Shown here piece by piece: positions 1 through 64,000 of a stretch of 64,000 bases of DNA (the first letter of the stretch is position 1; every line of letters starts with the position of its first letter). The position numbers and the translations under genes are program-made. Below the pieces are notes generated by a model. It was not told the origin of the DNA. It worked only from the letters and a program-made list of their open reading frames with translations, and made no database searches. Where the stretch lies: the IMG/VR virus record IMGVR_UViG_3300009285_001197, positions 1,316 through 65,315 of that record; one strand, written 5' to 3'. Source of the stretch: a virus. Lineage: Duplodnaviria > Caudoviricetes.

Positions 1-617
1 GTGCAGTACAGGTTAACCGTATAACCCGTCAATTGGGGGATGTTACTTACCGTAACGCCCCCGTTTTCCACAACTATGGCTATGACGCTATTACTAGCAC
101 CACCTTCACGTCCGTATTCGTCGCTATACGTCAGCGCTACTTGCACGACTCCGGCAAAGAGCGATCCATTAGCGGCGCTGACGGACGGTTGGGCTGGTGT
201 TGGGACACCCCACTTGCTGACACGTCCGTCAGCGTGGATTTCAAGCTTGCTTGTTCCACAGGACAGGTAGACAACATCATTAACCTCAGACCAGAAAGCA
301 TCCCCCGAAAGTGCAGTTTGCAGTGTGAGTGTAGTTCCGTCATGGTTAACCCGTTTTAGCGTGCCTGATTCGATGATGTACAGTCTGGAATAGTCAAACG
401 TGGAATAGGAGCCTGTTACCCCAGAACCTGTGACGAACGCGGTGTAACCCTCACGAAGTTGAATTCCCTCGGAATCCGTACAATCCACGTTATCCGCAAT
501 GGATTGCCACTCCCACGATTCATGATTTTTTGTTCCAGGCGCAGTTCCGCGCATCGGGTCAGCTACAGTATTCAGACCCCTGAAACGCTGGATATTTTTA
601 GTTGAACTCGCCTGCAT
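1..617 (-). CDS. Virion/tail structural protein, 5' part only (runs off the window's left edge)
   Basis: Own translation from ATG 617: MQASSTKNIQRFRGLNTVADPMRG...NVDCTDSEGIQLREGY...WGVPTPAQP...YSDEYGREGGAS, open to position 1. The FRGLN/NVD/REG motifs resemble podovirus tail-tube/stabilisation proteins. Confidence 0.7.
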   Translation of the reverse strand, partial: MQASSTKNIQRFRGLNTVADPMRGTAPGTKNHESWEWQSIADNVDCTDSEGIQLREGYTAFVTGSGVTGSYSTFDYSRLYIIESGTLKRVNHDGTTLTLQTALSGDAFWSEVNDVVYLSCGTSKLEIHADGRVSKWGVPTPAQPSVSAANGSLFAGVVQVALTYSDEYGREGGASNSVIAIVVENGGVTVSNIPQLTGYTVNLYC

Positions 618-679
618 CTGTGGCAACCTTACAGAGTGTTCCACATAGTATATCAGATTTTGTCATAGTCAAGCCCATC

Positions 680-3600
680 TTACCTATGTAGAACTACAGT
701 CGGTTTGCGCTGAGCTATTGTCAACTGCGCACTTGAATGTTCAGCTGGAACATAAAGCGCCCCAGTAAAGCTGCACTCGGCAAGGGTTAACCCCCTAACA
801 TGTATGCCTGATGTAATTTCACCATTGAGATAACTAACCGCGCTTGGTCTAGCATAAAATCTCGCTCGGGCTGTGAGTTCAGCTGTGGGGCTCGACCTCG
901 CAAAACATTCTGCTAAAATAGGTATCCCTGTAAGTACCGACCCTCTGACACTGGTACTGGCGTTGACCTGCGATGAAAGCGCTGCCCAGTGAGTGAGCAC
1001 GCCTACAACGGCAGATTGAGCAAATGAAGTGGCCAGCATTACTTTTGGAAAGTACAAATTCAGCGCGCTCAAAGTAGACTGGCTAACGCAATTAGCCTCT
1101 AGCGGTTTAGGCACCATTATGGTAGGGGCTCTGGCAGATGCTGCGACAATTGAGCTTCCGCCAAGCGTAATCCCGCATAGCATGTCAGCTGTAGTGATCG
1201 CAAAACCACCTGCAGCGGCAGTAGGCAAAGGCGTGCTAGTTTGTAAAAAGCCAATCGCAACCGCAGAGGAATGTACCGCCCCATCAACTGACTGCATGGT
1301 AGAGAGCTTAGCCCGGGCATTAGCGAGCGCTGAGAAAGCTCCATATAACCTGATCTGCGTAGTCAATGACATCTGAGACCATGAGTAACCATATGCTTTT
1401 GATGGGGCCAGTAGTAGTGTGGTTGTTCGTAAAACTGACAAAGAGGTGCATGAAGTTTGTGCTACCAACCGTATAGCCGTAGACATGGCAGCTGAGGCGC
1501 TGGACACAGCCTGCAACTGGATAGAAAAAGAGACGCCCAGCGTACCCGATGTAGTTGCCGATGCTGTGATGGATGCGCCGACAAGTATTTCAGTGCTCAG
1601 CCCAGAGCTAGTAGCAGAAACCCCACTCACAGCCCCAACAAGCCTCGCCCCCAAAACAGTAAGCGTGGCTAATGTACTCGCCTCGTCAGTTACCCGTACT
1701 GCCACGCCGTCAATAGCGTCGGTTAACCTTGCTAGAGCCTTTGATCCACGCCCAAAAGCGAATGTCGTAACGCGCGTTCCAGTGCCTTGGCTCGTAAAAA
1801 AACGAAGTCCGCTGTTAGCCATCCACCCGTCATTAACTGCAACAACGCCGTAAGGCGAAATTAACCCTGTGTCCTCCCAGTTAGTAGCGTCGTCTGATTT
1901 ATATACCATCCCACCGGTAGTGCGTAGACCCAAGAAGCCGTCGGTTGGAGACTCGCCCCGTATCAGCTTTACGTCGTAAAGGTGGGGGGCAACACTACTC
2001 AGCGTTGATGTGAGAAAACCGTCGCTACTATGAAGTCTCGCCAAGTCAAAGCACACCACTTCCCCTGAAACGGTTTCCAGCACATTGTCTATTGGTATGT
2101 TTGTCCAATAGAAAATACTTCCACCGGAAGGGAACGTAGAGACTGGGCATCTGTAATAATCAAAACGATTATAATACGCAACGTACTTACACCAGTAATA
2201 CGCCCCTTTTGAAAAAAACAAACTCGTGTACCATACTGCCGGACCAGTAAACGGCGTCCAAGTTATCCCGTCAGGCGACTTCGCTGCTGCGGTACTGTCA
2301 AACGAGATGGCGTAATATTCACCGTTTAAATATTTAATTACGTATACGTCTGCGCTATGTGTATACGTAGCCACCCACGTTTTTCCATCAAGTGAGTATG
2401 AAATAACTGGCCCACTATGACCTATGAATAACTGGGAACAGTAGCCAAACCACTCATTGTCTATTACTGTAGGCGCTGTATACGCCCCAGAAACAAGCGT
2501 ATTTACATCGGGTGAATGAGCGTATACGGTTGAACCAACACCACCAATGAGTAAAGCGTTACGTGTTACGGCAAGATTCCCACTAATAGCCTTCGGTGCC
2601 CATGTCTCCCCGAAACGTACACCCCATTCCAGCCCTGGACGCGCATATAGTAGCGTCTCAACTCTAAGGTCAGATGAGCATGCAACAGAGGCTTGTAGGA
2701 CGACGGCGGGTTGTTGCAAAGGGTTTAGCGACGTACTTGACCTGCTGTTACACCATGAGCCACCATTGACCGTGTAGTCAATTGGCATACTCCATGTATC
2801 TTGTAAGTAGTTAACCCACGTACCGCCAATATACAGCGATAACGTGCTTACTAAGTAGCCTGCAATACGTACTGAATTTTTTGCTGGATATACCGCACCG
2901 CCACCAGCAGTTATGTCCCGCAACAATTCATTTGGTGGACTTACCCACGTAGCACCATTGTCATTTGACACTCGTAGGTTTGAGTAACTAAACAGAGGCA
3001 CCAGTGGGTGCAGCACATGCACTCCACCATGTTGCGTAGGCACGTAGGCTACGTTACACGTTTCCACGCCAGATGTGTTTGGATACCATGTTATTCCATC
3101 AAGAGTGCGATGGGCAGCTGTGTCTTCGTCAGAAAACAGAACTCCACCTGATAGGCGCATATTTCCAAGAAATGACCTGCCAGTGCTCCACGATATTCCG
3201 TCTGTCGAGGTGTATCCGTTAATTACGAATCTGTTTCCAACAAAGCAGCACTGTGAAATCCCACTTACAGGGAGGGTTCTGATTGTCCAGTTTATTCTGT
3301 CAATGGAGGTTGCGTACTGATTTGTAGCTACACCTGATATGTATGGAGCAACCGCAACATATATGTTTGAGCCGTAAGCTAAGTCGCTCCATTTGGCAGC
3401 GAACGGTAACGTGAGCGTATGAAAATTACCTGCTTGAAAGTAAACAGCGTCGCTATTATTGGCTCGATAGCCATGCACCTGCGTTACGTTTAGACTACCG
3501 CCACGAACAAGGACATAAAGCGAATCATTTACTGCGCGGACATTTCCCCAATATCCAGCGGCAAGTTGCATCACCGCATACTGACCAGAATCTGAATTAA

Positions 3601-4708
3601 AGACCAGCGCTGATGTCTGCAGCGCCATTTCAGTTGACGGGTAATTATTAACGACCGTGTATCCGCACAACACGGTCGTGCTACCAAGTGTGTCTGCGTA
3701 AAGACGCCGCTGCCCAGCGATTACAGACTCAGCTCCGTAAAACCAGCCTGCCGGAACAACGTCTGAAAGAACGACCTCGGAAGCTGAGAGTCTCAATGCA
3801 ATTGCGCTAGCTTCCGAGCTTATGGATGCAAGCCATAGAAATGGATCAGTTGTTAAGTCTGCGCTAGCCGTGGCTACAGCGACCACTCCCCAACTGGCGT
3901 CTGGAAAGCGTTCCTCGATAAACGCTGAGACACTTGCAAATGAAGCAGGTGTCGCCGCGAATCGTATAGCCGTTGAGAGGATCGCCGCAGTGCTAGAACT
4001 GGCAGTTACTGTTGCGAAAATATCAGGCGATAGTGTTCGTAAAACAATAGTGACATAGGCGCGATTAGTTGAACTGTCCGCAGTGGATAATACTGGTCCG
4101 GTATCAGTGAGGGCACTTGAAAGCTCCCCGGTTATTAGCGCTATTCCGCCGCCAGCACCCAGTGACGTTGAGCTGTCCGCACGCTTAACAAGGTTAACTT
4201 GCTGGCCAAAATTGCTTACAAGCGTGCCTGTAATTGTGTTGGTCTGTGTCGCATCTTTATCCAGACCTATAAAGCTTGCGACGAGTGACCCGGCAGGAAA
4301 GGGGTCCCCCGCCGTAGCGACGGCGGTTGTTTCTATGTAGTCTGTGGCAGGCTCAAGGACATGCGAGCCTGAGTCCTCATACCAAACCGCTGGACCAGCT
4401 GCATCTCTGAAAACAAAAATCTGTGCCGTGGTATAGCTACCAGCATCTGAGACAGCTACGTTACTTTGCGTACCAGCAACGTCTTTTCCAAATAATCGCA
4501 GCGTTACTGCGCCAGCTACGTCTGGCGTAACTACATTTGAAGCCGCGTTGTGAAATGTCCAGCCGGATACGGCATCTCCATTAAAACTGGCGTGATTTAT
4601 AGCCAGTAGGGCGTAATCACCATCCTGATACCCTGCTGGCCAAGGAACAGATAGCGCACCTGTGCCCGCCGTAAATGCTCCGGCAGCTACAAATGATGGC
4701 TGGGCCAA
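680..4708 (-). CDS. Large tail fibre/virion protein with BNR-like SxDGxTW repeats
   Basis: 1342-aa ORF, TTG start preceded by AGGAG. Repeated TSIDRINW, STDGISW, TLDGITW, SNDNGATW, SLDGKTW, SPDGITW motifs; Ala/Ser/Thr-rich C-terminus; tail-gene context. Confidence 0.75.
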   Translation of the reverse strand: MAQPSFVAAGAFTAGTGALSVPWPAGYQDGDYALLAINHASFNGDAVSGWTFHNAASNVVTPDVAGAVTLRLFGKDVAGTQSNVAVSDAGSYTTAQIFVFRDAAGPAVWYEDSGSHVLEPATDYIETTAVATAGDPFPAGSLVASFIGLDKDATQTNTITGTLVSNFGQQVNLVKRADSSTSLGAGGGIALITGELSSALTDTGPVLSTADSSTNRAYVTIVLRTLSPDIFATVTASSSTAAILSTAIRFAATPASFASVSAFIEERFPDASWGVVAVATASADLTTDPFLWLASISSEASAIALRLSASEVVLSDVVPAGWFYGAESVIAGQRRLYADTLGSTTVLCGYTVVNNYPSTEMALQTSALVFNSDSGQYAVMQLAAGYWGNVRAVNDSLYVLVRGGSLNVTQVHGYRANNSDAVYFQAGNFHTLTLPFAAKWSDLAYGSNIYVAVAPYISGVATNQYATSIDRINWTIRTLPVSGISQCCFVGNRFVINGYTSTDGISWSTGRSFLGNMRLSGGVLFSDEDTAAHRTLDGITWYPNTSGVETCNVAYVPTQHGGVHVLHPLVPLFSYSNLRVSNDNGATWVSPPNELLRDITAGGGAVYPAKNSVRIAGYLVSTLSLYIGGTWVNYLQDTWSMPIDYTVNGGSWCNSRSSTSLNPLQQPAVVLQASVACSSDLRVETLLYARPGLEWGVRFGETWAPKAISGNLAVTRNALLIGGVGSTVYAHSPDVNTLVSGAYTAPTVIDNEWFGYCSQLFIGHSGPVISYSLDGKTWVATYTHSADVYVIKYLNGEYYAISFDSTAAAKSPDGITWTPFTGPAVWYTSLFFSKGAYYWCKYVAYYNRFDYYRCPVSTFPSGGSIFYWTNIPIDNVLETVSGEVVCFDLARLHSSDGFLTSTLSSVAPHLYDVKLIRGESPTDGFLGLRTTGGMVYKSDDATNWEDTGLISPYGVVAVNDGWMANSGLRFFTSQGTGTRVTTFAFGRGSKALARLTDAIDGVAVRVTDEASTLATLTVLGARLVGAVSGVSATSSGLSTEILVGASITASATTSGTLGVSFSIQLQAVSSASAAMSTAIRLVAQTSCTSLSVLRTTTLLLAPSKAYGYSWSQMSLTTQIRLYGAFSALANARAKLSTMQSVDGAVHSSAVAIGFLQTSTPLPTAAAGGFAITTADMLCGITLGGSSIVAASARAPTIMVPKPLEANCVSQSTLSALNLYFPKVMLATSFAQSAVVGVLTHWAALSSQVNASTSVRGSVLTGIPILAECFARSSPTAELTARARFYARPSAVSYLNGEITSGIHVRGLTLAECSFTGALYVPAEHSSAQLTIAQRKPTVVLHR

Positions 4709-4735
4709 AGGTGGCTCCTACTGAAAGATGGGTGT

Positions 4736-4759
4736 CGCCACGAGAGTAATCTCGTGGCG
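4736..4759. terminator. Intergenic hairpin (possible terminator or processing site)
   Basis: CGCCACGAGA-GTAA-TCTCGTGGCG, a perfect 10-bp stem between two tail genes; no clear U-tract. Confidence 0.45.
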
Positions 4760-4766
4760 TTGAGAT

Positions 4767-5237
4767 TTAGTTGTCTATCTGGAAGCTGAGCGCAGCGGCT
4801 GCAAAACTCGGAGCTGCGTCCCCATTATTTACAGTTTTGCTGGTTGTCAAAGCGCCCCATACCAGCATATTACCGCCCGTAACCGCATCAAAAATAGCAA
4901 AGCCTGTAACTACTCCCCAGTTTGCCGTAGGCGCAGGGAATGTAATCGCAGCGTTGTTGCTCGTGGTGCCAGTCGTGCCTGTCGAAACAGTTGTTGACGC
5001 TGCGGACTGTGTGCCTGACCAATTAGCTAGAGAGCTAGTGATTGCCACCCGCGCATAACTGCCGCCTGTAACCTCGGTTCCACCCGCCGTGTCGGTGGGG
5101 TTTACAGTATAAAGTGCAACGTATAAGGACGTTGGGCCCGACCCTGCGGCAGCTGATGCTCCAGTAAGTCCAATAGCTTGTCCGCGAAAAAACCAGTCGA
5201 TCAATTTGTTTTCAAGTACGTCACTCATTGCAGCCAT
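4767..5237 (-). CDS. Phage tail-associated structural protein
   Basis: LENKLIDW..LYVALYT..EVTGGSYARVA..NNAAITFPAPTANWG..AIFDAVTGGNML is a typical small phage tail-protein signature. Confidence 0.8.
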   Translation of the reverse strand: MAAMSDVLENKLIDWFFRGQAIGLTGASAAAGSGPTSLYVALYTVNPTDTAGGTEVTGGSYARVAITSSLANWSGTQSAASTTVSTGTTGTTSNNAAITFPAPTANWGVVTGFAIFDAVTGGNMLVWGALTTSKTVNNGDAAPSFAAAALSFQIDN

Positions 5238-5250
5238 GGTGTTTCCCCTA

Positions 5251-5688
5251 TTAAGATTTTAATTGGTACATCAACGCACCTGGTACAAACACCGGGGGGT
5301 GCTCCCCAAAACTGATAAATTTTGAAGTTGTAAGCTCACCAAAAATGATCATATTTCCTCCAACCTGTGAATCATATAGCGCGAAGCCTCTAACCTCACC
5401 CCAATCTGCTGTCGGAACTGGGAATCTGATCGGCAGGTTGTTGCTTGTAGCACCTGAGTCCCCTGTGCTTTGGGAAGCGCTCCCTCTATCTTGAGTTCCA
5501 GACCACGCATCCATACTAGATACAACAGGTACACGCGCGTAAGAATGACCGCATAACTCAACCTCGACTTGCCCATCGTAAGGCAACGACCTCAGCAACC
5601 CGACATACATTACATCAGGCGCTATAAATTCCTTAGCGCGAAAAATATGATCTACGAGTTTATTTTTCAGATAGTTACTGGCAGCCAC
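5251..5688 (-). CDS. Phage tail-associated protein, paralog of 4767..5237
   Basis: Same motif order: LKNKLVDHIFR, YARVPV, NNLPIRFPVPTADWG, ALYDSQVGGNMI. Confidence 0.75.
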   Translation of the reverse strand: MAASNYLKNKLVDHIFRAKEFIAPDVMYVGLLRSLPYDGQVEVELCGHSYARVPVVSSMDAWSGTQDRGSASQSTGDSGATSNNLPIRFPVPTADWGEVRGFALYDSQVGGNMIIFGELTTSKFISFGEHPPVFVPGALMYQLKS

Positions 5689-5713
5689 GATACGCCCCTA
5701 ACGTGAGTTGAAA

Positions 5714-6190
5714 TTATTCAGCCGCATGCCACAAAACCAGCGTATTCAGCCTCAATGCGCAGGTGTCATAGAGCTGGTTGGCTTCGGCGATCCAGTAGGC
5801 AACGTCCCGATCAGAGGCGGCAAGTGCTCCGGCACCTTCTGTAGCAGGTTCGCTGGCGGGGGGACGGATGCCCTGAGCGCTGCCGGGCTGCAGCAGGCTG
5901 ACAGCGGCAGGACTAAGACAAGGAGTAGTGCCTGTGGTGACGGTGGGAACATATTTGATTACCTCCACGGTTTTTACGGTGATGCGAGCCTCGGCTTTCG
6001 CCAGCTTGTCAGAAAGCTCGTTACCCCGCTTGATTTGCGTATCAAGCGCCTTGCGATACGCAGCCTGCTCTTTCGCACGCTGCGCTTCGTACTTGGTATT
6101 GGCCCAGTTCTGGCCGGTATAGAAGCCCATGCAGAGCGATGTAGCTACAGCCAGCATGGCGGCGATTATGATTTGCGGCGTAAACATCAC
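5714..6190 (-). CDS. Rz: Rz-like inner-membrane spanin
   Basis: N-terminal TM helix followed by a coiled coil; lies downstream of the holin/endolysin genes and contains a nested lipoprotein ORF. Confidence 0.7.
   Translation of the reverse strand: MMFTPQIIIAAMLAVATSLCMGFYTGQNWANTKYEAQRAKEQAAYRKALDTQIKRGNELSDKLAKAEARITVKTVEVIKYVPTVTTGTTPCLSPAAVSLLQPGSAQGIRPPASEPATEGAGALAASDRDVAYWIAEANQLYDTCALRLNTLVLWHAAE
5752..5952 (-). CDS. Rz1: Rz1-like outer-membrane spanin lipoprotein, embedded in Rz
   Basis: MFPPSPQALLLVLVLPLSAC: hydrophobic signal, lipobox LSAC and a Pro-rich mature part, in an alternate frame inside Rz. Confidence 0.7.
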   Translation of the reverse strand: MFPPSPQALLLVLVLPLSACCSPAALRASVPPPANLLQKVPEHLPPLIGTLPTGSPKPTSSMTPAH

Positions 6191-6411
6191 TTATCCCCAA
6201 GCGATGTCGTGGTTTTGAAACGCAACATGATGTTCATCACAATCACCAGTCCCATAGCATACTTGAAAGCTTGGTCAGGGACATACTGGCTCAGTGCTGG
6301 AAGGCTATCCTGTAGCATTGGTAGCCCAGTTATGAGTGCACCTGCGACACCGTTAAGCCAGATAGTAAGCGACTTATGCGCGCGTTTTAATTTGTACAGG
6401 AATGATGTCAT
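6187..6411 (-). CDS. Holin-like membrane protein
   Basis: 74 aa with two hydrophobic segments and a KSLTIWLN motif; sits between the endolysin candidate and the spanins. Confidence 0.65.
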   Translation of the reverse strand: MTSFLYKLKRAHKSLTIWLNGVAGALITGLPMLQDSLPALSQYVPDQAFKYAMGLVIVMNIMLRFKTTTSLGDK

Positions 6412-6827
6412 AGTTCAGTCGCCTCTGCAATGATCTCAATGGTGATAGGGTCATGAACGTCATACGCGTCGTCAAGTGCATCCATAAATTTTGCCAGAGC
6501 AAGTCTGGAATTACCGACAAAATCCGTACTGTGCGTCATACCAAGCAAAATGCAGCCTTCGGTATTTTCAGCCACATTTCCTGAATGAATTCTTACCCCA
6601 ACGAAGTTGGGTACGCCGATCAGTAGGGGTAACGGTTTTTGAAAGCGATCAGAGAAAGTTACAACCAGCGGATACGTGCCCCACGGGATAGCTGTTTTTC
6701 CGTACACCTTCTCGCCTGCTGGGCGAACTACATCCTCCAACGTGTAGCAGAAGAATGCTCCATCGACGTACAGAATCCCTGTAGTTGATTTCCCTGTGAA
6801 CCATTTACGACGGAGCGATAACTTCAT
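6408..6827 (-). CDS. DUF5675-like protein, probable endolysin/peptidase
   Basis: STTGILY..CYTLED..KTAIPWGTY..GVRIHSGNVAENTEGCILLG (H-x-GN...GC motif); located in the lysis module. Start taken at MKLSLRRK. Confidence 0.7.
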   Translation of the reverse strand: MKLSLRRKWFTGKSTTGILYVDGAFFCYTLEDVVRPAGEKVYGKTAIPWGTYPLVVTFSDRFQKPLPLLIGVPNFVGVRIHSGNVAENTEGCILLGMTHSTDFVGNSRLALAKFMDALDDAYDVHDPITIEIIAEATEL

Positions 6828-6844
6828 AACGAAACCCTTACCCC

Positions 6845-7195
6845 TTAGAAAGTCGCCAATTGGCATCGCTGCCACGAATTAACCGCAACGCATACGTATA
6901 AATACCCCATTGCTACGCGCACCTCCCCTGGGGTTCCGTAGTCTGATGGGCTGGTTGGTGCCCCAACAACTGCTGAGGTTATTCCTTGTGGACCCTGTTC
7001 ACCAACTGATAGCACGTGCAGGCTGTCTTCTGGCGCTATCACTACAGATGATTCTGCGCCATCAACTACCACAATCTCTGCTTCTTCCAACACTGCAATG
7101 GTTGGACTTGATGGAGTCTCCACTGTGGCGATCTGCACCTCAGTGGAGAATACGCCGTTGGCTACGACCTTTTCTATTATCACCACTTCAGTCAT
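6845..7195 (-). CDS. Hypothetical virion protein
   Basis: 116-aa ORF with a short GEQGPQG collagen-like motif and a YLYVCVAVNSWQR C-terminus typical of fibre-associated proteins. Confidence 0.6.
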   Translation of the reverse strand: MTEVVIIEKVVANGVFSTEVQIATVETPSSPTIAVLEEAEIVVVDGAESSVVIAPEDSLHVLSVGEQGPQGITSAVVGAPTSPSDYGTPGEVRVAMGYLYVCVAVNSWQRCQLATF

Positions 7196-7368
7196 AGCAG
7201 TACCGCCCTGTCTGTTTCAGCTTTCGTTATTATAACGTCTGTCTGAATATCACGCACATAAAACTCTACTGGGCGTCTGATCCAACCTGTAGGAATAACT
7301 CCTGCAACGCCCCATATCAACCGGAACGTCCACGCTGCGAATGTCTTGGCTGCAAAACTAGCTAACAT
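7192..7368 (-). CDS. Small hypothetical protein (58 aa)
   Basis: Own translation MLASFAAKTFAAWTFRLIWG...DRAVLL; fills the gap and overlaps both neighbours' start/stop regions. Confidence 0.45.
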   Translation of the reverse strand: MLASFAAKTFAAWTFRLIWGVAGVIPTGWIRRPVEFYVRDIQTDVIITKAETDRAVLL

Positions 7369-7945
7369 TAGTCACAACCCCAGTTCTATTTCCAAAGCTA
7401 TCTACAGTAACTACAGCGCGATCTGTCAGATCATTCATATCTCTGAATACTTCTGTGCCTGTACCCGCACCGGATACTTTACCTGCCAGCACTGATGACA
7501 TCAGGCGCATGATCTGCTCGGCTGTGTAAACCCCTTCCACCTGTTTTACCCACACAGCCGCAGCAACTTCCGCAGCGGTCGGTGCTGGCACGCCTGATGT
7601 GCTGTATCCAATTGCAATGCCGGGTATCTGCCGGTTAATCCGGATCTTGTACGTGCCTACTGGGTCACCGAACGGGTCGCCGCCGCCTTCGCGCACAAAA
7701 ATCCCGTTTGTCACGCTCAGCGTGTGGTCTGCGGATTGCGGGATAACGACCCATCCATTGCGGATAAACAGGTACAGCGGTATCTCCGCTATATCTCCGC
7801 CTACGGTGCCGAATGCTGGCAGGCAGGATGCGTTACCGGCCAGCACCCAATCCTTCCAGCGGCTGTGCAAGTCGATCAAATCCAGCGTCACCATTCCGGA
7901 TGGCAGGATGATCAGCTTGTTTTGACCGTCAAATGTGTAGGCCAT
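7358..7945 (-). CDS. Hypothetical virion protein
   Basis: 195-aa ORF in the co-oriented structural operon. Confidence 0.65.
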   Translation of the reverse strand: MAYTFDGQNKLIILPSGMVTLDLIDLHSRWKDWVLAGNASCLPAFGTVGGDIAEIPLYLFIRNGWVVIPQSADHTLSVTNGIFVREGGGDPFGDPVGTYKIRINRQIPGIAIGYSTSGVPAPTAAEVAAAVWVKQVEGVYTAEQIMRLMSSVLAGKVSGAGTGTEVFRDMNDLTDRAVVTVDSFGNRTGVVTNVS

Positions 7946-7947
7946 GC

Positions 7948-9309
7948 TTAAACCGGGTTGCTATACCAACGCTCAAGCCCTGCAACAAACACCAGTTTTA
8001 CCCCGCTTGGCTCGATTGTTCCGGTCGCCACTGCAATCTTTGCGCCATCTTCGCCAAGCGCGATGGCGGTTACCGGGACATCAACCGTATGGACGTAGCT
8101 GAAACTGGTGTTTGCAGTGGCCGCGCCTTTCATTTGCACACCGAGCGAGTCGAGCAGCGGGGTTGCGCCTGGCGTGCCGTAATCCGATGTTCGGAAAATC
8201 CAGAAATATGAACTGGCGTCGCCAATCAGGTAGCCGTCAAACTCGCACACCACCGACACCGACAGCGGATAGGCTCTGAGCAGGTTGAGGTCGTCGCGCT
8301 CGTTGACGTAGTTGTAGCTGGATGCAGCAACGCCGGATATATGCACGCCGCCCACACCTGTCTGGTAGATGGTCTTGAGTACCGCGCCGTCCATGAAGGT
8401 CAGGGCTGCGCTCACGTTACCGTTGCGCACGCTGGCCCCGGCATCAATATCCGTTGCCTGGCGCAGCCGCCACTGCACCCATGAGTAAACCTGTGCGTGC
8501 GTCTTGCCGTTTGCCGTAATGTTGACGTGGTAGTTGTAGGGGCCATTGGTGCCGAGCGAGTACGGCTGAGCGGTGGCATACCACTGGATCGCCATGCCGG
8601 TGTACGCCGAGACGGTTGCATCTGTTTCGGTCACGCCAGCATCGACTACCGAGGTGAGCGGGTAATTGTATTTTTTGTAGGTCAGTACCGGGTAGCCGAT
8701 GTCCGCGTTGCTCGATTCGTCAAACGTGTAACCGCCCGGGCGCAGGAACAGTTTTGAGTATGCGCGGTAATCATAATCCGGCGTGCCGTCGCCGTTGGTG
8801 TCGGAATAAATCTGCACCAGCTCGTTGACGCCGAATGTAGTGCCGGTGTTGACGTGCGTGAAGGTTGCCGTGCTCGCGTCGGTCGCGCTGGACTGGGTGT
8901 AATAGATCGCCGTTGCGATGTCTGCCGCTGCCGGTAATTCTCCAAGCGAGACGAAGCAGGCGAACTCTGCGGTGATGACGCCTGCCGCGTTGACATAGGC
9001 CACGCCGCAGTCCCTGATTGATTTCAGGGTGTTGGTGTTTTTGAACGTCCAGCCCGCCAGCAGCTCCATCGATTCATCGTGAATCATCTCCTTGACTGGC
9101 AGCGGGACAGATGTCAGCAGTGGGCTGGCCCTGATCACCGTCTTGATCCTGGAAAACAGGCACTGTCCGGTAACGCCATCGCTGAAGGTGAACGCCCCGC
9201 CCTCTACCAGCTCGATGGTCTGGGCTGTCGTGTCAAAGCGCAATATTTCTGTCGTGGGCGTGCCGTTGACGATGTAGGTGAGAAGGTCTAAGTCGATAAT
9301 TTTTGCCAT
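7948..9309 (-). CDS. Virion structural protein
   Basis: 453-aa Thr/Ala-rich ORF with AAGGA RBS; structural operon. Confidence 0.7.
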   Translation of the reverse strand: MAKIIDLDLLTYIVNGTPTTEILRFDTTAQTIELVEGGAFTFSDGVTGQCLFSRIKTVIRASPLLTSVPLPVKEMIHDESMELLAGWTFKNTNTLKSIRDCGVAYVNAAGVITAEFACFVSLGELPAAADIATAIYYTQSSATDASTATFTHVNTGTTFGVNELVQIYSDTNGDGTPDYDYRAYSKLFLRPGGYTFDESSNADIGYPVLTYKKYNYPLTSVVDAGVTETDATVSAYTGMAIQWYATAQPYSLGTNGPYNYHVNITANGKTHAQVYSWVQWRLRQATDIDAGASVRNGNVSAALTFMDGAVLKTIYQTGVGGVHISGVAASSYNYVNERDDLNLLRAYPLSVSVVCEFDGYLIGDASSYFWIFRTSDYGTPGATPLLDSLGVQMKGAATANTSFSYVHTVDVPVTAIALGEDGAKIAVATGTIEPSGVKLVFVAGLERWYSNPV

Positions 9310-9321
9310 TGCTTTTGTCCT

Positions 9322-9723
9322 TTATGCCGGGTTGTTGAACCACTTGTCCGGCTCTTGCTGGATAGGGATAGAACCTGTTCCCACGCTCGCCAGGTAATTG
9401 AATTCTTTCGTCCCATAGAGTTCGTTGACGATCACGATCCTGACGGTGTTATTCGCACTGCCTGGCGAATAGGCACCCCATATCAGCACCTGATCGGCCA
9501 CACAACTTTCCACCCCGGCGGCCTCTGTACCATCCGGGAGGAATACACGGATTTCGCTTCCGGCGTTGACGCCTTCGAATGTGCGCGTTGCGTTTCCTAT
9601 GCTGTCTGTTGGCAGGCGTCCCAATGACAACACGGCGCTTCCTACACTCATCGGACCGCGCGTTAGCGGCGGGGAAATAGTGGCCGCATGAAACGCGAAA
9701 AGTGGCGCAAGAATTGTGTTCAT
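9322..9723 (-). CDS. Hypothetical protein (tail-fibre associated)
   Basis: ATG at 9723 overlaps the upstream TGA. C-terminus DKWFNNPA parallels the neighbour's ERWYSNPV. Confidence 0.6.
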   Translation of the reverse strand: MNTILAPLFAFHAATISPPLTRGPMSVGSAVLSLGRLPTDSIGNATRTFEGVNAGSEIRVFLPDGTEAAGVESCVADQVLIWGAYSPGSANNTVRIVIVNELYGTKEFNYLASVGTGSIPIQQEPDKWFNNPA

Positions 9724-11657
9724 CAAACGATGCTCACGTCCGGGTCGATGAAAATAACCTGCTGCACATTGGCTACGCTGGAGCCTATGTATACATTTGC
9801 AACCACCTCGCAACCAGAGGCCATGTCCTTACCGGCTGGCGTCGAGAATGTAAATTTATAGCGGTCGAAATTGATTGTGCCGCCATCGACGAATGTCACT
9901 TTTGTCCCGTTCCACGTTGACCATCCGGTATTGGTGGAGGCGGTCAGCGCTGAGGCTGTAACAGGGGCATGCGTTGTCAAATAGACTGGATTTCCAGAGG
10001 TATCGATATAGGACAGGGTTGCCCACAGATTCCCAGCGTTAAACGCTGTAACCGCGTCATTCAGGACATACTCCAGTGTTATTGCCCGCGCGCCGTTTGC
10101 GAGCGAGTTTATTTTAGACAGCCTCGGCGATTTGTGCGGTCTGCCGTCGGTGCATTGCCCAGGCACAATACTGGACAACATGCGCATAGACCATTTTTCG
10201 ATCCCATCCAGCAGTGTCGCGGCAAGGACCGGGAATCCCAGGCCAGGCGTCCAGTCGGTTCTGCCACGGATGGATTCAATTGAAAACATCCTGCTGGCCA
10301 ACTGCGAGAACACGGCGGCAGAGCGAAGCAATGTGGAGAAGGACGTATTCGTGTAGGTACAGGCGAATGGTCCTAGATTGGTGATATTTCCAAGATCGGC
10401 ATCAGTTACCAGAATGTTTGACGCGCCAATACCTGTTGTAGCCACAAACAATTTAGACCCGGCAAGAAATCCGGTCGCTTTAATGCCGCTTATTTCGATC
10501 TCTCCAGCTGACCCGCTGTATGCGCTTATTAAGCCTGAGTGTGGAGACACTGCTCCTGAATTGTCGATCTCTATATTTCTGAATGTTCGGGATGAATATG
10601 AGTCTGCATTCAGGAGTGGATACGCATAACTGCTTGTTACTATCCCAATATCAGCCACGGTCTGACCCGTACCTGTTGATGCGTTTGCGGTTATTGATAT
10701 GGTGGAATAGAACCCAGTATTCAGGACGTGCGATGCAAGCAACGTGCCGCTCAAACAGCTATTGTGACCTAGAGAGATCGAAAAATACGATGCAGAAGTT
10801 ACGGATGCAGTCGTGCATTTAAATTGTAGGCTGTAGGTTCCGCTGCTGTATTTTTTACCTACCACTCTTGTCGCAAGATGTGAGGATAAATTTATGATGA
10901 ATGATTGTGACGCCGTAGCTGGCCAATTTATCAGTAATACCGGATCAACCCCGTCTGCCCATATAGTCGAATCGTCAATAATGAAATATGTTGGCAACGC
11001 TACAGAACTGATGCTGGTTGGTGGATTTAGCGTATATGCAGCTGCTGTTGCGGTAATTGTTTTGTTCGCGCGGATGTATACCCGTGAGCCTGGAGAGATA
11101 AGCCCGGCGAACGGCTGCGCCGCGCACCACGCGCCATAACCGCCAATGGCGATGGCTGAAGGCCACATCGTCCCGACGTTGAACAGATACCCCCACGCGC
11201 CACCTGTTCCGCCAACAAAATTTATCGTTCCGGCACTGCTTACGTTGTTTAACGTGTGCGTGAATGCAACCAGCCCTGCATGCGCAGCAGCGGCCTGGCG
11301 CGTCATAACCTGGCAGGTTCCGGCAGGCGCACCGTTAGCAGGGCCGCGCGCGTACAGGTGATTGCGCACCTGTGATTTTGTCCCGAAACTGGATGGGCTG
11401 ACGGCAACAGTAGCGAGTGCGTTGATAGATGTTGCAAGGTTATTCGCACAGGTGTTCGCGTCTGTCGCCCATGTTGGACTGACCACCACGCCCATGACGT
11501 AAATTGTCCCGCTGGACGGCACGCCGGTAAATACCACCTCAGCGGTAGACGGTGTTGCAAGACCCGTCGCAGTTCCGTCTCCATCCTGAGCAGCGCCCCA
11601 TGTGGGCACCGCCGCATAGTCCGGGTATAGCCCATGATCTAGGTAGTAATCAGCCAC
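9723..11657 (-). CDS. Tail fibre/tailspike-like protein
   Basis: 644 aa, Ser/Thr/Gly-rich, beta-helix-like composition. Confidence 0.65.
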   Translation of the reverse strand: MADYYLDHGLYPDYAAVPTWGAAQDGDGTATGLATPSTAEVVFTGVPSSGTIYVMGVVVSPTWATDANTCANNLATSINALATVAVSPSSFGTKSQVRNHLYARGPANGAPAGTCQVMTRQAAAAHAGLVAFTHTLNNVSSAGTINFVGGTGGAWGYLFNVGTMWPSAIAIGGYGAWCAAQPFAGLISPGSRVYIRANKTITATAAAYTLNPPTSISSVALPTYFIIDDSTIWADGVDPVLLINWPATASQSFIINLSSHLATRVVGKKYSSGTYSLQFKCTTASVTSASYFSISLGHNSCLSGTLLASHVLNTGFYSTISITANASTGTGQTVADIGIVTSSYAYPLLNADSYSSRTFRNIEIDNSGAVSPHSGLISAYSGSAGEIEISGIKATGFLAGSKLFVATTGIGASNILVTDADLGNITNLGPFACTYTNTSFSTLLRSAAVFSQLASRMFSIESIRGRTDWTPGLGFPVLAATLLDGIEKWSMRMLSSIVPGQCTDGRPHKSPRLSKINSLANGARAITLEYVLNDAVTAFNAGNLWATLSYIDTSGNPVYLTTHAPVTASALTASTNTGWSTWNGTKVTFVDGGTINFDRYKFTFSTPAGKDMASGCEVVANVYIGSSVANVQQVIFIDPDVSIV

Positions 11658-12066
11658 GTTTCACCGCCTCTGTTTCTTCTGCTGTCATGATGCCGAGCGC
11701 CATATAGGTATCCAGCATGGCAATGGTGTCAGGATCGTCCAGATTGACCTCTGACGCCGCCTTGTAATCCTCCAGCCCTGAGCGGATGGCTCGCTTCTGA
11801 TCATCTGTCAGATACGGGTGCGTCTCGAACGTGGCGTTGAACTCGTCCACGAATGGGCGCTTCACGGATGGGAAAAGGCGGCGAAACTCCAGCTTTTGCA
11901 GGTTGCGTCTGCCACCGTAAACGACCGTAGCGGCAACCTCCTGCTGGACTTCCTCAATGTGATCGTGCGTAGCGAACTCCATCCCTGACCACTCTATCGG
12001 GCCGGGCGCGCTGTACTGGTATACCTCTGCTCCAGTCGCCTTGTCGGACACCTTGTAAACAGCCAT
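11650..12066 (-). CDS. Hypothetical protein (tail fibre assembly-like)
   Basis: KLEFRRLF...VNLDDPDTIAML...GIMT pattern seen in fibre-associated small proteins; coupled to neighbours. Confidence 0.55.
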   Translation of the reverse strand: MAVYKVSDKATGAEVYQYSAPGPIEWSGMEFATHDHIEEVQQEVAATVVYGGRRNLQKLEFRRLFPSVKRPFVDEFNATFETHPYLTDDQKRAIRSGLEDYKAASEVNLDDPDTIAMLDTYMALGIMTAEETEAVKRG

Positions 12067-12281
12067 TATTTTCCACCCCCGAAATTCTGCCGCCCGCGCA
12101 CTTCAGCCCAGTACGATTCCTCGCAGTGCTTTGGGTCGCTGAACAGCCAGTTAATCGCGCGCTGCGACTCCCATCCTTCGCGGTAGGCCCGTGACGAAAT
12201 GGTCTCATCCGCATACGCGCCGGGTATAAACGCGCCGACGAACTGGTCGAACGCGATCAGGATTGTCTTGACGTAGCTCAC
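12066..12281 (-). CDS. Conserved small phage protein
   Basis: IAFDQF...ADETISSRAYR...INWLFSDPKHCEESY, a common phage motif. Confidence 0.65.
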   Translation of the reverse strand: MSYVKTILIAFDQFVGAFIPGAYADETISSRAYREGWESQRAINWLFSDPKHCEESYWAEVRGRQNFGGGK

Positions 12282-12375
12282 GTCACCGCCCTGTAAGCCA
12301 GCACGCAGACAGCAATAATCGCTACCCAGTAGAGCGTCCAGAATGCGGCCAGGTGGATTTGATCGCGGGTCATAG

Positions 12376-12729
12376 TCATACGCCTATGCTGATGCGCAAT
12401 CCGAGCATGAAGATGATTGCCGTGGCCACAGCCGCGCTGCCGACCAGCAAAGCGCCGAGATTTTTCATGACGAAGCTGAATCCCTTGACATTCTGGTACA
12501 GGGTGATGACCTCGGCCAGCTGGGTGGTGTTGCCTGCGATGACATCGAGGGCGCGCGAGATGTCTGTCACCGCGACGGTCAAGGTCTTGATGTCGCCATC
12601 AATGCGCATCAGGTCGCCGCGCATGGCGTTGAACTGCTTGGCCAGGCCGTCGATCTGCTGGTCCTTCTCGCGCGAGCAGGATTCAAGGTCGCGTCTGAGC
12701 TGTAAAGCTTCTGGGCAGGCTTGGATCAT
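12376..12729 (-). CDS. Coiled-coil protein with C-terminal TM helix
   Basis: 117 aa with a hydrophobic C-terminus; ATGA overlap with the upstream gene. Confidence 0.6.
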   Translation of the reverse strand: MIQACPEALQLRRDLESCSREKDQQIDGLAKQFNAMRGDLMRIDGDIKTLTVAVTDISRALDVIAGNTTQLAEVITLYQNVKGFSFVMKNLGALLVGSAAVATAIIFMLGLRISIGV

Positions 12730-13322
12730 CGTGTAACTTCCTTGTCCAGGGTTAATTTTCCGTTCATGATCTCAGTCACAATGCCTCCACTCGACACCAT
12801 CTCAAGCGAGTACACGGCAGATTTGAAGGTAAGCTGCGTGGTCTGGGCAGCGGTGAGGGTAACGGTGATGGTCTTGGCTACGTTGTCTACTGTGATGCCT
12901 GCTGCGGGGCTTGATGTCAGTTCCAGTATGTTCGTCGCGTCGGCCAGCTTGGCCTTGATCTGCATACGCGCCGTGTAGCCAGTGAGGTCGATTGGCTGGT
13001 TGTAAGCAACGACGCCACCTGAAGTGTAGGTGCCGTATTCGAGCGCATTCACGTCGTTCAGCTCGATGGTGTTAGCATCAACAACGGTGGCTTTGTGGTA
13101 GTCAGTTTGTTTTGGAGGGGTGTTCTGTGCGTTGATCTGCTTCATGCCCTGCGCAGACTGGATATTTACTCTCCAGCCGTCAGGGACGCCGTGGGATGTG
13201 GACGTGATGCGAACCGGGGCAGACTTCGTGATAGCAGTGATCGGCTTGTAAACAACTGTAGGCGACTCCCACCTGAGTACGCGAGAGAAGGTGCTGCCCT
13301 GCTTGATAGTGAAATCAGTCAC
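12726..13322 (-). CDS. Virion protein with FCCH-like and BppU-like segments
   Basis: ITAITKSAPVRITSTSHG...YTSGG insert within TIKQGSTF...PIDLTGYTARMQIK...VYSLEMVSSGG. Confidence 0.6.
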   Translation of the reverse strand: MTDFTIKQGSTFSRVLRWESPTVVYKPITAITKSAPVRITSTSHGVPDGWRVNIQSAQGMKQINAQNTPPKQTDYHKATVVDANTIELNDVNALEYGTYTSGGVVAYNQPIDLTGYTARMQIKAKLADATNILELTSSPAAGITVDNVAKTITVTLTAAQTTQLTFKSAVYSLEMVSSGGIVTEIMNGKLTLDKEVTR

Positions 13323-14003
13323 TTACAGCCCCCCATAGGCGACCGCACGGGTCTTGTGTTTCTTGCGTTCCATTTCGGCCCTAGCCTCACCACAGTAATT
13401 GCGAAATGCCTCTTCGTTTTCCTGTGCCACTTTGCGGTTGAATGCCTCAGCATCCTGCTTGTTGTAAGCAAGGTGCTTCATCCACTTTAAAAGGTGCCAG
13501 TGGTGTTCCTCATTGACATCTGCTAACTCCTGACCTGCGTCAGTGATCTTCGAGAGAGGAAGGCGGTAAATAACAAGGTTGGCTATGTCGTCAGCTTCTG
13601 GCACCTGTATCCACTGACAGATATGCTGCTGGGTGCCTATCAGCATGTATCTGACCGGCCCTGGAGTAGTGTCGAGCCACATAGGCCTGATAAAACCGTA
13701 GTCATTTTCACGCAGCATGGGGAGATCGGTAGAATTTATGACATTGATCTCCCGCCCGTCCGATGCACGGTAAGCCTGCATGATGCGAAGAATTGAGCGA
13801 TCCAGCGGGGATGTCTTCTCCCCCGCCGTGATCGGGACTACGGTTGCATCTGATGTGAAGTCGGGTATGCCGCCCGTGAGCCGCACGAACATGAAGTACG
13901 CATCATTCATGTACCGCCAGACTTCGTCGTCAGACCACAGATATGGTCGGGCGAAGTCAACGAGGTCTGATCTGAAGCTGTCGTACAGCTCTGAAGAGTT
14001 CAT
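13323..14003 (-). CDS. Head-tail adaptor-like protein
   Basis: FRSDLVD..PYLWSDDEVWRYMNDA...HLAYNKQDAE; position downstream of the capsid genes. Confidence 0.65.
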   Translation of the reverse strand: MNSSELYDSFRSDLVDFARPYLWSDDEVWRYMNDAYFMFVRLTGGIPDFTSDATVVPITAGEKTSPLDRSILRIMQAYRASDGREINVINSTDLPMLRENDYGFIRPMWLDTTPGPVRYMLIGTQQHICQWIQVPEADDIANLVIYRLPLSKITDAGQELADVNEEHHWHLLKWMKHLAYNKQDAEAFNRKVAQENEEAFRNYCGEARAEMERKKHKTRAVAYGGL

Positions 14004-14381
14004 TTAAGAATTCTTCTCGGCTACATAGGTCACCCACAAAGGCTCAAATTCCTTCTTGTCAGTATCAAACTCAACGATCTTGACCAGAGCTGCCTTGCTA
14101 GGGATGCCATTACCTGTGAAATCTTTTGGCTCGTTACGCTCTTCCAGCATCTGGAAGGCTGCTACCAGAGCTTCTCTACGCTCATCAGCTGTCAGCGGGA
14201 CAAAGGGGGTTGCTTCGGGGTCAAGAATATCCAGCTTTTCGTCGATGCACTCTGCACCAATCAACTGAGCCTCCTTGGCGCAAACAGGTGGCACGTGGAC
14301 TGGCTCACCCTTCACGAAGCTGATGATGTGACCATTAAGCGAGCGCAGGACATAGTTCCTGTTCAGCACGAATTGTGGCAT
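14004..14381 (-). CDS. Hypothetical head-associated protein
   Basis: AGGAG RBS before MPQFVLNR; DFTGNGIP motif. Confidence 0.6.
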   Translation of the reverse strand: MPQFVLNRNYVLRSLNGHIISFVKGEPVHVPPVCAKEAQLIGAECIDEKLDILDPEATPFVPLTADERREALVAAFQMLEERNEPKDFTGNGIPSKAALVKIVEFDTDKKEFEPLWVTYVAEKNS

Positions 14382-14449
14382 TTCTGACTCTCCTTGGTTA
14401 AAAAAGGTGATGTTCACCTGTCAGAGGTGGACACCACCAAGCCTCACAA

Positions 14450-14884
14450 TTAAGCCACGTCCTGACCACGACCTTCGATGGTGTACTGAATACGCACACG
14501 GACCTTGCCTGCTGTTGCATCCGCAACAGTCAGCGCCAGTGTGCCAATCACATCCAGACCGCCTGTCGTGGCGGCAGGAATGGTCAGGGCAGTGCGGGCA
14601 TTGGCCATGATGTTTACTGCTGAGGCGTACTTTGTGGCAGAACCAGAGTCACCCACGGACAGAGTGGCTACCGTGGTGCCTGTGTAAGCAGTTTCAACAA
14701 TGAGGTCTCCGCCCAGTACAACCGAACCAACTGGCAGGCTGAACATGTCGAAAACAGGGTTGCCACCAAAGGTTTTGAAGTTCTTGGTGACACCATTGAC
14801 GTCGACAACCGTGTCACCGAAGCTAAACACATATTCCTGCACCAGTGGGTACTGTGCAGCGCGGGATTTTTTGAGAAGTGCCAT
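14450..14884 (-). CDS. Capsid decoration/cement-like protein
   Basis: 144 aa, beta-rich, LPVGSVV..SVGDSGSATKY; directly after the MCP. Confidence 0.6.
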   Translation of the reverse strand: MALLKKSRAAQYPLVQEYVFSFGDTVVDVNGVTKNFKTFGGNPVFDMFSLPVGSVVLGGDLIVETAYTGTTVATLSVGDSGSATKYASAVNIMANARTALTIPAATTGGLDVIGTLALTVADATAGKVRVRIQYTIEGRGQDVA

Positions 14885-14908
14885 GGTATGAATCTCCTAA
14901 GTGGTGGT

Positions 14909-14928
14909 CCCAGCCCTCGCGGGCTGGG
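14909..14928 (-). terminator. Hairpin after the major capsid gene
   Basis: CCCAGCCC-TCGC-GGGCTGGG, an 8-bp stem just downstream of the MCP stop. Confidence 0.5.
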
Positions 14929-14934
14929 GTACTA

Positions 14935-16062
14935 TTACTGAGCGGTGTAGAGGGAGATGACGCCGAAGTCTTCGGTCGTGCCACCGCTATACTGGGTGTA
15001 GAACTGAGGCTTCTTAAAGCCGAGAATCTTGCCGGTGCTGATGCCCTGCTGGTTCTCGTAGTCGAAGCCTTTCTCCACCCACTCAGGGTTGCCAATGTCG
15101 GCCATGCCCATCGCCTGTGCGCCGCAGAACAGAATCTGGCAACCGTCAACCGTACCTGATGCACCGTACTTGCTACCAGAAGCAGCCAGGCGGGTGTTGG
15201 GCACATGGCGGAACTCATGCAGGTACAGGCCATCAACTTTCACAGTGGAGCCGGTGAACATTTCGTTGTCACCGCCACGGGTCTGGGCGTACCGCAGATT
15301 GGCCATGTAGGTGGGGTCCAACTTCAGACGGGCCATGGCTTGCGGTGACAGGAAGACGTGGTAGGTTTCCTCGCCGCCCTTGCTCTTCATGCCACGGATA
15401 TAGTTGTCCTTGGCGTAAGCCTTGGCCTGAACCAGCATCTCCCAGCAAGGGAAGTCAGCAGTACCGACGGCACCGCCCACAATAGCGCTAGTACCAGTGC
15501 CCCAAACGATGGATTTAGTACCTTCGTCCCACTGGCCAAAACGCTTGGCAGAGGGGGCCGTCACGTCGGCTGCGAACTCCAGGTTGGTCAGGTCGGAACC
15601 TACGCGCGTGCCACCAGAGTTCTTGTTGGCGTAGCTGATACCTGCCAGGGTCAGGAAGGCCAGCTGGTCGATACGGTCAGACAGCCAGTAGGCCAGCTTG
15701 TCGCGGGACTCTTCGCGGAAGGAAACGATGGACTTCTGGTCTGCCATGCGACCTTCGTGGCGGTTGGCATGACGCAACTGATCGATGCGAATCACCTGGT
15801 CATAAGACTTCATCGCCTCTTCGTTACCTTCCAGGGTGCGATCCCCGGCGATACCGTCACCTTCGAGATCAGCCAGCAAGGTGATAACAGCTCGTGCGCC
15901 TTTCTCAGACTTCTTCAGCTCAGTGATGTGCTGAACCATTGAGTTGGCGTCTTTACCAAGGAAGGAATTGATGAAGGACATGTTGCGGGCTTGCGACCAC
16001 AACTCTTTCGACCACGTGGTTTTTTGTTCAGTGGTCAGTTGGGCGAAATTGGTATAGCTCAT
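14935..16062 (-). CDS. Major capsid protein (N4-gp56/DUF4043-like)
   Basis: ELKKSEKGARAVITLLADLEGDGIAGDRTLEGNEE...IRIDQLRHA...FGVISLYTA; follows portal and scaffold. Confidence 0.88.
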   Translation of the reverse strand: MSYTNFAQLTTEQKTTWSKELWSQARNMSFINSFLGKDANSMVQHITELKKSEKGARAVITLLADLEGDGIAGDRTLEGNEEAMKSYDQVIRIDQLRHANRHEGRMADQKSIVSFREESRDKLAYWLSDRIDQLAFLTLAGISYANKNSGGTRVGSDLTNLEFAADVTAPSAKRFGQWDEGTKSIVWGTGTSAIVGGAVGTADFPCWEMLVQAKAYAKDNYIRGMKSKGGEETYHVFLSPQAMARLKLDPTYMANLRYAQTRGGDNEMFTGSTVKVDGLYLHEFRHVPNTRLAASGSKYGASGTVDGCQILFCGAQAMGMADIGNPEWVEKGFDYENQQGISTGKILGFKKPQFYTQYSGGTTEDFGVISLYTAQ

Positions 16063-16300
16063 AGTTCGTACTCCAGTAGATAGTCGTTAAAGTTCGCTGT
16101 TGCTCTGATACGCTCTCGCGGTATCTACGTCTGCCTGTGTCGCTGGCAAAGTGCGAATTAACGACCTTTAACGGAGTCGAACCGGCTGGAATGTCGCATC
16201 CAGCTGAGCGAGGTGCTGCTAAAAGACCGCCCAGGGTGCGCTTTGTGTAGAGGCGTGGGCGGTGTATTGCGTGTGACTCTAACAGATTACATCAGAGAGT

Positions 16301-17188
16301 TCAAACAAAATCTCCGCGCATCTTGGCTTTTGTTGACTCTGGCAGGGCGTTGAACTCTTCAAAGGTCATGTCTTCCGCACTAGGTGTTGGTGCGTTCTGA
16401 CCGGCCTTGTCACTATCCATCCCCACATCTTTCAGGCTGCCTGGCTGACGCTTGGAGGCATCCACGTTCTTAGCCACAGCTGAGCCCTTACGGTCAACAC
16501 CGCCCTGGGCCGCAGCTAGACCTGCTTTCTCAGGCGCATCACCCTTCGTGGTAGTGCGTTTCATAATCGACTCTACGGCCTTGGCCAACGCCTTTGATGG
16601 CGACAGGCGCTCGCGCTGCATCAGACCTGCCTGCTTGTCGAGGATATCATCAACGAGTTCCTGACTAAATTCTTCGTTCTCTGAATTCAGCACAGGGTAC
16701 TTCTCCTCCATGCGCTCGATGGTCAGCTCCATACGCATGTCTTCCAGCGCCTGGGCCTTATCCTGGGAGGACATGTGGCCTGCTTCTGCGATGGCGATGC
16801 GGCGGTTCAACAGGTCTGCCTGACGGGAAAGTTCTGCAGCCTTGTCCTCATTGCCGTCCAGCAGTGCAGCCCGCTCCTGCTTGCGGAGCTCGACCACGTC
16901 TTCTTCAAGCTTCCCCACGTCCGCGCTGCGATTCAGACTGGCCTGGTGCTGCTCGATCTCTGCCAGACGGCGCTCTGCGGCTTCCGCACGAGAACGCTCC
17001 TTGCTGACTTGTTCATCAAACCTGTGTTTGGGAATGAACTTGCCGTCGTCGCCGCGCGGCTGCTCTTCGGTTTTTACCTCGTCCTTGAGAGCTTCTTCAC
17101 CCTTTGACTCCTCGATGAGGGGATCAGGCTTGATGTCTTCTGTGGGCTCGAAAGTGTCTCCCCTGTCGATAACGTCCTGCTCACTCAT
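16301..17188 (-). CDS. Capsid scaffolding protein
   Basis: Acidic coiled coil with IPKHRFDE and MTFEEFNALPES..KMRGD; between portal and MCP. Confidence 0.78.
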   Translation of the reverse strand: MSEQDVIDRGDTFEPTEDIKPDPLIEESKGEEALKDEVKTEEQPRGDDGKFIPKHRFDEQVSKERSRAEAAERRLAEIEQHQASLNRSADVGKLEEDVVELRKQERAALLDGNEDKAAELSRQADLLNRRIAIAEAGHMSSQDKAQALEDMRMELTIERMEEKYPVLNSENEEFSQELVDDILDKQAGLMQRERLSPSKALAKAVESIMKRTTTKGDAPEKAGLAAAQGGVDRKGSAVAKNVDASKRQPGSLKDVGMDSDKAGQNAPTPSAEDMTFEEFNALPESTKAKMRGDFV

Positions 17189-19332
17189 TCTGAATCTCCT
17201 TGTGGTTGTGAGGATTGAGCGAAGGCTGCCGCCCTGCGCTCTTGTGCGGCTTGTACCGCTTCTTGTTCACGCATCGCCTTGTCGTGCTCATGCGCGTCTT
17301 GTTTCAGAGCGAATTCTCGCTCCTTCAAACTCTTTTCATGCTCATGCTTGTCCTGCTGTAGCGCGAACTCACGTTCTTGCTGCTCCCTTGCAGCATCAGG
17401 GTCTTCCCCGCCATCCTGTGCGCTTTGTGCGGCGATACCGACCTTTGCGGCGTCCACCTCGATCAACGCCAGCTCCCGCTCAGTCTTGGCAGCCTTGAGC
17501 CTGGCGTCAGCATTTTTGACGATAGCTTCGGCCTCCATGGTGCTGACCTCGGCCTCGTGCATACGATCTTCCAGCGCCTTCTTGCGCTGAGCTTCCGGGG
17601 AGTCCACATCTCCTTGCATCTGCTTCAGGACCTCGGCCTTGCGCATTAGCCTGCTGGCCTCGATGATGACGCTGTCAGGTATCTGCACACCCTGCTCACG
17701 CATTGCCATAACCTGGTCGAACTGTGAGTCTTCCAGGCTGGCACGGTAGGGCTGCGAGCTGATGATGATGCTGTATTCGCCGATGGTGAGGTCGTTGGTA
17801 ATCTCGCCTGTAGTCGGGTCAGTCTGGTTCACCGTCAGCGTCTCGGGTTCCTTCAGGATATCGTCGTGCGTGATATTAACCAGGCGCTCCTCGGTGTAAT
17901 ACTCCTGCACGATGTCCAGCACGTTCCTGGCCAGGATGAAGTCGCTGCGTTCGAGATTGTCCATGACCTTTGTCATGTTCATGGAACCACGCTGGCTGTT
18001 GGTCTGGATGGCCTTCGCTGCCACATCTTCCCGGCTGAAGCCCTGCATGGCGTCGTTGACGTTGCTGATACCCTTGATGTGCTCCTCGGCCTTATAGCTC
18101 AGGCGGTCGAGACCCTGTGGCGTGGCGTTCGGGGTGATCTTCTCGGCGCTGTTGATGTCGTCAAGTTCCAGCACCAGCCCCGTGGTAGCCCCTTTCGTTT
18201 CAAGCTCCTCGACGGACATGTTCTTGAGGGAACCTGCCTTGAGTTTCCAGCCGCTGTTGGCGGTAGTGTTGACCACATGCAGTTCCTGGCTGGAGACCTT
18301 GTTCAACATCTCCTGCGGCCCAATCAGGTTCTCAACGATGCCGACGGTGCGTCCATATCGGAAGTATGGGAAGTAGGGCACCACGGTGAAGTGCTTGTAG
18401 GGGCTCCAGTCATCATGCAGCACCACACTGTCTGCCGTCACTGTCCAGCGCACACGCTTGACCAGCTTCTTGGTGGTGGACAGCTGGCCTTGTGACTTCT
18501 CAAGTACACTGGCGATCTTGTTCCTATCCCAGCTTTCTGGGATAGGACGCATGTCCCCCGTCTTGATGTCTACAAAGTGCAGTTGTTTATCCAGACGTCG
18601 ATACTGACGGTCGAGTACGCGAACATTTCGTCTGACACCGTGAGGCTCAATGACCCCGTAGTAGCCTGCGAGAGGGAGCACTCCGCCGAAGCGATCCCGC
18701 ACTCGCTCAATGGAGTCATAGCCGTAGGGGAAGGCACTTCCATCCTTATCCTTGAGGTATTCACCATCGTCCTCCGAGTAGATCACCGAGATGTCCTGGG
18801 GTGTCATCCACTTCGTGATGAACACATCGTTCCAGCTGTCGGAGTCGTACTCCTCTGCGTCGGGGTCTATGACCACGTTCTTGCTGTTCAGGTTGTCAAT
18901 CCTGACCTCACCCTGCATGCTGTCAGTGAAGTCCAGACGAACGTCGAGGAAGCCTCTCGAGCGGATTGCCCCGTCTGCGAACAGCTCTGAGCGTCGCCAT
19001 GGGAGCTGGTTGTTGTGTGCAATCTGCATCCAGACCTTGGTGAGCGCCTCTGCTGTTTCCGGGCTTGCCCCCGCAGCTGGACGAAACAGGATTTCCGAGC
19101 GGTTGTAAATCTGCTCCCCCATGACTGTACCGAGGGTGCTGATGATCTTGTTGATCGTGAGGGCGGGTCTGCGTGCGATAGTCAGCGCGTTGAGGTCGGT
19201 AACTTCCCACTGCTCACCAACGAAGAACTTGTCACATTTGTCCGCTTTCTGGATGAAGTCAAGGTGACCGCGATCTCTGCAATACTGAAAGCGAACCCAC
19301 TGTTCCTGGGCGATAGCGTCATTAACTGGCAT
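17185..19332 (-). CDS. Portal protein (P22-like)
   Basis: 715 aa; FFVGEQW, RPALTINKI, GIVENLIGPQEMLNK motifs and a C-terminal coiled coil. Confidence 0.88.
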   Translation of the reverse strand: MPVNDAIAQEQWVRFQYCRDRGHLDFIQKADKCDKFFVGEQWEVTDLNALTIARRPALTINKIISTLGTVMGEQIYNRSEILFRPAAGASPETAEALTKVWMQIAHNNQLPWRRSELFADGAIRSRGFLDVRLDFTDSMQGEVRIDNLNSKNVVIDPDAEEYDSDSWNDVFITKWMTPQDISVIYSEDDGEYLKDKDGSAFPYGYDSIERVRDRFGGVLPLAGYYGVIEPHGVRRNVRVLDRQYRRLDKQLHFVDIKTGDMRPIPESWDRNKIASVLEKSQGQLSTTKKLVKRVRWTVTADSVVLHDDWSPYKHFTVVPYFPYFRYGRTVGIVENLIGPQEMLNKVSSQELHVVNTTANSGWKLKAGSLKNMSVEELETKGATTGLVLELDDINSAEKITPNATPQGLDRLSYKAEEHIKGISNVNDAMQGFSREDVAAKAIQTNSQRGSMNMTKVMDNLERSDFILARNVLDIVQEYYTEERLVNITHDDILKEPETLTVNQTDPTTGEITNDLTIGEYSIIISSQPYRASLEDSQFDQVMAMREQGVQIPDSVIIEASRLMRKAEVLKQMQGDVDSPEAQRKKALEDRMHEAEVSTMEAEAIVKNADARLKAAKTERELALIEVDAAKVGIAAQSAQDGGEDPDAAREQQEREFALQQDKHEHEKSLKEREFALKQDAHEHDKAMREQEAVQAAQERRAAAFAQSSQPQGDSE

Positions 19333-19567
19333 ACGCCTCCCTCAATGCGGCTGCCAACTTTTCAAGACTGTCAGCAACCTCATAGGCATTGGCGTTTCTA
19401 CCCCAACTGCAAGCTCTATATTTTTCTGCGTCTGAGTGACATGGGCCGTCGGCAGAGCTTGGTATGACGGCAAACCCAACCTGTTGCCCATAGTCAAATA
19501 CGTCAAGGATGAAGGTTAGGTTCCCACCCTCTATTCGACCTGAAATAATACTAGGTTTATTTAGCAT
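19322..19567 (-). CDS. Hypothetical protein
   Basis: 81-aa ORF overlapping neighbours between TerL and portal. Confidence 0.5.
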   Translation of the reverse strand: MLNKPSIISGRIEGGNLTFILDVFDYGQQVGFAVIPSSADGPCHSDAEKYRACSWGRNANAYEVADSLEKLAAALREAYAS

Positions 19568-19787
19568 GCAGGATCACCGTTTGTGGTTCGCGGGCTTCGC
19601 GTAACCCCTGATAGAGGGTTTGAAGAAATTCCTCGGTCTGTTCGTCGAGCTTGCTGCGAATCCAGGCCCAACTTTCACTGTGCTGTGTACCAGTGTAACG
19701 GGCCAGACCTGCTTTCTGTGCCTGCACTGCGATTTCTATGGTGGGGAAGTCCGCACCAACAATGGCGTCAATCAATAGCTGTTTCAT
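19557..19787 (-). CDS. Hypothetical protein
   Basis: 76-aa ORF with ATGA coupling. Confidence 0.55.
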   Translation of the reverse strand: MKQLLIDAIVGADFPTIEIAVQAQKAGLARYTGTQHSESWAWIRSKLDEQTEEFLQTLYQGLREAREPQTVILHAK

Positions 19788-20152
19788 GACAGGAACCTCA
19801 GTTTGTAAAGTGTGCTGTCAATAAGGCCTGTGACATTGTCCACCAGTGCAGCTAAGGAGGGATCACCGCAAGTGATGGCAGTACGGTTCTTGTCAACCCA
19901 CTCACCGAGGTCTTTCAGCAGAGGCACTGACTCTGTAGGAATCGTGAAACCGGGCTTGTAACCGGAGAGCAGGCCGTAGCCACCCTGATAGGCTTCTGCG
20001 TAGGTGTCTATCAGAGGGGTGATGCCGTCGTAGAAGTCGTTGAGTGCTTTGTGCTCGGCGTAGGAACGTGTTTTCAGATGCAGGATGTGCGCAGAGGTAC
20101 GTGCATGGAAGCAACGTAGTACGAACTCGGCAGCAGCAGCACGTTCAGCCAT
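19784..20152 (-). CDS. Ferritin/Dps-like DUF5856-type protein
   Basis: HILHLKTRSYAEHKALNDFYDGI..IDTYAEAYQG...YKLRFLS. Confidence 0.72.
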   Translation of the reverse strand: MAERAAAAEFVLRCFHARTSAHILHLKTRSYAEHKALNDFYDGITPLIDTYAEAYQGGYGLLSGYKPGFTIPTESVPLLKDLGEWVDKNRTAITCGDPSLAALVDNVTGLIDSTLYKLRFLS

Positions 20153-20212
20153 GGCACAACCTTGCGAAGGGAAATATGTGCGACTCTATCATAGAGTGTC
20201 AGAGTCTGCAAA

Positions 20213-22867
20213 CTACGCAGCCATGTGTCCACCACCACCACCACCACTGAGCGATGCGTTAAGTTTATCCTTCCAACTGGATAGCTCCTTAGCCTTGGCA
20301 AGCTGTGGGGCGCTCTTGCTGAGTGTGAGGCGTACACACCAGCTTGTAGCGTCCACCTGATCGTCGTGCTTGCCTGCAGGAAAACGCAGCAGCTCCTGTT
20401 CGTATGTCGGATACCAGGGCGCGTTCTTTGGGAAGTAGAGCTTGCCCAACTGCATCCGCCCTTTCAGTGGGTTCGCACGCACCATCTTGTCAGTGAAGGG
20501 TGTGAGTATTTCGTACGCAGGGTACACATGACGCTCCTGGCAGCGCTTTGTGAACTGTGAGGCGATAGCCTTCCATATCTGACCATCCTCGAAGCCGAGA
20601 AGCAGTGCACCCCACTGCAGGTAGTTGTCGATGATCGTCTCGACGATAGCGTTACCGTCATCAGAGCGGAAGCGCAGGATGTCAAGCAGGTACAGGTTGT
20701 CGTACTCGTCCTGCAGAATCGTGGCACATACCGTCCAGTCGTTCTGTTCACCTTCGGTAATGGCGAAGTCCCACGCCTGATAGATCGACCGGCCACGCCT
20801 GTCTGGATTATGCACGTAGTGAAGCATCATCTTCTTGGAGAAGTAGATACCTTCGTCGGGAATAGGGTTTTGCTGGTACAGGGCGTCCCACATACGCTTC
20901 AAACCTGCAGCAATGTAGTTGTACTTCTTCCTGAGCAGGGCCGCAGTGGAGTAACGGGCCGGGTGCAGGGCTGTGTTGTGCCTGCGGGTCATGCGAGCGC
21001 CTTCTGGGACAGGGGCTTCTGGAGGTATCTCGATAATCGTGTCATCGGTCAGGATGTACTCGTCGCCAACCTCGTTGATTGCCGGGTAGCGCACAATTTC
21101 AAAGACCTCGCCACCCATGTCTTCGTCGCCACCCTCGATAGTCTTCTTCATAGTCTGCTGAATACGTCCTGCCCAGTCATCTTCCGACCACCATGTATTG
21201 TGGCTAACCAAACCGTTGGCGATGAAGTTCTCGGTATCTTCAACCTGAACGTCGAACACTTCCTCGACGCCGTCAGGCTCGATACTGACTATCTCATCCA
21301 GCGTGAAGTCTGAGATAGTCAGCGGCGGCAAGTGCCACTGACTCATTAGCAAGATGTCCGATTCCTGCGTTGCAGTCGTTGCACAGCAGACCTCTGACTT
21401 TCCCTGTGTCGTGGCAGTGATCGACGGCCAGTTTATTCTTCCAATGAGCTGGTGAATTACCTTCCTCAGCAGGTTTGCGACAGATCGCACAACACCCACC
21501 TTGCGAGGAGTACATGTAGTCGTAGTCTGCAGAGGTGATTCCATATCTGTGCTTGAGGCGTGCGTTGCGCCGAGCAGCAATGTCTGTGTCGCTTCCTGCT
21601 CTGTGCCCGGAAGCCCACCGCTTCTTGGCATAGTGACTGTCGCAAAGTCCGCGACACTTGGCAGGTTTTTCACACCCTTCTGCAGAGCAGTTAACGCCTC
21701 TCCATTTACCCCATTGTCCTTCAAGGTTACGATTCGCTTCGCTGTAGTCAGGTGTTTTAAGCGTGTCCATGATAGCTCCCCATTAGGTGCGACAGTCAGG
21801 AACGGATGTCTCTGATTCGCTCTGACGATTTTACCAGAGTTCATCGTCATTTTGAATACAGAATCACGACCACTTTGTTTGACTGCCGCCACTCTCGTGC
21901 GTGCTAGAGTACCTCGGGCATACGTCGCTATACTATCAGACGGTTTCAGAGTGTCGATCCTGCGCTGTGTACCGTCAGCCATCAGGACAGGTGTGTCACC
22001 AGTCATGCACATTATACCCAGCACGCCGCCGCCGGGTGCCAAGCGGGAGTGCGCGGTGGAGATATACCACTCCCATGTCGCGTCGCGTTGCAACTGTGAG
22101 TCTGCAGCCTCGATGTCCTTCACCAGGTCGTCGAGGATCAGAATATGAGCACCCCGCCCGGTAATCGCAGACCCTACACCAGCCGCGAGGTAGCCGCCCC
22201 CTTCTGTAAGGTTCCAGTTCTCGGTAGATTGACTCGACGGGTCAAGGATACAGTCTGGAAACACAGCGTGGTAAGCCGGGTCTCGCAAGAGGTCGCGGAT
22301 ATAGCGTGAGAAGCTCAGTGACAGGCTTGTTGTATGGCTGGCGGCGATGATTTCCCAGTCTGGATGTTGCCCGAGTATCCATGGAGCGAAGTGCCTTGAC
22401 CCGATCTCACTCTTACCACCACGAGGCGGCATCATCAACAGCAAACGGGGCTCCTCACCGTTCTCCACTGCCTTCAGAAAGCGTTCAAGGCGACGGCAGA
22501 TGTCTTCATGAACCCAACCAGCGTCGTATTTCGGACGAAAGCGCTTGATGAAGGGTAGCAAGCGGCGTCGCGCAAGTGTGCGGAGGGCCAGTTCGGCCTG
22601 CGGGTTCGCTGTAGCAGCTGCTTTGTCGAATTTCGGTGGGGTGTAGGGTTCTGACGAGGCTTCTTCAGCTTGCTGGGTGGGTTTTTCAACAGAACTTCGT
22701 GGGTTTCTCCCTCTAGCGGGCTTCTCCACGGGTATTTCGACAGGCAACCGCCCTTCGTCGTGGCAAAACGAACACACACTACCTATGAAGGTGTCTGGAT
22801 CACGTACTGAGCTACAGGCCGGGCAGGTTTGGAAGTCAGTGCTCGACACGGCGACTCTCTCCCTCAA
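20213..22867 (-). CDS. terL: Terminase large subunit with intein
   Basis: Walker A MPPRGGKS, Walker B ILILDDLVKD, nuclease motifs AWDFA and FPAGKHDDQVDA; interrupted by a 271-aa intein. Confidence 0.93.
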   Translation of the reverse strand: MRERVAVSSTDFQTCPACSSVRDPDTFIGSVCSFCHDEGRLPVEIPVEKPARGRNPRSSVEKPTQQAEEASSEPYTPPKFDKAAATANPQAELALRTLARRRLLPFIKRFRPKYDAGWVHEDICRRLERFLKAVENGEEPRLLLMMPPRGGKSEIGSRHFAPWILGQHPDWEIIAASHTTSLSLSFSRYIRDLLRDPAYHAVFPDCILDPSSQSTENWNLTEGGGYLAAGVGSAITGRGAHILILDDLVKDIEAADSQLQRDATWEWYISTAHSRLAPGGGVLGIMCMTGDTPVLMADGTQRRIDTLKPSDSIATYARGTLARTRVAAVKQSGRDSVFKMTMNSGKIVRANQRHPFLTVAPNGELSWTRLKHLTTAKRIVTLKDNGVNGEALTALQKGVKNLPSVADFATVTMPRSGGLPGTEQEATQTLLLGATHASSTDMESPLQTTTTCTPRKVGVVRSVANLLRKVIHQLIGRINWPSITATTQGKSEVCCATTATQESDILLMSQWHLPPLTISDFTLDEIVSIEPDGVEEVFDVQVEDTENFIANGLVSHNTWWSEDDWAGRIQQTMKKTIEGGDEDMGGEVFEIVRYPAINEVGDEYILTDDTIIEIPPEAPVPEGARMTRRHNTALHPARYSTAALLRKKYNYIAAGLKRMWDALYQQNPIPDEGIYFSKKMMLHYVHNPDRRGRSIYQAWDFAITEGEQNDWTVCATILQDEYDNLYLLDILRFRSDDGNAIVETIIDNYLQWGALLLGFEDGQIWKAIASQFTKRCQERHVYPAYEILTPFTDKMVRANPLKGRMQLGKLYFPKNAPWYPTYEQELLRFPAGKHDDQVDATSWCVRLTLSKSAPQLAKAKELSSWKDKLNASLSGGGGGGHMAA
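21197..22009 (-). mobile_element. Intein (271 aa) in TerL
   Basis: Block A CMTGDTPVLMADG, block B ANQRHPFLT, blocks F/G EVFDVQVEDTENFIANGLVSHN, +1 Thr. Removal restores GGGVLGIM-TWWSEDD, the TerL motif III region. Confidence 0.93.
21294..21770 (-). CDS. Endonuclease VII-like (HNH) homing endonuclease in an alternate frame inside the intein
   Basis: LKHRYGIT..Y..MYSSQGGCCAIC...LAVDHCHDTGKVRGLLCNDCNAGIG is a complete EndoVII signature. N-terminal CSAEGC..CRGLCDSHY Zn motif; own RBS GGGGAG-ctatc-ATG. Confidence 0.9.
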   Translation of the reverse strand: MDTLKTPDYSEANRNLEGQWGKWRGVNCSAEGCEKPAKCRGLCDSHYAKKRWASGHRAGSDTDIAARRNARLKHRYGITSADYDYMYSSQGGCCAICRKPAEEGNSPAHWKNKLAVDHCHDTGKVRGLLCNDCNAGIGHLANESVALAAADYLRLHAG

Positions 22868-23270
22868 TGATTTCCAGCAATTCCTGATCAGACAGTTGCG
22901 AAAACTGCTGCTGTACGCGCTGCTGGTTGCCTGTGAGTTCGATGATCTTCTTCTCTGGTTCGTAGAAGCCTAAGACTTTTGATATTTCTCTCGCTCCGGC
23001 AATCATTGCTGTAGGGTCTGCCATGGTGCGTGCTATCTGGATGGCATCGAGCATGACTTCGATCATGTCGGCGCGTCTGACCTGGGTGGCGCTGCTGAGT
23101 TCTGAACGGGCAAAGTGAAGTGCATGAGCAACATCATCCGAGCGTTCAATCACAGCTGGTGGCGCTGCATACCCCGCAGCCTTGGCAGCTTTGCTTTTAG
23201 GTTCACCGTCGAGTACTGCTTCGACGTAAGCGTCCTGTTTCTCGGTGAGTTTGGATTTTTGTCTTGGCAT
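22836..23270 (-). CDS. terS: Terminase small subunit
   Basis: KLTEKQDAYVEAVL...AAKAAGY HTH-like motif; directly upstream of terL. Confidence 0.8.
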   Translation of the reverse strand: MPRQKSKLTEKQDAYVEAVLDGEPKSKAAKAAGYAAPPAVIERSDDVAHALHFARSELSSATQVRRADMIEVMLDAIQIARTMADPTAMIAGAREISKVLGFYEPEKKIIELTGNQQRVQQQFSQLSDQELLEIIEGESRRVEH

Positions 23271-23521
23271 ATCTGACAGAATCTATCAGATTGTTGTTAG
23301 ACTTTCAACTGTATGACAAAGGAATAGTGAAACCTTGTAGAAATTTTATAAAATTTTTGTGGCGGTGGTTGTGGGCCATCCCCTCCCCACCTGTCAAAAA
23401 CCCCCACCCACTTCGGTTTCGGTTTCTGATTCCACCCTTTTCGGATTGGGAACAGCACCCAATCCGAGTTACTTCTCATGTGTGTAGTTAGGTCTTTCAA
23501 TCATTCATCAAGGAGAACACC

Positions 23522-23716
23522 ATGAATATCAAACAACAACGTGCTGCGCTTGCCAAACTGGCCCCTCAAGCTACCAAGGCCACTAACGAAGATACTCTTC
23601 GTGACAAAGTAGTCAGCGGCATAGCTGCCACCCCCATCGCTGTCACTAGCTTCTTTGGTGACATTGCTAAATCGTATCAGTTCCACAAGGCTGTCCGGCA
23701 AGGACAGATCAAATAA
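23522..23716 (+). CDS. Hypothetical early protein
   Basis: AAGGAG RBS; first gene of the divergent plus-strand arm. Confidence 0.6.
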   Translation: MNIKQQRAALAKLAPQATKATNEDTLRDKVVSGIAATPIAVTSFFGDIAKSYQFHKAVRQGQIK

Positions 23717-23718
23717 GC

Positions 23719-23745
23719 ACGGAGGGCGCAAGCCCTCTGTCTTTC
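23719..23745 (+). terminator. Probable rho-independent terminator
   Basis: ACGGAGGGC-GCAA-GCCCTCTGT followed by CTTTC. Confidence 0.55.
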
Positions 23746-23776
23746 ATTTACGCAATACCACGTAAGGGGCTACATC

Positions 23777-24013
23777 ATGGCTGCATTACTCGGTCACATT
23801 GACATCTTGCCCTTCTTGTATCTTCTAGCCATGGCCTTTGCCTTCTGGCATGCCATGAGCCTGCTCATACACGGACGCATCGTTGTCTTCATCGTAGAGA
23901 TGATTCTTCTCTACATCGCGTTCGCCATGCATGGCGGACATGTCTCGACTGGCATCGCGGTCATGCTGATGCCGGTCATCGTTACCTCACTGCTGTTCAG
24001 GAGGCACTCATGA
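23777..24013 (+). CDS. Small membrane protein
   Basis: 78 aa with three hydrophobic segments; AAGGGG RBS. Confidence 0.55.
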   Translation: MAALLGHIDILPFLYLLAMAFAFWHAMSLLIHGRIVVFIVEMILLYIAFAMHGGHVSTGIAVMLMPVIVTSLLFRRHS

Positions 24014-24259
24014 ACTTTTACTTTCATCCTGATTTACTCAGGAAAGCCTTTGGAAGAGTCGTTCTTATCGACCCTTATGACAACACCCACGTTACCTTAA
24101 GTTTATTTAACTATCTGCTTGGGTGCCTGCTCAATTTATATCCACGGAGGAACACATGAACCTCATGTCCTTCACCTCGTTCGCTGATGCGCACGATTTT
24201 GTAAAACGCTGTCCCCACCGCTGCTGGGTGTGGGACCTGGATGAAATCATTCTCGTGGA

Positions 24260-24442
24260 GTGGAGATCATGAGACTGCTAACTAACGCATCTGACCTTAG
24301 TTCCGATGCAGAAGTAGCTGACTGGCTCTTTGAGTCAGCTAGCTACGATCTGCAATTAGACCCACTGGAGATTCTGCTTCAGCGGGAAGTAGAAGACGAA
24401 GCTGACGACATCGTCTGGTTCGCCCATCAGTATCACAATTAA
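24260..24442 (+). CDS. Small acidic hypothetical protein
   Basis: 60-aa ORF, strongly acidic. Confidence 0.4.
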   Translation: MEIMRLLTNASDLSSDAEVADWLFESASYDLQLDPLEILLQREVEDEADDIVWFAHQYHN

Positions 24443-24464
24443 CTTGACAAACTGGAGAACTACC

Positions 24465-25433
24465 ATGAACAAACACGACATCCTTAACACCCTGTCCACC
24501 GTTGACCTCTATACCCAGCTCTCCTGCTTGGGCAGCATGCAGTATGTATGCACAGCAGAGGCCATAAACAGGGCCATCAAGCTCATGCCGGGTACGGCTG
24601 AAGGGGTAGATGCCTTCCTCAACGAGGAACGCAACCTGAAGCTGGATATTGAGTACGCTGATAACCACCTTGGCGATGGCACAACACGTGGTGAACGTGT
24701 TGAATTGGAATCCACGCACGACGTAGAAACCACACCAGGTACATATTACGAGCAACGCCGCGAACTCATGGCCCTACTTGATTTGCGCCAGACCTTTCTC
24801 GATCTCAGCGAAGAACTCTCTGCTGGACTCGAACAACAACCTGGCCAAGAACGTACGCTCTTCAACACCATGGAGTTCATGATGAGCAACCACAAGGTTG
24901 AACCCATCAAGTACGCACGTCAGTACATCATGAACAAGCGACTTGGCATCAAGAACTACGGCCAGACACAGGCGCAGTATGTGGATCAGGAAACTAAACG
25001 CGCAATGGAGCAGCACGCCCAGTTCGCAGCCAAAGGTGAGATTGCAGTCCAATACCTTGAAGGACTCGATACACGTGAAGGCCCGCTTCCTGAACGCATC
25101 ATGGAGACACTAGCCAAACGCTGCATTGGTAAGCTCATTGCACGTCGCATCAAAATTGGCCAATCACTTTCATGGCGTACTGATCCAGAACAACGTGACA
25201 CAGCAGAAGCCGACATACTCTTCATCGAGGAAGCCATCATTGCACTCGGCGGTGAGATACCTGCTGAAGCAATCGTTCCGGATGAATTGCCTGTCGAACA
25301 AGTTACTGCGTCTACACCTGATACAGACTTCACAGCATTCATGCAATGGAAGGAAGAACAAGCATTGAAAGTCCCTGGTAAACCTTACGCACAATCATCG
25401 CGTGAACCTGGTCCAGTAACAACAACCCACTAA
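24465..25433 (+). CDS. Hypothetical protein
   Basis: GGAG RBS before MNKHDIL; ~322 aa, helical. Confidence 0.7.
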   Translation: MNKHDILNTLSTVDLYTQLSCLGSMQYVCTAEAINRAIKLMPGTAEGVDAFLNEERNLKLDIEYADNHLGDGTTRGERVELESTHDVETTPGTYYEQRRELMALLDLRQTFLDLSEELSAGLEQQPGQERTLFNTMEFMMSNHKVEPIKYARQYIMNKRLGIKNYGQTQAQYVDQETKRAMEQHAQFAAKGEIAVQYLEGLDTREGPLPERIMETLAKRCIGKLIARRIKIGQSLSWRTDPEQRDTAEADILFIEEAIIALGGEIPAEAIVPDELPVEQVTASTPDTDFTAFMQWKEEQALKVPGKPYAQSSREPGPVTTTH

Positions 25434-25435
25434 CA

Positions 25436-25475
25436 ACATGTACCACTCGAAATGAGTGGTACATGTCCATTTTTT
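25436..25475 (+). terminator. Rho-independent terminator
   Basis: ACATGTACCACTC-GAAAT-GAGTGGTACATGT, a 13-bp stem followed by a T-run. Confidence 0.7.
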
Positions 25476-25479
25476 AGTA

Positions 25480-25870
25480 AACCACTATGGGGCTAAAATA
25501 ACATTTGACAAATTCAATAAACACTGAAAAACATGAGCGGTTCCAAACGTTCCGAAATTTTCAACTTCAGATAGAGATATATTTATAAACTACTCTCTTA
25601 TTTTATTTTCTCTATCTGAATATCTCTCTTTAACATTAGAACTTTAGAACTATATAAATAAAACAATAACTTAACAATTCCAAAACAGTTCCATTATTCC
25701 ATTCTTTTTACTCAAATTCAGTTGACTATTTTACTCAACCTTATATCCCAGTAAAACAGTCTGCTTATAATTTAAGCAAATCACCAAAAGTTCCAAATTT
25801 TAACCTCATAACTATTACAACTTGGAACCGCTCTTTTTGCCTATTTTTTAAGCAGACTAAATAACTCAGT
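25480..25870. other. AT-rich non-coding region, candidate replication origin
   Basis: Very AT-rich, with repeated (G)TTCCA units and two perfect 12-bp inverted repeats; directly upstream of the primase-helicase. Confidence 0.55.
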
Positions 25871-25926
25871 TGCACGCTCTGACGGTTTATGTCAGACTCA
25901 TTTCCCATTCTGATGGACCCCTAACT

Positions 25927-28245
25927 ATGAAACTCTCATTCCTCTTTGCAGATATACCACTCAGTAAAACCATCTTCAAAGTTGATGGGAAGATTGACAA
26001 AAAAGCCTACCCCAATGTAAAGCTATTCACATCTGAAACAGTAATAATTTCAGATGCAGCAAGCCTCTTTGATACCATCAAAGCCCATGCTGAAGACCCA
26101 CGTGGACCATGCCTACTTTCTGGACCACTCAACCGAATCCTTAATAATGAATCTCGTGCTGGCAGCACAACCAGTCTAGGGCAACGTCAACTCATAATCC
26201 TCGACCTGGATAAAGCACAATTCAATTCTCCTGAAGAATTCATGCGCAATGCAGGATTAGAAGATGTCTCTTACACTGTTCAATACAGTGCAAGCCAAGG
26301 GCTCAGCAAAACCCTTAACTGCCACATCTTCATACTGCTCGAAAAAGCTATCCCTGCACCCCAGCTCAAAACATGGTTAATGTGGCTCAATCTTCGCAAT
26401 GATGCACTTAAAAATACACTCACATTATCTAATGCAGGCCACGCCTTGCACTATTCGGTAGACATTACTGTCTGTCAAAATGACAAACTAATCTATATCG
26501 CCACACCAAAATTCGATGGGATAAAAGACCCATGGAAAGAACCTCGCATTCAATTTGTCAAACGCACCCTAGACAAATTACCAAATAACAGACTTGCTGA
26601 ATGTGCTCTCGATGCACTCAAAGTTGATGCAAAGAAAATTCGCGACACCTTACGCAAAGCACAAGGTCTTGCCCCCATCACCTCCAAAGAAGTAATGCAA
26701 GGAGAATATCTTGTCCAAAAAGGTTCAGGACAAGTCACTATCACAGGTATGCGTGATAATGAAGATTTTCGTTATTTCAACTTGAATGGAGGAGATTCAT
26801 GGGGCTATTTTCACCCCATTAACAACTTTGAACTTCTGCACAATTTTAAAGGCGAACCTTTCCTCCTTATCAAAGAGGTCATGCCTGACTATTACACAGA
26901 ACAAATACACTTGCGTGATGAACAACACAGCACACCCCATGATCAACGTGACACCATTATGGTATTCATCAATAAACACACTGCTGAATACAAGAAACTC
27001 AAATACATCAACGGCCAGCTGGAAATCACCCCAGCCAAAAACGAAGCACAACTTACACATTTCATGCTTGAAAATCGCCTTTCAATGCCAAGATTCATAC
27101 AAGAATGGGATATGAAATTCAATCCACACAGCGAACAAATCATCAACCCCGAAGAACGTAGTATCAATACCTTCAAACCTTCCATGTACATGAACCCTGT
27201 TAACCAGGTCAAAGGTACATTCCCCAACATCAAACTTTTCTTTGAAAGTGCTGTAGGAACAGGTGATATTTACGACTATGTAATGAACTGGCTCGCGGTC
27301 ATCTTTCAACACAAAATCAAAACTCAAACTAGCCAAGTCTGGCAAGGCGTACAAGGAACAGGTAAGGGAAAAATTGTAGAACTCATTCTCAAACCTCTAT
27401 TTGGTTACCAGAATGTAACCAGTATCCTGGCCTCAGCATTGGATGAAGACTTCAATGCCATTATGGAAAATGCTCTCATTGTCTTCATTGATGAAATCGA
27501 AGCTGACATGTTCTCTAACACCAGCAAATTCGAAAGCAAGCTCAGGAAATGGATCACCGAACCTACTATAGACATTCGCCGCATGCGTACAGATGTCTAT
27601 TCAGTGCCTAGCTATATCAACCTGATTTTCGCATCAAACAAACCACGTCCCGTAGACATTCCACCTACAGACAGACGTACTAATGTAGGACAATTTCAAC
27701 GCAAACGCTTCCTACCCACAGATGCCCAGCACGATGGTGTCAAAGACGAACTCGCCGCCTTTGCATACTATCTACAACACCACACAGCAGATATTGCCTA
27801 CGCACGTAGCATCCTAGACACAGAAGATCGTCGTGAAATTCAACGTATCAGCATCAACAGCCTGGACGAACTCGCCCATGGTTTACTAGAAGGCAACTTC
27901 GAAATCATTGCCAGTGCTATGCCGGACGAACGACTCATGAACGAATCAGGTGTAATAACACCAATAGCCAGCAGCTTTATCAACATCGTGAAACGCTGCT
28001 CATTGGAAACAAAAAGCAAGCTTACTCGTGATGAACTAGCTGTAATCTTCGAACACTGCATTGGACATGTGCCTGAGGGTAAGAACAAATTTACCAGTTA
28101 TCTGAGACACCACGGGATAAACACCAAACGAATTAGTATCAATGGGGATAAAACCTATGGTATAGAAATAACCTGGAAAAAACATGACTTCAGTTATACC
28201 AAACAGCCATTAAGGGCTGTGAAAGGAACTAAAAATGCCGGATGA
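25927..28245 (+). CDS. Primase-helicase (C-terminal SF3/DUF5906-like helicase)
   Basis: Walker A QGVQGTGKG, Walker B VFIDE, LIFASNK and TDRR motifs; N-terminal LDLD..HIFI primase-like motifs. Confidence 0.8.
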   Translation: MKLSFLFADIPLSKTIFKVDGKIDKKAYPNVKLFTSETVIISDAASLFDTIKAHAEDPRGPCLLSGPLNRILNNESRAGSTTSLGQRQLIILDLDKAQFNSPEEFMRNAGLEDVSYTVQYSASQGLSKTLNCHIFILLEKAIPAPQLKTWLMWLNLRNDALKNTLTLSNAGHALHYSVDITVCQNDKLIYIATPKFDGIKDPWKEPRIQFVKRTLDKLPNNRLAECALDALKVDAKKIRDTLRKAQGLAPITSKEVMQGEYLVQKGSGQVTITGMRDNEDFRYFNLNGGDSWGYFHPINNFELLHNFKGEPFLLIKEVMPDYYTEQIHLRDEQHSTPHDQRDTIMVFINKHTAEYKKLKYINGQLEITPAKNEAQLTHFMLENRLSMPRFIQEWDMKFNPHSEQIINPEERSINTFKPSMYMNPVNQVKGTFPNIKLFFESAVGTGDIYDYVMNWLAVIFQHKIKTQTSQVWQGVQGTGKGKIVELILKPLFGYQNVTSILASALDEDFNAIMENALIVFIDEIEADMFSNTSKFESKLRKWITEPTIDIRRMRTDVYSVPSYINLIFASNKPRPVDIPPTDRRTNVGQFQRKRFLPTDAQHDGVKDELAAFAYYLQHHTADIAYARSILDTEDRREIQRISINSLDELAHGLLEGNFEIIASAMPDERLMNESGVITPIASSFINIVKRCSLETKSKLTRDELAVIFEHCIGHVPEGKNKFTSYLRHHGINTKRISINGDKTYGIEITWKKHDFSYTKQPLRAVKGTKNAG

Positions 28246-28429
28246 ATTTGACCTCAGCCAGGAACAACAAGCTGAAATGCTCACTTATCATATTGCTGAA
28301 CAAATACGCATTTACCCACCCAAACCAATCATCAACTGTTCTGACAACTGTGGGCCAAATATCCCCCATGGAAAAGAATGTACCTACTACAAGGATTGCC
28401 TGGAAGACTGGCAACTAAGGAATAAGTAA
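28235..28429 (+). CDS. Small Cys-rich protein (DksA/TraR-like, weak)
   Basis: MPDEFDLSQEQQ...CSDNC...CTYYKDCLEDW. Confidence 0.45.
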   Translation: MPDEFDLSQEQQAEMLTYHIAEQIRIYPPKPIINCSDNCGPNIPHGKECTYYKDCLEDWQLRNK

Positions 28430-28761
28430 TGAAAACATCAGAACTGATTGGCACCCAACTGGATTGGGCGGTGGCGAAATGTGAGGGGTGGAGTGCGGAA
28501 GGGTTGACGGATATTGCGAACGGCAACGTATTCCCCGAGCATGCTTTTTCATCCAACTGGGCACAAGGTGGGCCGATTATTGAGCGTGAAAGTATAAGCG
28601 TACTTGACGCTAATGGGTGCTGGGCTGCCAGATATTCATACTATGATAACTCACAGGTTAGCCGAGACTATTTTGGCCCAACACCACTAATTGCAGCCAT
28701 GCGCTGCTATGTTGCCAGCAAGCTGGGTGATGAAGTTGACGTACCGGAGGAACTCCTATGA
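28429..28761 (+). CDS. NinX/DUF2591-like protein
   Basis: KTSELIGTQLDWAVAKCEG...SSNWAQGGPIIERE...GPTPLIAAMRCYVASKLGDEV. Confidence 0.8.
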   Translation: MKTSELIGTQLDWAVAKCEGWSAEGLTDIANGNVFPEHAFSSNWAQGGPIIERESISVLDANGCWAARYSYYDNSQVSRDYFGPTPLIAAMRCYVASKLGDEVDVPEELL

Positions 28762-29450
28762 TCTCTTCAGCCAGCTACTCACGCTTACTAGACTTTGAAT
28801 CCTGTAAATTCAAGGCATTTCTCAAACACTACAAACGTATCCCTGACCCTCGCCCAAGCCCAGCTGCAGATCGTGGCACAGCAGTCCACCAAGCCTGCGA
28901 AGACTGGATGCGCGATCTACCCAATCAACCCAAACAGCCTATTGAAGCTGCCAAACACTTCAAAGCTGAGCTTAACTCTCTGAAGGAATCTTTCATAGCA
29001 GGTAAAGCTTCATTAGAAGGTGAGTGGGCATTTAACCATGACTGGAAACCCACTGAGTGGAAAACCGGCTGGTTCCGTCTTAAAGCAGATGCTGTAGTCC
29101 ACCCAAAACCTACAGAAGCCGTAGTCATCGACTACAAAACTGGCAAGCGCTTCGGTAACGAACTAAAACACGGTGAACAACTCCAGCTCTACACCTTAGC
29201 TGTCTTTCTACGTGAGCCTGAAATCAAACATGTTGTAGCTGAGCTCTGGTACTTTGACCAAGATGACTTAGCTCGTCTCGAGATCAGCCGCAAAGAAGGT
29301 TTACGTTACTTACGCCTGTTTGATAACCGTGCACGCAAAATGACCGAAGCTACAAGCTTCCCTCCAAACCCCAATGGCTTCAGTTGCAAATGGTGCCCAT
29401 ACAAACCTGAAGAACTAGGTGGCACAGGACATTGCACTAAAGGAGTCTGA
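28758..29450 (+). CDS. PD-(D/E)XK Cas4/RecB-like exonuclease
   Basis: SYSRL..FESC, RGTAVH, KADAV, VIDYKTGK, QLQLY, CKWCPY. Confidence 0.85.
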   Translation: MISSASYSRLLDFESCKFKAFLKHYKRIPDPRPSPAADRGTAVHQACEDWMRDLPNQPKQPIEAAKHFKAELNSLKESFIAGKASLEGEWAFNHDWKPTEWKTGWFRLKADAVVHPKPTEAVVIDYKTGKRFGNELKHGEQLQLYTLAVFLREPEIKHVVAELWYFDQDDLARLEISRKEGLRYLRLFDNRARKMTEATSFPPNPNGFSCKWCPYKPEELGGTGHCTKGV

Positions 29451-29452
29451 GC

Positions 29453-29638
29453 ATGAAACCAAACATAGCATCTAAATGTGAAATCTGCGGTGGACCTAAA
29501 GGTCGCTATTTCAACCATGAAAAATGCTCAAAAATCAAACAACAGCAACACACGCTAGATAAGCGACCACACAAGCAGACACTTGACACAAAACGACAGA
29601 AATATCTAAGTAAAACAGGAGAGCGTTATGATACCTAA
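29453..29638 (+). CDS. Small Zn-finger-like protein
   Basis: CEICG..HEKCSK; GGAG RBS. Confidence 0.5.
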   Translation: MKPNIASKCEICGGPKGRYFNHEKCSKIKQQQHTLDKRPHKQTLDTKRQKYLSKTGERYDT

Positions 29639-29840
29639 AAGAGTACGTCTCCAATTTCAAACCATACTCGAAGCTTCCAGAACACACAGCCTGTGTGTTA
29701 CTGAAACAACAAACCGTAAAACAGGAGCTAAAGTTTACATTCTCTGTGCCCATACAAATGAAAACCTTTACCCCTTGGCACAACTGGGAGCCATGTCTGA
29801 ACTCCATACCCCTCAACATAGCGGGAGTAAACTGATATGA
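29628..29840 (+). CDS. Hypothetical protein
   Basis: 70-aa ORF with AGGAG RBS. Confidence 0.5.
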   Translation: MIPKRVRLQFQTILEASRTHSLCVTETTNRKTGAKVYILCAHTNENLYPLAQLGAMSELHTPQHSGSKLI

Positions 29841-30047
29841 ACAAAAGAACGAACAACATTCTTATAGGTCAAGCTCTATTGGACAATATGAAAGCGTATC
29901 GCAAGAAAGTTACAGCCACGCCGGATTCTGCACGTAGTTTTCTGACCCGCCTAGGCGTCATGACACCCAACGGTAAGGTTAAGAAACTAATACAAAACTA
30001 ACTCTTGCAAAACGGAGTAAATTGATATGAACAAAAGAACGAACAAC
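29824..30047 (+). repeat. 34-bp direct repeat (29824-29857 and 30014-30047)
   Basis: GGAGTAAAyTGATATGAACAAAAGAACGAACAAC with one mismatch; covers the RBS plus the first 7 codons of two adjacent ORFs. Confidence 0.9.
29837..30001 (+). CDS. Small hypothetical protein (54 aa)
   Basis: Own translation MNKRTNNILIGQALL...FLTRLGVMTPNGKVKKLIQN; GGAG RBS. Confidence 0.55.
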   Translation: MNKRTNNILIGQALLDNMKAYRKKVTATPDSARSFLTRLGVMTPNGKVKKLIQN

Positions 30048-30167
30048 CTTATGCGTATTTGGGTAAACGCAGGAATTTCAGCTGCTAAATTTAACAAAGC
30101 CCACGCCGTTTCACTTTTGACTGATCTCGGCGTACCTGAATCAGTGATCCAAAGGACGCTACCATGA
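30027..30167 (+). CDS. Small hypothetical protein (46 aa)
   Basis: Own translation MNKRTNNLMRIWVNAG...VIQRTLP; GGAG RBS. Confidence 0.5.
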   Translation: MNKRTNNLMRIWVNAGISAAKFNKAHAVSLLTDLGVPESVIQRTLP

Positions 30168-30245
30168 AGCTAACTTCATATGGAACTTTCTGGATGGTGT
30201 ACTTCATTTTCTTCCTATTTGCAGCCTATTTCTTTGTCGCATAAA

Positions 30246-30674
30246 ATGAACATTCTTAAATTTATACCATTAGTACAAGAACTAGCGCTACTGTCAAAAG
30301 ACCCAAGTACAAAAGTAGGTTGCGCAATATTCGGACCAGGTATGGAAATTAGAGCTACAGGATGGAATGGGTTCCCACGAGGGGTTAATGACACCGAAGA
30401 AAGACTCAATGACAGACCTACGAAATATAAATTCATCACCCATGCAGAGGCGAATGCAATCGCTAATGCGGCGCGTTCTGGCGTCGCCCTCGAAGGATGC
30501 TCTCTGCTTGTTACTGCGTTGCACCCGTGCAACGATTGTGCCAAGCTGCTCATTCAGTCTGGCATCAAAAAAGTGTATGCACCATTGCCCGAAATCGACG
30601 GGCGCTGGGCAGACAGTTTCGAAGTTGCCGCCACAATGTTCCGCGAAGCAGGAGTGGAGGTAGAGTTTTACTAA
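30246..30674 (+). CDS. dCMP deaminase
   Basis: SKDPSTKVGC, GWNGFPRG, HAEANAI, PCNDCAKLLIQSGI. Confidence 0.92.
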   Translation: MNILKFIPLVQELALLSKDPSTKVGCAIFGPGMEIRATGWNGFPRGVNDTEERLNDRPTKYKFITHAEANAIANAARSGVALEGCSLLVTALHPCNDCAKLLIQSGIKKVYAPLPEIDGRWADSFEVAATMFREAGVEVEFY

Positions 30675-30913
30675 ATAAGGAGAAAGTTTCTGTGAATATT
30701 ATTCTCGAACTTATCGAAGGAATTGCTAATGGTGGACACACAAGCCTTATCCTCCCGAAAGGATTGATGCAGAATGAAAGCTGCTTAAAGTGCGCATACG
30801 GCGGGGAAAACTTAACTGTCAATTTCTGCAAACGCCCACTAGATCAGAAATGTCATAAGGCTATACCCGACGTCGCTTTAACCAGCTATTGAGTAGATAT
30901 AAGTGATGTCCGA

Positions 30914-30971
30914 GTGGAACGCAGAAATAACCGGCGACTGAAAGCCGTCCGCGTTGATTGCCGGGTTAGCA
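30914..30971 (-). repeat. attC-like site A
   Basis: Minus strand: TGCTAAC-CCGGC-AATCAACGCGGACGGC...GTCGCCGGTTATT-TCTGC-GTTCCAC. Confidence 0.7.
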
Positions 30972-30993
30972 CACAACAAAAAAGGAGCAAAAA

Positions 30994-31173
30994 ATGAAAA
31001 TAGAAATCAGGCTCAACGAAGAAACCGAGGAGAAAGAACTGTATCTTTTTGGTGATTTTCAGGCTTCGTGGAATATACTGGTAGATGACAGTAAGGTAAT
31101 TATTCCTTACGCGATAGATGCGGCTATAAAGATCGGAGAAGATTGGACGCCAAGCGGCGTCCCTCTTGAATGA
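30994..31173 (+). CDS. Cassette ORF, hypothetical (59 aa)
   Basis: AAGGAG RBS; own translation MKIEIRLNEETEEKELYLFG...PSGVPLE. Confidence 0.55.
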   Translation: MKIEIRLNEETEEKELYLFGDFQASWNILVDDSKVIIPYAIDAAIKIGEDWTPSGVPLE

Positions 31174-31197
31174 CGGGTTGGGCAACGAAAGGATACT

Positions 31198-31482
31198 ATG
31201 AAACGCGAACTTAATGACACAGAAAAACGTGTAATAGATGCTGCAAAAACACTTGAAAAAGACAAGTGGCGCGGTACGTGGGGAGCAACATCTATCCAGA
31301 TTCTCGGCTGGCCCGATTCTGGTAAAGCCTACATGGCAAAAGAGCTTGGAATTTCTGCCGCAATAGCCGAGTTGCGAAGGCGCGGAATTGTGATTATGCA
31401 TCATCGGCATGGGTACAGGCTGGCAGTGCCCAACGTAAAATTAACCAGCGGTGCGCACGCCGCACCCGAAACGGAGAAATGA
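31198..31482 (+). CDS. Cassette ORF, winged-HTH-like
   Basis: AAAGGA RBS; ISAAIAELRRRGIVIMHHRHGYRL resembles a wHTH. Bounded by GTTGGGCA (31177) and TGCCCAAC (31427). Confidence 0.6.
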   Translation: MKRELNDTEKRVIDAAKTLEKDKWRGTWGATSIQILGWPDSGKAYMAKELGISAAIAELRRRGIVIMHHRHGYRLAVPNVKLTSGAHAAPETEK

Positions 31483-31632
31483 ACATGAACGCTACCGAAA
31501 GACTAAGGCAGTACATCGGGTCGGAAGAAAGATTAAGAAGGACGGTACGCCTGGGGCAGTAATTTATGAGATATTGGCTAGTTACAATAAAAATCCGGTA
31601 AAGGTCGTGAATTAGACTGGAGGAGATAGAAC

Positions 31633-31923
31633 ATGAGCATAAGGAAAATTTTTGAGGATTGGTACTTTGGCGAGAACCATACAGGTAAAGCAAGGGAGCG
31701 TAGCGAGAATGGAGGGTACAGATACATCGCCGCCGAAGCTGCGTGGAATACGTGGCAAACAGCAACAAAAGCAGAGCGCGAGGCGTGCGCAAGGCTATTC
31801 GAGGACGCTGACGGCGTGGTGCACGAGCGCACCGCTGCGAACTGGCGCGACCCTGCGCGGGCCATTCGGATGCGATCTAACGTAAAGGTAAGGGGTCGCC
31901 CGCTTTTGGGCGATCCCTCTTGA
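31633..31923 (+). CDS. Cassette ORF, hypothetical phage protein
   Basis: GGAGGAG RBS; FEDWY..AAWNTWQ..AEREACA motifs; reads through attC D. Confidence 0.65.
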   Translation: MSIRKIFEDWYFGENHTGKARERSENGGYRYIAAEAAWNTWQTATKAEREACARLFEDADGVVHERTAANWRDPARAIRMRSNVKVRGRPLLGDPS

Positions 31924-31937
31924 CCGCAGGGTTGGGC
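31875..31937 (-). repeat. attC-like site D
   Basis: Minus strand: GCCCAAC-CCTGC-GGTCAAGAGGGATCGCCC-AAAAGC-GGGCGACCCCTTACC-TTTAC-GTTAGAT, with the extra C in L''. Confidence 0.85.
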
Positions 31938-31958
31938 GGTTTTAACTGGAGAAGAGAA

Positions 31959-32261
31959 ATGAGCGAAACAGCAAAATGTGCAATTTGTGGCGAGCCAATG
32001 CCGCCAGGCGAGGAAATGTTCAAGTACCACGGATACAGTGGGGATTGCCCAAAGCCACCAATGCCGAAACCTCCGGCAAAGCAGAAAATACCGGGATTGA
32101 TTGCCGCTGCCGCATACGCGGACAACAAGAGCGTATCAATGCTCTTCGATACCTCAGAACAGGCGCACGCTTTCGTTGCTGGCATAGAGGCTGATGTGGC
32201 GCCCAACGTGGATTTCAGCGGCTCGACGCCGCTTTATGGCGGCGAGTCCGCTGGAAAGTAG
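31959..32261 (+). CDS. Cassette ORF with CxxC...H..C motif
   Basis: GGAG RBS; MSETAKCAICGEPMPPGEEMFKYHGYSGDCPKPP. Confidence 0.65.
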   Translation: MSETAKCAICGEPMPPGEEMFKYHGYSGDCPKPPMPKPPAKQKIPGLIAAAAYADNKSVSMLFDTSEQAHAFVAGIEADVAPNVDFSGSTPLYGGESAGK

Positions 32262-32269
32262 GGTTCGGC
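32201..32269 (-). repeat. attC-like site E
   Basis: Minus strand: GCCGAAC-CCTAC-TTTCCAGCGGACTCGCCGCC...GCGGCGTCGAGCCGCTGAAA-TCCAC-GTTGGGC. Confidence 0.85.
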
Positions 32270-32305
32270 GTCTTATCGGAGCCGACTTTTGAGAAAGGGA
32301 ACGCA

Positions 32306-32635
32306 ATGGAAAAACTAGACATGAAGCACCGACCGAGCGCCGAGTATCGCTACTGGCTGTACGACCCCGAAGGCGACGGAATGGTGTACTTCCGCACGCA
32401 AACGGAGCGCGACAAACAAGCTGCGAGGGCGATTGATGCGTACCTCGATGACGGGTGGGCGGACGAGGTTGAACTCGTGGCAGCCGGAGAGTTGACGCAC
32501 TTTGCGCAGGTGCTTGATAAGCAGATGCGGCCAGCGGACGAAGACCTCGACGAAGACTGGTACGACGGCGAATGCACCGCGTGGCCCGAAGGCATGGACT
32601 GGGGCGAGAGCGGAAGCGGACGAAGGCCGCTGTAG
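32306..32635 (+). CDS. Cassette ORF, acidic hypothetical protein
   Basis: AAAGGGA RBS; YWLYDPEGDG...LDDGWADEV. Confidence 0.65.
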   Translation: MEKLDMKHRPSAEYRYWLYDPEGDGMVYFRTQTERDKQAARAIDAYLDDGWADEVELVAAGELTHFAQVLDKQMRPADEDLDEDWYDGECTAWPEGMDWGESGSGRRPL

Positions 32636-32687
32636 ATAATCGCCTGGAGCGTAGGGTTGGGCGGCGACGCCCGGAAAGGACAAAGAT

Positions 32688-33299
32688 ATGAAGTTTGATG
32701 ACATGAACCCGATGCAGCGACGGTTGCACAACGTGGCATGCGTATTGGACGCGGATGGTGACGAGTACGGTTTTGTTCCGCTGTTGCTGGAAACGATCGA
32801 AGCGCTCGCAACAGCACCTCTAAAAGAGTTCACGCCTGTCGAGTTCCTGCTGGATGGCGCACGACTGAAGCTGTCGTTTCGGCAGGAAGAATGCGAGTCA
32901 TGCGGAGCGTCGAGTGCGCACTTCCACACGGCGCCAATGGATCAGTACGCCGAAGAACTGCGAGGCTTGTGGGTGGCGCTGGTGCCGGCAGAAAACGACA
33001 GGCATTTGAAGATGAAGATTCCGACGCCGACTTTTGGAGACAAAGACATGACCTGCCACACAAAAGAACAACTTGAAGAAATGCTGTTTGACGTGGTGAA
33101 TGAACTCGACCTGTCGGACTTGATGATCGAAGAGCACGGCCCGCTTGGAACGCCACCGGCAACACTGGTGCGGCTTGTGCTTGAGCGCAAGGATTTGGAG
33201 ATTCGCATGCTCAAACAGGGCTTCGTTGCCGTGACGCCGAACGCCAGCGTGAGCGGCGCGGAGCCGCAGGCGGAGCGTCCGACTCGACGCAACAGTTAG
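32688..33299 (+). CDS. Cassette ORF, hypothetical (possibly two fused ORFs)
   Basis: AAAGGA RBS; internal GGAG..ATG at 33048; ends inside attC G. Confidence 0.65.
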   Translation: MKFDDMNPMQRRLHNVACVLDADGDEYGFVPLLLETIEALATAPLKEFTPVEFLLDGARLKLSFRQEECESCGASSAHFHTAPMDQYAEELRGLWVALVPAENDRHLKMKIPTPTFGDKDMTCHTKEQLEEMLFDVVNELDLSDLMIEEHGPLGTPPATLVRLVLERKDLEIRMLKQGFVAVTPNASVSGAEPQAERPTRRNS

Positions 33300-33301
33300 A
33301 C
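33236..33301 (-). repeat. attC-like site G
   Basis: Minus strand: GTCTAAC-TGTTG-CGTCGAGTCGGACGCTCCG...CGCGCCGCTCACG-CTGGC-GTTCGGC. Confidence 0.82.
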
Positions 33302-33313
33302 ATCGGAGGAAAA

Positions 33314-33496
33314 ATGAAAGTCACATGCGAACTTAATATTGGTAACGACCAAGAGCATCCGGGGGTCAAGATTCTGTTTGAGGGAGAACCAACGGAAAAG
33401 CGCGGATTCATCCACCTACGGATAGGTGATGTTCAGTATGAGTTACGGCCATCAGAAGTGGCAGCGGCATTGCAAAGGGTGCGTAGCGATGCCTAA
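33314..33496 (+). CDS. Cassette ORF, hypothetical (60 aa)
   Basis: GGAG RBS; its stop TAA lies within the GCCTAAC core. Confidence 0.65.
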   Translation: MKVTCELNIGNDQEHPGVKILFEGEPTEKRGFIHLRIGDVQYELRPSEVAAALQRVRSDA

Positions 33497-33580
33497 CGTA
33501 GAGCTAAGGGGCGCGAGCGATGACGCAACAACGAAGTGAAACCGGCTGTTCGAGCGTCCCATTTGAGCGCCTTGTTATGC
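33491..33580 (-). repeat. attC-like site H (90 bp)
   Basis: Minus strand: GCATAAC-AAGGC-GCTCAAATGGGACGCTCG...CGCGCCCCTTAGC-TCTAC-GTTAGGC. Confidence 0.85.
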
Positions 33581-33909
33581 CTGCTGGGGCCGTTGCGCTG
33601 CGGCCAGTGCGTTTTTTGCCTGGCGACGGACTGCGCTACTACACGGCCACAACATTTCCGCGCGACCGGCGTGCAGGATGTGACATGTATTACCGCAGAT
33701 GCCGCGCCTTCGGCGGCGTGGAAGGCGAGCAAGCAGGAATTTGCGACGTGCTGGACGCGAGCGGTGATGTGGTGGCCGACTTCCCGCTTACTGCGCATGG
33801 CCTGGACTACCTGTACCGCGCACTTGGGTGTCGGGTAGATGGGCATAACGTTCAAATTGAGGCGCGGCGCGCTGTTGCGCCGTCGCTCTCGAATGCAGGG
33901 TTAGGCTGA
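33577..33909 (+). CDS. Cassette ORF, hypothetical
   Basis: Open frame between attC H and I; start uncertain (33520 or 33577). Confidence 0.45.
   Translation: MPAGAVALRPVRFLPGDGLRYYTATTFPRDRRAGCDMYYRRCRAFGGVEGEQAGICDVLDASGDVVADFPLTAHGLDYLYRALGCRVDGHNVQIEARRAVAPSLSNAGLG
33843..33906 (-). repeat. attC-like site I
   Basis: Minus strand: GCCTAAC-CCTGC-ATTCGAGAGCGACGGCGC...GCGCCGCGCCTCAAT-TTGAAC-GTTATGC. Confidence 0.85.
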
Positions 33910-33927
33910 ACTTTTAAGGAGATCAGG

Positions 33928-34113
33928 ATGAAATTTAATGAAACGCTGATTTATAGGGTACTAAGTATTCCTGGAAATGAATGGGAAAAAAGTTGCGGAT
34001 ATGTGTTTGCATTAAAAATTCCAGTCCTGATTGTGATGATGCTTGTCGGAGTTCCGACTGCAATTGTGATTGATTTTTTCTACGCAGCATTGAAAGTTGA
34101 CGGTGATGCCTAA
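33928..34113 (+). CDS. Cassette ORF, small membrane protein
   Basis: AAGGAG RBS; hydrophobic segment; stop TAA within the GCCTAAC core at 34108-34114. Confidence 0.6.
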   Translation: MKFNETLIYRVLSIPGNEWEKSCGYVFALKIPVLIVMMLVGVPTAIVIDFFYAALKVDGDA

Positions 34114-34172
34114 CGTGAAATAGACAACATACCGTGCAACGAAAGCAGGCATAAAACAAGGAGTAACGCGCC

Positions 34173-34364
34173 ATGCCATCATTGAAATCCGATATTTTCA
34201 TCATAGTGAAAGCAGGTGACAAATCGTTTTCAATCGGTGGCGTTCTGCTTCCTGATGGCCGCTATGCCATCAAACGCGGACGATCCTGGGCGAAGAAGAT
34301 CAGAACGACAACATTGAGCGAGATATTTACAGAAGCCCGCAAATGGGTGGTGATAAACAAATGA
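34173..34364 (+). CDS. Small basic hypothetical protein
   Basis: AAGGAG RBS; 63 aa. Confidence 0.55.
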   Translation: MPSLKSDIFIIVKAGDKSFSIGGVLLPDGRYAIKRGRSWAKKIRTTTLSEIFTEARKWVVINK

Positions 34365-34593
34365 GAAACACTTTTCCCGCGTCGATTAACGCAACTCAAC
34401 AGGAGCGTGAAATCATGAGGTTTGGACGCCAAGCGGGTGCTGACGGGTAAGCCGTCACCTAATTCAAAAATCAATATGACAACTCTAACAAAATCTGAAA
34501 GAATGATCGACCAATTGCGTCAGAGGTTAAGCACAGCACGCACTAAGGAAATCATTCTTCTCAATCAAATCATACAACTCAAGGAAGAGATTC

Positions 34594-35958
34594 ATGAGCA
34601 CTACCTCAACTGCCATGGCTCATCAGAAACAAAGCCTGAAGAAACTGGAAAAGACCCCACTAGCATTTGACACCAGCGACCCAGGTACTGGCAAAACTTT
34701 CGTACAAATCATGGATTTTGCTAAACGCCGTCGTAAACAAGGTGGCAAAGCTCTAATCATTGCACCCAAATCTTTACTTGAAAGCGCCTGGAAAGAAGAC
34801 TTTCAAAAGTTCGCACCGGACATAGCAGTAGTCTGTGCTTATGCAGAGAATCGTGCAGAAGCATTCAAAATGCCAGCCGACGGAGTCATCACTAACACAG
34901 ACGCCCTCCTCTGGCTGAGTAAGCAACCCAAAAAATTCTTCAAGGATTTCGACACCCTAGTTATTGATGAATCAACCAGCGTAAAGCACAAGACCAGTGG
35001 TCGCAGTAAAGCAGCCGCCAAGATCAGCAAATACTTTAAGTACCGCCGCCTAATGACAGGAACACCAACCAGTAACGGTATCACTGACATCTGGCACCAA
35101 GTATTCATTCTCGATGAAGGTGCCCGTTTGGGCAAAAGCTTCTTTAGTTTCCGTGCAGCCGCCTGCACACCTCAACAGGTTGGGCCAGGTCCTAAAATGA
35201 TTAAATGGACAGATCGCCCAGGCATTGAAGGAATCATTGGTGTATTGCTCAAAGACATCGTGATTCGTCACAAGTTTGAAGACTGTGTAGACATCCCTGA
35301 GAACCACCGTTACTCAGTGCCCTACACTCTGAAGAAATCTCACAGAGCAAATTACTCTGAGATGGAAAAAGAACAGCTCCTCCTTCTGAAAGACACTATC
35401 ATCACAGCAGTCAACGGAGGTGTTGTCTACACCAAGCTTCTACAAATCGCATCTGGAGCTGTTTATGACGGAGAAGGTAACTACACGCTTCTGGATACCG
35501 GTCGGTACGAACTCGTTCTTGATCTTGTGGAAGCCCGTCAACATTCTATTGTATTCTTCAACTGGCAACATCAGAGAGATTTGCTGGTTGCCGAAGCAGA
35601 GAAGCGCGGCCTAAGCTTTGCTACTTACGACGGAGAAACCAACAAGAATGACCGAAAACAGATCGTTACTGACTTCCAGGCTGGCAAGTACAACGTACTC
35701 TTTGCCCACCCACAGAGTGCTGGCCATGGTCTCACATTGACCAAGGGTACAGCGACGATATGGGCCTCACCCACCTACAACCTGGAACACTTCGCCCAAG
35801 GCTGGAAGCGCGTGCACCGCATCGGTCAGACGCAAAAGACTGAAACCATCGTAGTGGTAGCTAAAGATACTGTAGATGAAAAAGTATGGGCCGTGCTCAA
35901 TGAAAAAGATGGCAAAATGAGCGCCCTGCTAAATGAATTAAAAGAACTGATGAAATGA
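34594..35958 (+). CDS. SNF2-family (SF2) helicase
   Basis: DPGTGKT, VIDES, MTGTP, SAGHGLTL, QGWKRVHRIGQ. Confidence 0.9.
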   Translation: MSTTSTAMAHQKQSLKKLEKTPLAFDTSDPGTGKTFVQIMDFAKRRRKQGGKALIIAPKSLLESAWKEDFQKFAPDIAVVCAYAENRAEAFKMPADGVITNTDALLWLSKQPKKFFKDFDTLVIDESTSVKHKTSGRSKAAAKISKYFKYRRLMTGTPTSNGITDIWHQVFILDEGARLGKSFFSFRAAACTPQQVGPGPKMIKWTDRPGIEGIIGVLLKDIVIRHKFEDCVDIPENHRYSVPYTLKKSHRANYSEMEKEQLLLLKDTIITAVNGGVVYTKLLQIASGAVYDGEGNYTLLDTGRYELVLDLVEARQHSIVFFNWQHQRDLLVAEAEKRGLSFATYDGETNKNDRKQIVTDFQAGKYNVLFAHPQSAGHGLTLTKGTATIWASPTYNLEHFAQGWKRVHRIGQTQKTETIVVVAKDTVDEKVWAVLNEKDGKMSALLNELKELMK

Positions 35959-36152
35959 AACACCACTTGCTACTTATCTGGTTATTCATGGTTCTATATT
36001 ATGGATTCTTCTTAACCTATAGCACATGGGATACACAACTAGAAATCATCTTGATGGTCACAGTGCCCTTTTTACTAGGTTACCGCACATGCAAAAACAA
36101 CACATCATCTTCGACATCGAAATCATCGGAGACCAGAAACCAGTCTTCCTAG
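35955..36152 (+). CDS. Small membrane protein
   Basis: Two hydrophobic segments; ATGA coupling to the helicase. Confidence 0.4.
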   Translation: MKHHLLLIWLFMVLYYGFFLTYSTWDTQLEIILMVTVPFLLGYRTCKNNTSSSTSKSSETRNQSS

Positions 36153-37990
36153 TCTGCACCAAGAACGTAGAAACAAAGGAAACACAAGCCTTCTGGATGC
36201 ACAAACGCGGACACATGAAAAAACTGGAAGCAATGCTTCCTGAGTATACATGGGTCAGTTTCAACGGAATCAATTTCGATGCACCACTAATTTGTGCGGC
36301 CATTGCTGGGGCTGACGAACTCTGGCTCAAAGATGTCGCCAACCAAATCATTGAACAGCAAATGCGTTCATGGCAGACCTACCGCGAATTCAAAATTGAA
36401 TTCATTGACTTTGATCACATCGACCTGATTGAAACTGCGCCAGGTGTGATGATCTCACTTAAGACATACGCAGGACGAATGGGTCACCCCACTATGGTAG
36501 ATATGCCCTTCCCTCACGACCTAGACCTGAAGCTTTCGCAACACAAACAATTAGAGAATTACTGTCTAAATGACCTAAGCGTCACAGAGGCGTTGTTCAA
36601 AAAACTATCAAAGGAAATCCAACTTCGCAAAGAATTAGGGGCTAAGTACGGAATTGATCTGCGCAGCAAATCAGATGCCCAGGCAGCAGAAGCCATCATG
36701 AAACAAGAACTAAGAATTGGAAAAGTTCAGAAAGACACTCCAAAGCTTATCAGTTACAAAGCACCTGACATTATCAGACCCAAAACCAAAGCAATCAAAG
36801 ACCTGGTTGCTAAATTTGAAAACACATACTTCAAGATCAACCATGCCAATGGTTCACCCATTGCCCCAGACTGGATGGAAGAAGAATTCAAACTGGGCAA
36901 AGGCACCTACACCATAGGAATTGGTGGCTTGCACAGTACACATGATCGGAACCTGCACGTCCAAGCCTCTGACACACTCTTGATCAGCGACTTTGACGTA
37001 GCCAGTTACTACCCTAATATCATGATGAAGTGTGGATTGATACCACGTCTTCCAGGCGACCTGGGACTGCAATTCCTTGAAACCTACAAAGAGATTTACG
37101 AACAGCGTCTGGAAGCCAAACACTCTGGGGACAAAACCGTAGCAGATACACTTAAGATTGTTCTGAACGGAAGCTATGGCAAGCTAGGCAGCATCTACTC
37201 TGTATTCTACTCACCAGACATGATGCTTGGAGTGGCCATCACAGGACAGCTCAACCTGCTAATCCTGATTGACAAGCTCGAACGCATCAAAGGCGTAACC
37301 GTCTATTCAGCCAACACGGACGGCATCACCGTAGGGCATAGCCCAGAAGCCCGTGAGGCAGTGCTCAAGGTATTCTCAGACAATGTAAAAATCACCGGCT
37401 TTGAGTACGAGGAAACACCTTACAAACTCATCGCTATGAAAGACGTGAACAACTATATTGCTATTACCACATCGGGTAAGGCCAAGCGTAAAGGCCTGTA
37501 CGCCAAGTCCGGTGTACATGAAATGAAGAACCCAACAATGGAAGTCTGCTCAAACATGGCCACAGACTACTTGCAATTTGGTAAATTACACATTGAGAAT
37601 TACGACGATATAAAAGATTTCGTCGCAGTACGCAATGTCAAAGGTGGAGGAGTCCAACACCTTCGTACAGAATTGCGTGACGACTGGGTGGAAACTTCAG
37701 ATCGGGTTTGGCAGGCCAATGGAAAAACAGTCAAACGCAAGTCTCGCCCAGCACCCTACGAAATCGGTGTAGGGGGAACACCTTTCGGTCGCGTGGCCAG
37801 ATGGTACATGGCAACAAAAAAACTGCCTGCTATCACTTATGTAGAAAGTGGCAATCAGGTCCCAAAAACCGAAGGGGCCAAGCTCTGCATGACCTTGCTC
37901 GATAAATTACCAAATGATCTGGACTATGACTGGTACATCAGGGAAACAATTTCAATGCTCAAGGATATGGGCGTCACCTATTCAAAGTAG
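36089..37990 (+). CDS. DNA polymerase, family B-like, with 3'-5' exonuclease domain
   Basis: Exonuclease motifs FDIE, FNGINFD, YCLND; polymerase motifs DFDVASYYPNI, KIVLNGSYGK, SANTDG. Confidence 0.9.
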   Translation: MQKQHIIFDIEIIGDQKPVFLVCTKNVETKETQAFWMHKRGHMKKLEAMLPEYTWVSFNGINFDAPLICAAIAGADELWLKDVANQIIEQQMRSWQTYREFKIEFIDFDHIDLIETAPGVMISLKTYAGRMGHPTMVDMPFPHDLDLKLSQHKQLENYCLNDLSVTEALFKKLSKEIQLRKELGAKYGIDLRSKSDAQAAEAIMKQELRIGKVQKDTPKLISYKAPDIIRPKTKAIKDLVAKFENTYFKINHANGSPIAPDWMEEEFKLGKGTYTIGIGGLHSTHDRNLHVQASDTLLISDFDVASYYPNIMMKCGLIPRLPGDLGLQFLETYKEIYEQRLEAKHSGDKTVADTLKIVLNGSYGKLGSIYSVFYSPDMMLGVAITGQLNLLILIDKLERIKGVTVYSANTDGITVGHSPEAREAVLKVFSDNVKITGFEYEETPYKLIAMKDVNNYIAITTSGKAKRKGLYAKSGVHEMKNPTMEVCSNMATDYLQFGKLHIENYDDIKDFVAVRNVKGGGVQHLRTELRDDWVETSDRVWQANGKTVKRKSRPAPYEIGVGGTPFGRVARWYMATKKLPAITYVESGNQVPKTEGAKLCMTLLDKLPNDLDYDWYIRETISMLKDMGVTYSK

Positions 37991-38076
37991 CACCAGCATC
38001 ACGTCTATTGAGACAACGCTTCGGGGACGTAAAAGGCAAACGCGTTGTACTTTGAATCTTTTAACCGAGGAATTTT

Positions 38077-38589
38077 ATGAGCAACGTAATGATTGACCTG
38101 GAAACACTGGGTAGTGGGAATAAAGCAGCGATCATCTCAATTGGTGCTGTTGAGTTCGACCCTGAAACCAAACGGCTTGGGCGTACATTCTACATGACGG
38201 TTAATGCGCAAAGCAGCGTAGAACTAGGTCTGGAAATCGATGCAGACACAGTAATGTGGTGGATGCAGCAGGATGTAAAAGCAAAAGAAGCCTTCAAAGA
38301 AAAAGGAGAACCTATCAGAGCTGCACTTGAAGAATTCGCTGACTGGTATCCAGATGAACGAACCCCCCTATGGGGCAACGGAGCAACTTTCGACAACGTC
38401 ATCCTAACCAACGCCTATCGCCTGGCAGGCATAAAACAACCCTGGCGATACAGTGCAGACCGTTGCTACCGCACTCTGAAGAACCTTCGACCTGACATCG
38501 AATACGCACGTATTGGGGTTCACCATAACGCCCTGGACGATGCGATTTATCAAGCACAGCATGCCATTAAATTACTCAACTCTCTGTAG
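38077..38589 (+). CDS. DEDDh 3'-5' exonuclease (RNase T/Rv2179c-like)
   Basis: VMIDLETLG, WGNGATFDNVIL, RCYRTL, HNALDDAIYQA. Confidence 0.88.
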   Translation: MSNVMIDLETLGSGNKAAIISIGAVEFDPETKRLGRTFYMTVNAQSSVELGLEIDADTVMWWMQQDVKAKEAFKEKGEPIRAALEEFADWYPDERTPLWGNGATFDNVILTNAYRLAGIKQPWRYSADRCYRTLKNLRPDIEYARIGVHHNALDDAIYQAQHAIKLLNSL

Positions 38590-38606
38590 TGTTCTGTCAG
38601 AGACTC

Positions 38607-38615
38607 TGATACAAT
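38607..38615 (+). promoter_or_regulatory. Extended -10 promoter
   Basis: TG-A-TACAAT about 12 nt before the 26-bp stem. Confidence 0.55.
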
Positions 38616-38627
38616 CTGTTAAACAAA

Positions 38628-38814
38628 TTGATACAGCAGTGCAACTAGGCTTGGAAGGAGCAGGCCTTAGTGGAGCAAGGTGGGTCACGGTAGGTAATAA
38701 GTAGCAGGCCATCAACCTGCCAACAGATAACTTCACGAACCCAAACGGAGTGGCGGGTAGGGGTGATTCCCAAGGTGTCCACACCGAACAAGCCTAGTTG
38801 CACTGCTGTATCAA
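38628..38814 (+). ncRNA. Candidate structured RNA closed by a perfect 26-bp inverted repeat
   Basis: TTGATACAGCAGTGCAACTAGGCTTG (38628-38653) pairs with CAAGCCTAGTTGCACTGCTGTATCAA (38789-38814); internal hairpins; intergenic. Confidence 0.55.
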
Positions 38815-38834
38815 ATATATTTTTAGGAAACACC

Positions 38835-39263
38835 ATGAACGCCATCCTGAAACCTAAAGTCGTCGCTCTGAAGCCCCAGGCACAGCCCCTTGGCAGCATG
38901 ATCGACACCCTCAACGACCTGCGCGAAGAAAAACGAGCCCTGGCAGCCAAGACCAAACTCGTCGAGGCTGCGTTCAACATCCTTCAGAGCCAGATCATCG
39001 AGCGCATGGACAAGGAAAAAACCCGTAAAGGCGAAGGCCGTAAAGCCCGCGTCAGCATTACCGAAGTCACTGTCGGCCAGTTCGACGGCAACGACCCTGA
39101 AGCCCATGACAAACTCCATGCCTACATCAAGAAAACCGGCTACTGGCACCTGCTGGAAAACAAAATCTCTGCCACTGCGTTCCGTGAAATTCTGGAACTC
39201 AAGGGCAAAGTACCGGGCTTGGTGCCGTTCACCAAGCGCAATCTGAACCTGCGCACGCTATAG
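38835..39263 (+). CDS. Hypothetical coiled-coil phage protein
   Basis: AGGA RBS before MNAILK; LLENKISATAFREIL..VPGL motif, often found next to SSB genes. Confidence 0.7.
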   Translation: MNAILKPKVVALKPQAQPLGSMIDTLNDLREEKRALAAKTKLVEAAFNILQSQIIERMDKEKTRKGEGRKARVSITEVTVGQFDGNDPEAHDKLHAYIKKTGYWHLLENKISATAFREILELKGKVPGLVPFTKRNLNLRTL

Positions 39264-39338
39264 GTTCTGTATAGGGGAATCCCCTATATACAAAGTCTCT
39301 TAGTCTCTGAAATAATCTGATAGAAGGAGTTAAACAAG

Positions 39339-40088
39339 ATGGCGACATCCAAAAGTACAGAAGTAGCAAAGGCAAAAAACAACTTGCCTGTTGATTTCAA
39401 CGCACAGATGGCAGCTGAAGTAGAGGGGTTCAAAAATCGCCTACAGACACATGGTGGTGACAAGATCAAGGCGGATGAAAAACTGTTCACCTTGCCAAAC
39501 GGAGATAGCGCAGAAGAACTGAGCGTCATCATCGTGGAGTTCGTCAGTACTAACAAGTACTACGACAAACCCTGGGACCCAAAAACCACTGTACCACCAA
39601 ACTGCTTTGCCATCAGTAATGAAGCAATTGGTATGGTGCCAAGCGATAACAGCCCCGACAAACAATGCGACTCCTGCACGGCTTGCTGGGCCAATCAATG
39701 GAACAGTGCTACTGCAGGCGCAGGCAAAGCTTGTAAGAATGAACGCTTCCTGGCAGTAATGGCACCCGATGATTTCGATGCACCGTTAATGGTTTTGAAT
39801 GTCACACCAACCGCACTGAAAAGTTTCGACAATTACGTGGCAAGCGTAGCCCGCAGCTTTCAGCGCCCACCGCGTGGCGTTATCACAACCATCAACTTCG
39901 ATCCGAACGTGAAGTACAGCTCGTTGCGCTTCAGCAACCCCATCCCTTGCACCCAAGAACAACTGGCTGCAGCCTGGGGGCGCAAAGACGAAGCAATGAC
40001 TCGCCTGCTGCAGGAGCCTGATGTCTCGAATTTCGAGAAGGCGGCGCCTAAAGCTAAGGGTAAAGCACCCGCACGCAGGGCTGCATGA
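39339..40088 (+). CDS. Probable ssDNA-binding/annealing protein
   Basis: AAGGAG RBS; YYDKPWDP..PPNCFA..CDSCTAC..NQW..GKACK pattern; replication module. Confidence 0.6.
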   Translation: MATSKSTEVAKAKNNLPVDFNAQMAAEVEGFKNRLQTHGGDKIKADEKLFTLPNGDSAEELSVIIVEFVSTNKYYDKPWDPKTTVPPNCFAISNEAIGMVPSDNSPDKQCDSCTACWANQWNSATAGAGKACKNERFLAVMAPDDFDAPLMVLNVTPTALKSFDNYVASVARSFQRPPRGVITTINFDPNVKYSSLRFSNPIPCTQEQLAAAWGRKDEAMTRLLQEPDVSNFEKAAPKAKGKAPARRAA

Positions 40089-40273
40089 ACTGGTTGGTCA
40101 ACGAAGCTCTGACCTCTGTCCGTAAGCTCCGTCAGAATATTGACCTGCTTACGGAAGAGGAGGTTCTTGCCGCACTGAAACTTGAACTTGGAAGCCGACG
40201 GCGCAAGCATGTCGTCGCCCTTCTTCAAACCAAAGCACGAAAACATTACCAAGCAACATTAACCAAGGAGTAG
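40085..40273 (+). CDS. Hypothetical protein
   Basis: 62 aa; ATGA coupling. Confidence 0.55.
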   Translation: MNWLVNEALTSVRKLRQNIDLLTEEEVLAALKLELGSRRRKHVVALLQTKARKHYQATLTKE

Positions 40274-40279
40274 TTAAAC

Positions 40280-40519
40280 ATGGCACGCCCACAATCTGTA
40301 GTACTGAGTAAAGAAGAAAAGAAAGCAGCTCTGGCAGAAGTCAAAGCCAGTATCAAGGAAGCTAAAGAAATTCAGAAAAACAACACAGCCCGTGAAAAAG
40401 CAGCCCTTAAAGAACACGCTGCCTTTATGAAGCAGCTTGGCAAAGATCAGGCCACCACTCTGAAACACTTGGTAGGTCTGGAATCCAAACTGGCTAAAAT
40501 GACTGCGCCTGCAGCATAA
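40280..40519 (+). CDS. Lys/Ala-rich basic protein
   Basis: AAGGAG RBS; 79 aa. Confidence 0.6.
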   Translation: MARPQSVVLSKEEKKAALAEVKASIKEAKEIQKNNTAREKAALKEHAAFMKQLGKDQATTLKHLVGLESKLAKMTAPAA

Positions 40520-40611
40520 AGCCACTCGTGAAGAACGGGATGTGCACAGCGCACGTTCGCCGGAACCGTAACCGGCACTTCTAGCAGCATAACCTTCAAA
40601 GAAAGGACATC

Positions 40612-40872
40612 ATGGCCTCGGCAAAAGCAGTACAGGTAATCCCCACTGGTAAAACAGCCAATCAGCATGACGCTGTCAACCACCCTTCGCACTATACTAG
40701 CGGAGAAATCGAATGTATCGACGCTATCCAGGCAGCTCTCACGGAAGAAGAGTTCCGTGGGTACTGTAAGGGAAACGCCCTGAAATACACATGGCGCGAA
40801 GAATTCAAAGGCGGGAATGAAGATTTGCAAAAAGCTGTCTGGTACTTAGATCGCATCGTTCATGGCAGTTAA
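40612..40872 (+). CDS. DUF3310 / T7 gp1.7-like protein
   Basis: DAVNHPSHYTSGEIECIDAI..GYCKGNALKYTWR..KGGNEDLQKAVWYL. Confidence 0.88.
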   Translation: MASAKAVQVIPTGKTANQHDAVNHPSHYTSGEIECIDAIQAALTEEEFRGYCKGNALKYTWREEFKGGNEDLQKAVWYLDRIVHGS

Positions 40873-41251
40873 ACCGGAGACGCAATTTATGGCAAGTGTC
40901 CACAAGCACTTGCCATCTTCGATTTATAAATGCAAAATGAATAATCCCTACATCGGGGGAATACCTGACGTGTGGTACAGTGGGAGCAAGGCGGACTTAT
41001 GGGTTGAATACAAATTCATACCCAGGAACCCAACCCGTGGTACGGTGAAGTTTAATCTATCAGAATTACAAAAACATTGGTTAGAGCAGCGACAAACCGA
41101 AGGTCGCAATGTCGCGATCATCGTTGGATGCCCTGCTGGCGGAGTGCTAGTATCACCTCCCACCTACGAAGTCTCTGTAAGTACTTTTAACTCTCTGCTA
41201 CAATCCCGAGCCGATCTGGCAGCCTGGATTAGACAGCGCACAGAAGGCTAA
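40862..41251 (+). CDS. VRR-NUC/Holliday junction resolvase-like nuclease
   Basis: PETQF..GGIPDVW..WVEYK..LSELQKHWL. Confidence 0.78.
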   Translation: MAVKPETQFMASVHKHLPSSIYKCKMNNPYIGGIPDVWYSGSKADLWVEYKFIPRNPTRGTVKFNLSELQKHWLEQRQTEGRNVAIIVGCPAGGVLVSPPTYEVSVSTFNSLLQSRADLAAWIRQRTEG

Positions 41252-41375
41252 CCATGTTAAATCAACTGATCAAAACCACGAAAGTGGTCAGTGTCACTTA
41301 TCGCCTGCTTTCTACATCAGTCCTGCTTGCAGCTTTAGTAAAAAGCATCGTGGACAGAAAAAAAAGGAAACCCCC

Positions 41376-41783
41376 ATGAGTATTCGCTCCGAAAAAACAA
41401 TCTACACCCTACTGGAAAAACACCTCCGTTCAGCACCCTACCCCATGACATGCACTAACCTCATGGAAATTTCGGAAATTAGGGAGCAGGCCCTAGATGA
41501 TTTCAGTGGGGATACCAGAGACGTCAGAGTTGCAACCAACAAACTCTCTGATACCCTCGGATTTATGTGGCGACGCGGAATACTTACCCGCTTTCCATCC
41601 CAGGAAGCAAACAGTTTTGCTCGCTACGCGTACATATGGGATCAACAAGATGATGCCAGGCCGGTCGAGCCTATCAAACCAACCCAACGGAAAGTCGGAA
41701 AATCCGAACTGAAGATCACCGAACTTGACGATGGGATTCTCATTGAAATGGACAAATTTACCGTGATGATCAAACCAAAATGA
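41376..41783 (+). CDS. Hypothetical protein (possible winged helix)
   Basis: 135 aa; LSDTLGFMWRRGILTRF. Confidence 0.6.
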   Translation: MSIRSEKTIYTLLEKHLRSAPYPMTCTNLMEISEIREQALDDFSGDTRDVRVATNKLSDTLGFMWRRGILTRFPSQEANSFARYAYIWDQQDDARPVEPIKPTQRKVGKSELKITELDDGILIEMDKFTVMIKPK

Positions 41784-41968
41784 AAGATGATCCAGCCCTA
41801 ATCAATGCCGATATAACTTATGGGATGAATGTCCTGATCCGAGATTTCTTCGGCCCAGACATTCGTCTTGACAAATTCCAGCTTGAGATGACCTCCCCAG
41901 ATGGAGAAGTCCATCTGTCTTGGGCGCTCAATGCTAAAACACTCTAACATTCTCTAAAGGAGAACCCA

Positions 41969-42181
41969 ATGAATATGTCAGTTACCGATACCATCAAAAA
42001 TATTAACTGGAAACTTCTCCGCGAACAAAAAGAATACTGTATCAACGAAGCCAATAATAACCAAGAAGCCACGAACATTTATGATGGACTCATCCACCTT
42101 ATAGATGCACTTCAGGACGCAGCAGTCAACGACGGGCTTGCCACAGAAAATGAAGTCTTCGGTGAACTGGAGGAGCCATGA
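41969..42181 (+). CDS. Hypothetical protein
   Basis: AAGGAG RBS; INWKLLREQK..GLIHLIDALQD. Confidence 0.6.
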   Translation: MNMSVTDTIKNINWKLLREQKEYCINEANNNQEATNIYDGLIHLIDALQDAAVNDGLATENEVFGELEEP

Positions 42182-42344
42182 GCTTCGCAGTAGTAAGTGG
42201 CACCCCTGCCGATGGCTTCCACCTCATCGGCCCTTTCCCGCACTCAGCCCTGGCAATTGAATGGGCGGAAGCTTGGGAAGAGGATATTGACTGGTGGATT
42301 TTACCCATTATTGAACCCCTCAAACTGGAACAGGAGAGACTGAA

Positions 42345-43133
42345 ATGACTGATCTTAGCGTACTCAACCACTTACGTGCCAAAGCACCCAGCATCTTCGC
42401 CGAAGAGCCTTACGGTGGAATGTCCGACAAATACAAATTCATCCCAACCAGCGAAGTAGTCGAGAAACTACTCGGCGAAGGTTTTATTGTTTCCAGCTTT
42501 CAGGAAAACCGGGTCCGCAGCGAAGACAAACATGGCTTTGCCAAACACACGGTCCGCTTTCGCCAACCTCGGCTGGCACCCCAGGTCGGCGATGTAATCC
42601 CTGAAGTCGTCCTCACCAATAGCCACGACGGAACCAGTGCGTTCCAACTCTCTGCTGGACTCTATCGGTTAGTCTGTTCGAACGGCATGATAGTGGGCAA
42701 TGACATGATCAATGTTCGTCAACGCCATAGCGGAAATGTCGGAGATGTCATAGAGGGCGTATTCAGCGTACTGAATGAAATGCCCGAAGTTATCGACACG
42801 GCACAACGCTGGCAGGGCATAACTCTGAGTAATGAACAGCGGGTTGCTTTCGCTAAAGCAGCCATCCCCCTACGATGGGATGCTGACGAACACAATAATT
42901 TCCCAGTACGAGCTGACCAGATTCTGCGCCCTCGCCGTCAGGCAGACGTGGCCCCGACCTTGTGGAACACCTTCAACGTCATGCAGGAGCACATCATCAA
43001 AGGTGGAGTTCGTGCCATCAGCAGTAATGGTCGGCGTCGTGCCAGCAAGGCCGTCAATAGTGTCAACGAAGACACCCGGCTGAACAAGGCGTTATGGTCA
43101 CTTGCAGCTGAGATGGAAAAACTCGCAGCGTAA
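42345..43133 (+). CDS. DUF932-family protein
   Basis: SDKYKFIPT, HGFAKHTVRFR, NSHDGTSAFQLSAGLYRLVCSNG, LWNTFNVMQE, LNKALW. Confidence 0.85.
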   Translation: MTDLSVLNHLRAKAPSIFAEEPYGGMSDKYKFIPTSEVVEKLLGEGFIVSSFQENRVRSEDKHGFAKHTVRFRQPRLAPQVGDVIPEVVLTNSHDGTSAFQLSAGLYRLVCSNGMIVGNDMINVRQRHSGNVGDVIEGVFSVLNEMPEVIDTAQRWQGITLSNEQRVAFAKAAIPLRWDADEHNNFPVRADQILRPRRQADVAPTLWNTFNVMQEHIIKGGVRAISSNGRRRASKAVNSVNEDTRLNKALWSLAAEMEKLAA

Positions 43134-43307
43134 CGAGCACTCCTCCCCGAGCCGCCAATGGCTCGGCCCCAGACGCAGGTGGGCAACAGCGTCAGTGTGG
43201 GTGTGAGGCTTTTTCCAATTTACCTTATAGCCCACACCGGGAGAAGCGCACGCTACGCGCTAGTCCTGCAAGCCAAGATGCAGGCACTAATTCTTAGGAG
43301 AACTTTG

Positions 43308-43841
43308 ATGGGATGGCTATGTGGCGACAAACCGCTTAACGTGAAGGAATTCCTCGATTCCCGCTGGGTCGAGGGCTACACCGTACTGAAATCCGCACTC
43401 AAACTCACCGAATATTACGCAGCAATTCAGCTACCTAACGGGCAGGTGATCTGCGCCATATACCTGCTCAAGTTTTACAGAGCGGGTGGATACCACCACG
43501 GTGGAGAATGGTGCCGCAAGGACATGGACGAATACTCAGGTCCGAACGCAAACAACTGCCCTGAGTCCATTCTGAAACTGCTCAGCCCTATCGACACCAC
43601 ACAGTACGGTCACGAGTGGGCGCAAGAGTGGCGCAATCGCTGCTGGGCGAAAATCAACAAGCGTAAGGCTACTTCTAACCTCACTGCAGGCATGGTTGTG
43701 CAATACGGAAACCAAAAATACTCATTAAAAAGGAAACTAAAAACCGGGGCGTGGGAAGTATTCGACTCTAACGGTTATGGCCCCTATCGAATGAAACGCA
43801 GCCAACTTGAAAAAGCTGAGGTGTTTATATGTCAAACCTAA
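43308..43841 (+). CDS. DUF6927-like protein
   Basis: AGGAG RBS before MGW; KDMDEYSGP..NCPESILKLLSP..AQEWRNRC. Confidence 0.7.
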   Translation: MGWLCGDKPLNVKEFLDSRWVEGYTVLKSALKLTEYYAAIQLPNGQVICAIYLLKFYRAGGYHHGGEWCRKDMDEYSGPNANNCPESILKLLSPIDTTQYGHEWAQEWRNRCWAKINKRKATSNLTAGMVVQYGNQKYSLKRKLKTGAWEVFDSNGYGPYRMKRSQLEKAEVFICQT

Positions 43842-44035
43842 GAAACTTAAAAAACTCAGCAAAACAAAGCTGTGAATTTCGCGGGCACAAAATGTCCAGG
43901 TGGATGCTAAACGCCGACAAAACCGCAGGCAGTGCGCAATGCAAGTCATGCCATCGGTTTGTGTTTATAACGACGCACCCTTTACCAAATGAAATAGACA
44001 TATCTGGCGAAGCTGTTGCCCGAAGTTGCAAATAG
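43829..44035 (+). CDS. Small Cys/His-containing protein
   Basis: GAGG RBS; CEFRGH..CKSC. Confidence 0.55.
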   Translation: MSNLRNLKNSAKQSCEFRGHKMSRWMLNADKTAGSAQCKSCHRFVFITTHPLPNEIDISGEAVARSCK

Positions 44036-44046
44036 GAGGCCTTGAC

Positions 44047-44289
44047 ATGCGCTTCAACACACCTGATGAAGTAAAGATTTGGGCGGCTAAAGTAGCGGCT
44101 GATGACTACAGAAGGCATATTGAATTTGGAATAGACCTTAACCCTTTTTGCACCAGTGGCGCTCGCAACGACTGGCAACGTGGATTTGATAATCTACCAC
44201 CTCGCAGCTACGAAACTACCCAAGACTTCGACACCATTTACCATCGAGGTCGGGCTGTTGCCCTACTCATAAAGGATAAACAATCATGA
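44047..44289 (+). CDS. Hypothetical protein
   Basis: AGGAGG RBS. Confidence 0.55.
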   Translation: MRFNTPDEVKIWAAKVAADDYRRHIEFGIDLNPFCTSGARNDWQRGFDNLPPRSYETTQDFDTIYHRGRAVALLIKDKQS

Positions 44290-44501
44290 GCTTCAAACCT
44301 GGTTTCAAAATACGCGGAGAAAAAGACCTCTGCACCAACGCACAAGCATTCGCTACTCGCGAAGAAGCACATGCTTCAGCCCATGCACGTTTCATGGTCT
44401 GGACCGTGCCGGAAGACTTCGGGGTTATCGAATCCGACGAACCTGTGAACTATGCATGGGTAGACGGGCAGAATGTAATGGTTAATCGAGCGGCAGCATG
44501 A
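44286..44501 (+). CDS. Hypothetical protein
   Basis: MSFKP..NAQAFATREEA..ESDEPVNYAW, a conserved-looking small phage protein. Confidence 0.6.
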   Translation: MSFKPGFKIRGEKDLCTNAQAFATREEAHASAHARFMVWTVPEDFGVIESDEPVNYAWVDGQNVMVNRAAA

Positions 44502-45151
44502 AACCAAACGACCTACCCATCCACGAGATAATGACCAGCAAGCTGGCTGAATCCATCGTTGGGAAGCTGAGCCATACCACCAAGATGCCCTGCCCCAGCT
44601 ACAGCCTGCCAACATCTGCCTGCAAGGCTGGTGAGCACCTATCCAAGCTGCCCAATAGCGTGTGTAGCAAGTGCTATGCAAAGAAAGGCAACTACCGTTT
44701 TGGCGATGTTGTTCGACAAGCTCGACTTGTAAACTTGTACCATCCTCGTTGGGTAGAAGCCATGGTTCATCTGATCCGCGAATCTGACACTCTCCATTTC
44801 AGATGGCACGACTCTGGCGACCTACAAAGCATGACGCACTTCCTGAACATCTTGCTTGTAGCCCGTACCCTGCCAGAGGTGAAGTTCTGGCTACCCACAC
44901 AGGAGGCCAGTTTGATGCGTCAGGTGCAGCAGCACCCATGGGTGCACTTCCCACAGAATCTGGTTGTACGTGTGTCCTCCACTCTGATAGACTCTGAACC
45001 CCGTAAGTGGCCATGGAATACTAGCACCGTCCACAAGCACCGCGATCCTGTGGGACACATCTGCCCTGCACCGGCACAGGGCAACAAATGTGGTACATGC
45101 AGGATTTGCTGGGACAAGGAGGTTAAGAATGTCAGCTACAAACAACACTGA
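44498..45151 (+). CDS. GP88-like protein
   Basis: SYSLPTSAC..CSKCYAKKGNY..FRWHDSGD..FWLPT..CPA..CGTCRICW. Confidence 0.78.
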   Translation: MKPNDLPIHEIMTSKLAESIVGKLSHTTKMPCPSYSLPTSACKAGEHLSKLPNSVCSKCYAKKGNYRFGDVVRQARLVNLYHPRWVEAMVHLIRESDTLHFRWHDSGDLQSMTHFLNILLVARTLPEVKFWLPTQEASLMRQVQQHPWVHFPQNLVVRVSSTLIDSEPRKWPWNTSTVHKHRDPVGHICPAPAQGNKCGTCRICWDKEVKNVSYKQH

Positions 45152-45320
45152 TGCTCTAAAAGATAGGGTTATTAACGCAGCGGCAACGCTGTATGAATAT
45201 CTCGAAATAGCCCCAAACGATAGATACCAATCAAGCTCAGATGATGCTGTTTGGGAACTTCGGGATGCTATCGACGCACTGTTTGATCAAACAGGAACGC
45301 CTACATCATGGATAAGATAA
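45129..45320 (+). CDS. Hypothetical protein
   Basis: AAGGAGG RBS before MSATNN. Confidence 0.5.
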   Translation: MSATNNTDALKDRVINAAATLYEYLEIAPNDRYQSSSDDAVWELRDAIDALFDQTGTPTSWIR

Positions 45321-45459
45321 CTGCTGAACTCTGCCCGCGAACCTTTGCCTTGTGGAAACCTGGAGTATCTATCCCAGGTGTTTATCACCACTTTGCCTAC
45401 TCGGGAAAGATTCCTTGTACAGGGCGGATCGTATGCACGATGTGTGGAAAGGAAAAATC

Positions 45460-45789
45460 ATGACACCTCAAGAACGATTTACCAATGCCTATCTTGAAGC
45501 CATTGACTTCACTGAAACAGGTGGCAAAGACCAGCCTGCTACAGGGGCAGAACTTACAGCACTGTCACATTGTATCGCACTGAACGACTGCGCGAACTTC
45601 TGGAGAGCTTACGGTGATCTCATTCACGAGGCTCGTGCTGAGCAGGCAGGGCACGACTTCTTGCTGACTCGCAACGGACACGGGGTAGGGTTTTGGGACA
45701 GGCCAGAAATATACGGCACAGAGTTAAGCGACCAACTGACCCGTGCCAGCACGGCATGTGGTGAAGTAGATGTTGAATACATAAGTTGA
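45460..45789 (+). CDS. Conserved hypothetical phage protein
   Basis: AGHDFLLTRNGHGVGFWDR motif; AAGGA RBS. Confidence 0.68.
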   Translation: MTPQERFTNAYLEAIDFTETGGKDQPATGAELTALSHCIALNDCANFWRAYGDLIHEARAEQAGHDFLLTRNGHGVGFWDRPEIYGTELSDQLTRASTACGEVDVEYIS

Positions 45790-45800
45790 GAGGAAACAAA

Positions 45801-46049
45801 ATGACCGAACAATACAATTTCAACATAGGCTTCCTAGTACCATCAGGGCGATGGGAAGTAGGTGTGGACACCGCAGCAGCCTACGGCTTCTTCGAAGATC
45901 AGGTTAACGGTACAGGCGGGGGTCTGTGGTTCGAACGAAAAGGTTATGAACTCGAACTCATAGACTACGACGGGGTTGAGGTACTGCCTAGTAGCATCAT
46001 CCGTGGTCTGCGTGAGCGCGGACTTATTGTCGGGGAGGAGTTTGAGTGA
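45801..46049 (+). CDS. Hypothetical protein
   Basis: GGGLWF..ELIDYDGV.VLP motif; GAGG RBS. Confidence 0.62.
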   Translation: MTEQYNFNIGFLVPSGRWEVGVDTAAAYGFFEDQVNGTGGGLWFERKGYELELIDYDGVEVLPSSIIRGLRERGLIVGEEFE

Positions 46050-46327
46050 TCCGCTTTATCACTGTCAAAAAAGCCGCAGAATTCACAGGCTACACAGAGG
46101 CGGCAATCAAGACTAAAATACGCGATTTCGTCTGGCTCGAAAATGAAGTCTGGATTCGAGCCCCAGACGGTCGCGTATTGATTTCCATCGAGGGATATAA
46201 CTCATGGGCAGAGTCTACAGTACCGGCGTCGAAGCCTTCTCGGCAACGACGATCCGTATCACCTTCACCTATCAGGGCATCCGTTGCCGCGAAGCACTCA
46301 AGCTTGAGCCCACTCCCGCTAATCTAA
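46046..46327 (+). CDS. xis: Excisionase
   Basis: ITVKKAAEFTGYTEAAIKTKIRDFVWLENEVWIRAPDGRVLISIEGYNSW; directly upstream of and overlapping int. Confidence 0.8.
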   Translation: MIRFITVKKAAEFTGYTEAAIKTKIRDFVWLENEVWIRAPDGRVLISIEGYNSWAESTVPASKPSRQRRSVSPSPIRASVAAKHSSLSPLPLI

Positions 46328-47382
46328 AGCGAGCGGCGAATCACCGGGCAGTCATCCTCGACGCTATCGAAAAAGGCACGTTTGACTACGCAGTCACCTT
46401 TCCGAACAGCAAGCGAGTACCCCAGTTCAGTAACAAAACAGTTAGCGACCTGTCTTTTGCTAAGCACCTCGACCAGTGGTTGAAAAGTAGGTCAAAACAA
46501 CTCAAAGCCAGCACCCTGCACGCCTATAGAAAGTTGGTCAACCGTATCCCAGAATCACTAGGCAGCATCCCGCTCCAAAGCCTGAAACGCGCAGACATTC
46601 GCGCGTGGCTGGAAACACTCAGCGCAGGTAATCAGTACCTGGCCAACCTGCAAAGTGTGCTGCGGAGTTCACTGCACGACGCTGCTGAAGACGGGTTGCT
46701 ACAGACGAACCCAATGCAGGGATGGGTGTATCGCGTGAGGGATGTCATCAAGGAAGACAGTGACATCCTACCCTTCACCGCCATAGAGCAAGCTGTCATT
46801 CTGGCCCAGCTTACGGGTCAGAGCCTGAACCTTGTCCAGTTTGCCTTCTGGACAGGTTTACGGACCTCCGAACTCGCAGGGCTCGACTGGGGTGACATCG
46901 ACTGGCTACGAGGTATTGTCCGCATACGCAGAGTCAAAACACAAGTGTCAGACCAACCCGAGCCGCCCAAGAATCGCGGAAGCATCCGTGACGTCAAACT
47001 TCTCCCCCTTGCCCTCGAAGCCCTGATACGACAGAAACAGTACACCTACGTGGCAGGTAAGGAAGTATTCCAAGACCCACTCCACCTGGCTCGCTGGAAA
47101 GGGGACTTCCCTATCCGCACCAACCTGTGGAAACCTGCCTTACGTCGCGCAGGGGTGCTCTACCGTCGCCCATACCAGACACGCCACACCTACGCCAGCA
47201 TGATGCTCACCGCAGGCGAAGACCCTATGTGGGTCGCTCAACAGATGGGTCACAGCGACTGGGGTATGATTCGTAAGGTCTATGGAAAATGGATCACAGA
47301 AGATCGCCCGGATGCCGGGGCAAAAGCTGTCGCCATGTTTTCAAACATAAAGGGGGTTAAAAATGCTGCTCACAAAGAATGA
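46204..47382 (+). CDS. int: Tyrosine integrase with N-terminal arm-binding (DUF3596-like) domain
   Basis: IRITFTYQGIRCRE..YAVTFPNS; TGLRTSE, RPYQTRHTYAS, QQMGHSD..YG. Confidence 0.93.
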   Translation: MGRVYSTGVEAFSATTIRITFTYQGIRCREALKLEPTPANLKRAANHRAVILDAIEKGTFDYAVTFPNSKRVPQFSNKTVSDLSFAKHLDQWLKSRSKQLKASTLHAYRKLVNRIPESLGSIPLQSLKRADIRAWLETLSAGNQYLANLQSVLRSSLHDAAEDGLLQTNPMQGWVYRVRDVIKEDSDILPFTAIEQAVILAQLTGQSLNLVQFAFWTGLRTSELAGLDWGDIDWLRGIVRIRRVKTQVSDQPEPPKNRGSIRDVKLLPLALEALIRQKQYTYVAGKEVFQDPLHLARWKGDFPIRTNLWKPALRRAGVLYRRPYQTRHTYASMMLTAGEDPMWVAQQMGHSDWGMIRKVYGKWITEDRPDAGAKAVAMFSNIKGVKNAAHKE

Positions 47383-47578
47383 TCACAAATTTCTGCTTAA
47401 AGCCTGTGCTGATAAAAGAGCAACTGATGAGGAGAAAGAGTTCATGTCGTACATGGCCTCGATGGCCGCTGCAGCAGAAGAAGTTTCTGCAGAAGATGCT
47501 CACCGCGTAGCACAACTCACAGGGTCAATCCTGACTCATGATGGGTCCATCTTTGACCGCCCTAAATGTGGGCAGTAA
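47363..47578 (+). CDS. Hypothetical protein
   Basis: 71 aa with AAGGGGG RBS. Confidence 0.45.
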   Translation: MLLTKNDHKFLLKACADKRATDEEKEFMSYMASMAAAAEEVSAEDAHRVAQLTGSILTHDGSIFDRPKCGQ

Positions 47579-47747
47579 TGTGGGCAAAGCTGCCCACTCT
47601 TAACCACTCTCACCTATCTGATGACCACTCTGATGAACTTAAGTCTTTGTTTTTATTACGAACCTTAGTCACGATAGGATTATCCCATGTTCCAAACAAA
47701 CCCACATTATCAATGAGTTATTTTCAAATGTGGGCTTAGAGTGGGCA
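47565..47747. other. Candidate attP with arm-type repeats and IHF site
   Basis: AATGTGGGC(A) at 47565, 47577 and 47727; AGAGTGGGCA at 47738 with an inverse copy at 47591; IHF consensus match TATCAATGAGTTA at 47708-47720; adjacent to int at the convergence of the two arms. Confidence 0.7.
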
Positions 47748-47751
47748 GTGA

Positions 47752-47925
47752 CTATTTTCTAGGCATCCGTCGTTTAACGCTTTGGTAGACTTCCTGAACA
47801 GTGAAGCCCTGGGCTGCAGCCTCATCCATCAGCTTGTTGAACCACTCCTGATAAGCCTCCTTGCGTTTCTCTGCAATCTGCTTATCAAGAGCGTCACGTT
47901 GGCGAATCATTTCGGCATAGTCCAT
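47752..47925 (-). CDS. Truncated H-NS-like protein (oligomerisation domain only)
   Basis: MDYAEMIRQRDALDKQIAEKRKEA...AAAQGFTVQEV resembles the beta-proteobacterial H-NS N-terminus; no C-terminal DNA-binding motif. AGGAG RBS and TGgTAAGAT extended -10. Confidence 0.6.
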   Translation of the reverse strand: MDYAEMIRQRDALDKQIAEKRKEAYQEWFNKLMDEAAAQGFTVQEVYQSVKRRMPRK

Positions 47926-47982
47926 TTTTAATCTCCTGTACATTACGGGGGAGATTATCTTACCACGGCGAATAGCCCCGAA

Positions 47983-50900
47983 CTATGACCCCCAGTTCAT
48001 ACCTTTCAAAGCCATCTGCAAAGGCCCGACAGCTACCGCATCCTTCACTGTCTCACCAAACGGCTGGGTAGTAGCATCTGCTACCTGTTCTGCCATCGGC
48101 CCGAGAATACCTGACGGTCCATACTCTGCCGCGTCAACACCCATTTGCCCCACGCCCAGCAAACCAGCACGCTGCACGCCGTGTACCACCACCCCACCCA
48201 AAGATTCGTGGGTCCAGGCCGGAGCGCCCGCCCCCATCGCTTCCTGCAGCAGACCTTTTGCTGCGTCGGCAGCCAGCATCGTCGGGACGAAGCCTGCCAT
48301 GAGAATCATCAGCGGGTCAGTGTTGCCATTCTTCACCTCCACCTGCACACGTTTTAACAAGACAGCCTGGGCTGCGTACATAAACTGTTTGAGATGATAG
48401 AACGTCGCGTAGTGTGGGTCGCTCGACATGCTTGGTCGGATTGCAGCATTCGGACGCATGATGGCACCGTCCACCCACAACATGATGGCACGCTGTATCT
48501 GTGGACTTTCGATGTTCAAGGAACCATCCTCGCCAATCTTCACATCGTCGCGGCTGATCGTCAGCTCTTTCCAGTAGCGCTCGGAGTGCTCGTTGGGCTT
48601 CTCATAGTGACGCTTGATGAAGCTGATGGCCGCCTGTGTGGCTTGCACGCGCATGGCCTTGTTGAAAGACTCCATACCGTTCCAGCGGAAGAAGCTGTCG
48701 TTCCAGTTCCGCGCCCACTCGGGCAGGTACTGGGAACCATACAGGCTGCCGATGGTATTCATGAAGCCAGCACTGTCTACCGTACCGATCATCTCAGCCA
48801 CTCGCGTGGCCTCGTCGATATCACCAGGCTTCGCTTCGCGTAGACCGGTCAAAGCACCCCAGTTGCGCACCACGTCCCTCATACCACGCTTGAAAGCTTC
48901 GTAAGCGTCCTTCATTTCACCACCACGGACCATGATACCAAGCGGGTCGATGAAGTTTGCGAACAGGGAGTAGCCCAGCAGGCGAGTATTCGTATAGACG
49001 ATGGAGAAAGCGTTGGCCTTGCGTAGCAGCGGGCTGATGTCGGCACCGAGCGTACCTTCCATGGCCATGACTGCCTTACGCGCCGGTTCGAGTTTCTTCG
49101 TTGCGGCAGTGAGAATTTCCTTGCTTTCAACATCTTCACCCGCAAGTTTGCCAAGCTCATCCTGCCATGCAGCGACGTTGGTGGCTTTCGCCTTGGCTAC
49201 CGCACCTTCAACCTTGTACTTGTCCTTCATGATCTTGTCGATCTCGAATTCCCACGCTTCTTCCATGGCAGTCTGCAACACATCACCATCTGGGCCAAAG
49301 CGGTGACTGTACTCAGCACGCTTGGTAGCCTGGCCCACGTAGCTAGAGATGATCCGAGCCATGTCCTTCTGCTGGAACTCGTGAAACACACTCTGGTCAA
49401 TCCAGTGCAGCGTACGCTGGTTCACAGACTTCATCACTGGTGAGAAGCCCAGGGCGTTTTCGTTCTCTTGAAAATCCACCTGACCGTTAGCAGAAATGAT
49501 GCGGTTCATGATTGCCACAGCAACGTCGTCGGCAGTGACAGGCTTCGTGTCAGCTGTATCCAGCTTCGTCCAGCTGGCTGTGTACTTCCCAGCGTGCCCA
49601 CCCTTCGATACTTCATCGTTGGCCTGCTTGGCCACAGCTCCCAGCTCCTTGGCGTGGTGCTCGTGAAGCATCTTGATGAATTTTCCACTGTCGCTGATGA
49701 TCTTCGCCGCGTCCCACGACACCGGGAAGTAGCCCTTGATCTTGGCGATAGGAACCCACTTCTTGCTCTCTGCGTCGAAGCGCTGCACACCACGCTCACT
49801 GAGGTAGGTGTGCATCTTCTCGAACACATCCTTGGTGTTGTCGTAGATTCCCCTGACGACGGGGTCAACTGGGCGCTCACCTTTCTGCAGGTAGTCCAAC
49901 GCCATGCCCACGTCGGCTTTCGTACCGTTACGGAACACCGTGGAGAACTTATTCATCCACATGTTCTCGGCCTGGATGTGCGCGGCGATGTAGCCAATGT
50001 CTGCGTTCTGCGAGCCGGTCTTGTTGTTCATCAGTTGACCGATGCGAATCAGCGCAGGGTTCCCGCTTTCCACCAGCGCATTCTCAGCGAAGCCACCCCA
50101 CACCGCCACGTTGTCGAGCACCGGCTTCATCACCGTGCCGACTTTACGGATGTACTTCCCACGCGCTGCCTGGGTATCCAGTACACGGGCCATCGCGCTG
50201 CGGTTGGACATGTTGCCCCGGTCGAACTCCATCATGATTTCCAGCGCTTGCTTGTCAGCCGTCATCAGGCCGAAGACCTTGCGCACCATGTTAATGAGCT
50301 TGCGGAAGATCGTCTCGGTCTGTGGGCCGACGGTGAGCTTCCCCGCTGCCCAGAGCTGGTACATGTAGGCTACGCGCTCGGCAGGGTCTTTCTTCAGATC
50401 AGCCAGCACACCCGGCTCGTGCTGGAAGTGACGCTCCAGCGCACGGATGATCAGCTCGCTGTCGGCAGCCTGCTGCAGCACACCAGCTGCGTGGCCACGG
50501 TCATCATCCAGCAGGCGCTGGAAGAACTCGTGCATGGACTCGTGGTAAGCCATGGAGAGCGGGTCCAGCGCCTCAGTGGCTATACGGATGATGGCTTTGC
50601 CAGTCTTCGGATCACGCGACCAGGTAGCAGAGCCGCCTATGGTCTTGGTCGAGGCGAAGGCTGCATCGACCTCCTTGCCTATGCGCTTGTAGATGGCTTC
50701 GATGGCATCGACGTTCTTGGCGTTGTCGCCTTCGCGGCCTACGGCTTCGCGGTTGAAGCTGACGTAGTTGGTTTCGATGCGGCTATCGTCGTAGATGACA
50801 TAGTTCGGATGCTCATCGTTCCTACCATGGGCGGAAGCGTACTTATGGCCCATGATACCGAGGGACTGAAGGTAGTCTGAGGCTTTGGCTTGGGAGCCGA

Positions 50901-53900
50901 GGGCTTGTGTTAAAGCCTCGTAAATTATCTTACCTGTTGGTCCAACAGCATCGTTCTGAGCATTCATAAAAAATTCATTGAACGATTGCCTGGTGATTTC
51001 CCCAAACTCACCCATACCATACCCGTCGAGACCCGTTGTATCGTCCATGTCAACTACTTCTTTATCAAATTCGGGGCGAGTGTCCTCTGAGATTTTATAA
51101 AAAGCGTGGTCAAAAAATTTACTCTGCTCACTCAGCGGCTTGTCCCAGTCCATCAATTCTTCGGGCTTGATGTTTACAGAGACGTGGTATGTGGGTGACG
51201 CACCAGATATACCAGATAGAGCAGCGTTAAACTCAGTCATCCAGGCTGCTGTATCCTCACTAAAAGATTTTATTTCACTAATACTGTTCTGACTAAACGG
51301 CTTCATATGAGATTTATCAAGGTACGTATATTTAAGCCTATCGCCGTTGTCGATCCCAACTACAGGTATGGACTCGCTAAATGCTTTCTCTAAATTAACG
51401 TAAGTTTCGTTTGGAACATCTGACATTTCCAACTGATAAAAAAGCCCAGCGGTAGTTTGCATGCCAGGGTCTTCCCCATTAGGGTTTCCCACAAAACGCT
51501 CCATCTGCGAATTTTTATCTCTTGCGTAGGCGGTAAACTGCTTCTTGTAGCTCTTATGCACTCCGTCCGCTGTACTCAGGTACGTCCCTGCACCGTATGA
51601 GGAATTCCCCTCGCCCTTGCCAATGTGCGACCGCCAGTCAAACTTACCCTCGTGCTTGATAGGGCTGTCGTGCGTAGCTGGGAAGCCGTCCCGGTTAAGC
51701 GTTCTGTGGAGGTCAGTGGACTCGCGGTTGAACTTGACAGGTGGGGGCTTTTTCTCAGCAGGTTTCCCAGCGAGTTTTGCCGCTGCGCGGGCTTCTTGAA
51801 TCTTGCGCAGAGCGCTTGCTGGTTTCGCAGTAGCTTTACCCTTATCAATCTTTTCAACTATGCGTGTCGAGTCTGCGCCGTCAAATGCTGCAGCTACCGT
51901 ATTAGCAATAGTTTCGACCAGAGTCGTACGTTCAGCACCCAGCTTCTGCCCCTTAGCCTTCAGCACCTCGCGCTGCTCGCGCCACTTCTTGAGGTTCCCC
52001 TCGCGTACTGCGTTGACCCCCTCCTTAGCTTCGTACTCCTTGATCTTGTCGTTCAGTTCCTTGTAGTCCTTGCGCAGCTCGGTGATACGCTTGTCGAGCA
52101 GGCGCACGCGGCTGTCAGCACTGGGGGTGTCCTTGTCCTGCAGGGGTAGACCCGTCAGCTCATCGACGTAGCGCTCGGTGTCCTGGTACTTGCGCTCGGC
52201 AGCTTCAGCACGTTGGTCAGCATCATCAAGCTGGTTTGCAGGAACGTACTTGCGTCGAACCAGGTCGTCACCTTCTTTTGTTTTTGTCTCAACCTTATCA
52301 GCGAAGTTCTTACCGCTGGAAACAGCATGGCCAATATCACGAATCACTGCCCAAGCTTCGACCAGACCTTCCTGTGTCATGACCTTCGTCTTGACGATCC
52401 GGTCACTTCCTACAGGTGCGTCCTGGGCTTCCTTGGAGTTCTCAAAAACGTGCTTCACATCCGGCGCTGCCGACTGGGCAGCTTCCTTGGTGCGATGCAG
52501 GCTGTCTACATTCAGTTGACGACCTTCTAGCTGCGTACCCTTGCTCGAACCACGACCCTCACCACGCTCTGAGGCACGCGTGGCCCTGCCGTACTCATAA
52601 TCCTCAGCAGGGTTAACCATCTCCAGCACTGCCCACTTACCGTTCTTTCCGATAGCGCGTAGAGTCTGACCAGGCTTACCATGCTCCATGAACCACTTCT
52701 CACCGGCAGCTTGGTTGGGGAAGAAGCCTAGTTTACCGTTTGGCAGAGTGGAAACTTCTTCCACTGCGTGCGGCTTCCTTAGCTCATAAACACCGTACTC
52801 ACCCCTATCACCGTAGGGGAGAACAGCTTGGTTCCCCGCGCCGTACTTCTTGGTGACTGCTTTATCTGCACCAGCCTTGGTAGGAAACACCAGAGGGTCC
52901 CCGTACTCATCCGTAGACAAGCGCCATGCTGCGTCGGGGCGACTTTCATAAACTGCCCACTTATCTTTTCCGTGTTCAGCAACCATGGTCTTAGGCATGT
53001 CGCGAGACATCAAATCAGCGCCAGCCTTGCTGCTAAAGATCATCTCGATCTTTTGTTCGTTCCGCGCCACGCGCATCTCACCACTGCGTTCTTTACGAAC
53101 CTTCTTCGAACCTTCAGCGCGAGCCTCACCCAGCGTCAACACACCATCCTTCCCATGCCAGATAACGAAGTCGTCAGGGAGGTCTTTCATGCCGTTGATG
53201 ACCTTCATCTTCCCGTCAGGCATCTTCACCTGCATCTCACCGTGGAAGCCGTCAGACACCAGCAGCGACGTCAGCCCCGCAGCGAACATGTTGAGCTTGT
53301 CTTTCGCACCTGTCTGCTCACTCGTACCTTCGTCGAACGCACCACGACCTTTCTTCTCCCACATCTTCTCGATCAGCCGGTGAGCGGAGGTGATGAACTG
53401 CTCACCCTTCTTCACCTCTGGTGTAACCTCACCTGTTTCCTTGTTGATCTTCTCGGGGCTGCCTGGCGTGAGGTACAGCCGACCGTTGGCGATAGTGGAT
53501 ACGTCCTTCGAACCAATCTTCGTCACGTCCTGCCAGCTGCGCTTGTTCGGCTTCCCACCCTTCGTGGGAGGTATCTTCAGCTCTCTCGGGTCTATGTCCA
53601 CACCTTCTGCACCCTCGCCCATGCTCTTCTCGTGCGTAACCATCACCTTGAAGCGGTCGTCCAGGTACTTGCTGCTCTTGCCCTTGTGCTCAGCCTTGAG
53701 CTTGTCCAGCAGCGTGTAGTCCCCGGTGTCGTTGGCATGCTGTGCTACGCCAACGGTGTAGTGATCCACCACCTTCTTCCCGGTAGCGCGGTCGTCCTTC
53801 GTGGCCCAGCGCGAGGCGTCCAGGCCAGCTGCTTTGCGCTGGATGTGCCCCTCGGTATGAGGCAGGCTCATGTCGAACGGGTTGCCCGCCTCATCACCGA

Positions 53901-55845
53901 AGTGGTAGGCAGGCTTGTCCGTGTCGTCACTCAGGGGGTTGTCCCAGTCCCCCGACAGGTCAGCGTCGCTACCGGTGTCGTCGCTGTAGTTCGTGGTCTT
54001 GCCTCCCTCTTCCAGCACGTCACCGTCACCCAGCCGTGAGGTGCGTGGCAGACCTGGTTTGTACAGATCGCTAATCTGCTTGACGAAGCGCTCCTTGCTC
54101 GCTCCGAACAAATTGTGGAGCTGCATCTCGATACGTTTGTCCACCTTCCCGCTATGCAGGTAGTCGCGGGTCTTGTGGGCAATGTCGTTCAAATCTTCGG
54201 GCGAAATCGTGTCGTACATTGAAGGTGTAAGGTTGTCTCGCACAATGTTCGCGGCACTCTTGTGAGACTTCTGCTTCTCGCTGATGATCTGCGCGATCTC
54301 CCTCAGACGAATCTGGGTAGGAACATCAAACGTGCGACCTTTCCCCGCCTGCACGTTGGCGACTTCAAATGCCTTGGTGATAGCTGGCAGCGTCTGGTCA
54401 TCCAGCGCCTCGATTAACGAATCCGGCACGTTCACCGCTCCGTCCTTGTCCACGAAGCCTTGAGCCACGTACTGCTTGAGCGCGTACAGGGGCATGACCA
54501 GTTCTTCCGCGCCCAGGCCCGTCGGCTCTGAGAGCGCGCTGTGCATGGACTTGAAGAACTCGACATCCTGGGGTGTAAGCTCGCTGTTCTTCTTGATAGC
54601 ACCAGCCTTCTCACCCACGTAGGCTGAGAAGCGCCCCAGCGCATCCACCACGCGCTCTTTCTTCTGGCGCAGGTGGACGCCTTGCGTGAACGGCTTCCAC
54701 GCATCCACGTCGTCTGTTTCCAGCATGGACTGTGCAGCATGCTTGTCCTCGTTGGAGGCGTACTCATCGTCCAGAATCCGCTGGGCCATCTGCTTGGCCA
54801 GCGTGCTACGACGAGCACCGTCCTCGTCGAGGAACTTGTTCACACCGACCACGTCGCCCATGTCCATGCCACCAGGCGCTTCCTGCTCCTTCATCAGCTC
54901 GGAGAACTCAGGGTGCTGGGTATAGAACTCTGCAGGGGTCTTCATCAGGTCCGCAGCAGAGTCGTACGCACGGCCCACGGCTGGCGCGACGGTGTCCATA
55001 GCTGCGCGGCCTGCTTGCCCAGCCAGCGTGCCGCCTGCGCGAGCACCTTTGTCGAGGTAGTCGCGCGCCACGGCCAGTGGTGCATGCACTGCACCCATGC
55101 CAGCACCACCCACCGCCTCGCCCACACCAGCCTCGAAGGTCTGGCGCGGATTGTACTTCAGCGACGGGTCGAGCTGCATCAAGCTGCCCTGGCCCAGCAC
55201 GTCCGAACCAGCTGCGCCAGCACCCTCCAGCGCGGCGTCCGTGGCCAGCACCTTCCCGGCACGGCCCACAGCAGGCATCAGACCCGCTTTCACCACGGCG
55301 CTGGGCTTGAACACGCGGTTCGTCATCCAAGCTGGACCTACGCCTTCGAGACCAGCCTGCAGCGCACCGACGCCGGTAGCCCGGAGGCGCTTGTCACCCT
55401 CGCTCATTCCAGGCTGAGCCACGTCCAGCTCTTGCATGTGGCCACCGGCCATGATGGGCTGGTAGGCTGCTGTAGCACCGAGGTACGCACCACGAGCACC
55501 TGCAGCCAGCCGCCCTGCTACACCACCGGCCAGGCCGACAGGGAGGGATGCCGCTGCTGAACCCAGGTGGCCCGCCACGTACTGGGCACCCGTGCTGAAG
55601 TCGTCGATCTGGTCAGTGGTTTGTACGTCAGGTGCCCATCGAGCGGCTTCAGCCTGGTTCTGAGCAGCGGCGTCGTTGGCACCCACATAGCGCTGGACTG
55701 CGCCGACCTGGCTACTTACGGCGCTGTGGAGGCCGCGCCCGAAGGAGCCTGTATTCTCCACTGCGACCTGTTGGGGGTCGATCTCTTCGACAGGTGCCCA
55801 CAAGGGCTTACGGGTTAAGGTTGGTTGGTCCCAGAGTCCGGCCAT
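47983..55845 (-). CDS. Giant internal virion/ejection protein, polyvalent-type (ART-like and HExxH peptidase-like domains)
   Basis: ~2620 aa from MAGLWDQ. ATHDSP..KFDW..IGKGEGNSSYGAGTYLS...GIMGHKY...NYVIYDD module; YHESMHEFF zincin motif. Confidence 0.8.
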   Translation of the reverse strand: MAGLWDQPTLTRKPLWAPVEEIDPQQVAVENTGSFGRGLHSAVSSQVGAVQRYVGANDAAAQNQAEAARWAPDVQTTDQIDDFSTGAQYVAGHLGSAAASLPVGLAGGVAGRLAAGARGAYLGATAAYQPIMAGGHMQELDVAQPGMSEGDKRLRATGVGALQAGLEGVGPAWMTNRVFKPSAVVKAGLMPAVGRAGKVLATDAALEGAGAAGSDVLGQGSLMQLDPSLKYNPRQTFEAGVGEAVGGAGMGAVHAPLAVARDYLDKGARAGGTLAGQAGRAAMDTVAPAVGRAYDSAADLMKTPAEFYTQHPEFSELMKEQEAPGGMDMGDVVGVNKFLDEDGARRSTLAKQMAQRILDDEYASNEDKHAAQSMLETDDVDAWKPFTQGVHLRQKKERVVDALGRFSAYVGEKAGAIKKNSELTPQDVEFFKSMHSALSEPTGLGAEELVMPLYALKQYVAQGFVDKDGAVNVPDSLIEALDDQTLPAITKAFEVANVQAGKGRTFDVPTQIRLREIAQIISEKQKSHKSAANIVRDNLTPSMYDTISPEDLNDIAHKTRDYLHSGKVDKRIEMQLHNLFGASKERFVKQISDLYKPGLPRTSRLGDGDVLEEGGKTTNYSDDTGSDADLSGDWDNPLSDDTDKPAYHFGDEAGNPFDMSLPHTEGHIQRKAAGLDASRWATKDDRATGKKVVDHYTVGVAQHANDTGDYTLLDKLKAEHKGKSSKYLDDRFKVMVTHEKSMGEGAEGVDIDPRELKIPPTKGGKPNKRSWQDVTKIGSKDVSTIANGRLYLTPGSPEKINKETGEVTPEVKKGEQFITSAHRLIEKMWEKKGRGAFDEGTSEQTGAKDKLNMFAAGLTSLLVSDGFHGEMQVKMPDGKMKVINGMKDLPDDFVIWHGKDGVLTLGEARAEGSKKVRKERSGEMRVARNEQKIEMIFSSKAGADLMSRDMPKTMVAEHGKDKWAVYESRPDAAWRLSTDEYGDPLVFPTKAGADKAVTKKYGAGNQAVLPYGDRGEYGVYELRKPHAVEEVSTLPNGKLGFFPNQAAGEKWFMEHGKPGQTLRAIGKNGKWAVLEMVNPAEDYEYGRATRASERGEGRGSSKGTQLEGRQLNVDSLHRTKEAAQSAAPDVKHVFENSKEAQDAPVGSDRIVKTKVMTQEGLVEAWAVIRDIGHAVSSGKNFADKVETKTKEGDDLVRRKYVPANQLDDADQRAEAAERKYQDTERYVDELTGLPLQDKDTPSADSRVRLLDKRITELRKDYKELNDKIKEYEAKEGVNAVREGNLKKWREQREVLKAKGQKLGAERTTLVETIANTVAAAFDGADSTRIVEKIDKGKATAKPASALRKIQEARAAAKLAGKPAEKKPPPVKFNRESTDLHRTLNRDGFPATHDSPIKHEGKFDWRSHIGKGEGNSSYGAGTYLSTADGVHKSYKKQFTAYARDKNSQMERFVGNPNGEDPGMQTTAGLFYQLEMSDVPNETYVNLEKAFSESIPVVGIDNGDRLKYTYLDKSHMKPFSQNSISEIKSFSEDTAAWMTEFNAALSGISGASPTYHVSVNIKPEELMDWDKPLSEQSKFFDHAFYKISEDTRPEFDKEVVDMDDTTGLDGYGMGEFGEITRQSFNEFFMNAQNDAVGPTGKIIYEALTQALGSQAKASDYLQSLGIMGHKYASAHGRNDEHPNYVIYDDSRIETNYVSFNREAVGREGDNAKNVDAIEAIYKRIGKEVDAAFASTKTIGGSATWSRDPKTGKAIIRIATEALDPLSMAYHESMHEFFQRLLDDDRGHAAGVLQQAADSELIIRALERHFQHEPGVLADLKKDPAERVAYMYQLWAAGKLTVGPQTETIFRKLINMVRKVFGLMTADKQALEIMMEFDRGNMSNRSAMARVLDTQAARGKYIRKVGTVMKPVLDNVAVWGGFAENALVESGNPALIRIGQLMNNKTGSQNADIGYIAAHIQAENMWMNKFSTVFRNGTKADVGMALDYLQKGERPVDPVVRGIYDNTKDVFEKMHTYLSERGVQRFDAESKKWVPIAKIKGYFPVSWDAAKIISDSGKFIKMLHEHHAKELGAVAKQANDEVSKGGHAGKYTASWTKLDTADTKPVTADDVAVAIMNRIISANGQVDFQENENALGFSPVMKSVNQRTLHWIDQSVFHEFQQKDMARIISSYVGQATKRAEYSHRFGPDGDVLQTAMEEAWEFEIDKIMKDKYKVEGAVAKAKATNVAAWQDELGKLAGEDVESKEILTAATKKLEPARKAVMAMEGTLGADISPLLRKANAFSIVYTNTRLLGYSLFANFIDPLGIMVRGGEMKDAYEAFKRGMRDVVRNWGALTGLREAKPGDIDEATRVAEMIGTVDSAGFMNTIGSLYGSQYLPEWARNWNDSFFRWNGMESFNKAMRVQATQAAISFIKRHYEKPNEHSERYWKELTISRDDVKIGEDGSLNIESPQIQRAIMLWVDGAIMRPNAAIRPSMSSDPHYATFYHLKQFMYAAQAVLLKRVQVEVKNGNTDPLMILMAGFVPTMLAADAAKGLLQEAMGAGAPAWTHESLGGVVVHGVQRAGLLGVGQMGVDAAEYGPSGILGPMAEQVADATTQPFGETVKDAVAVGPLQMALKGMNWGS

Positions 55846-55919
55846 GGTGGTAGTCCTATCTGTCAGAGTTTGTTGGAGTTGATTACGAAAGTAAGTGCGC
55901 AGCTTTAGCTGCACAGTAC

Positions 55920-56249
55920 CTACTTAAACCAGCTTGTGGGGTGCTTCCATGATCGGCACACTGTGTTGCGCAGCCATGAGGCTTCGCGGGCTTGGTCATC
56001 TGGCAGAGTTGCGATGACCAACCAGCCGTCGACATTACGTAAACGAGGTTGAACACAGTCGAAAACAACCCTTGCAGGATGCTTTGACTCTATCGCCGTG
56101 GAACTACCAAGCACTGAGGCAAAATCCCCATTACGCTCGATGGAGTCTTTGTCATAGATCGCTGTGGTGGACCCTGGAATGTAGACAATGTTCTGAGCGA
56201 TCACTGGTGAGGCCAAGAACATTGTAATCAGTGCAAGTAGTTTTAACAT
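55920..56249 (-). CDS. Exported protein with signal peptide (moron-like)
   Basis: MLKLLALITMFLASPVIA-QN signal; AGGAGG RBS; TGcTATACT extended -10 at 56270-56278; two Cys. Confidence 0.65.
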   Translation of the reverse strand: MLKLLALITMFLASPVIAQNIVYIPGSTTAIYDKDSIERNGDFASVLGSSTAIESKHPARVVFDCVQPRLRNVDGWLVIATLPDDQAREASWLRNTVCRSWKHPTSWFK

Positions 56250-56283
56250 TGTGTCCTCCTATGCGCGGGAGTATAGCACGTTG

Positions 56284-58536
56284 TTATCTACCCCCACGCT
56301 CACGTTCATCCAGAATCACCTGGGACTTATTTATGGGGGTCTTGCCCCATAACATACCCCCACCACCCTGGTTACTCGATGCAGGGATAATTTTACCGTT
56401 AGCCTGCTTGAGAGTACGCCCATGCAGCCAGTCACGAGGGCCGTCACCCACAATCACCATATCTTGGGGGCTACTATCTTCGGGGGCTGGGTTCATGGAA
56501 AGGAAGTCCCACAGGGCACTAGAACTCTTACTGCCCTTATTCCCAAGCTTGTGCATAGCATCCATCAGCTGCTCGCGTGACAGGTTCTCAGGGGCTACAC
56601 CCTGGAGCTGTGCAGCCATACCCACCCACTTCTGAGCATCACGGAACTTGTCCGGGTCCACCTTGTCAGTCTTTGGGTCAAGCGCGTACTGTTCCAGGTG
56701 CTTGTCCATCTGCTCAAGCTTCTTGTCCCCACGCGCAGCCTTGCGTTCCTCCGCAGCACCCTCGGCAGACATACGCGCTATGTCCTGATTCCCCTTCTGT
56801 ATAGCCAGGCGCTCCTGGCGGTCTTGGTGAGCAAGCTGAGCGGCTGCCTGCCGCTCAGCACCCAGTCCCTGCGCACGCATCTGCTCCTTGTACACACCTG
56901 CCGGGTCGCGGACCATAGCCGCTGCTTTCAAACCAGCCTGCTGGTGAGCGTCCTGCACCGCCTGGGCCATACCCGGCAGGCCAGCAGCCTGACGCATGGC
57001 AAAGTCGAAATCACCCTTGTCACCCGAGCTGGCCCGAGCCATGATGCTTGCCTGCAGCCCAGCCTTCTCAGAGGCTGCGCGCTGCAGTGCTTCCTGGTGA
57101 GCTTGTGGATTACGCTGCTCCCAGGTCGTGCCGTCGCCAATGCCCGTGAAGTTGTTCAGCTTTCCATCCTTCCGGTTCGAAGTGCCATAGATTTCAGCAT
57201 TGTCACCGTACTGCAGACGACGCTGCTGGCCTGCTTCAAAACCACCTTTACCACCAGTCTGCTGTGACAACTGGTCAGCCTGCTGGTAGCTGAGCTTGGG
57301 TTGAGCAAGATCAGCACCGACCATGCCTGGTTGTGCACCGAGCCACTTGTTCTGACCACGTCCGATAGCAGCGCGCCCTTCGGCAGTGTAAAGGTCACCT
57401 GTACCTTGGGAACCGGTGCCAAGCGCCTGATAGGCTTCCTGGTCCATCGTAGCTGCCTGTTTGGCCTGCTCAGCAGCCTGCGCCTGAGCTTGTTGGTCTG
57501 GAACCACAGTTTTTTTAGAGGGGGTTGCGCTTCCGCCCAAATCATCATAGATTGATGTGGCAGCGCCACCACCTGCTGCCAGCGCAGCGCCACCGGCAAT
57601 AACTGGATGGGAATTCACTGAGGTGCGAAGTTGTGAGGCCAACCCTGGGTTTTTTGTAATCACCCCCGAGGCGTCCCTTCTAAAGCCCTGCTTCACACTG
57701 TTTGTACTCGCTGTAGCTGCATCGTCCCCTACCCCAGCAAAAGCGTTCTTTACTTTACCCCACGCGCCAGAAGCAAGTTTCTGCCCCCCAGCAAGTGCAG
57801 ATTTTCCAACAGAAGTAACAGCTTTAATCGAACCTGCACCCATACCAGCCTGCACCATCGGGTCTTGTTCAAACTCTTCTTGGGTGTTCCAACCGAGCTT
57901 TGGCTTGTTCTCAGGGGTGATTCCATCGAATAGCCCACTGGCATACCCCCCACCCGCTCTCAAACCAGCAGGTGCCTTCCCGTTCGTACGCTCGATAAAC
58001 TCCGGCAGGTTCTCACCTGTCGTCTGGTTGAGCAACTGACCAAGCGCGTGCGTAGACTTGCGCGGCAGGATAGCTTCCTCGCTCGACACCTTCACATCCA
58101 CGTTGTCTTTCTGCTCAGGGTCTACGCCGGGGATTACACCACCGCGATCTGACAGGTCAGGCACCTTGCCGTCACGGAAACCAGAACTCTGGTACAGGGC
58201 TGCATCTGATGGGGAGAGGGCTGCTTGCTCACGAGGGGTCAAACGACCACGCGTCCAGGTGGCAACTTGGGCAGGTGCAACGGGTGGGGAGCCTCTCAAG
58301 GCAGCTTGTGTCTCAGCGCTCATGGTGGAAATATCAGGACGCTGGGCTGCTGCGGGGGCAACCTGGACAGGTGCTAGGGGGGCTGATCCGTTAACAGCAG
58401 CATCGATCTGAGCGCCACGTTTACGCAAGGTATTGTAGACGGGCGGGACGAACCCGCCGTCATAGCGCCCCCCACTTTGCAACCCTTTTGCCTTGTAAAG
58501 ACCCTTGTTCTTAAATGCTTTCTGGATGTTGTTCAT
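56284..58536 (-). CDS. Internal virion/ejection protein
   Basis: 750 aa, Ala/Gln/Gly-rich; GGVIPG..DNVDVKVSSEEAILP motif. Confidence 0.7.
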   Translation of the reverse strand: MNNIQKAFKNKGLYKAKGLQSGGRYDGGFVPPVYNTLRKRGAQIDAAVNGSAPLAPVQVAPAAAQRPDISTMSAETQAALRGSPPVAPAQVATWTRGRLTPREQAALSPSDAALYQSSGFRDGKVPDLSDRGGVIPGVDPEQKDNVDVKVSSEEAILPRKSTHALGQLLNQTTGENLPEFIERTNGKAPAGLRAGGGYASGLFDGITPENKPKLGWNTQEEFEQDPMVQAGMGAGSIKAVTSVGKSALAGGQKLASGAWGKVKNAFAGVGDDAATASTNSVKQGFRRDASGVITKNPGLASQLRTSVNSHPVIAGGAALAAGGGAATSIYDDLGGSATPSKKTVVPDQQAQAQAAEQAKQAATMDQEAYQALGTGSQGTGDLYTAEGRAAIGRGQNKWLGAQPGMVGADLAQPKLSYQQADQLSQQTGGKGGFEAGQQRRLQYGDNAEIYGTSNRKDGKLNNFTGIGDGTTWEQRNPQAHQEALQRAASEKAGLQASIMARASSGDKGDFDFAMRQAAGLPGMAQAVQDAHQQAGLKAAAMVRDPAGVYKEQMRAQGLGAERQAAAQLAHQDRQERLAIQKGNQDIARMSAEGAAEERKAARGDKKLEQMDKHLEQYALDPKTDKVDPDKFRDAQKWVGMAAQLQGVAPENLSREQLMDAMHKLGNKGSKSSSALWDFLSMNPAPEDSSPQDMVIVGDGPRDWLHGRTLKQANGKIIPASSNQGGGGMLWGKTPINKSQVILDERERGGR

Positions 58537-58549
58537 TATTCGTACCCCG

Positions 58550-60448
58550 TTAAGCTGTTGATGTATCTATGTCCGCAGCAAGCGCGTTTAGCCCAGCAAG
58601 AGACGAACCTGCCATTGACGCGTACACCTCAGCAGCGCTAACCGCTACTTGCGCCGCGCTGGTCATGTACTGGTTATACCCGTTCATGGTTGCGACTGCT
58701 ATATGTGCGTTTGTGTTGTAGAGCCCTATTTGGTTACGCACAGTGGCCTCATATTCAGCCACCCTAGATTTGGCAGCTGCCTCCTGCGCACTGGCTAGTG
58801 CTACATAACCCTGTATTTCAGCACTATATGCTGATACTTCTGCCTTAACCGCCTCACTCGCACCTCCGACCAGTGCTGTGTAGGCCTGCACTGCCGCCCC
58901 GTAGGTTCTGTATGCGCCTTCGTTCTTGGCAGTAACGGCTTCTACTTCGGTCTTGTACGCTTGAATCTGTGTGGCGTACGCTTGCACCTCAGTGCTGTAC
59001 GCTTTCACTTCAGTCTCGTATGCGCCTAACTTGGCAGTCTCACCTTGAACTTGAGCAGTGAAGCCTTGCCACTCAGCCTGCTTCGCACCAACCTCAGCTG
59101 AGAACGCCTGTACCTCAGCATGGAAAATATCAACCTTCAACTTTTCGATGTTAGCTTTGGCAGCTACACCGTCAATCACAGCCTTATATGCGTTAGCGAG
59201 GGCAGCGTAAGCGTTAGCCTGCGCGCTGAAAGCATCAACTCTAGCGCGGTCAATGTTAACCTGCGCCTCAAGCGCCTTGACTTCCGCAAGGTACACGTCG
59301 TACACAGCCAGCACAGCCTTCAGGCGAATTTCGTATACTTGAGCCTCAGCTTTGTAAATCTCGATTCGCGCTACAGCTATTTTAACCATCGTTTCATACA
59401 GGGCAATCGCCGCCTGTAAAACGGATTTTGCATATTCAATGCTCTGCCCATTGAGTTGGATAAGATTACTAAACCAGCTCACCATTGCCTGCATCACAGC
59501 AGTCCTCAAGTTGGCTGACTGGGTAATGGCGAACTGGATATTGGTTTGCTCCATCTCAGCCTGTTTAATTGCAATGTCCATAGCTGCGCGAGCATTATTA
59601 TCTGCAGCGGATTGCCTGGACTGAGCGAGAGCGCTGTACTGTGCGCCGCCTGGGATAGTGAACCCCCTGCTTGCGCCATCCTTCATGATCTGATCACGCG
59701 CTTTCAGGTATTCGCCGTTGATCTTGTCACGTGCCCGGTTGTAGATTGCCTGCTCAACCTCTACTGGTAAAGCTGTACCGCCAGACATGTATGTTGACAG
59801 CTTGGCTTCAAGAGCGGCCATCTGCTTGTGGTACTCAGGGTTAATCTGCAGTAGGTGCGCATCCATCGCCCCATCCAGCGCGTTGCGCATACTCACCGAC
59901 ATGTCAGCGTAATCAGCTGCGAATTTCTCAGCAAAATCTGACGGAGCTAGAACGGTGGTATCAGGTGTAGCCGCCATGAACTCAGGTAAATCTACTGTTG
60001 GGGCGGGTGGGACTGTGATGTTTGTCAAAGTTGGCGGAATGAGGTTGAGTTCATACAGCGCATCCGGTGCAGGTGGAACATACAGGCTATCAAGCGTTGG
60101 CTTGGTGGCGTCAAGCTGGTGCAGCTCGGCTGGTATAATCGGAGTGCTAAACCCAGGATTAACCGCACTCAATACGGGCGGCTCCCCATACTCTGATGGA
60201 GGAACCAACTCCATAACTGGAGCTGCCCCAAATGTTTGTGCCGGAGCTTCGTAATGAAGCCCTGTGTACGCAGGAGCTGAGCCGATTGAGAAACTTGCAC
60301 CAGGGTTAGTTACGGTAAGTGTACCGTACCCGACGGTCATTGGTGATTTAAGACTACTTAACGCAGTCCCAAGTGCAGATGTGGCTGCACTGCTGAGATT
60401 ACTTGCGTTGTTCATCGCGGAATCAATTATGGTGGTAGCAATACTCAT
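58550..60448 (-). CDS. Coiled-coil virion protein
   Basis: 632 aa; ASRGFTIPGG motif and a long Ala/Tyr heptad-like region. Confidence 0.7.
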   Translation of the reverse strand: MSIATTIIDSAMNNASNLSSAATSALGTALSSLKSPMTVGYGTLTVTNPGASFSIGSAPAYTGLHYEAPAQTFGAAPVMELVPPSEYGEPPVLSAVNPGFSTPIIPAELHQLDATKPTLDSLYVPPAPDALYELNLIPPTLTNITVPPAPTVDLPEFMAATPDTTVLAPSDFAEKFAADYADMSVSMRNALDGAMDAHLLQINPEYHKQMAALEAKLSTYMSGGTALPVEVEQAIYNRARDKINGEYLKARDQIMKDGASRGFTIPGGAQYSALAQSRQSAADNNARAAMDIAIKQAEMEQTNIQFAITQSANLRTAVMQAMVSWFSNLIQLNGQSIEYAKSVLQAAIALYETMVKIAVARIEIYKAEAQVYEIRLKAVLAVYDVYLAEVKALEAQVNIDRARVDAFSAQANAYAALANAYKAVIDGVAAKANIEKLKVDIFHAEVQAFSAEVGAKQAEWQGFTAQVQGETAKLGAYETEVKAYSTEVQAYATQIQAYKTEVEAVTAKNEGAYRTYGAAVQAYTALVGGASEAVKAEVSAYSAEIQGYVALASAQEAAAKSRVAEYEATVRNQIGLYNTNAHIAVATMNGYNQYMTSAAQVAVSAAEVYASMAGSSLAGLNALAADIDTSTA

Positions 60449-61518
60449 TAGACGCCCCTCTGTGTCGGCGCTACATGTGCCGTGATTTCATCTAGCTCAA
60501 GTGAGCCGCCGTTGACATTCTTCACATCCAGGCTGTAGTGCACGCCCCTTATACCTTTACCAACGGTCGTCCTGTGGTTGGCACTGCCTGCCACCTCGCC
60601 CCAGTCAGACTCATACTCATACGTGTCACCTTCATCAGCCGTAACGCCGATTATAACGCCTCCGTCGCTGCGACCAGATACGTATACATAGGGTAAGCGC
60701 TTCTGGTTCTTGCTACCAAAATCGGTCATGAAGGTCTTGACGTGAGCCTCAATGGGAAGCGTCAGGTCAACCGCCCCGCCAATCTCGAACAGGCCGTCCG
60801 ACTTCACGCCGTAATACTTGTTTCCGAAGCGTAAGATATTGTCAAATGGGTAGTTAGTGTAGTGGCTCACTGCGCCTGTCGTCAGGTTGATGGCGTAGGC
60901 TTCGTATGCAAGTACGATGACTTCACCGCCAGATGCTGACAATGTAAATCTAGGTGCTACCAGCCAAGCCTGACCTGATGGTGCGGCAACCAATGACGGT
61001 GATGTCAGGAGCGCTGAACCATAGTTTTCTAATGACACCGCCGCTGATACACCGTAAGCCCCGGTTAGGATTAAGGTGACTGTCGCTACTCCGCCGGTTA
61101 CTGCACCAGCAATGACAGTGTATCTACCAGTTGTGGCTAAATTTGAAGTGGCTCCACCAAGTGAAAGCACGCCTACTGACGGTGCAACTAGGCTTGCTCG
61201 CCCGACAGAGCCTAAGTGCCCCGATGAGATGAGTTGGCACGCGGGGAGTTTGGCGTCCACCCTGCCGACAGCTAATACCGTCCCTGAAGCAACAAGTTCG
61301 CAGGCTGGTAGTTTTGCTGAAACATATCCGCCTGAGTTGGCAGTAATAAAAGCTGATGGGGCAGTTCCGATAAATCCGTCAGGATCGCGCAACGTAACGC
61401 TAGATTCAAGCACAAAGGCTGTTGTCAGTGACAATGACGCTGTGGCGTGACCTGTAGTGAGCAGATACGCATCAGGCACACTGGCCGAGCTAGTTACCGC
61501 TGCATCAAATATGTCCAT
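60448..61518 (-). CDS. Virion/tail structural protein
   Basis: 356 aa; YAINLTTGAVSHYTNYPF..TDFGSKNQKRL..VGKGIRG. Confidence 0.7.
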   Translation of the reverse strand: MDIFDAAVTSSASVPDAYLLTTGHATASLSLTTAFVLESSVTLRDPDGFIGTAPSAFITANSGGYVSAKLPACELVASGTVLAVGRVDAKLPACQLISSGHLGSVGRASLVAPSVGVLSLGGATSNLATTGRYTVIAGAVTGGVATVTLILTGAYGVSAAVSLENYGSALLTSPSLVAAPSGQAWLVAPRFTLSASGGEVIVLAYEAYAINLTTGAVSHYTNYPFDNILRFGNKYYGVKSDGLFEIGGAVDLTLPIEAHVKTFMTDFGSKNQKRLPYVYVSGRSDGGVIIGVTADEGDTYEYESDWGEVAGSANHRTTVGKGIRGVHYSLDVKNVNGGSLELDEITAHVAPTQRGV

Positions 61519-61530
61519 ACGATCCTCGCA

Positions 61531-64000
61531 TTACAGCCACCCACCAGACATGCTAAATGACCCAAAGCCGTAAGCAGCCGCCGAGCTGCCGTATTCACTA
61601 TACGCCCTATTCTGTTTGAACGCTTTATTAAACATACTACGATGCGAAGTTTTGCTCACAACAAGCCTATCTTCAAAGAGGCATGAATATGTAATTTTAT
61701 CATATGTTCCGCACGGCCCGCTGTAGCAAATCGCTATCCCGCCTTCTGGATTGGTTGATAGTTGCGTCTCGCCCAAACCCCCATAACTCTCTAAATCACC
61801 ATAGCCATATGCAAGTGTTTGGTGGGCTACACTGTACAAATTCGGCCCAAGAACTTGCGCCCCGCGAAAATCAACTAGGTAGTCAGGGACGACTATGTTT
61901 AACGTAGCAAATTCGGCTGCAATTTCCGTGGTCGTCGAAAACATACTTATTTTTTTAGACGGTATCCAGCATGCGCTTGCATAGGAAAAATCGTCATTAC
62001 CCCTACCTTGCATCTCAACAATCTTACCGTGCTCAAATACGACAAGCCCCTTCCATTCGGGCTTAGTTGGCGTCGGTTTAACATTAGTTAAAACAACCAT
62101 TGACAGTGATCGTAAATCGCACCCATTTACAGTTGAAGCCACGCTATTTGGGTAGGCAGTTTCTGACGCATATTGATACCACGTGCTATCAACGTAATGC
62201 GTATCTGTTCGTATGGCGCTAAATGGGTGGCTGCAACTATACTCGTAGCAGCCATTAGGGTCTTCAGCGCAGGGCTTACGCCTGATATAGCAAGACTCGT
62301 AGTAGCCCTCCGGCAATAGGTTTATCCCACCGTGAACATGCACGTCCAGTGCTGATCCGTCAAATGCTATAGGGTAAGGGACCGTTGGCACACTCGCGCA
62401 CTTGTCGTTGTAAACAACCCCTATTCCACCGTATACCCCAGCGGCCCCATAGGAATCCCCTAGCACACTATTATCGTACAAGCTGTACCCGGAACTACAC
62501 GCAAAACTTATAATCGCCTCGCCACCAGTTTTCACACGATACACACTAACTGTATGAGCATTATCTGGCCACGCCACTTTTTGCGAATGAGGTTCCGTTG
62601 ACGTGGTGTTATATGTATCAATCGACCCTGTAATTAAATCCCCACCACTAACCCCCAAGTTTTCTAACGCAGGGTGCTTGTATGCGTAGTCGGCGTTTAC
62701 ATACCACGCGCCTGTATCAAAATTGTTAACCGCCACGCTTGCCGACAGCACGCCTTCCGGCGAAACACCCATTGTTATACTGAGCTCAAGCAGGGCAGGG
62801 GTGAATGTGTGCGCATCGCTAAATCCTAAATTTGTGTCAAATAGTCCGCGAATAGTGTCGGGGACATGCGTGTCCATCATCCCATTGATAGGATATCTAG
62901 CTGCCCTCACTGCTTCAATATGTAAATTGTACGATCCCGAACCGTAGTTTCCAGTGCCTGGTGCAACCTGCTCTCTCACCAATATATTGCGAACACCCCT
63001 GTCATAGCCAACAATCCCGACTGCACGTAAACCGTCACTCCGAAAATTCCACAGCACCTGGTTCTGTTGATACTGCGCGCTTTGCGGAGCGGTAGACGCC
63101 CAAGCGTCTCCGCCTGGGATGCTTGTATTAGGTGTATAGGTGGACGTGTCAGCTGCGGCGGATTGCAGAATTGTCCACCCCGGTGAGCTGTATGAACCTG
63201 AACCGTATGGCGCAGTTAATTGGGTGGCAGATGTCGCCAATGCGCTGCCAATTGGCATATAGCTGGCTTGCGAAACCACTACGCAGTCAGTTGGCGGAAC
63301 GAATGTGATGTACCCTGACGTTGTAAGGAGTGTGAGGTTAGGATCAACGGGTACAGTGTCAGTCTTAAAAAAGTAAAAATTGTTGTAAGCGTCTGTGACA
63401 ATACTAACTTTTACATTATTTACAATGACCGTTGTGCCCCTACGCCACCAATTAGGGGGTGACAGTAGCACTGTGGCACTTTTTGACTTGTCCACAGCCT
63501 CAGTTGCGCACGCTGTCTGCCCAAGGTCATAGACTGTTTGCCTCACATCCCACCCAATATCACCAACCATGTGCCTGTTACTAAGAAGACCTTGCGACAT
63601 TGACAGTGAGTATGGTGGATGAGTGTCAGGACGGCAGTCTACCGCAACAGTCATAAGCGATGGTACGTCAACAACCTTGGGGGTCACACTTGTTGAGGTC
63701 GCCCAGTTTTGACGAAAAGTGTGCTTCTGGTTATTAAATGCGTTGTGAAGTAGCGCGCCATCTGCACCGTCAAAGGGGTGTGTCAGAGGGGCGGAGTTAA
63801 GCCCCGCCCACGAGCCAACCATTTTTGGCGTAATCACAGCTGAACCCATACAAACACGTGTTAAATGGCCACATGTATAGGGTTCCACGCCTGCACCAAC
63901 GAACGGCGGTGTTCCCGGACTATACCCGCCTGCCGGATATACCACCAGGTCAGACGTAAATAACTCGTAGGTTTTTCCGTCACCGCCTGACAAATGTATA
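61531..64000 (-). CDS. Large virion/tail protein, 3' part (start probably beyond the window)
   Basis: More than 820 codons open to the window edge; Ser/Thr/Tyr-rich. Confidence 0.65.
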   Translation of the reverse strand, partial: IHLSGGDGKTYELFTSDLVVYPAGGYSPGTPPFVGAGVEPYTCGHLTRVCMGSAVITPKMVGSWAGLNSAPLTHPFDGADGALLHNAFNNQKHTFRQNWATSTSVTPKVVDVPSLMTVAVDCRPDTHPPYSLSMSQGLLSNRHMVGDIGWDVRQTVYDLGQTACATEAVDKSKSATVLLSPPNWWRRGTTVIVNNVKVSIVTDAYNNFYFFKTDTVPVDPNLTLLTTSGYITFVPPTDCVVVSQASYMPIGSALATSATQLTAPYGSGSYSSPGWTILQSAAADTSTYTPNTSIPGGDAWASTAPQSAQYQQNQVLWNFRSDGLRAVGIVGYDRGVRNILVREQVAPGTGNYGSGSYNLHIEAVRAARYPINGMMDTHVPDTIRGLFDTNLGFSDAHTFTPALLELSITMGVSPEGVLSASVAVNNFDTGAWYVNADYAYKHPALENLGVSGGDLITGSIDTYNTTSTEPHSQKVAWPDNAHTVSVYRVKTGGEAIISFACSSGYSLYDNSVLGDSYGAAGVYGGIGVVYNDKCASVPTVPYPIAFDGSALDVHVHGGINLLPEGYYESCYIRRKPCAEDPNGCYEYSCSHPFSAIRTDTHYVDSTWYQYASETAYPNSVASTVNGCDLRSLSMVVLTNVKPTPTKPEWKGLVVFEHGKIVEMQGRGNDDFSYASACWIPSKKISMFSTTTEIAAEFATLNIVVPDYLVDFRGAQVLGPNLYSVAHQTLAYGYGDLESYGGLGETQLSTNPEGGIAICYSGPCGTYDKITYSCLFEDRLVVSKTSHRSMFNKAFKQNRAYSEYGSSAAAYGFGSFSMSGGWL

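What the first reader, a model, noticed from the sequence alone, without database searches (positions are those of the whole stretch)
21197..22009. TerL intein whose homing endonuclease is encoded out of frame as an independent overlapping gene
Seen: the 271-aa intein (C...HN/T) has no LAGLIDADG or HNH motif in its own frame; between blocks B and F it reads as Thr-rich, motif-free sequence. The same DNA in another frame on the same strand (21770-21294) encodes a complete 158-aa EndoVII/HNH nuclease (CAIC..VDHCH..VRGLLC..CN) with an N-terminal Zn motif. Its own SD (GGGGAG-5 nt-ATG) is embedded in the intein's NGEL codons, and its stop falls just before block F. Both frames stay open over 477 nt. 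Established: intein endonucleases are normally in-frame domains at this position. Inference: a dual-coded selfish element in which homing is uncoupled from splicing; standard annotation would miss it.
Basis: partly seen in the sequence, partly recalled or inferred. Interest (0 to 1): 0.88.

Follow-up and report, generated by a model that had tools for sequence, protein, structure and literature searches.

The report
Terminase intein hiding out-of-frame nuclease gene
A phage DNA-packaging gene carries a self-splicing protein insert (an intein) whose middle also encodes, in a shifted reading frame, a separate DNA-cutting enzyme that probably spreads the insert; the layout is real and under selection, but it was first described in a 2025 preprint, so this is one more member of a known kind.

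Summary
TerL (20213-22867, minus strand, 884 aa) carries a 271-aa intein (21197-22009). A 158-aa Endonuclease_7/HNH ORF (21294-21770) lies inside it in the -1 frame.

It is not chance:
- P = 0.011 that the intein frame stays open, given the phage's codon usage.
- 0 stops in 5232 nested codons, against 122 in 3829 codons of free-standing homologues.
- 75 of 76 unique related intein regions keep the same frame offset, as do 16 of 62 loci in prokaryote genomes.

Wobble variability follows the intein frame for residues 1-90 and 226-271, and the HNH frame for 91-225. The nested start codon overlaps an intein Trp codon.

The intein is mobile. Its presence needs at least 13 gains or losses on the extein tree. 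Intein and extein trees disagree (AU p = 0.0001). Two ~99% identical phages differ by its precise presence.

Gosselin et al. (bioRxiv 2025) reported out-of-frame EndoVII-like endonucleases in actinophage TerL inteins. This scan's index lists 38 notes holding the search words in at least 37 genomes; the 8 shown describe the same layout. This is a new member, in a groundwater virus that is not an actinophage. Expression, cleavage and splicing are untested.

The parts
20213..22867 (-). terL (large terminase) precursor gene, 884 aa, open throughout. It lies between terS (22836-23270) and the portal gene (17185-19332).
   Evidence: ORF; Terminase_6N E 6e-9, Terminase_6C E 7e-9, Intein_splicing E 1.5e-15; PHROG 38 terminase large subunit E 2e-98; neighbours: terS-like, portal, major head protein.
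22010..22867 (-). N-extein (TerL residues 1-286), ending ...GGGVLGIM.
   Evidence: Intein-less alleles run uninterrupted across this junction.
21197..22009 (-). Intein, 271 aa: Cys1 ... His270-Asn271, followed by Thr+1.
   Evidence: Alignment A2 invariant columns: C1, H68, D253, N271; H270 in at least 90% of rows. Foldseek top hits are mini-inteins, e.g. 6frg at E 4e-10. phmmer matches the Npu and Ssp DnaB inteins.
21710..22009 (-). N-terminal splicing lobe of the intein (residues 1-100), confidently folded.
   Evidence: pLDDT 84-97 per 10-residue block. Wobble variability is in the intein frame for residues 1-90.
21338..21709 (-). In-frame 'linker' of the intein (residues ~101-224): Thr/Ser/Ala-rich, no predicted fold. 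It is kept only stop-free and sits at the canonical endonuclease insertion point of mini-inteins.
   Evidence: pLDDT 29-57 across these blocks; residues 101-104 and 110-216 are below 50. Amino-acid identity in this frame is 0.27-0.53 per 15-codon window over nested-ORF codons 15-150, against 0.50-0.88 in the HNH frame. The Npu DnaB intein alignment jumps from TerL residue 381 to 513.
21197..21337 (-). C-terminal splicing lobe (residues 225-271, blocks F and G).
   Evidence: pLDDT 84-98 from about residue 231. Wobble variability returns to the intein frame from residue 226.
21294..21770 (-). Nested 158-aa ORF in the -1 frame: an endonuclease VII-like HNH (beta-beta-alpha-Me) nuclease and presumed homing endonuclease.
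   Evidence: Pfam Endonuclease_7 E 4e-22. PHROG endonuclease VII families. AlphaFold pLDDT 84.5. Foldseek top hit is T4 EndoVII 1e7l at probability 1.00 but E 0.011; no PDB match reaches E 0.001. Profile against PDB: 1e7d at E 5e-9.
21776..21781 (-). Shine-Dalgarno-like GGGGAG, 5 nt upstream of the nested ATG, inside the intein's Gly77-Glu78 codons.
   Evidence: A core GGAG/GAGG/AGGA motif occurs at -18 to -4 in 54 of 75 relatives.
21767..21770 (-). Nested start codon ATG (21770-21768), overlapping the invariant intein Trp81 codon TGG (21769-21767).
   Evidence: W81 is invariant in A2. The first start codon overlaps a TGG of the intein frame in 71 of 75 relatives; a candidate start does so in 75 of 75.
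21630..21689 (-). N-terminal Cys/His-rich putative Zn motif of the nested protein (residues 28-47: C28, C33, C43, H46).
   Evidence: C28, C33, C43, H46 and Y47 are invariant in A1. Zn and DNA binding are inferred.
21348..21536 (-). Catalytic beta-beta-alpha-Me core of the nested protein (residues 79-141): CxxC ... DHxH ... CxxCN.
   Evidence: It aligns to T4 EndoVII residues 9-70. C94, C97, D117, H118, H120 and C133 are invariant; C130 and N134 are present in at least 90% of A1 rows.
21294..21296 (-). Nested stop codon TGA, embedded in the intein's Asp-Glu codons, 32 codons before the intein C-terminus.
   Evidence: In relatives the stop lies 13-33 codons before the intein end.
20213..21196 (-). 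C-extein (TerL residues 558-884), beginning TWWSEDDW.
   Evidence: (Terminase_6C).

Best explanation
This is a mobile class-1-type mini-intein inserted in the ATPase domain of the phage large terminase, at GIM|TWW. Its homing endonuclease is not an in-frame domain. It is a separate 158-aa gene of the endonuclease VII/HNH family, overprinted in the -1 frame on the intein's central linker.

Proposed mechanism:
1. The terL mRNA is translated in two ways. Ribosomes reading terL make an 884-aa precursor. In it, about 125 residues of stop-free, unstructured filler connect the two lobes of a complete HINT fold. The intein then splices itself out to give a 613-aa terminase.
2. Other ribosomes initiate internally at the ATG built on the intein's invariant Trp codon. 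The SD-like GGGGAG sits in the Gly-Glu codons. They make the free nuclease.
3. During co-infection the nuclease cuts or nicks intein-less terL alleles at the conserved insertion site. Repair from the intein-bearing copy transfers intein and nested gene together.

Shown here: the double open frame, its conservation, the frame-specific selection, the conserved initiation signals and catalytic residues, and the sporadic, phylogenetically incongruent distribution.

Inferred: internal initiation, nuclease activity and target, and splicing.
For: **Anatomy**
- Searches give the ORFs, frames and family hits.

**Fold**
- The intein model has two confident lobes (residues 1-100 and about 231-271, pLDDT 84-98) and a linker at pLDDT 29-57.
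- It matches mini-intein structures: 6frg at E 4e-10, with target TM-scores of 0.75-0.86 for the Ssp and Npu DnaB and Mtu RecA mini-inteins.
- The nested protein folds at pLDDT 84.5 and matches T4 EndoVII.

**Frame kept open by selection**
- P = 0.011 from the window's codon usage; 0 of 965 control windows are open.
- Nested copies have 0 stops in 5232 codons in the +1 shift. 45 free-standing homologue regions have 122 in 3829 codons.
- The +2 shift is alike in both sets, at 6.4 and 5.9 stops per 100 codons.

**Conservation of the layout**
- 75 of 76 unique intein regions keep the layout, with HNH identity down to 46%. The set includes 3 cultured actinophages.
- 16 of 62 loci in prokaryote genomes or MAGs keep it too. 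Their record titles name Sulfuritalea, Bradyrhizobium, Oribacterium, Anaerolineae and others.

**Selection on the nested frame**
- Pairwise nucleotide difference at HNH codon positions 1/2/3 is 0.30/0.25/0.51 (n = 33).
- Amino-acid identity over the same nucleotides is 0.62 in the HNH frame, 0.40 in the intein frame and 0.375 in the unused frame.
- The phase of wobble variability switches at intein residues ~90 and ~226.

**Initiation signals**
- ATG or GTG sits at the same alignment position in the 33 closest copies.
- The start overlaps an intein Trp codon in 71 of 75 relatives by the first-start rule, and in 75 of 75 for a candidate start.
- A core SD is present in 54 of 75.

**Active-site integrity**
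- Residues equivalent to T4 C23, C26, D40, H41, H43, C58, C61 and N62 are invariant or present in at least 90% of rows.

**Mobility**
- 27 intein-plus and 38 intein-minus exteins need at least 13 changes on the extein tree.
- L098 (plus) and L129 (minus) are 99.8% and 99.0% identical in the aligned flanks. There is no mismatch within 300 nt upstream or 326 nt downstream of a precise ~810-nt difference at GIL|TWW.
- The window's intein groups with inteins from other extein clades. The AU test rejects the pairing expected from the extein tree (p = 0.0001).
Against: - There is no direct evidence that the nested ORF is translated, that its product cuts the empty terL site, or that the intein splices.
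- 21 of 75 relatives lack a core SD by my motif rule. The SD-like bases lie in Gly/Glu codons that the intein may conserve for its own reasons.
- The within-pool synonymous shuffle is not significant for a single copy: 29% of draws stay open.
- The 76 relatives are not independent samples, so counts across them overstate the number of independent events.
- Presence/absence pairs cannot tell gain by homing from precise loss by recombination with an empty allele.
- One relative (L015) has lost 7 residues of the nuclease core while both frames stay open. Openness of the nested frame alone therefore does not prove an active enzyme.
- I named the AU-test pair from the extein tree after I had seen pairwise identities.
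Confidence: 0.85

Rival explanations
1. The nested endonuclease VII-like protein is not purely selfish. It is expressed from the late terL message and also serves the phage, for instance as a debranching or Holliday-junction nuclease that clears DNA for packaging. From memory, T4 endonuclease VII (gp49) does this. It could instead act as a terminase-associated HNH factor.
For: It belongs to the Endonuclease_7 family. It is embedded in the packaging gene and would be co-transcribed with it. More distant relatives are free-standing 'endonuclease VII' genes in many phages. The roles of T4 gp49 and of HNH packaging factors are recalled, not taken from a call.
Against: - Nearly identical phages exist with and without the element.
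- 38 of 65 related terL alleles lack it.
- Only the Zn/beta-beta-alpha-Me core (T4 residues 9-70 of 157) is shared; the rest of T4 EndoVII is not matched.
- Intein and extein trees are incongruent, as expected for a selfish element.
Confidence: 0.07
2. The nested ORF is a decaying relic of a free-standing endonuclease gene that once invaded a mini-intein. It is no longer expressed, and it stays open only by hitch-hiking on selection that keeps terL open.
For: The authors of the 2025 preprint raise this possibility (section 15). One relative, L015, carries a 7-residue deletion in the nuclease core.
Against: - Selection on terL acts on the other frame and cannot keep the nested frame open.
- The unused third frame has 6.4 stops per 100 codons.
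- Third-position variability and amino-acid conservation follow the nested frame.
- Start codon and catalytic residues are conserved down to 46% identity.
Confidence: 0.05
3. The nuclease is made by programmed -1 ribosomal frameshifting from the terL frame, as an N-extein/N-intein/HNH fusion, rather than by independent initiation.
For: The nested frame is -1 relative to terL in every copy.
Against: - In the window a TAA in the nested frame lies only 12 nt upstream of the ATG. That leaves no room for a classical X XXY YYZ slippery site, and I see none by eye.
- The upstream stop-to-start distance varies among relatives, while the ATG/GTG itself is fixed.
- I ran no formal frameshift-signal search.
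Confidence: 0.02
4. It is an assembly or sequencing artefact: an ordinary in-frame HNH intein put out of frame by two compensating indel errors.
For: Two relatives (L067, L176) do show scrambled frames around the intein.
Against: - The same offset occurs in 75 of 76 unique viral sequences, in 16 prokaryote-genome loci and in 3 cultured, finished phage genomes.
- The terL frame is open through the region, against 1% odds.
- Contig pieces from three further groundwater runs (X3, X5, X7) match this stretch with no differences. X1 spans all of it but may be the window's own source.
Confidence: 0.01

Closest known systems
[quoted passage not shown]
   Same: - The host gene is the same (terL).
[quoted passage not shown]
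- The nuclease family is the same.
- The in-frame middle is unstructured in both.
- Homology is direct: the window's nested protein is 50-54% identical to the stretches inside terL of Angelicage, Affeca, Keitabear, Sedona, Vincenzo and Phlyer, at the same offset.
   Different: - The window is a 65-kb uncultivated virus found in groundwater metagenomes. Its GC is about 0.43-0.61, and its extein resembles Pseudomonas phage terminases over short stretches. It is not an actinophage.
- The closest copy in a prokaryote assembly is in a Sulfuritalea MAG.
- In the parts of the preprint I read, I did not see the frame-phase switch, the Trp-anchored start codon or the counts in metagenomic viruses.
[quoted passage not shown]
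   Same: An intein whose endonuclease is encoded in an overlapping, different reading frame. [quoted passage not shown] The authors propose secondary invasion of a mini-intein by an endonuclease gene.
   Different: The host is cellular and the host gene is dnaX. According to the 2025 preprint, the dnaX case is an antisense LAGLIDADG. Here the nuclease is a same-strand EndoVII-like HNH.
ShiLan insertion: hidden out-of-frame HNH in a phage DNA methylase (Arsenault et al., Genes 2025, PMC11855218; abstract and outline only)
   Same: An in-frame, stop-free insertion in a phage gene that hides an HNH endonuclease ORF in another frame.
   Different: The authors found no splicing domain in ShiLan. 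Here a complete HINT splicing domain flanks the nested gene.
Fractured genes: split inteins with a free-standing endonuclease gene between the halves (Dassa et al., NAR 2009, PMC2677866; search-listing abstract, plus what the 2025 preprint says of it)
   Same: A free-standing-type endonuclease gene sits at the endonuclease position of an intein and is translated on its own.
   Different: There the host gene and intein are split into two ORFs. Here the terL frame is kept open through the nested gene, so the intein stays contiguous.
Canonical bifunctional inteins (in-frame LAGLIDADG or HNH domain)
   Same: The insertion point for the endonuclease is the same, between the N and C lobes of the HINT fold. 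The presumed homing life cycle is the same.
   Different: The endonuclease is not part of the intein polypeptide. A canonical in-frame LAGLIDADG intein does occur at another terL site in relatives L109 and L110.
Phage T4 endonuclease VII (PDB 1e7d, 1en7, 1e7l)
   Same: The Cys4 Zn site and the D-H-x-H ... N beta-beta-alpha-Me core align.
   Different: Only T4 residues 9-70 of 157 are matched. The nested protein has a different N-terminal Cys/His-rich region and lacks the rest of T4 EndoVII.

Membership tests
Intein (HINT splicing domain, class 1 type) | N-terminal nucleophile (Cys/Ser/Thr at position 1) | tested here: met
   Cys1 is invariant in 30 of 30 rows of A2.
Intein (HINT splicing domain, class 1 type) | Block B histidine | tested here: met
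   N65-x-R67-H68-P69-F70 is invariant in A2. The block name is recalled.
Intein (HINT splicing domain, class 1 type) | C-terminal His-Asn followed by a Cys/Ser/Thr +1 extein residue | tested here: met
   ...VSHN|TWW in the window. N271 is invariant and H270 is present in at least 90% of rows.
Intein (HINT splicing domain, class 1 type) | HINT fold | tested here: met
   Pfam Intein_splicing E 5e-17, above the cut-off. Foldseek hits the Ssp and Npu DnaB and Mtu RecA mini-inteins at probability 1.00.
Intein (HINT splicing domain, class 1 type) | Precise in-frame insertion in a conserved host protein, with intein-less alleles | tested here: met
   38 of 65 related terL alleles lack it. The L098/L129 pair shows a precise presence/absence.
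Intein (HINT splicing domain, class 1 type) | Protein splicing activity | not testable with these tools
   Needs expression of the precursor.
Endonuclease VII / HNH (beta-beta-alpha-Me) nucleases, Pfam PF02945 | Profile match above the curated threshold | tested here: met
   78.3 bits against a 23.6 cut-off, profile positions 2-81 of 82.
Endonuclease VII / HNH (beta-beta-alpha-Me) nucleases, Pfam PF02945 | Cys4 Zn site and D/H/H/N catalytic residues | tested here: met
   They align to T4 C23, C26, C58, C61 and D40, H41, H43, N62, and are invariant or present in at least 90% of A1 rows. The roles of the T4 residues are recalled.
Endonuclease VII / HNH (beta-beta-alpha-Me) nucleases, Pfam PF02945 | Remainder of T4 EndoVII (the part that, from memory, makes the junction-resolving dimer) | tested here: not met
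   Only T4 residues 9-70 of 157 align.
Homing endonuclease (functional class) | Site-specific cleavage of the element-free allele and promotion of transfer | not testable with these tools
   Indirect support only: sporadic distribution, incongruent trees and a near-identical plus/minus pair.
Inteins with an out-of-frame EndoVII-like endonuclease (Gosselin et al. 2025) | Endonuclease ORF on the same strand, in frame 3 relative to the intein, within the endonuclease region | tested here: met
   Offset 2 in the window and in Angelicage, Phlyer and Vincenzo.
Inteins with an out-of-frame EndoVII-like endonuclease (Gosselin et al. 2025) | Sequence homology to the described members | tested here: met
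   The nested protein is 50-54% identical (E 1e-34 to 3e-44). Intein N and C parts are 45-53% and 67-70% identical to the copies in those phages.
Inteins with an out-of-frame EndoVII-like endonuclease (Gosselin et al. 2025) | In-frame reading of the middle has no recognisable fold | tested here: met
   pLDDT below 50 for residues 110-216. No Pfam family above its cut-off apart from Intein_splicing.
Canonical bifunctional intein | Endonuclease domain in frame with the splicing domain | tested here: not met
   No endonuclease family in the intein frame.
Split intein / fractured gene with intervening endonuclease gene (Dassa et al. 2009) | Host gene and intein split into two ORFs | tested here: not met
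   terL is one 884-aa ORF. The terL frame is open through the region in 75 of 76 relatives.

The most novel reading that the evidence does not exclude
The nested endonuclease VII-like protein is more than a selfish homing enzyme. It is made from the late terL message at the time of packaging, and it also acts on replicated phage DNA, for instance by debranching DNA or by cutting competing co-infecting genomes at terL. The phage that carries it would gain an advantage. That would explain why one overprinted design, with its start codon welded to the intein's Trp codon, has persisted across phages whose carriers are labelled Actinobacteria, Proteobacteria, Firmicutes and Chloroflexi.
Probability: 0.08. 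Interest if true: 0.7.

Novelty: new member of a known kind. Interest (0 to 1): 0.4.

Why it matters
The case shows how a selfish element can be assembled from two independent parts: a self-splicing mini-intein and a free-standing nuclease gene. They share the same DNA in two reading frames. This supports the 'splicing first, endonuclease later' view of intein origins.

It also has a practical side. Gene callers skip the nested gene, and such inteins get filed as decaying or mini-inteins, so intein-linked endonucleases are undercounted.

What this window adds to the 2025 report:
- The design is not confined to actinophages.
- It is one old family with a fixed frame offset.
- The nested start codon is built on the intein's invariant Trp codon.
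- Selection hands over cleanly from one frame to the other at intein residues ~90 and ~226.
- Near-identical phages with and without the element exist in metagenomes, which gives ready-made substrates for a homing test.

Tried and rejected
**Window identity.** Megablast of window 8000-30000 against 50,697 phage records found no match. The window is an IMG/VR record rated 100% complete. I made no host assignment. A Sulfuritalea MAG holds the closest copy in a prokaryote assembly, but that is only a hint.

**Within-pool synonymous shuffle.** It is too conservative to be informative for one copy (29% open). I replaced it with resampling from genome codon usage and with free-standing homologues as a control.

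**Expression evidence.** No RNA holder was listed. Laying four runs gave only contig pieces identical to the window and no joints, so it showed no co-existing intein-less allele. Two loose ends in one 578-nt contig look like another organism's relative. None of this bears on expression. The parts without cover mean nothing.

**Literature.**
- mBio 2016 (PMC5050341): a term search found no mention of Pipefish, Phlyer, Vincenzo or an out-of-frame endonuclease.
- Three full-text searches found the 2025 preprint, the 2026 dnaX preprint and the ShiLan paper. They found no earlier report of a same-strand out-of-frame EndoVII-like endonuclease in an intein.
- The preprint's supplements (intein cluster tables, predicted structures) were closed. 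They may list counts or members that bear on how many such inteins were already known.

**TerL motif at the insertion site.** phmmer of TerL against PDB sequences hit only inteins and no terminase structure. Naming the insertion site an ATPase motif therefore stays an inference.

**-1 frameshift reading.** I rejected it by eye only. No formal search was run.

**Not run.** Complex prediction, the search for homologous proteins, the search of protein representatives and the protein-atlas search; no claim here depended on them.

**Rows dropped before counts.**
- Searches counted only loci with hits to the nested protein and to both intein ends on the plus strand. Truncated contigs such as L016, L082 and L104 dropped out, and identical intein regions were merged.
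- Searches kept the best 80 of 284 and of 191 relatives.
- The extein tree used 65 distinct sequences that cover TerL extein residues from at most 100 to at least 585.
- One search left out L176, the broken-frame locus, so it used 45 of the 46 non-nested genome loci.

Full report
**1. What is there**

On the minus strand, one 884-aa ORF (20213-22867) is the large terminase. It matches Pfam Terminase_6N and Terminase_6C and PHROG 38 at E 2e-98. It lies between a terS-like gene and the portal and major head genes.

Residues 287-557 (22009-21197) are an intein...GIM|CMTGDTPV ... LVSHN|TWW.... In its own frame the only Pfam family above its curated cut-off is Intein_splicing. No endonuclease family appears.

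The 158-aa ORF at 21770-21294 is offset by 2 nt from the terL frame, which is -1 or 'frame 3'. It is a clear Endonuclease_7 family member (E 4e-22; PHROG endonuclease VII families).

**2. Is the double open frame more than chance?**

- I kept the nested protein fixed and drew its codons from the window's own usage. The terL frame stayed open in 1.1% of 20,000 draws (mean 3.5 stops). None of 965 same-sized windows in the phage's long genes is open in that shift.
- Free-standing homologues from prokaryote genomes carry 122 stops in 3829 codons in that shift. Only 4 of 45, mostly short, regions are open. The 33 closest nested copies carry 0 stops in 5232 codons. The other shift is equally closed in both sets.
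- A shuffle within the ORF's own codon pool is much less striking (29% open). I take this to mean the codon pool itself has been shaped by stop avoidance.

**3. Relatives**

tblastn against cultured phages put the best hits (50-54% identity) inside the terL genes of Gordonia phages (Angelicage, Affeca, Keitabear, Sedona and others) and Mycobacterium phages (Vincenzo, AlanGrant, Phlyer, Pipefish and others). In the three records I opened, the match is again offset by 2 from the annotated terL start, and no separate CDS is annotated.

In IMG/VR, 284 of 288 pattern-matched stretches encode a relative, and 80 were kept. Together with the terL search, these gave 76 unique intein regions that have both intein ends. 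Of these, 75 have the same offset with terL open through the nested gene, down to 46% nested-protein identity. The exception, L067, has scrambled frames.

In prokaryote assemblies, 16 of 62 loci have the nested layout. Their titles name a Sulfuritalea MAG (75% identity), Bradyrhizobium, Oribacterium, Dysosmobacter, Anaerolineae and others. One (L176) is broken and 45 are free-standing genes. More distant phage relatives are free-standing genes annotated as endonuclease VII.

The window itself is an uncultivated 65-kb virus record. Its GC is about 0.43-0.61. It has no close cultured relative, and its sequence is held by groundwater metagenome runs. It is not an actinophage.

**4. Which frame does selection see?**

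- Among the 33 closest copies, nucleotide differences at nested-frame codon positions 1/2/3 are 0.30/0.25/0.51.
- Over the same nucleotides, amino-acid identity is 0.62 in the nested frame and 0.40 in the intein frame. In the unused frame it is 0.375.
- Along the intein, the most variable codon position is the intein's third for residues 1-90. It becomes the intein's second (the nested frame's third) for residues 91-225, and the intein's third again for residues 226-271.

The two genes therefore divide the DNA between them. Where they overlap structurally (the nested protein's first ~10 and last ~13 residues), the intein frame wins.

The structure predictions agree with this:
- The intein has two confident lobes and a linker at pLDDT 29-57. 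It superposes on mini-inteins.
- The alignment to the Npu DnaB mini-intein jumps across exactly this stretch.
- The nested protein folds with pLDDT 84.5 apart from its first ~20 residues. Its best matches are T4 endonuclease VII and Hpy99I, with weak Foldseek E-values but probability up to 1.00. The profile search gives 1e7d at E 5e-9.
- The residues that align to T4's four Zn cysteines and to D40, H41, H43 and N62 are invariant or nearly so. The roles of the T4 residues are recalled.

**5. How is the nested gene expressed?**

The 33 closest copies have ATG or GTG at the same alignment position. Across all 75 relatives, the first start codon of the nested ORF overlaps a TGG Trp codon of the intein frame in 71, and a candidate start does so in all 75. 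That Trp (W81) is invariant in the intein alignment.

A core SD motif lies 4-18 nt upstream in 54 of 75, mostly in the Gly-Glu codons. In the window a nested-frame TAA lies 12 nt upstream of the ATG. This argues for independent initiation rather than frameshifting. It is an inference; nothing here shows translation.

**6. Is it mobile?**

- On a tree of 65 exteins (27 with the intein, 38 without), the intein's presence needs at least 13 changes, all forced by well-supported branches.
- L098 and L129 come from different samples. Their aligned flanks are 99.8% and 99.0% identical, and they differ by a precise ~810-nt presence or absence at GIL|TWW. There is no mismatch within 300 nt upstream or 326 nt downstream, apart from the last base of the Leu codon at the junction.
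- The window's extein groups with L115, L013 and L119. Its intein groups with those of L006, L007, L008, L009, L088, L010, L015 and L011, whose exteins lie elsewhere. The AU test rejects window plus L013 as an intein clade (p = 0.0001).

This is what a homing element would leave, but it cannot separate gain from loss.

**7. What is known**

The 2025 preprint by Gosselin, Arsenault and Gogarten describes four non-canonical intein architectures in actinophages. [quoted passage not shown] The preprint places it among terL and other host proteins, names Angelicage, Affeca, Keitabear and Sedona as one cluster, and proposes invasion of an intein by a free-standing endonuclease gene.

A 2026 preprint reports an out-of-frame endonuclease in the cyanobacterial dnaX intein (abstract). 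A 2025 paper reports a hidden out-of-frame HNH in a phage methylase insertion without a splicing domain (abstract).

This scan's own index lists 38 notes that hold the search words, in at least 37 genomes. The 8 shown describe the same layout. I reached the preprint before I looked at those notes, and they agree with my reading.

**8. Verdict**

The element is real, conserved, under two-frame selection and very probably an active homing element. It is a new member of a recently described kind, found outside the actinophages. I found the following details here and did not see them in the parts of the preprint I read:
- the fixed offset across many host groups;
- the Trp-anchored start codon;
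- the clean hand-over of selection between the frames;
- the near-identical plus/minus pair.

These details raise the interest somewhat. The central surprise is already in print.

Noticed in passing
L098 2252-3207 (also L129, L140, L143): Relatives carry a second ~942-nt in-frame insertion in terL just before Walker B (GRG|CFSR...LLAHN|CHILVVDD). Its in-frame reading has intein-like ends but no Pfam hit. A 314-aa ORF in another frame carries Pfam HNH PF01844 (E 4.6e-5) and double zinc ribbons. This is a second, different out-of-frame endonuclease intein in the same gene.
   Followed up: partly
L109 1825-2835 (also L110, L153): A third terL insertion site near the P-loop (about window TerL residue 152) holds a ~1-kb insertion with an ordinary in-frame LAGLIDADG_3/Hom_end domain. 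This terminase lineage is therefore invaded at three sites by three endonuclease types.
   Followed up: partly
L067 1900-2740; L176 2177-2999: Two relatives have the N-terminal intein lobe in the same frame as the nested HNH, and the terL frame is broken. They may be decaying copies, indel errors, or steps toward an in-frame fusion.
   Followed up: no
L015 2501-2950: The nested HNH of L015 has an in-frame 7-residue deletion that removes KVRGLLC, including one Zn cysteine. Both reading frames stay open. This is possibly an inactivated endonuclease at an early stage of decay.
   Followed up: no
window 19784-20152 (-): A 122-aa ORF between terL and the portal gene matches PHROG 858 'starvation-inducible transcriptional regulator' (E 6e-23). 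It is an unusual passenger inside the packaging module.
   Followed up: no
window 22750-22867 (-): The N-terminus of TerL, as called from the TTG at 22867, holds a CPAC...CSFC pair that looks like a small zinc ribbon ahead of the ATPase domain. The ORF overlaps the end of terS by 32 nt, so the true start is uncertain.
   Followed up: no
L098 3398-3400 vs L129 3398-3400: The only difference within ~300 nt of the intein junction between the near-identical plus/minus pair is the third base of the last N-extein codon (Leu, A versus T). It could be a co-conversion mark or a change that protects against the nuclease.
   Followed up: no

Follow-up and report, generated by a model that had tools for sequence, protein, structure and literature searches.

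A block of small genes parted by imperfect palindromes lies in the early region of a temperate phage, and the locus raises the question of whether these palindromes are integron attC sites and, if so, why the genes between them run against the polarity of ordinary cassettes. The phage stems from groundwater and has a complete genome of 65 kb; the block is located at positions 30914-34114 of the window, by which we mean the whole stretch of 64,000 nucleotides that was analyzed. Between its plus-strand genes lie six full hairpin sites of the attC type, along with four remnants. We consider it reasonably likely that the block represents a CALIN (a cluster of attC sites without an integrase) of reversed cassettes on a complete temperate phage genome, and that its units are moved by an integron integrase (IntI) acting in trans, the two parts of this reading being judged jointly. 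A CALIN is recognized by at least two attC sites close together with no integrase nearby; here, five model-supported sites are found within 3 kb, and the record is without IntI.

Sites and genes of the array

For the identification of attC-type sites we used a covariance model, termed R1, trained solely on 54 similar sites from other viral contigs. The features of the array are listed below, with bit scores referring to R1. All six sites that the initial annotation described as complete do lie at the positions given there.

30914-30971, plus strand: attC-type site wS1, marking the left (tail) end; 18.1 bits (E 6.5e-4, filters off); three bulged bases on the 3' arm, none on the 5' arm
30994-31173, plus strand: ORF of 59 amino acids (aa) with Shine-Dalgarno sequence and ATG 22 nt past wS1, entering remnant S1b, TGA stop in the S1b spacer; no family match
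31150-31183, plus strand: remnant S1b, a 3' half-site (stem, extra G, spacer, GTTGGGC); repeat families D1/D2; 4.8 bits, not significant
31198-31482, plus strand: ORF of 94 aa with Shine-Dalgarno sequence and ATG 14 nt past S1b; possibly winged-helix, by a weak match (birA_repr_reg, E 0.0027, below cut-off)
31428-31466, plus strand: remnant S2, a 5' half-site (GCCCAAC, spacer, left arm) with its right half replaced; repeat family D4
31633-31923, plus strand: ORF of 96 aa, reading through wS3; homologue in another metagenome
31875-31937, plus strand: attC-type site wS3; 38.5 bits; extra G, T and T at 3, 6 and 9 pairs into the 3' arm
31959-32261, plus strand: ORF of 100 aa with Cys-rich N-terminus, Shine-Dalgarno sequence and ATG 21 nt past wS3, reading through wS4; partial matches in other metagenome contigs
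32201-32269, plus strand: attC-type site wS4; 49.4 bits (E 4.2e-13)
32306-32635, plus strand: acidic ORF of 109 aa; 24 homologues with identities of 55-85%, among them a named one (Solimonas terrae)
32640-32662, plus strand: remnant S4b, a 3' half-site; repeat family D2; 5.4 bits, not significant
32688-33299, plus strand: ORF of 203 aa, reading through wS5, its stop being the TAG inside GTTAGAC; 74 further homologues, which mostly cover about 30% of it
33236-33301, plus strand: attC-type site wS5, by architecture only; bulged G, A and T on the 3' arm only; 6.2 bits, partial
33314-33496, plus strand: ORF of 60 aa, its stop being the TAA of the wS6 GCCTAAC core; supported by Shine-Dalgarno/ATG start and codon-position GC
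33491-33580, plus strand: attC-type site wS6 with a long loop holding the ATG at 33520; 20.3 bits (E 1.4e-4)
33520-33909, plus strand: ORF of 129 aa, starting in the wS6 loop, both tails encoded by sites; 109 other clusters at E <= 1e-3
33843-33906, plus strand: attC-type site wS7; 46.2 bits
33928-34113, plus strand: ORF of 61 aa, hydrophobic, its stop being the TAA of the terminal GCCTAAC; supported by Shine-Dalgarno/ATG start and codon-position GC
34108-34131, plus strand: terminal lone core, GCCTAAC with a non-palindromic flank, recognized from the sequence

On the plus strand of the window R1 detected five of the six full sites, with scores of 49.4, 46.2, 38.5, 20.3 and 18.1 bits (E <= 6.5e-4 with filters off), and on the minus strand nothing above 7.7 bits (E 0.69). 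The site at 33236-33301 gave a partial and non-significant match of 6.2 bits, despite its attC architecture. A covariance search of both strands, as called for at the outset, thus bears out five full sites, all on the plus strand, but neither this site nor the half-sites. The alignment underlying R1 shows covariation in its stem, in which 92.1% of the cells are paired vs 75.0% in shuffles (none of 500 reaching 92.1%); double changes are found in 12 of the 13 pairs of the L-stem, and slid alignments, which served as a control, were paired to at most 46.7%. R1 also detects the aadA1 attC of R100 (41.3 bits) and five attC sites of the class 1 array in P1 MH445380, that is six out of six class 1 sites (E <= 4.3e-6), and it recovered 44 sites located beside bacterial IntI genes. 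Vibrio-type attC sites were not detected by R1, which therefore covers one attC type only. These results identify the window sites as integron-type attC sites.

Every full site displays, in arm alignments of all six, an AAC...GTT frame with an imperfect stem, and the R and L boxes are parted by an unpaired central spacer of 5-6 nt. The AAC and GTT claimed for the cores are present in all six sites, but the full consensus of seven nucleotides at both ends is not: RYYYAAC...GTTRRRY is strictly matched on both cores by 31875-31937 alone, the other five showing one or two deviations in the flanking positions. Many natural attC sites deviate from the full core consensus at one or two positions as well. 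At all six sites, extra bases occur on one arm, with bulges confined to the 3' arm of the plus strand (3, 3, 1, 3, 5 and 2 from left to right) and none on the 5' arm. The bulges are located 3, 6 and 9 pairs from the spacer. In a comparison with the aadA1 site of R100 and the numbering in PMC5027507, they coincide with the positions of the extra-helical bases of attC, which according to that paper are G16, N20 and T24 on the arm opposite the cleaved AAC. Folding of both strands indicated that the plus-strand hairpin is the more stable one in five of the six sites, by a mean of 1.3 kcal/mol. The half-sites proposed near 31177, 31428, 32656 and 34108 stand as repeats at the level of motifs (families D1, D2 and D4), but not as R1 matches (4.8 and 5.4 bits, not significant). 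With four decayed halves among the ten sites and one full site that R1 misses, part of the array may be fossil.

The placement of all ORFs and ribosome-binding sites on the plus strand is confirmed by Shine-Dalgarno sequences with ATG starts and by a higher GC content at the first than at the second codon position, unlike in minus-strand ORFs, as well as by homologues for three ORFs (74, 24 and 109 other proteins or clusters). Likewise, ORFs do cross or stop in core sites, as had been observed: four read through the next site and two end at the TAA of GCCTAAC. The ORF at 33520-33909 is conserved only at residues ~19/20-107, i.e. between wS6 and wS7, and the matching clusters are typically about 100 aa long. 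The homologue of the ORF at 31633-31923 is collinear over 31622-31882 with eight mismatches and unlike beyond, position 31882 being the AAC core plus 2 nt. Individual sites are also found elsewhere: wS3 recurs in four other runs with unrelated flanks, wS5 recurs with four mismatches and different flanks in a metagenome contig of run X11, and the X11 contig also matches 31428-31487 (remnant S2) and 32603-32658 (remnant S4b). Among the metagenome contigs compared, none carried a complete window cassette in a different setting.

The block is compositionally foreign. At 31-34 kb GC skew is +0.14 to +0.21 and GC 0.50-0.58, whereas the flanks show a skew of -0.03 to +0.03 and a GC of about 0.44, so that the block is indeed G-richer than its surroundings. 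R1 sites were absent from helicase relatives (56-83% identity), and in three of these array-less relatives the exonuclease gene directly adjoins the helicase gene. Absence from relatives and a composition unlike that of the flanks suggest that the array was acquired.

Orientation of genes and sites

In the window, all five R1 matches share the strand of the genes, and the same applies to the four matches in phage MW202573 (one of them at E 0.099). In class 1 arrays, R1 matches instead lie opposite the gene strand (R100 1/1, P1 5/5). This confirms the inversion of the genes relative to the attC sites and, as R1 matches the plus strand here and the strand opposite the genes in class 1 arrays, it places the window genes on the attC bottom strand. 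The window array does not show the classical cassette layout, with the gene on the attC top strand and attC downstream of it. At bacterial IntI loci, 43 of 44 R1 sites lie on the intI strand, upstream of intI.

The longest between-site ORFs of other viral arrays gave Pfam matches in 11 of 157 cases on the R1 strand (E <= 1e-4, two below cut-off) and in 0 of 103 on the opposite strand. The matches on the R1 strand are N6_N4_Mtase (twice), Acb2/Tad1, Lar (twice), FtsK_gamma, DUF7736, DUF6378, DUF5131 and the two below cut-off. In bacterial IntI-linked arrays, Pfam-supported ORFs numbered 2 of 15 on the R1 strand, one of them an IS110 transposase, and 7 of 24 opposite. The difference in orientation (11:0 vs 2:7) is significant (Fisher p = 4.6e-4), with the reservation that it is based on few Pfam-supported ORFs (11 viral, 9 bacterial) and on viral loci whose selection used a pattern derived from the window sites themselves. 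On these counts, the inversion is general for the R1 site family in viral contigs. The reversal is not universal among phages, as the same bulge criterion assigns classical polarity to phage TJE1.

Unit boundaries and the recombination system

A unit of the array consists of an attC hairpin, a leader of 12-36 nt with a ribosome-binding site and one or two small genes, and ends between AA and C in the core of the next site. Its gene thus lies on the bottom strand, the one folded and cut by integron integrases. The host or a co-resident element would most likely provide an IntI in trans, which would fold the plus-strand hairpins, cut between AA and C, and excise or insert attC-first units by attC x attC exchange. 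The array has a full site at its left end and a lone GCCTAAC (34108) at its right end, as expected from the bottom-strand reading and from how bacterial arrays are laid out; if the plus strand is the bottom strand, this terminal core may be the insertion junction at the integrase-proximal head.

No IntI was found in the record of 65,315 bases, the best match to TIGR02249 scoring 18.6 bits at a cut-off of 265, and no intI lies next to the array as in a complete integron. This agrees with the initial annotation, as does the character of the phage integrase, a lambda-like tyrosine integrase (46204-47382) with an Arm-DNA-binding domain, which scores 18.6 bits against the IntI model. IntI above cut-off was likewise absent from 48 of 49 other array-bearing viral records. 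In the remaining contig, R1 sites lie next to an IntI gene (425 bits, cut-off 265) and share their strand with a DUF5131 gene (E 2e-75), which indicates that IntI can accompany the reversed layout.

The case for shuffling by a borrowed IntI is an indirect one, built on shared blocks in other viral arrays, on the homologue of the ORF at 31633-31923 that diverges at the AAC core, and on the lack of the array in relatives of this phage. In the other viral arrays, 18 of 35 non-redundant block ends fall within 10 nt of the AAC core (expected 5.7%, p = 7e-14), 5 lie at the GTT core and 12 elsewhere. The shared units extend from the AAC core over attC and gene to the next AAC core, and three clean attC-plus-gene units are 97-100% identical. 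One gene occurs at two places with 96.6% identity and is preceded by a different site at each. Given this gene and the 17 of 35 boundaries off the AAC core, exchange is not confined to the canonical crossover.

These boundaries also bear on the alternatives. The block could be a passive fossil, captured in a single event of illegitimate or homologous recombination from a different phage or element with such an array, and now consisting of early genes with relic hairpins. The lack of IntI in the record, the four decayed half-sites, the full site failing R1, the fusion of several units with at least two genes per full site and relatives that are simply without the block would all fit, and no recombination joints were seen in contigs, which could not show rare ones. 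However, five sites still score 18-49 bits with cores, spacers and bulges intact, the same sites occur at >=90% identity (most >=95%) in other communities with unrelated flanks, and sister-array boundaries fall at the AAC core, so that we regard a mere fossil as unlikely. Shuffling could also proceed without an integrase, if cores and arms served as short homology for single-strand annealing by phage enzymes or for replication slippage, with exchange at either core. Such module exchange would be akin to that of promoter-stem-loop cassettes in T4-type phages. The phage encodes its own PD-(D/E)XK exonuclease, and the block ends at GTT or elsewhere and the gene with differing upstream sites point the same way. 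We nevertheless consider this quite improbable, as the boundaries strongly favor one core (18 vs 5), identical cores extend over a mere 7-9 nt, and extra-helical bases on one arm together with stem covariation are features of protein recognition rather than homology.

It is very unlikely that another recombinase acts on the hairpins, be it the lambda-like Int, an Xer-type or an HUH enzyme. The phage does have a tyrosine integrase, but this carries an arm-binding domain and scores poorly against the IntI model, the sequence, spacing and bulge positions of the sites are those of classical attC, and where a neighboring enzyme exists (one viral contig, the bacterial loci) it is IntI. Equally slight are the chances that the hairpins act at the RNA level, in processing, stability or translation control before each early gene, with the likeness to attC being secondary. 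They do precede each start codon by 12-36 nt on the sense strand that is transcribed, and one loop holds a start codon; against this, there is no Rfam match, terminator-like sites are not in excess, R1 also detects DNA attC sites of class 1 integrons, and homology blocks break at the DNA crossover point. An RNA role of the hairpins could coexist with recombination.

Returning to the IntI-moved reversed cassettes, their genes would be read within the phage early operon, without an integron Pc promoter. Given their orientation, they would be transcribed antisense after a move into a bacterial integron, as would bacterial cassettes after a move into this array; the two pools would thus have an enzyme in common but not expression. 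Promoter-like sites in the array do not exceed chance (3 vs 4.1 +/- 1.9), and neither do terminator-like sites (8 vs 7.1 +/- 2.6). Expression from phage promoters is suggested by this lack of an excess of internal signals and by co-orientation with the early operon. We infer the identity of the recombinase, continued recombination and the mode of gene expression alike.

Relation to known integrons and phage arrays

Phage-borne attC arrays have already been published as phage-genome CALINs by Qi, Rajabal, Ghaly, Tetu and Gillings (2023, Front Microbiol, PMC9892861); for a reversed polarity of phage attC cassettes we found no description in the literature searched. According to the available text of that paper, its CALINs resemble the window array in that small genes of phages lacking IntI are parted by attC sites, and in methyltransferase cargo, which recurs in sister arrays of the window; the polarity of genes relative to the bottom strand is not mentioned in this text. 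MW202573, listed there among attC-bearing phages with four predicted attC sites, shares the reversed layout and a site like wS7 (33846-33907 is 88.7% identical to its positions 2072-2133). TJE1, whose sites were recombined by IntI1 in the assay reported in the same text, differs in its classical polarity from the window, MW202573 and the viral-contig family.

Classical cassettes (aadA1 in In2 of R100; estX-psp-aadA2-cmlA1-aadA1-qacH) have in common with the window sites the AAC/GTT cores, unpaired spacers of 5-6 nt, extra G/N/T on one arm, lengths of 58-90 nt and a common covariance model. However, they place the gene first, on the top strand, and then attC, whereas in the window attC precedes a gene on the bottom strand; the window array is without IntI and shows no evident attI or Pc, and its ORFs, unlike classical ones, cross the crossover codon (AAC = Asn) into the neighbor's site.

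Hairpins ahead of genes rather than behind them suggest that phages hold their own mirror-image pool of swappable genes. Such a pool, made up of bottom-strand attC-first units moved by ordinary IntI but expressible only in phage operons, where bacterial cassettes would be silent, is a tentative idea that we hold to be possible rather than probable. The early operon has the recombinogenic strand as its non-template strand, so that the hairpins would be exposed by transcription itself. If so, the shuffling of cassettes, including the counter-defense genes of sister arrays (Acb2/Tad1, Lar, methylases), would be coupled to early infection.

Sedentary chromosomal integrons (the bacterial IntI loci L127, L128, L159, L183, L193 and others) contain the same R1 site family and show the site-to-integrase strand relation of the one IntI-bearing viral contig. 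They differ in that their cassette genes mostly lie opposite the site strand (seven of nine Pfam-supported genes, one of the other two being the IS110 transposase), and in their cargo, which is bacterial (GFA, HicB, Imm32), whereas that of the viral arrays is phage-type (Lar, Acb2/Tad1, DNA methylases).

Sites and genes of the array

The IMG/VR record comprises 65,315 bases, of which the window covers 64,000, and is rated 100% complete by CheckV. Head, portal, terminase and virion genes are encoded on the minus strand, and the plus strand from about 25.8 to 47.4 kb represents the early/replication arm, which encodes a DUF5906 primase, NinX, a PD-(D/E)XK exonuclease, a dCMP deaminase, an SNF2 helicase, a DNA polymerase, an exonuclease and the following gene:

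46204-47382, plus strand, tyrosine integrase with an Arm-DNA-binding domain

The attC array is located between the deaminase gene and the helicase gene and differs from its flanks in GC and GC skew, in agreement with the composition shift reported in the initial annotation. A homologue named from Solimonas terrae gives no more than a hint of the phage host.

Terminase profiles match the large terminase ORF (20213-22867, minus strand, 884 aa) at residues 87-286 and again at residues 558-875, and the roughly 270 unexplained residues in between could represent an inserted element, e.g. an intein or a homing endonuclease. The integrase gene is directly followed by an ORF of 2643 aa (47983-55914, minus strand), whose similarity to a family of virion structural proteins is confined to the last ~340 residues.

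Six full attC-type sites (wS1 and wS3-wS7) had been described at 30914-30971, 31875-31937, 32201-32269, 33236-33301, 33491-33580 and 33843-33906, and all of them were found there; four further window sites are decayed. An alignment of the arms places all extra unpaired bases on the plus-strand 3' arm and none on the 5' arm in 6/6 sites; these bases are usually G, N and T, at 3, 6 and 9 pairs in from the 5-nt spacer. As described in passages of Nivina et al. 2016 (PMC5027507), attC bottom strands carry the extra-helical bases G16, T/A20 and T24 on the arm opposite the cleaved 5'-AAC-3', and these bases steer the integrase to the bottom strand. When the aadA1 cassette of plasmid R100 is read in gene sense, its extra bases (C, A) lie on the 5' arm, whereas those of the window lie on the 3' arm, and the coding strand of the window thus resembles a bottom strand. 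The array has a full site at its left end and a lone GCCTAAC at 34108 at its right end, which is how a classical array with its integrase on the right looks when the bottom strand is read.

An Rfam search of 28000-37000 gave no match, minimum-free-energy folds of single sites were messy and did not make the attC fold directly visible, and no consensus structure emerged when 11 sites picked by hand were aligned with MAFFT and folded with RNAalifold. Scanning generically for AAC...GTT palindromes that have a paired stem lacked specificity (21 window matches vs 10-21 in five shuffles), and a covariance model was used instead.

The initial assignment of the genes to the plus strand is borne out by a Shine-Dalgarno sequence and ATG 12-36 nt past the preceding site in each plus-strand ORF, by GC1 > GC2 and by homologues for three ORFs; long minus-strand ORFs lack both the GC pattern and the Shine-Dalgarno/ATG feature. 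The three ORFs with homologues are:

32306-32635, plus strand, ORF with 24 homologues
32688-33299, plus strand, ORF with 74 homologues besides itself
33520-33909, plus strand, ORF with 109 homologous clusters

Conservation of the last of these is limited to residues ~20-107, which is exactly the stretch between wS6 and wS7, so that both of its tails are site-encoded. The ORFs that had been noticed to cross or end in the cores do so in two ways: four read through into the next site as xxx-AAC-Gxx (Asn), and two end with the TAA of GCCTAAC. No function could be assigned to the window cassette ORFs with NCBIfam, Pfam or PHROGs. Since promoter- and terminator-like sites in the array occur at chance level, we infer read-through expression of its genes from their co-orientation. 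The stretch 31486-31632, past the half-site at 31428, contains a 25-codon ORF and an AT-rich spacer of 70 nt that lacks a site; it is the sole array stretch unlike a cassette junction, and no promoter-like match was found there.

Covariance model and cassette polarity

The site pattern GCCTAACGT, gap 35-65, GGGTTRGGC was drawn from the window sites and searched in IMG/VR, where it matched 87 stretches representing 69 distinct sequences, with bulges mainly on the 3' arm in 60/69, on the 5' arm in 4/69 and equal in 5/69. After 15 poorly paired or odd sequences had been left out, a structure with two fixed bulges was written by hand on the alignment of the remaining 54, which gave the covariance model R1. 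This structure is strongly supported: paired cells amount to 92.1% vs 75.0% in shuffles, and the observed value was reached in 0/500 shuffles; in the L-stem, both-side changes occur in 12/13 pairs, with slid controls at 46.7% or less.

The proposed attC nature of the window sites was substantiated by matches to this model, as R1 scores five of the six, all on the plus strand, while one full site fails; the best minus-strand match has 7.7 bits. R1 also found the aadA1 attC of R100 and five attC in the class 1 array of phage P1 MH445380, where each site directly follows a cassette gene; all six lie on the strand that does not encode the cassette genes. The 80 bacterial loci with an integron integrase (IntI) contain 44 R1 sites, 43 of which are on the integrase strand, all 43 upstream of intI. 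From these class 1 and IntI-linked sites, which match opposite their genes or on the integrase strand, we conclude that R1 reads bottom strands and that the bottom strand of the window is consequently the gene strand. The Vibrio-type attC of phage Va_90-11-286_p16 was missed by R1 and is uninformative as a control.

Viral loci yielded 296 R1 matches in 89 loci, mostly in dense single-strand arrays. A crude count of ORF length per strand around single sites was mixed (12 plus-dominant and 27 minus-dominant of 69) and was replaced by Pfam-judged ORFs between model matches. For this, the longest ORF per strand of at least 60 aa between neighbouring R1 sites was subjected to a Pfam scan, which covered 176 intervals with 157 ORFs on the R1 strand and 103 on the other. 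Matches with E <= 1e-4 were obtained for 7/75 and 4/82 of the R1-strand ORFs and for 0/75 and 0/28 on the other strand; they comprise N6_N4_Mtase (twice), Acb2/Tad1, Lar (twice), FtsK_gamma, DUF7736, DUF6378 and DUF5131, as well as Zn_ribbon_4 and MgtE_N, both below their own cut-offs. Bacterial IntI-linked arrays with the same site type have Pfam-supported ORFs in 2/15 cases on the R1 strand (IS110 transposase, DUF1203) and in 7/24 on the opposite strand (Imm32, DUF4304, GFA twice, HicB, Methyltransf_11 and one below cut-off). Fisher's test on the Pfam-supported ORFs, viral vs bacterial strand counts, gave p = 4.6e-4.

We conclude that the block represents a genuine phage-borne attC array and that its reversed cassette polarity is not peculiar to this phage but common to a family of viral arrays. 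The reversal is not universal among phages: judged by the arm that carries the bulged bases, phage TJE1 has classical polarity, whereas the window array and the viral-array family are reversed. TJE1 sites were recombined by IntI1 in a published assay (PMC9892861). The unrelated phage MW202573 contains the same kind of array as the window, between plus-strand genes, and a 62-nt stretch of it is 88.7% identical to window 33846-33907. Phage attC clusters without integrase, MW202573 among them, have already been published (Qi et al. 2023, PMC9892861), and polarity is not discussed in the available part of that text. A full-text literature search, which is not proof of absence, found no paper on phage cassettes on the attC bottom strand.

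Probable movement of the units

Relatives of the window phage (helicase 56-83% identical) contain no R1 site; an exonuclease gene directly precedes the helicase gene in three of them, and unrelated small genes are found there in others. In the closest relative, two tandem similar small genes (both MPIDQNDP..., L004:5895-6376, plus strand) precede the helicase gene without an attC site. A possible conserved landing site, the GTCTAACGT motif that precedes the helicase gene in L004/L005, was rejected because it is present in one phage only (two contigs).

The sites wS3, wS5 and wS7 recur in other groundwater and aquatic metagenome contigs with at least 90% identity (most at least 95%) and unrelated flanks. 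A homologue of ORF 31633-31923 in one metagenome contig is collinear over 31622-31882 and then differs; position 31882 corresponds to the AAC core plus two conserved bases, and the gene is preceded there by the right end of an attC. None of the window cassettes was found whole elsewhere. A tblastn search of the window ORFs against all fetched loci gave no shared cassette, and blastn against the phage collection gave one 62-nt site match only for the array and none for the helicase/polymerase region. Contigs of four runs showed no joints on 30000-35000, although contigs cannot reveal rare excision products.

A plausible and partly supported mechanism is that an IntI acting in trans would move the units by a bottom-strand cut at AA|C. 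In sister arrays, 18 of 35 non-redundant shared-block ends lie within 10 nt of the R1-strand AAC core (5.7% expected, p = 7e-14), the others being located at the GTT core (5) or elsewhere (12). Three shared blocks of 428-472 bp with 97-100% identity each begin at an AAC core, comprise the attC and the gene behind it, and end at the next AAC core, as would be expected of units in which the attC stands in front of its gene and cleavage of the bottom strand occurs at AA|C. One viral array contains a doubled gene (L052 and L076, one contig), 96.6% identical, behind two different attC sites, with the left ends of homology at the GTT rather than the AAC core. Because of this gene with different upstream sites and the minority of boundaries at the other core, we leave room for top-strand events or homology-driven exchange.

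Integrases and cargo of viral arrays

Integrons are regarded as bacterial devices in which the strand choice of the integrase ensures that captured genes face the promoter; compared with classical integrons, the window phage and the family of viral-contig arrays combine the same sites with opposite gene polarity. No IntI accompanies the window array. None of the 13 array-bearing viral records that are at least 90% complete (a subset of 49) has an IntI above cut-off. Among the 49, one provirus has a broken IntI and one 48%-complete contig has the following integrase:

L118:1489-2529, minus strand, full integron integrase (425 bits), adjoining the array at L071:858-3019

The sites of this contig keep the classical relation to intI, and its DUF5131 gene (E 2e-75) is encoded on the same strand as the sites and points towards intI; this is a complete integron whose cassette is reversed. 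Should an integron integrase move the units, phages would be using bacterial recombination machinery for accessory genes of their own, including counter-defence genes, and the polarity would keep phage and bacterial cassette pools functionally apart. The reversed layout provides a sequence rule for locating hot spots of phage accessory genes.

Sister-array cassettes, all on the bottom strand, with counter-defence-type domains (Acb2/Tad1 hairpin, Lar restriction alleviation, N6_N4 DNA methylases) are located at:

L060:2443-2718, minus strand
L068:1387-1629, minus strand
L033:1208-1450, minus strand
L067:900-1628, plus strand
L065:983-1672, plus strand

The IS110-family transposase gene of a bacterial cassette array (Beijerinckiaceae MAG; L183:5684-6844, plus strand) lies between two attC sites.

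Follow-up and report, generated by a model that had tools for sequence, protein, structure and literature searches.

A cassette array without an integron integrase in a temperate phage, with complementary unit ends and genes on the predicted recombinogenic strand

Does the run of small, box-bounded genes in the replication module of this phage consist of real integron cassettes and, if it does, which strand and which recombinase would move them? The window analyzed is a stretch of 64,000 nt (positions 1,316 to 65,315 of the 65,315-nt IMG/VR record IMGVR_UViG_3300009285_001197, CheckV completeness 100). Genes for portal, major head protein, large terminase, primase, exonuclease, deaminase, helicase, DNA polymerase and integrase are present, and the host of the array is a complete temperate phage of 65 kb. 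The array (30914-34172) is flanked by the gene for dCMP deaminase on one side and those for helicase and DNA polymerase on the other, and holds six complete attC sites and four half-sites (Table 1). With six complete sites in 3 kb and no intI, it is a CALIN, that is, at least two clustered attC sites without an integrase gene. In our preferred reading, to which we give a probability of roughly 70%, it is a phage CALIN in which the coding strand is the recombinogenic one, the host IntI would move the cassettes and the terminal half-site would act as an attI-like exchange junction.

An attC site consists of boxes 5'-RYYYAAC and GTTRRRY-3' around an imperfect palindrome and spans 57-141 nt (PMC3053210, PMC5027507). 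All six sites here are within this range (58-90 nt), with AAC and GTT in every one and deviations at variable box positions (GTGGAAC, GCCGAAC, GTTCGGC, GTTATGC, GTTAGCA). The internal anatomy is also that of attC: 7-nt boxes, an unpaired spacer of 5-6 nt, extrahelical G16 and T23/24 on one arm, a first-to-last bulge span of 6 bp, and 9/9 arm pairs in 6/6 sites, with bulge patterns G/T/T, G/-/T, G/A/T, G/A/T, G/T/T and G/C/T. Sites were called with a rule-based scanner. Those with 9/9 arm pairs and G...T bulges are all on the + strand and all within the array; a looser threshold of 8/9 pairs gives 2.9 matches per 64 kb of shuffled windows. Site a, at 9/9 pairs by the scanner, has near-identical counterparts in loci L157 and L197, and half-site c was assigned by alignment with the long attCs of L149 and L165. 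Minimum-energy folds of single sites (z-scores -3.3 to +0.8) are uninformative because bulges and spacers defeat plain folding, and MAFFT, applied to five sites, did not give a structure-true alignment.

Table 1 Features of the array and the phage integrase, in window coordinates (SD, Shine-Dalgarno site)
Feature	Position	Strand	Remarks
attC a, complete	30914..30971	+	left box GTGGAAC, right box GTTAGCA; 3'-arm bulges G, C, T
ORF c0, 59 aa	30994..31173	+	SD
Half-site b	31140..31183	+	3' arm with bulged G16/T20 and right box GTTGGGC (31177) retained; 5' arm and left box missing
ORF c1, 94 aa	31198..31482	+	left box at 31428 read through
Half-site c	31428..31490	+	left box GCCCAAC and 5' arm of ~122-nt long attC type retained; 3' arm and right box missing
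ORF c2, 96 aa	31633..31923	+	
attC d, complete	31875..31937	+	3'-arm bulges G16, T20, T24; 95-96% identity to L152, L163 sites
ORF c3, 100 aa	31959..32261	+	N-terminus Cys-rich
attC e, complete	32201..32269	+	6-bp stem between bulged G16 and T23
ORF c4, 109 aa	32306..32635	+	homologs L188, L190, L191
Half-site x	32620..32662	+	3'-arm remnant and right box GTTGGGC (32656); within two-gene unit 32263-33242
ORF c5, 203 aa	32688..33299	+	
attC f, complete	33236..33301	+	bulges G16, A20, T24
ORF c6, 60 aa	33314..33496	+	stop TAA within left box GCCTAAC
attC g, complete, 90 nt	33491..33580	+	bulges G16, A20, T24
ORF c7, <=129 aa	33520..33909	+	start uncertain because the frame opens within attC g
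attC h, complete	33843..33906	+	bulges G16, T20, T24; 98.5% identity to L159 site
ORF c8, 61 aa	33928..34113	+	hydrophobic; stop TAA within last box GCCTAAC
Terminal half-site	34108..34172	+	box GCCTAAC then GTGAAATAGAC; 3' arm missing; kept beside c9 in other contigs
c9, conserved gene, 63 aa	34173..34364	+	always after arrays
Tyrosine integrase	46204..47382	+	the phage's sole one; not an integron integrase; context only

The genes between the sites are read from the + strand. ORFs on this strand in the window have purine at codon position 1 at a frequency of 0.64 and a GC2 dip, as in known phage genes; for ORFs on the - strand the frequency is 0.43 and the profile is flat. Searches with the ten array ORFs returned zero Pfam matches and one marginal PHROG match. 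The C-terminal ~60 aa of c5 form a domain that is widespread among metagenomic proteins (75 matches).

Complementarity of cassette ends is textbook integron knowledge, and the first-pass annotation had proposed that each unit here opens with a sequence that pairs with the close of the same unit better than with its own attC partner. The ten motifs concerned are all present: GTTGGGCA at 31177 and TGCCCAAC at 31427, GTTGGGCG at 31931 and CGCCCAAC at 32200, GTTAGACATCG at 33295 and CGATGCCTAAC at 33487 (10/11 paired), GTTATGCC at 33574 and GGCATAAC at 33842, and GTTAGGC at 33900 and GCCTAAC at 34108. The proposal was borne out, in that GTTRRRY and RYYYAAC find their best match within the unit. 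In the full matrix of starts and ends, perfect complementary runs between a start and the next-downstream end are 8, 8, 10, 5 (10/11), 8 and 7 nt, whereas the two boxes of one attC share runs of just 3-4 nt; there is one tie, start 33900 pairing over 7 nt equally with ends 33497 and 34114. A sixth pair, additional to those proposed, joins GTTCGGCGTC (32263) to GACGCCGAAC (33233-33242) perfectly over 10 nt and encloses two ORFs and an internal half-site. When only the 8 variable positions after GTT are counted, pairing within units scores 35/48, with a permutation mean of 24.8, and this score is reached by 1/720 permutations, the observed one. Same-attC partners score 2, 5, 4, 4, 4 and 0 out of 8. 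Complementary boxes flank the genes here as they do in integron gene cassettes.

Homologous arrays behave in the same way. Within-unit pairing is above random both in bacterial arrays (5.52/8, n = 126; same-attC 3.62, n = 229; random 3.54) and in viral arrays (4.54/8, n = 28; same-attC 3.38, n = 47; random 3.46). When units of the window are circularized in silico, the folding energy of the reconstituted site drops in 5/5 sites. As first stated, the complementarity mainly certifies that the cassettes are real.

The 24-nt 3'-arm signature of the sites occurs in at least 120 bacterial genomic stretches and in 18 viral stretches; loci fetched by this pattern all belong to one attC family and are thus not a random sample. 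A true IntI is encoded in 5/5 array-bearing genomes tested (476-503 bits, cut-off 265), and in two of these five intI lies beside an array of canonical layout. Judged by sequence, the attC type of the window is that of betaproteobacterial chromosomal integrons encoding IntI. Sedentary integrons of this group (L084, L131; IntI loci L168, L166) have the attC family and anatomy in common with the window, and the same within-unit end complementarity (5.52/8 vs 3.6). They differ in that IntI is beside the array and the genes are on the top strand, whereas the phage array is without IntI and without a recognizable attI or Pc, and its genes are on the bottom strand. In the 65,315-nt record the best match to the IntI model TIGR02249 reaches 18.6 bits (full protein, 32.8), where the cut-off is 265. 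Without IntI the locus is not a complete integron, and its terminal half-site is attI-like by position only.

The strand assignment is based on the position of the extrahelical bases. In 6/6 sites the 3' arm of the + strand carries bulged G16 and T23/24, which marks the + strand, also the gene-coding strand, as the bottom strand; it is G-rich (GC skew +0.14 to +0.21). The same call returns the canonical layout for the two intI-adjacent bacterial arrays, which validates it. In the window, genes are on the bottom-strand side at the four of six sites that are callable, with none opposite, rather than in the top-strand position that is typical of cassettes, if not strictly defining. Three measures of polarity separate bacterial from viral arrays (Fisher p values 1e-8 to 1e-14). 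By ORF length, 81 bacterial intervals are opposite, 4 same and 41 ambiguous (n = 126), and 14 viral intervals are same, 2 opposite and 17 ambiguous (n = 33). By Shine-Dalgarno site and start codon, 45 bacterial sites are top-side, 7 bottom-side and 154 neither, and 26 viral sites are bottom-side, 0 top-side and 26 neither (n = 52), so that bottom-strand ORFs make up 7/52 of callable sites in the bacterial set vs 26/26 in phage arrays. By codon signature the counts are 60/22/44 for bacteria and 0/19/8 for viruses. Per viral locus, 14/18 are bottom-side and 0 top-side, and among loci found by protein homology, which were not chosen by DNA pattern, the attC is on the gene strand in 20/20. A gene-coding strand that is the recombinogenic bottom strand, the reverse of bacterial arrays, looks new.

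[quoted passage not shown] From this mechanism, the cut strand here would be the + strand, and hence the mobile unit would read 'C + attC body + GTTRRRY + SD + ORF + RYYYAA', an attC plus the ORF 3' of it. Excision between two neighbouring left boxes would yield a circle, and in it the boxes on either side of the gene would pair. The recombinase would be the IntI of a betaproteobacterial host, acting during the stay of the phage DNA in the cell, and the terminal half-site would be a fixed junction for cassette exchange in the manner of attI. The first-pass annotation assumed the canonical layout. Its view of the units as mobile stands, but by the extrahelical bases the exchange is mirrored: the exchanged half-box is most likely the RYYYAA of the left box, not the TTRRRY of the right box, with crossover between AA and C on the + strand.

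Alternatively, the + strand would be the top strand, the unit an ORF with the attC 3' of it, and the crossover between G and TT of the right box, as in the canonical layout. Both layouts predict complementary ends equally well, so this feature does not tell them apart, and circularization under the canonical layout likewise improves the energy in 4/4 sites. Genes here do have attCs 3' of them, the order of ordinary integrons, and the ends of five ORFs fall within the attC that follows; these ORFs overrun the crossover that we propose by 42-60 nt, so their tails would change on moving, which counts against our reading. A comparison of sites around c4 also leans weakly to the canonical layout: the site downstream of c4 in L188 ranks 17-19 of 308 in similarity to attC f, whereas the attCs upstream of c4 homologs show no special similarity to attC e (ranks 113, the L188 site, 102 and 286 of 308). 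Against this layout are the bulges on the + strand 3' arm and the G-rich + strand, and the fact that the same strand call gives a canonical result in intI-adjacent bacterial integrons and in phage TJE1. The end of the array, described next, is a further point against it, and we consider the canonical layout unlikely for this locus. In a related comparison, linkage between right box and attC body at first appeared high (3.16 vs 1.95 of 4); this was an artefact, because the search pattern fixes the right box, and without pattern-selected sites the values are equal (2.38 vs 2.38 of 4). The apparent sign of a right box moving together with its attC body was therefore discarded, and the null result counts against our reading.

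Units of the array recur elsewhere with their ends, as expected of mobile units. The c4 gene, which is 3' of an attC in L190 and L191, lies in L188 between the same two boxes and in L190 between different boxes that are still mutually complementary, a compensatory change. Loci L208 and L211 have otherwise identical phage backbones and different last cassettes, joined exactly at the terminal box: identity is 400/400 rightwards from AAC and 35/130 leftwards. The terminal box is 61-62 nt before c9 in 11/11 loci, and in all 11 the array ends in this bare left box without an attC body; both the bare box and the L208/L211 breakpoint at it argue against the canonical layout. Such an end to the arrays, with half-site and 63-aa gene both conserved, looks new. 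Sequence searches of Pfam, PHROG and PDB gave no match to c9, and atlas matches score at most 0.84; its structure model has a mean pLDDT of 74.7 and a best Foldseek E-value of 0.39. We had presumed c9 to have an arm-type DNA-binding fold, an impression for which these searches gave no support.

Could the tyrosine integrase of the phage, rather than the host IntI, recombine the sites, the site before c9 being part of the phage attachment region? An integrase of the same PHROG family as that of the window does follow c9 immediately in L197 and L199, and a sharp break in homology beside the integrase gene resembles a phage-host junction. In the window, however, 12 kb separate integrase and c9, and scores on the IntI model are 30-34 bits for each of the three integrases, far from the cut-off of 265. 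The sites have the full anatomy recognized by IntI and are found in IntI genomes, and the DNA left of the junction bears attCs of phage polarity, not host polarity. We regard this explanation as quite improbable.

We see a very slight chance that illegitimate recombination brought part of a host chromosomal integron into the phage in one block, and that this block is now carried along inertly. The array differs in composition from its flanks (GC 50-58% vs 44-47%), 30675-34372 forms an indel in the comparison with L004, a related phage locus, and 4/10 sites are decayed halves, all as such a capture would have it. Gene polarity, however, is the reverse of that in bacterial arrays with this attC family, homologs of c3, c4 and c9 are in other viral contigs, and the junction between array and c9, which unrelated phage contigs have in conserved form, shows cassette replacement. 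A megablast of 28000-38000 against the phage collection gave zero matches. The 24 loci related through the helicase gene have neither IntI nor an attC array, which counts against our preferred reading and also means that they provide no pair of empty and filled sites, L004 giving the indel only.

That the hairpins are immobile phage RNA elements, intercistronic stabilizers or terminators that merely resemble attC, is scarcely credible: they do lie between cistrons on the transcribed strand, with upstream ORFs translated through them, and the bottom-strand sequence folds better as RNA, but such elements predict neither box complementarity 200-1000 nt apart across a gene nor the boxes that changed in compensation in L190, integrons with an IntI are filled with sites of this same family, and no T-run follows the hairpins. 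The first-pass annotation had likewise favoured mobile units over terminator-like repeats, a view now strengthened by the attC family shared with IntI genomes and by the recurrence of units with their ends.

CALINs in bacteriophage genomes have been published, and IntI1 recombines phage-borne attCs (Qi et al. 2023, PMC9892861). Like the window array, the phage CALINs described there are clusters of attCs with small ORFs of unknown function and no integron integrase. Compared with those described in that paper, the window array is longer (six complete and four half-sites) and has its genes on the attC bottom strand. The phage TJE1 of that paper is canonical by our own scan, unlike the window, so the inversion is not general to phages. 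Sections 3 and 3.4 of PMC9892861 make no mention of a conserved terminal half-site with an adjoining small gene. Insertion at attG and the origin of SALINs and CALINs, as presented in parts of bioRxiv 10.1101/2022.09.11.507474, would offer a route for a host IntI to seed cassettes in a phage without attI; attG sites are scattered, whereas the phage contigs, many of them unrelated, share one conserved junction and a uniform gene orientation. 

Chromosomal integrons do contain inverted cassettes with the ORF on the attC bottom strand, such as Vibrio toxin-antitoxin cassettes, as a minority with their own promoters. What our preferred reading adds is a set of phage contigs whose arrays use a betaproteobacterial attC family, have their genes on the recombinogenic strand and are fixed at one end by a conserved site next to a conserved small gene; between identical backbones, cassette replacement is visible. 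A broader proposal, which we hold only tentatively and think doubtful as yet, is that betaproteobacterial phages keep a cassette pool of their own on an integrase-less platform (the attI-like half-site and c9) and borrow the host IntI, with a polarity that mirrors bacterial integrons. If so, phage cassettes in a host integron would be antisense to Pc and host cassettes in a phage antisense to phage transcription, and the two pools would share one recombinase while insulated in expression. Should the preferred reading itself hold, phages would draw on host integrases under a cassette convention of their own, beyond occasional carriage of integron debris, and this would bear on the spread of cassettes between cells, on the origin of new ones and on the content of the small phage genes, which plausibly have counter-defence or host-takeover functions.

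Among assembled contigs, no circular or deletion junctions at attCs were seen. One contig, from the probable source sample, has an unexplained joint from 31204 to 31879, whose shorter side measures 30 nt. In other groundwater runs, small shares represent the same phage at low depth and stray attC copies. Homologs of c3 occur in 13 viral loci, without attC nearby; as an ordinary phage gene between a complementary pair of boxes, c3 hints at how a cassette may originate.

The two ends of each cassette in the array are complementary to one another, and this complementarity is real and well beyond chance. The first-pass annotation had proposed that the 7-8 nt opening a unit pair better with those closing the same unit than with the current attC partner, and all of the motifs that it reported between 31177 and 34114 are present. 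When every unit start (GTT...) was scored against every unit end (...AAC) in a matrix, the best partner of each start was the next downstream end, with perfect runs of 8, 8, 10, 5 (10 of 11), 8 and 7 nt, with one tie, as the ends at 33497 and 34114 are equally good partners for the start at 33900. Within a single attC, the two boxes give complementary runs of only 3-4 nt. One pair outside the original list, 32263 with 33233-33242 (10 nt), encloses two ORFs together with a half-site internal to the unit. Summed over the eight variable positions, the score of the observed assignment is 35 of 48, and only 1 of 720 permutations, the observed one, reaches this value.

The proposed comparison with homologous arrays also came out in favor of within-unit pairing, in bacteria and in viruses. 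For bacterial arrays the mean was 5.52 of 8 within units (n = 126), 3.62 within the same attC (n = 229) and 3.54 for random pairs. For viral arrays, the corresponding values were 4.54 (n = 28), 3.38 (n = 47) and 3.46. Circularisation in silico, in which the unit's own half-box was swapped in, gave the site a lower folding energy in all five cases.

The attC sites were located using a rule-based scanner (AAC, a 5-6 nt spacer, nine arm positions, a 5-nt spacer and GTT) that requires the 3' arm to carry bulges at positions 16 and 23/24. Six complete sites (a, d, e, f, g and h) were found, all with nine of nine pairs; shuffled windows gave 2.9 matches per 64 kb at a looser threshold of eight of nine pairs. 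The array also contains partial sites (see the table), one of which belongs to an attC type of ~122 nt that recurs in viral contigs L148, L149, L158, L161, L162, L163 and L165. The variable loop of this type holds a Shine-Dalgarno (SD) site and an ATG.

Features of the window that bear on the cassette array (left box, RYYYAAC)
Feature	Position	Strand	Remark
Complete attC sites (six)	30914-33906	+	range containing all six
Half-site b	31140-31183	+	5' arm missing
Half-site c	31428-31490	+	5' half of the ~122-nt attC type found in other viral contigs
Half-site x	32620-32662	+	3' remnant
Terminal half-site	34108-34172	+	box without 3' arm
Cassette array	between deaminase (30246-30674) and helicase (34594-35958)	+	inside replication module
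Left boxes read through in the AAC frame	31428-31434, 31875-31881, 32201-32207, 33236-33242, 33843-33849	+	
ORF c5	32688-33299	+	
Backbone element common to the window and L004	34380-34450		L004 14732-14799
Tyrosine recombinase (integrase)	46204-47382		
2643-aa ORF	47983-55914	-	adjoins integrase

A 24-nt degenerate pattern built from three 3' arms, with an estimated chance expectation of less than one match, matched at least 120 stretches in the genome collection, and 18 stretches in viral contigs. Among the matches listed, the bacterial titles are overwhelmingly betaproteobacterial and include Gallionella, Sideroxydans, Nitrosomonadales, Thiobacillus, Rhodocyclales and Burkholderiales. A true IntI (476-503 bits, cut-off 265) is encoded in all five array-rich bacterial genomes that were examined. 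The IntI-model search found no true IntI in the phage, whose only tyrosine recombinase scores 18.6-32.8 bits against the same cut-off. The locus is by definition a CALIN, and phage CALINs are a known kind: PMC9892861 reports 17 among 10,705 phage genomes and demonstrates IntI1 activity on phage attCs.

The window covers bases 1316-65315 of a virus record (65,315 nt) whose CheckV completeness is 100%. PHROG searches identify a portal, major head protein, large terminase, primase, exonuclease, dCMP deaminase, helicase, DNA polymerase and integrase, and the window is therefore from a temperate tailed phage. GC content reaches 50-58% in the 31-34 kb interval, compared with 44-47% in the DNA to either side. 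The backbone element common to the window and L004, a relative that has no array, is similar to the 3' arm of attC a (CCGCGTTGATT) and to the 5' part of half-site b (TGGACGCCAAGCGG). An older attC may have left it as a scar, or it may mark a boundary of recombination.

Individual units recur in other contexts, as had been proposed for real mobile units. The c4 gene is framed by boxes in contigs L188 and L190, and an attC followed by c4 is found in L190 and L191 (68% protein identity). In L188 (83% identity) it is bounded by the same two boxes as the two-gene unit of the window; in L190 the boxes differ and are still paired at eight of eight positions, a compensatory change. The c3 gene has 13 viral homologs, and no attC was found near any of them in these 13 loci. 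The homolog in L175 is a regular phage gene preceded by a TATAAT promoter, and the homology of this contig to the window is limited to 31949-32196, between the two boxes of c3; thus, a phage gene has been framed by a complementary box pair. In c5, the C-terminal ~60 aa begin at an ATG inside the ORF that has an SD site of its own, and they are matched by 75 metagenomic proteins that differ in length (45-88% identity), so that c5 may be a fusion or may encode two overlapping products.

The locus is a variant of the phage CALIN in which two features look new: genes lie on the bottom strand of the attCs, and the array ends in a conserved terminal site with c9, the 63-aa gene that follows it. As described in PMC5027507, the attC bottom strand reads 5'-RYYYAAC...GTTRRRY-3', is purine-rich and is cleaved between A and C, and the extrahelical bases G16, T23/24 and an optional one at 20 sit on the arm opposite the AAC triplet. 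In all six complete sites of the window the bulges are on the 3' arm of the + strand, which is also G-rich; the + strand is therefore the bottom strand. The cassette genes are on the + strand too. SD sites are correctly spaced in nine ORFs, and the + strand ORFs have purine at codon position 1 at 0.64 and a dip in GC2, resembling the known genes of the phage, against 0.43 and a flat profile for ORFs on the - strand. As a control for the strand call, two genomes have intI next to the array, arranged divergently as in canonical integrons, and there the ORFs lie opposite the bottom-like strand.

Three independent polarity tests separated bacterial from viral arrays of this attC family. By longest ORF, bacterial genes are opposite the bottom-like strand in 81 cases, on it in 4 and ambiguous in 41 (126 in total), whereas viral genes are on it in 14, opposite in 2 and ambiguous in 17 (33 in total). 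A second test scored an SD site, a start and an ORF of at least 40 codons after GTTRRRY: for bacteria, 45 are on the top side, 7 on the bottom side and 154 on neither (23 locus-edge sites skipped), and for viruses 26 are on the bottom side, none on the top side and 26 on neither (3 skipped). Codon signatures gave 60 top, 22 bottom and 44 ambiguous in bacteria, and 19 bottom, none top and 8 ambiguous in viruses, with L158 dropped as a duplicate of L148. Fisher's test on these comparisons gave P from 1e-8 to 1e-14. Counted by locus, the lean is to the bottom side in 14 of 18 viral loci and to the top side in none, whereas the 120 bacterial loci comprise 29 top, 4 bottom and 87 tied or without a call. 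Several viral loci carry phage hallmark genes. With the exception of one pair, the DNA that the viral loci have in common amounts to attC-length matches at most. In loci fetched by c4 or c9 protein homology, without selection on a DNA pattern, the attCs are on the gene strand in 20 of 20.

The inversion is shown for a single attC family, and phages do not have it in general: in TJE1, a published phage CALIN, three sites are canonical by the same strand call, unlike the window array. At the level of titles and abstracts, we found no report of inverted polarity in phage arrays. As a conjecture, the inversion may reflect a founder convention of a phage cassette pool, insulation from the Pc of the host, or a bias, caused by replication or transcription, in which strand is exposed. 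L158 and L165 each have two attC clusters of opposite polarity, and wherever a call could be made the genes have the polarity of their own cluster. Phage-type polarity also occurs in a few "bacterial" MAG contigs (L030, L077, L106, L124 and L128); given that c9 has a homolog in L030 and c3 one in L077, these contigs may come from phages or prophages and have been binned into MAGs.

Both the canonical and the mirrored layout predict end complementarity identically, so complementarity cannot choose between them. The terminal junction does discriminate. Homologs of c9 were found in one MAG contig (L030), five viral contigs and 14 metagenome contigs, 9 of the latter redundant with earlier groups. 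In all 11 loci with enough upstream DNA, an RYYY-AAC box lies 61-62 nt upstream of the c9 start codon, followed by GTG(A/T)(A/G)(A/G)TAG(A/G)C with no 3' arm. The attC arrays upstream are on the gene strand. Contigs L208 and L211 are identical over 400 of 400 nt rightwards from the AAC and unrelated leftwards (35 of 130). An array that ends in, and is exchanged at, a bare left box is what the layout with the + strand as bottom strand predicts; under the canonical layout, the last cassette must have lost its attC body at the same point in every contig. The homology break could instead be a phage-host junction beside an integrase, as a tyrosine integrase directly follows c9 in L197 (4362-5519) and L199 (4268-5389), both of the PHROG family of the window integrase. 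This explanation is weakened: the left side of the break carries phage-polarity arrays, the window integrase is 12 kb from c9, and none of the three integrases is IntI-like (30-34 bits in L197 and L199, cut-off 265). ORFs that enter the terminal site in the AAC frame are terminated by its conserved TAG, as in L208.

The cassette interpretation of the first-pass annotation is supported, with the exchanged half-box mirrored relative to its assignment. If IntI acts as published, the crossover would fall on the + strand, at AA|C in the left box, the unit would be an attC plus the ORF after it, and the half-box derived from the neighbor would be RYYYAA. We infer that the recombinase acting on the array is the host IntI. 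In one direct test of the layout a linkage signal proved to be an ascertainment artifact and was gone on correction; in the other, ranks were weak and partly contrary. No circle or deletion junction was seen among the assembled contigs. One contig from the probable source run joins 31204 to 31879, skipping 674 nt, with just 30 nt on the shorter side; this joint may have arisen when the assembler passed through repeats. All five ORFs that run past a left box share one frame, in which AAC is an Asn codon, giving tails such as ..PNV.., ..SNV.., ..PNA.. and ..HNV..; in the two ORFs that end at a box, the stop is the TAA within GCCTAAC.
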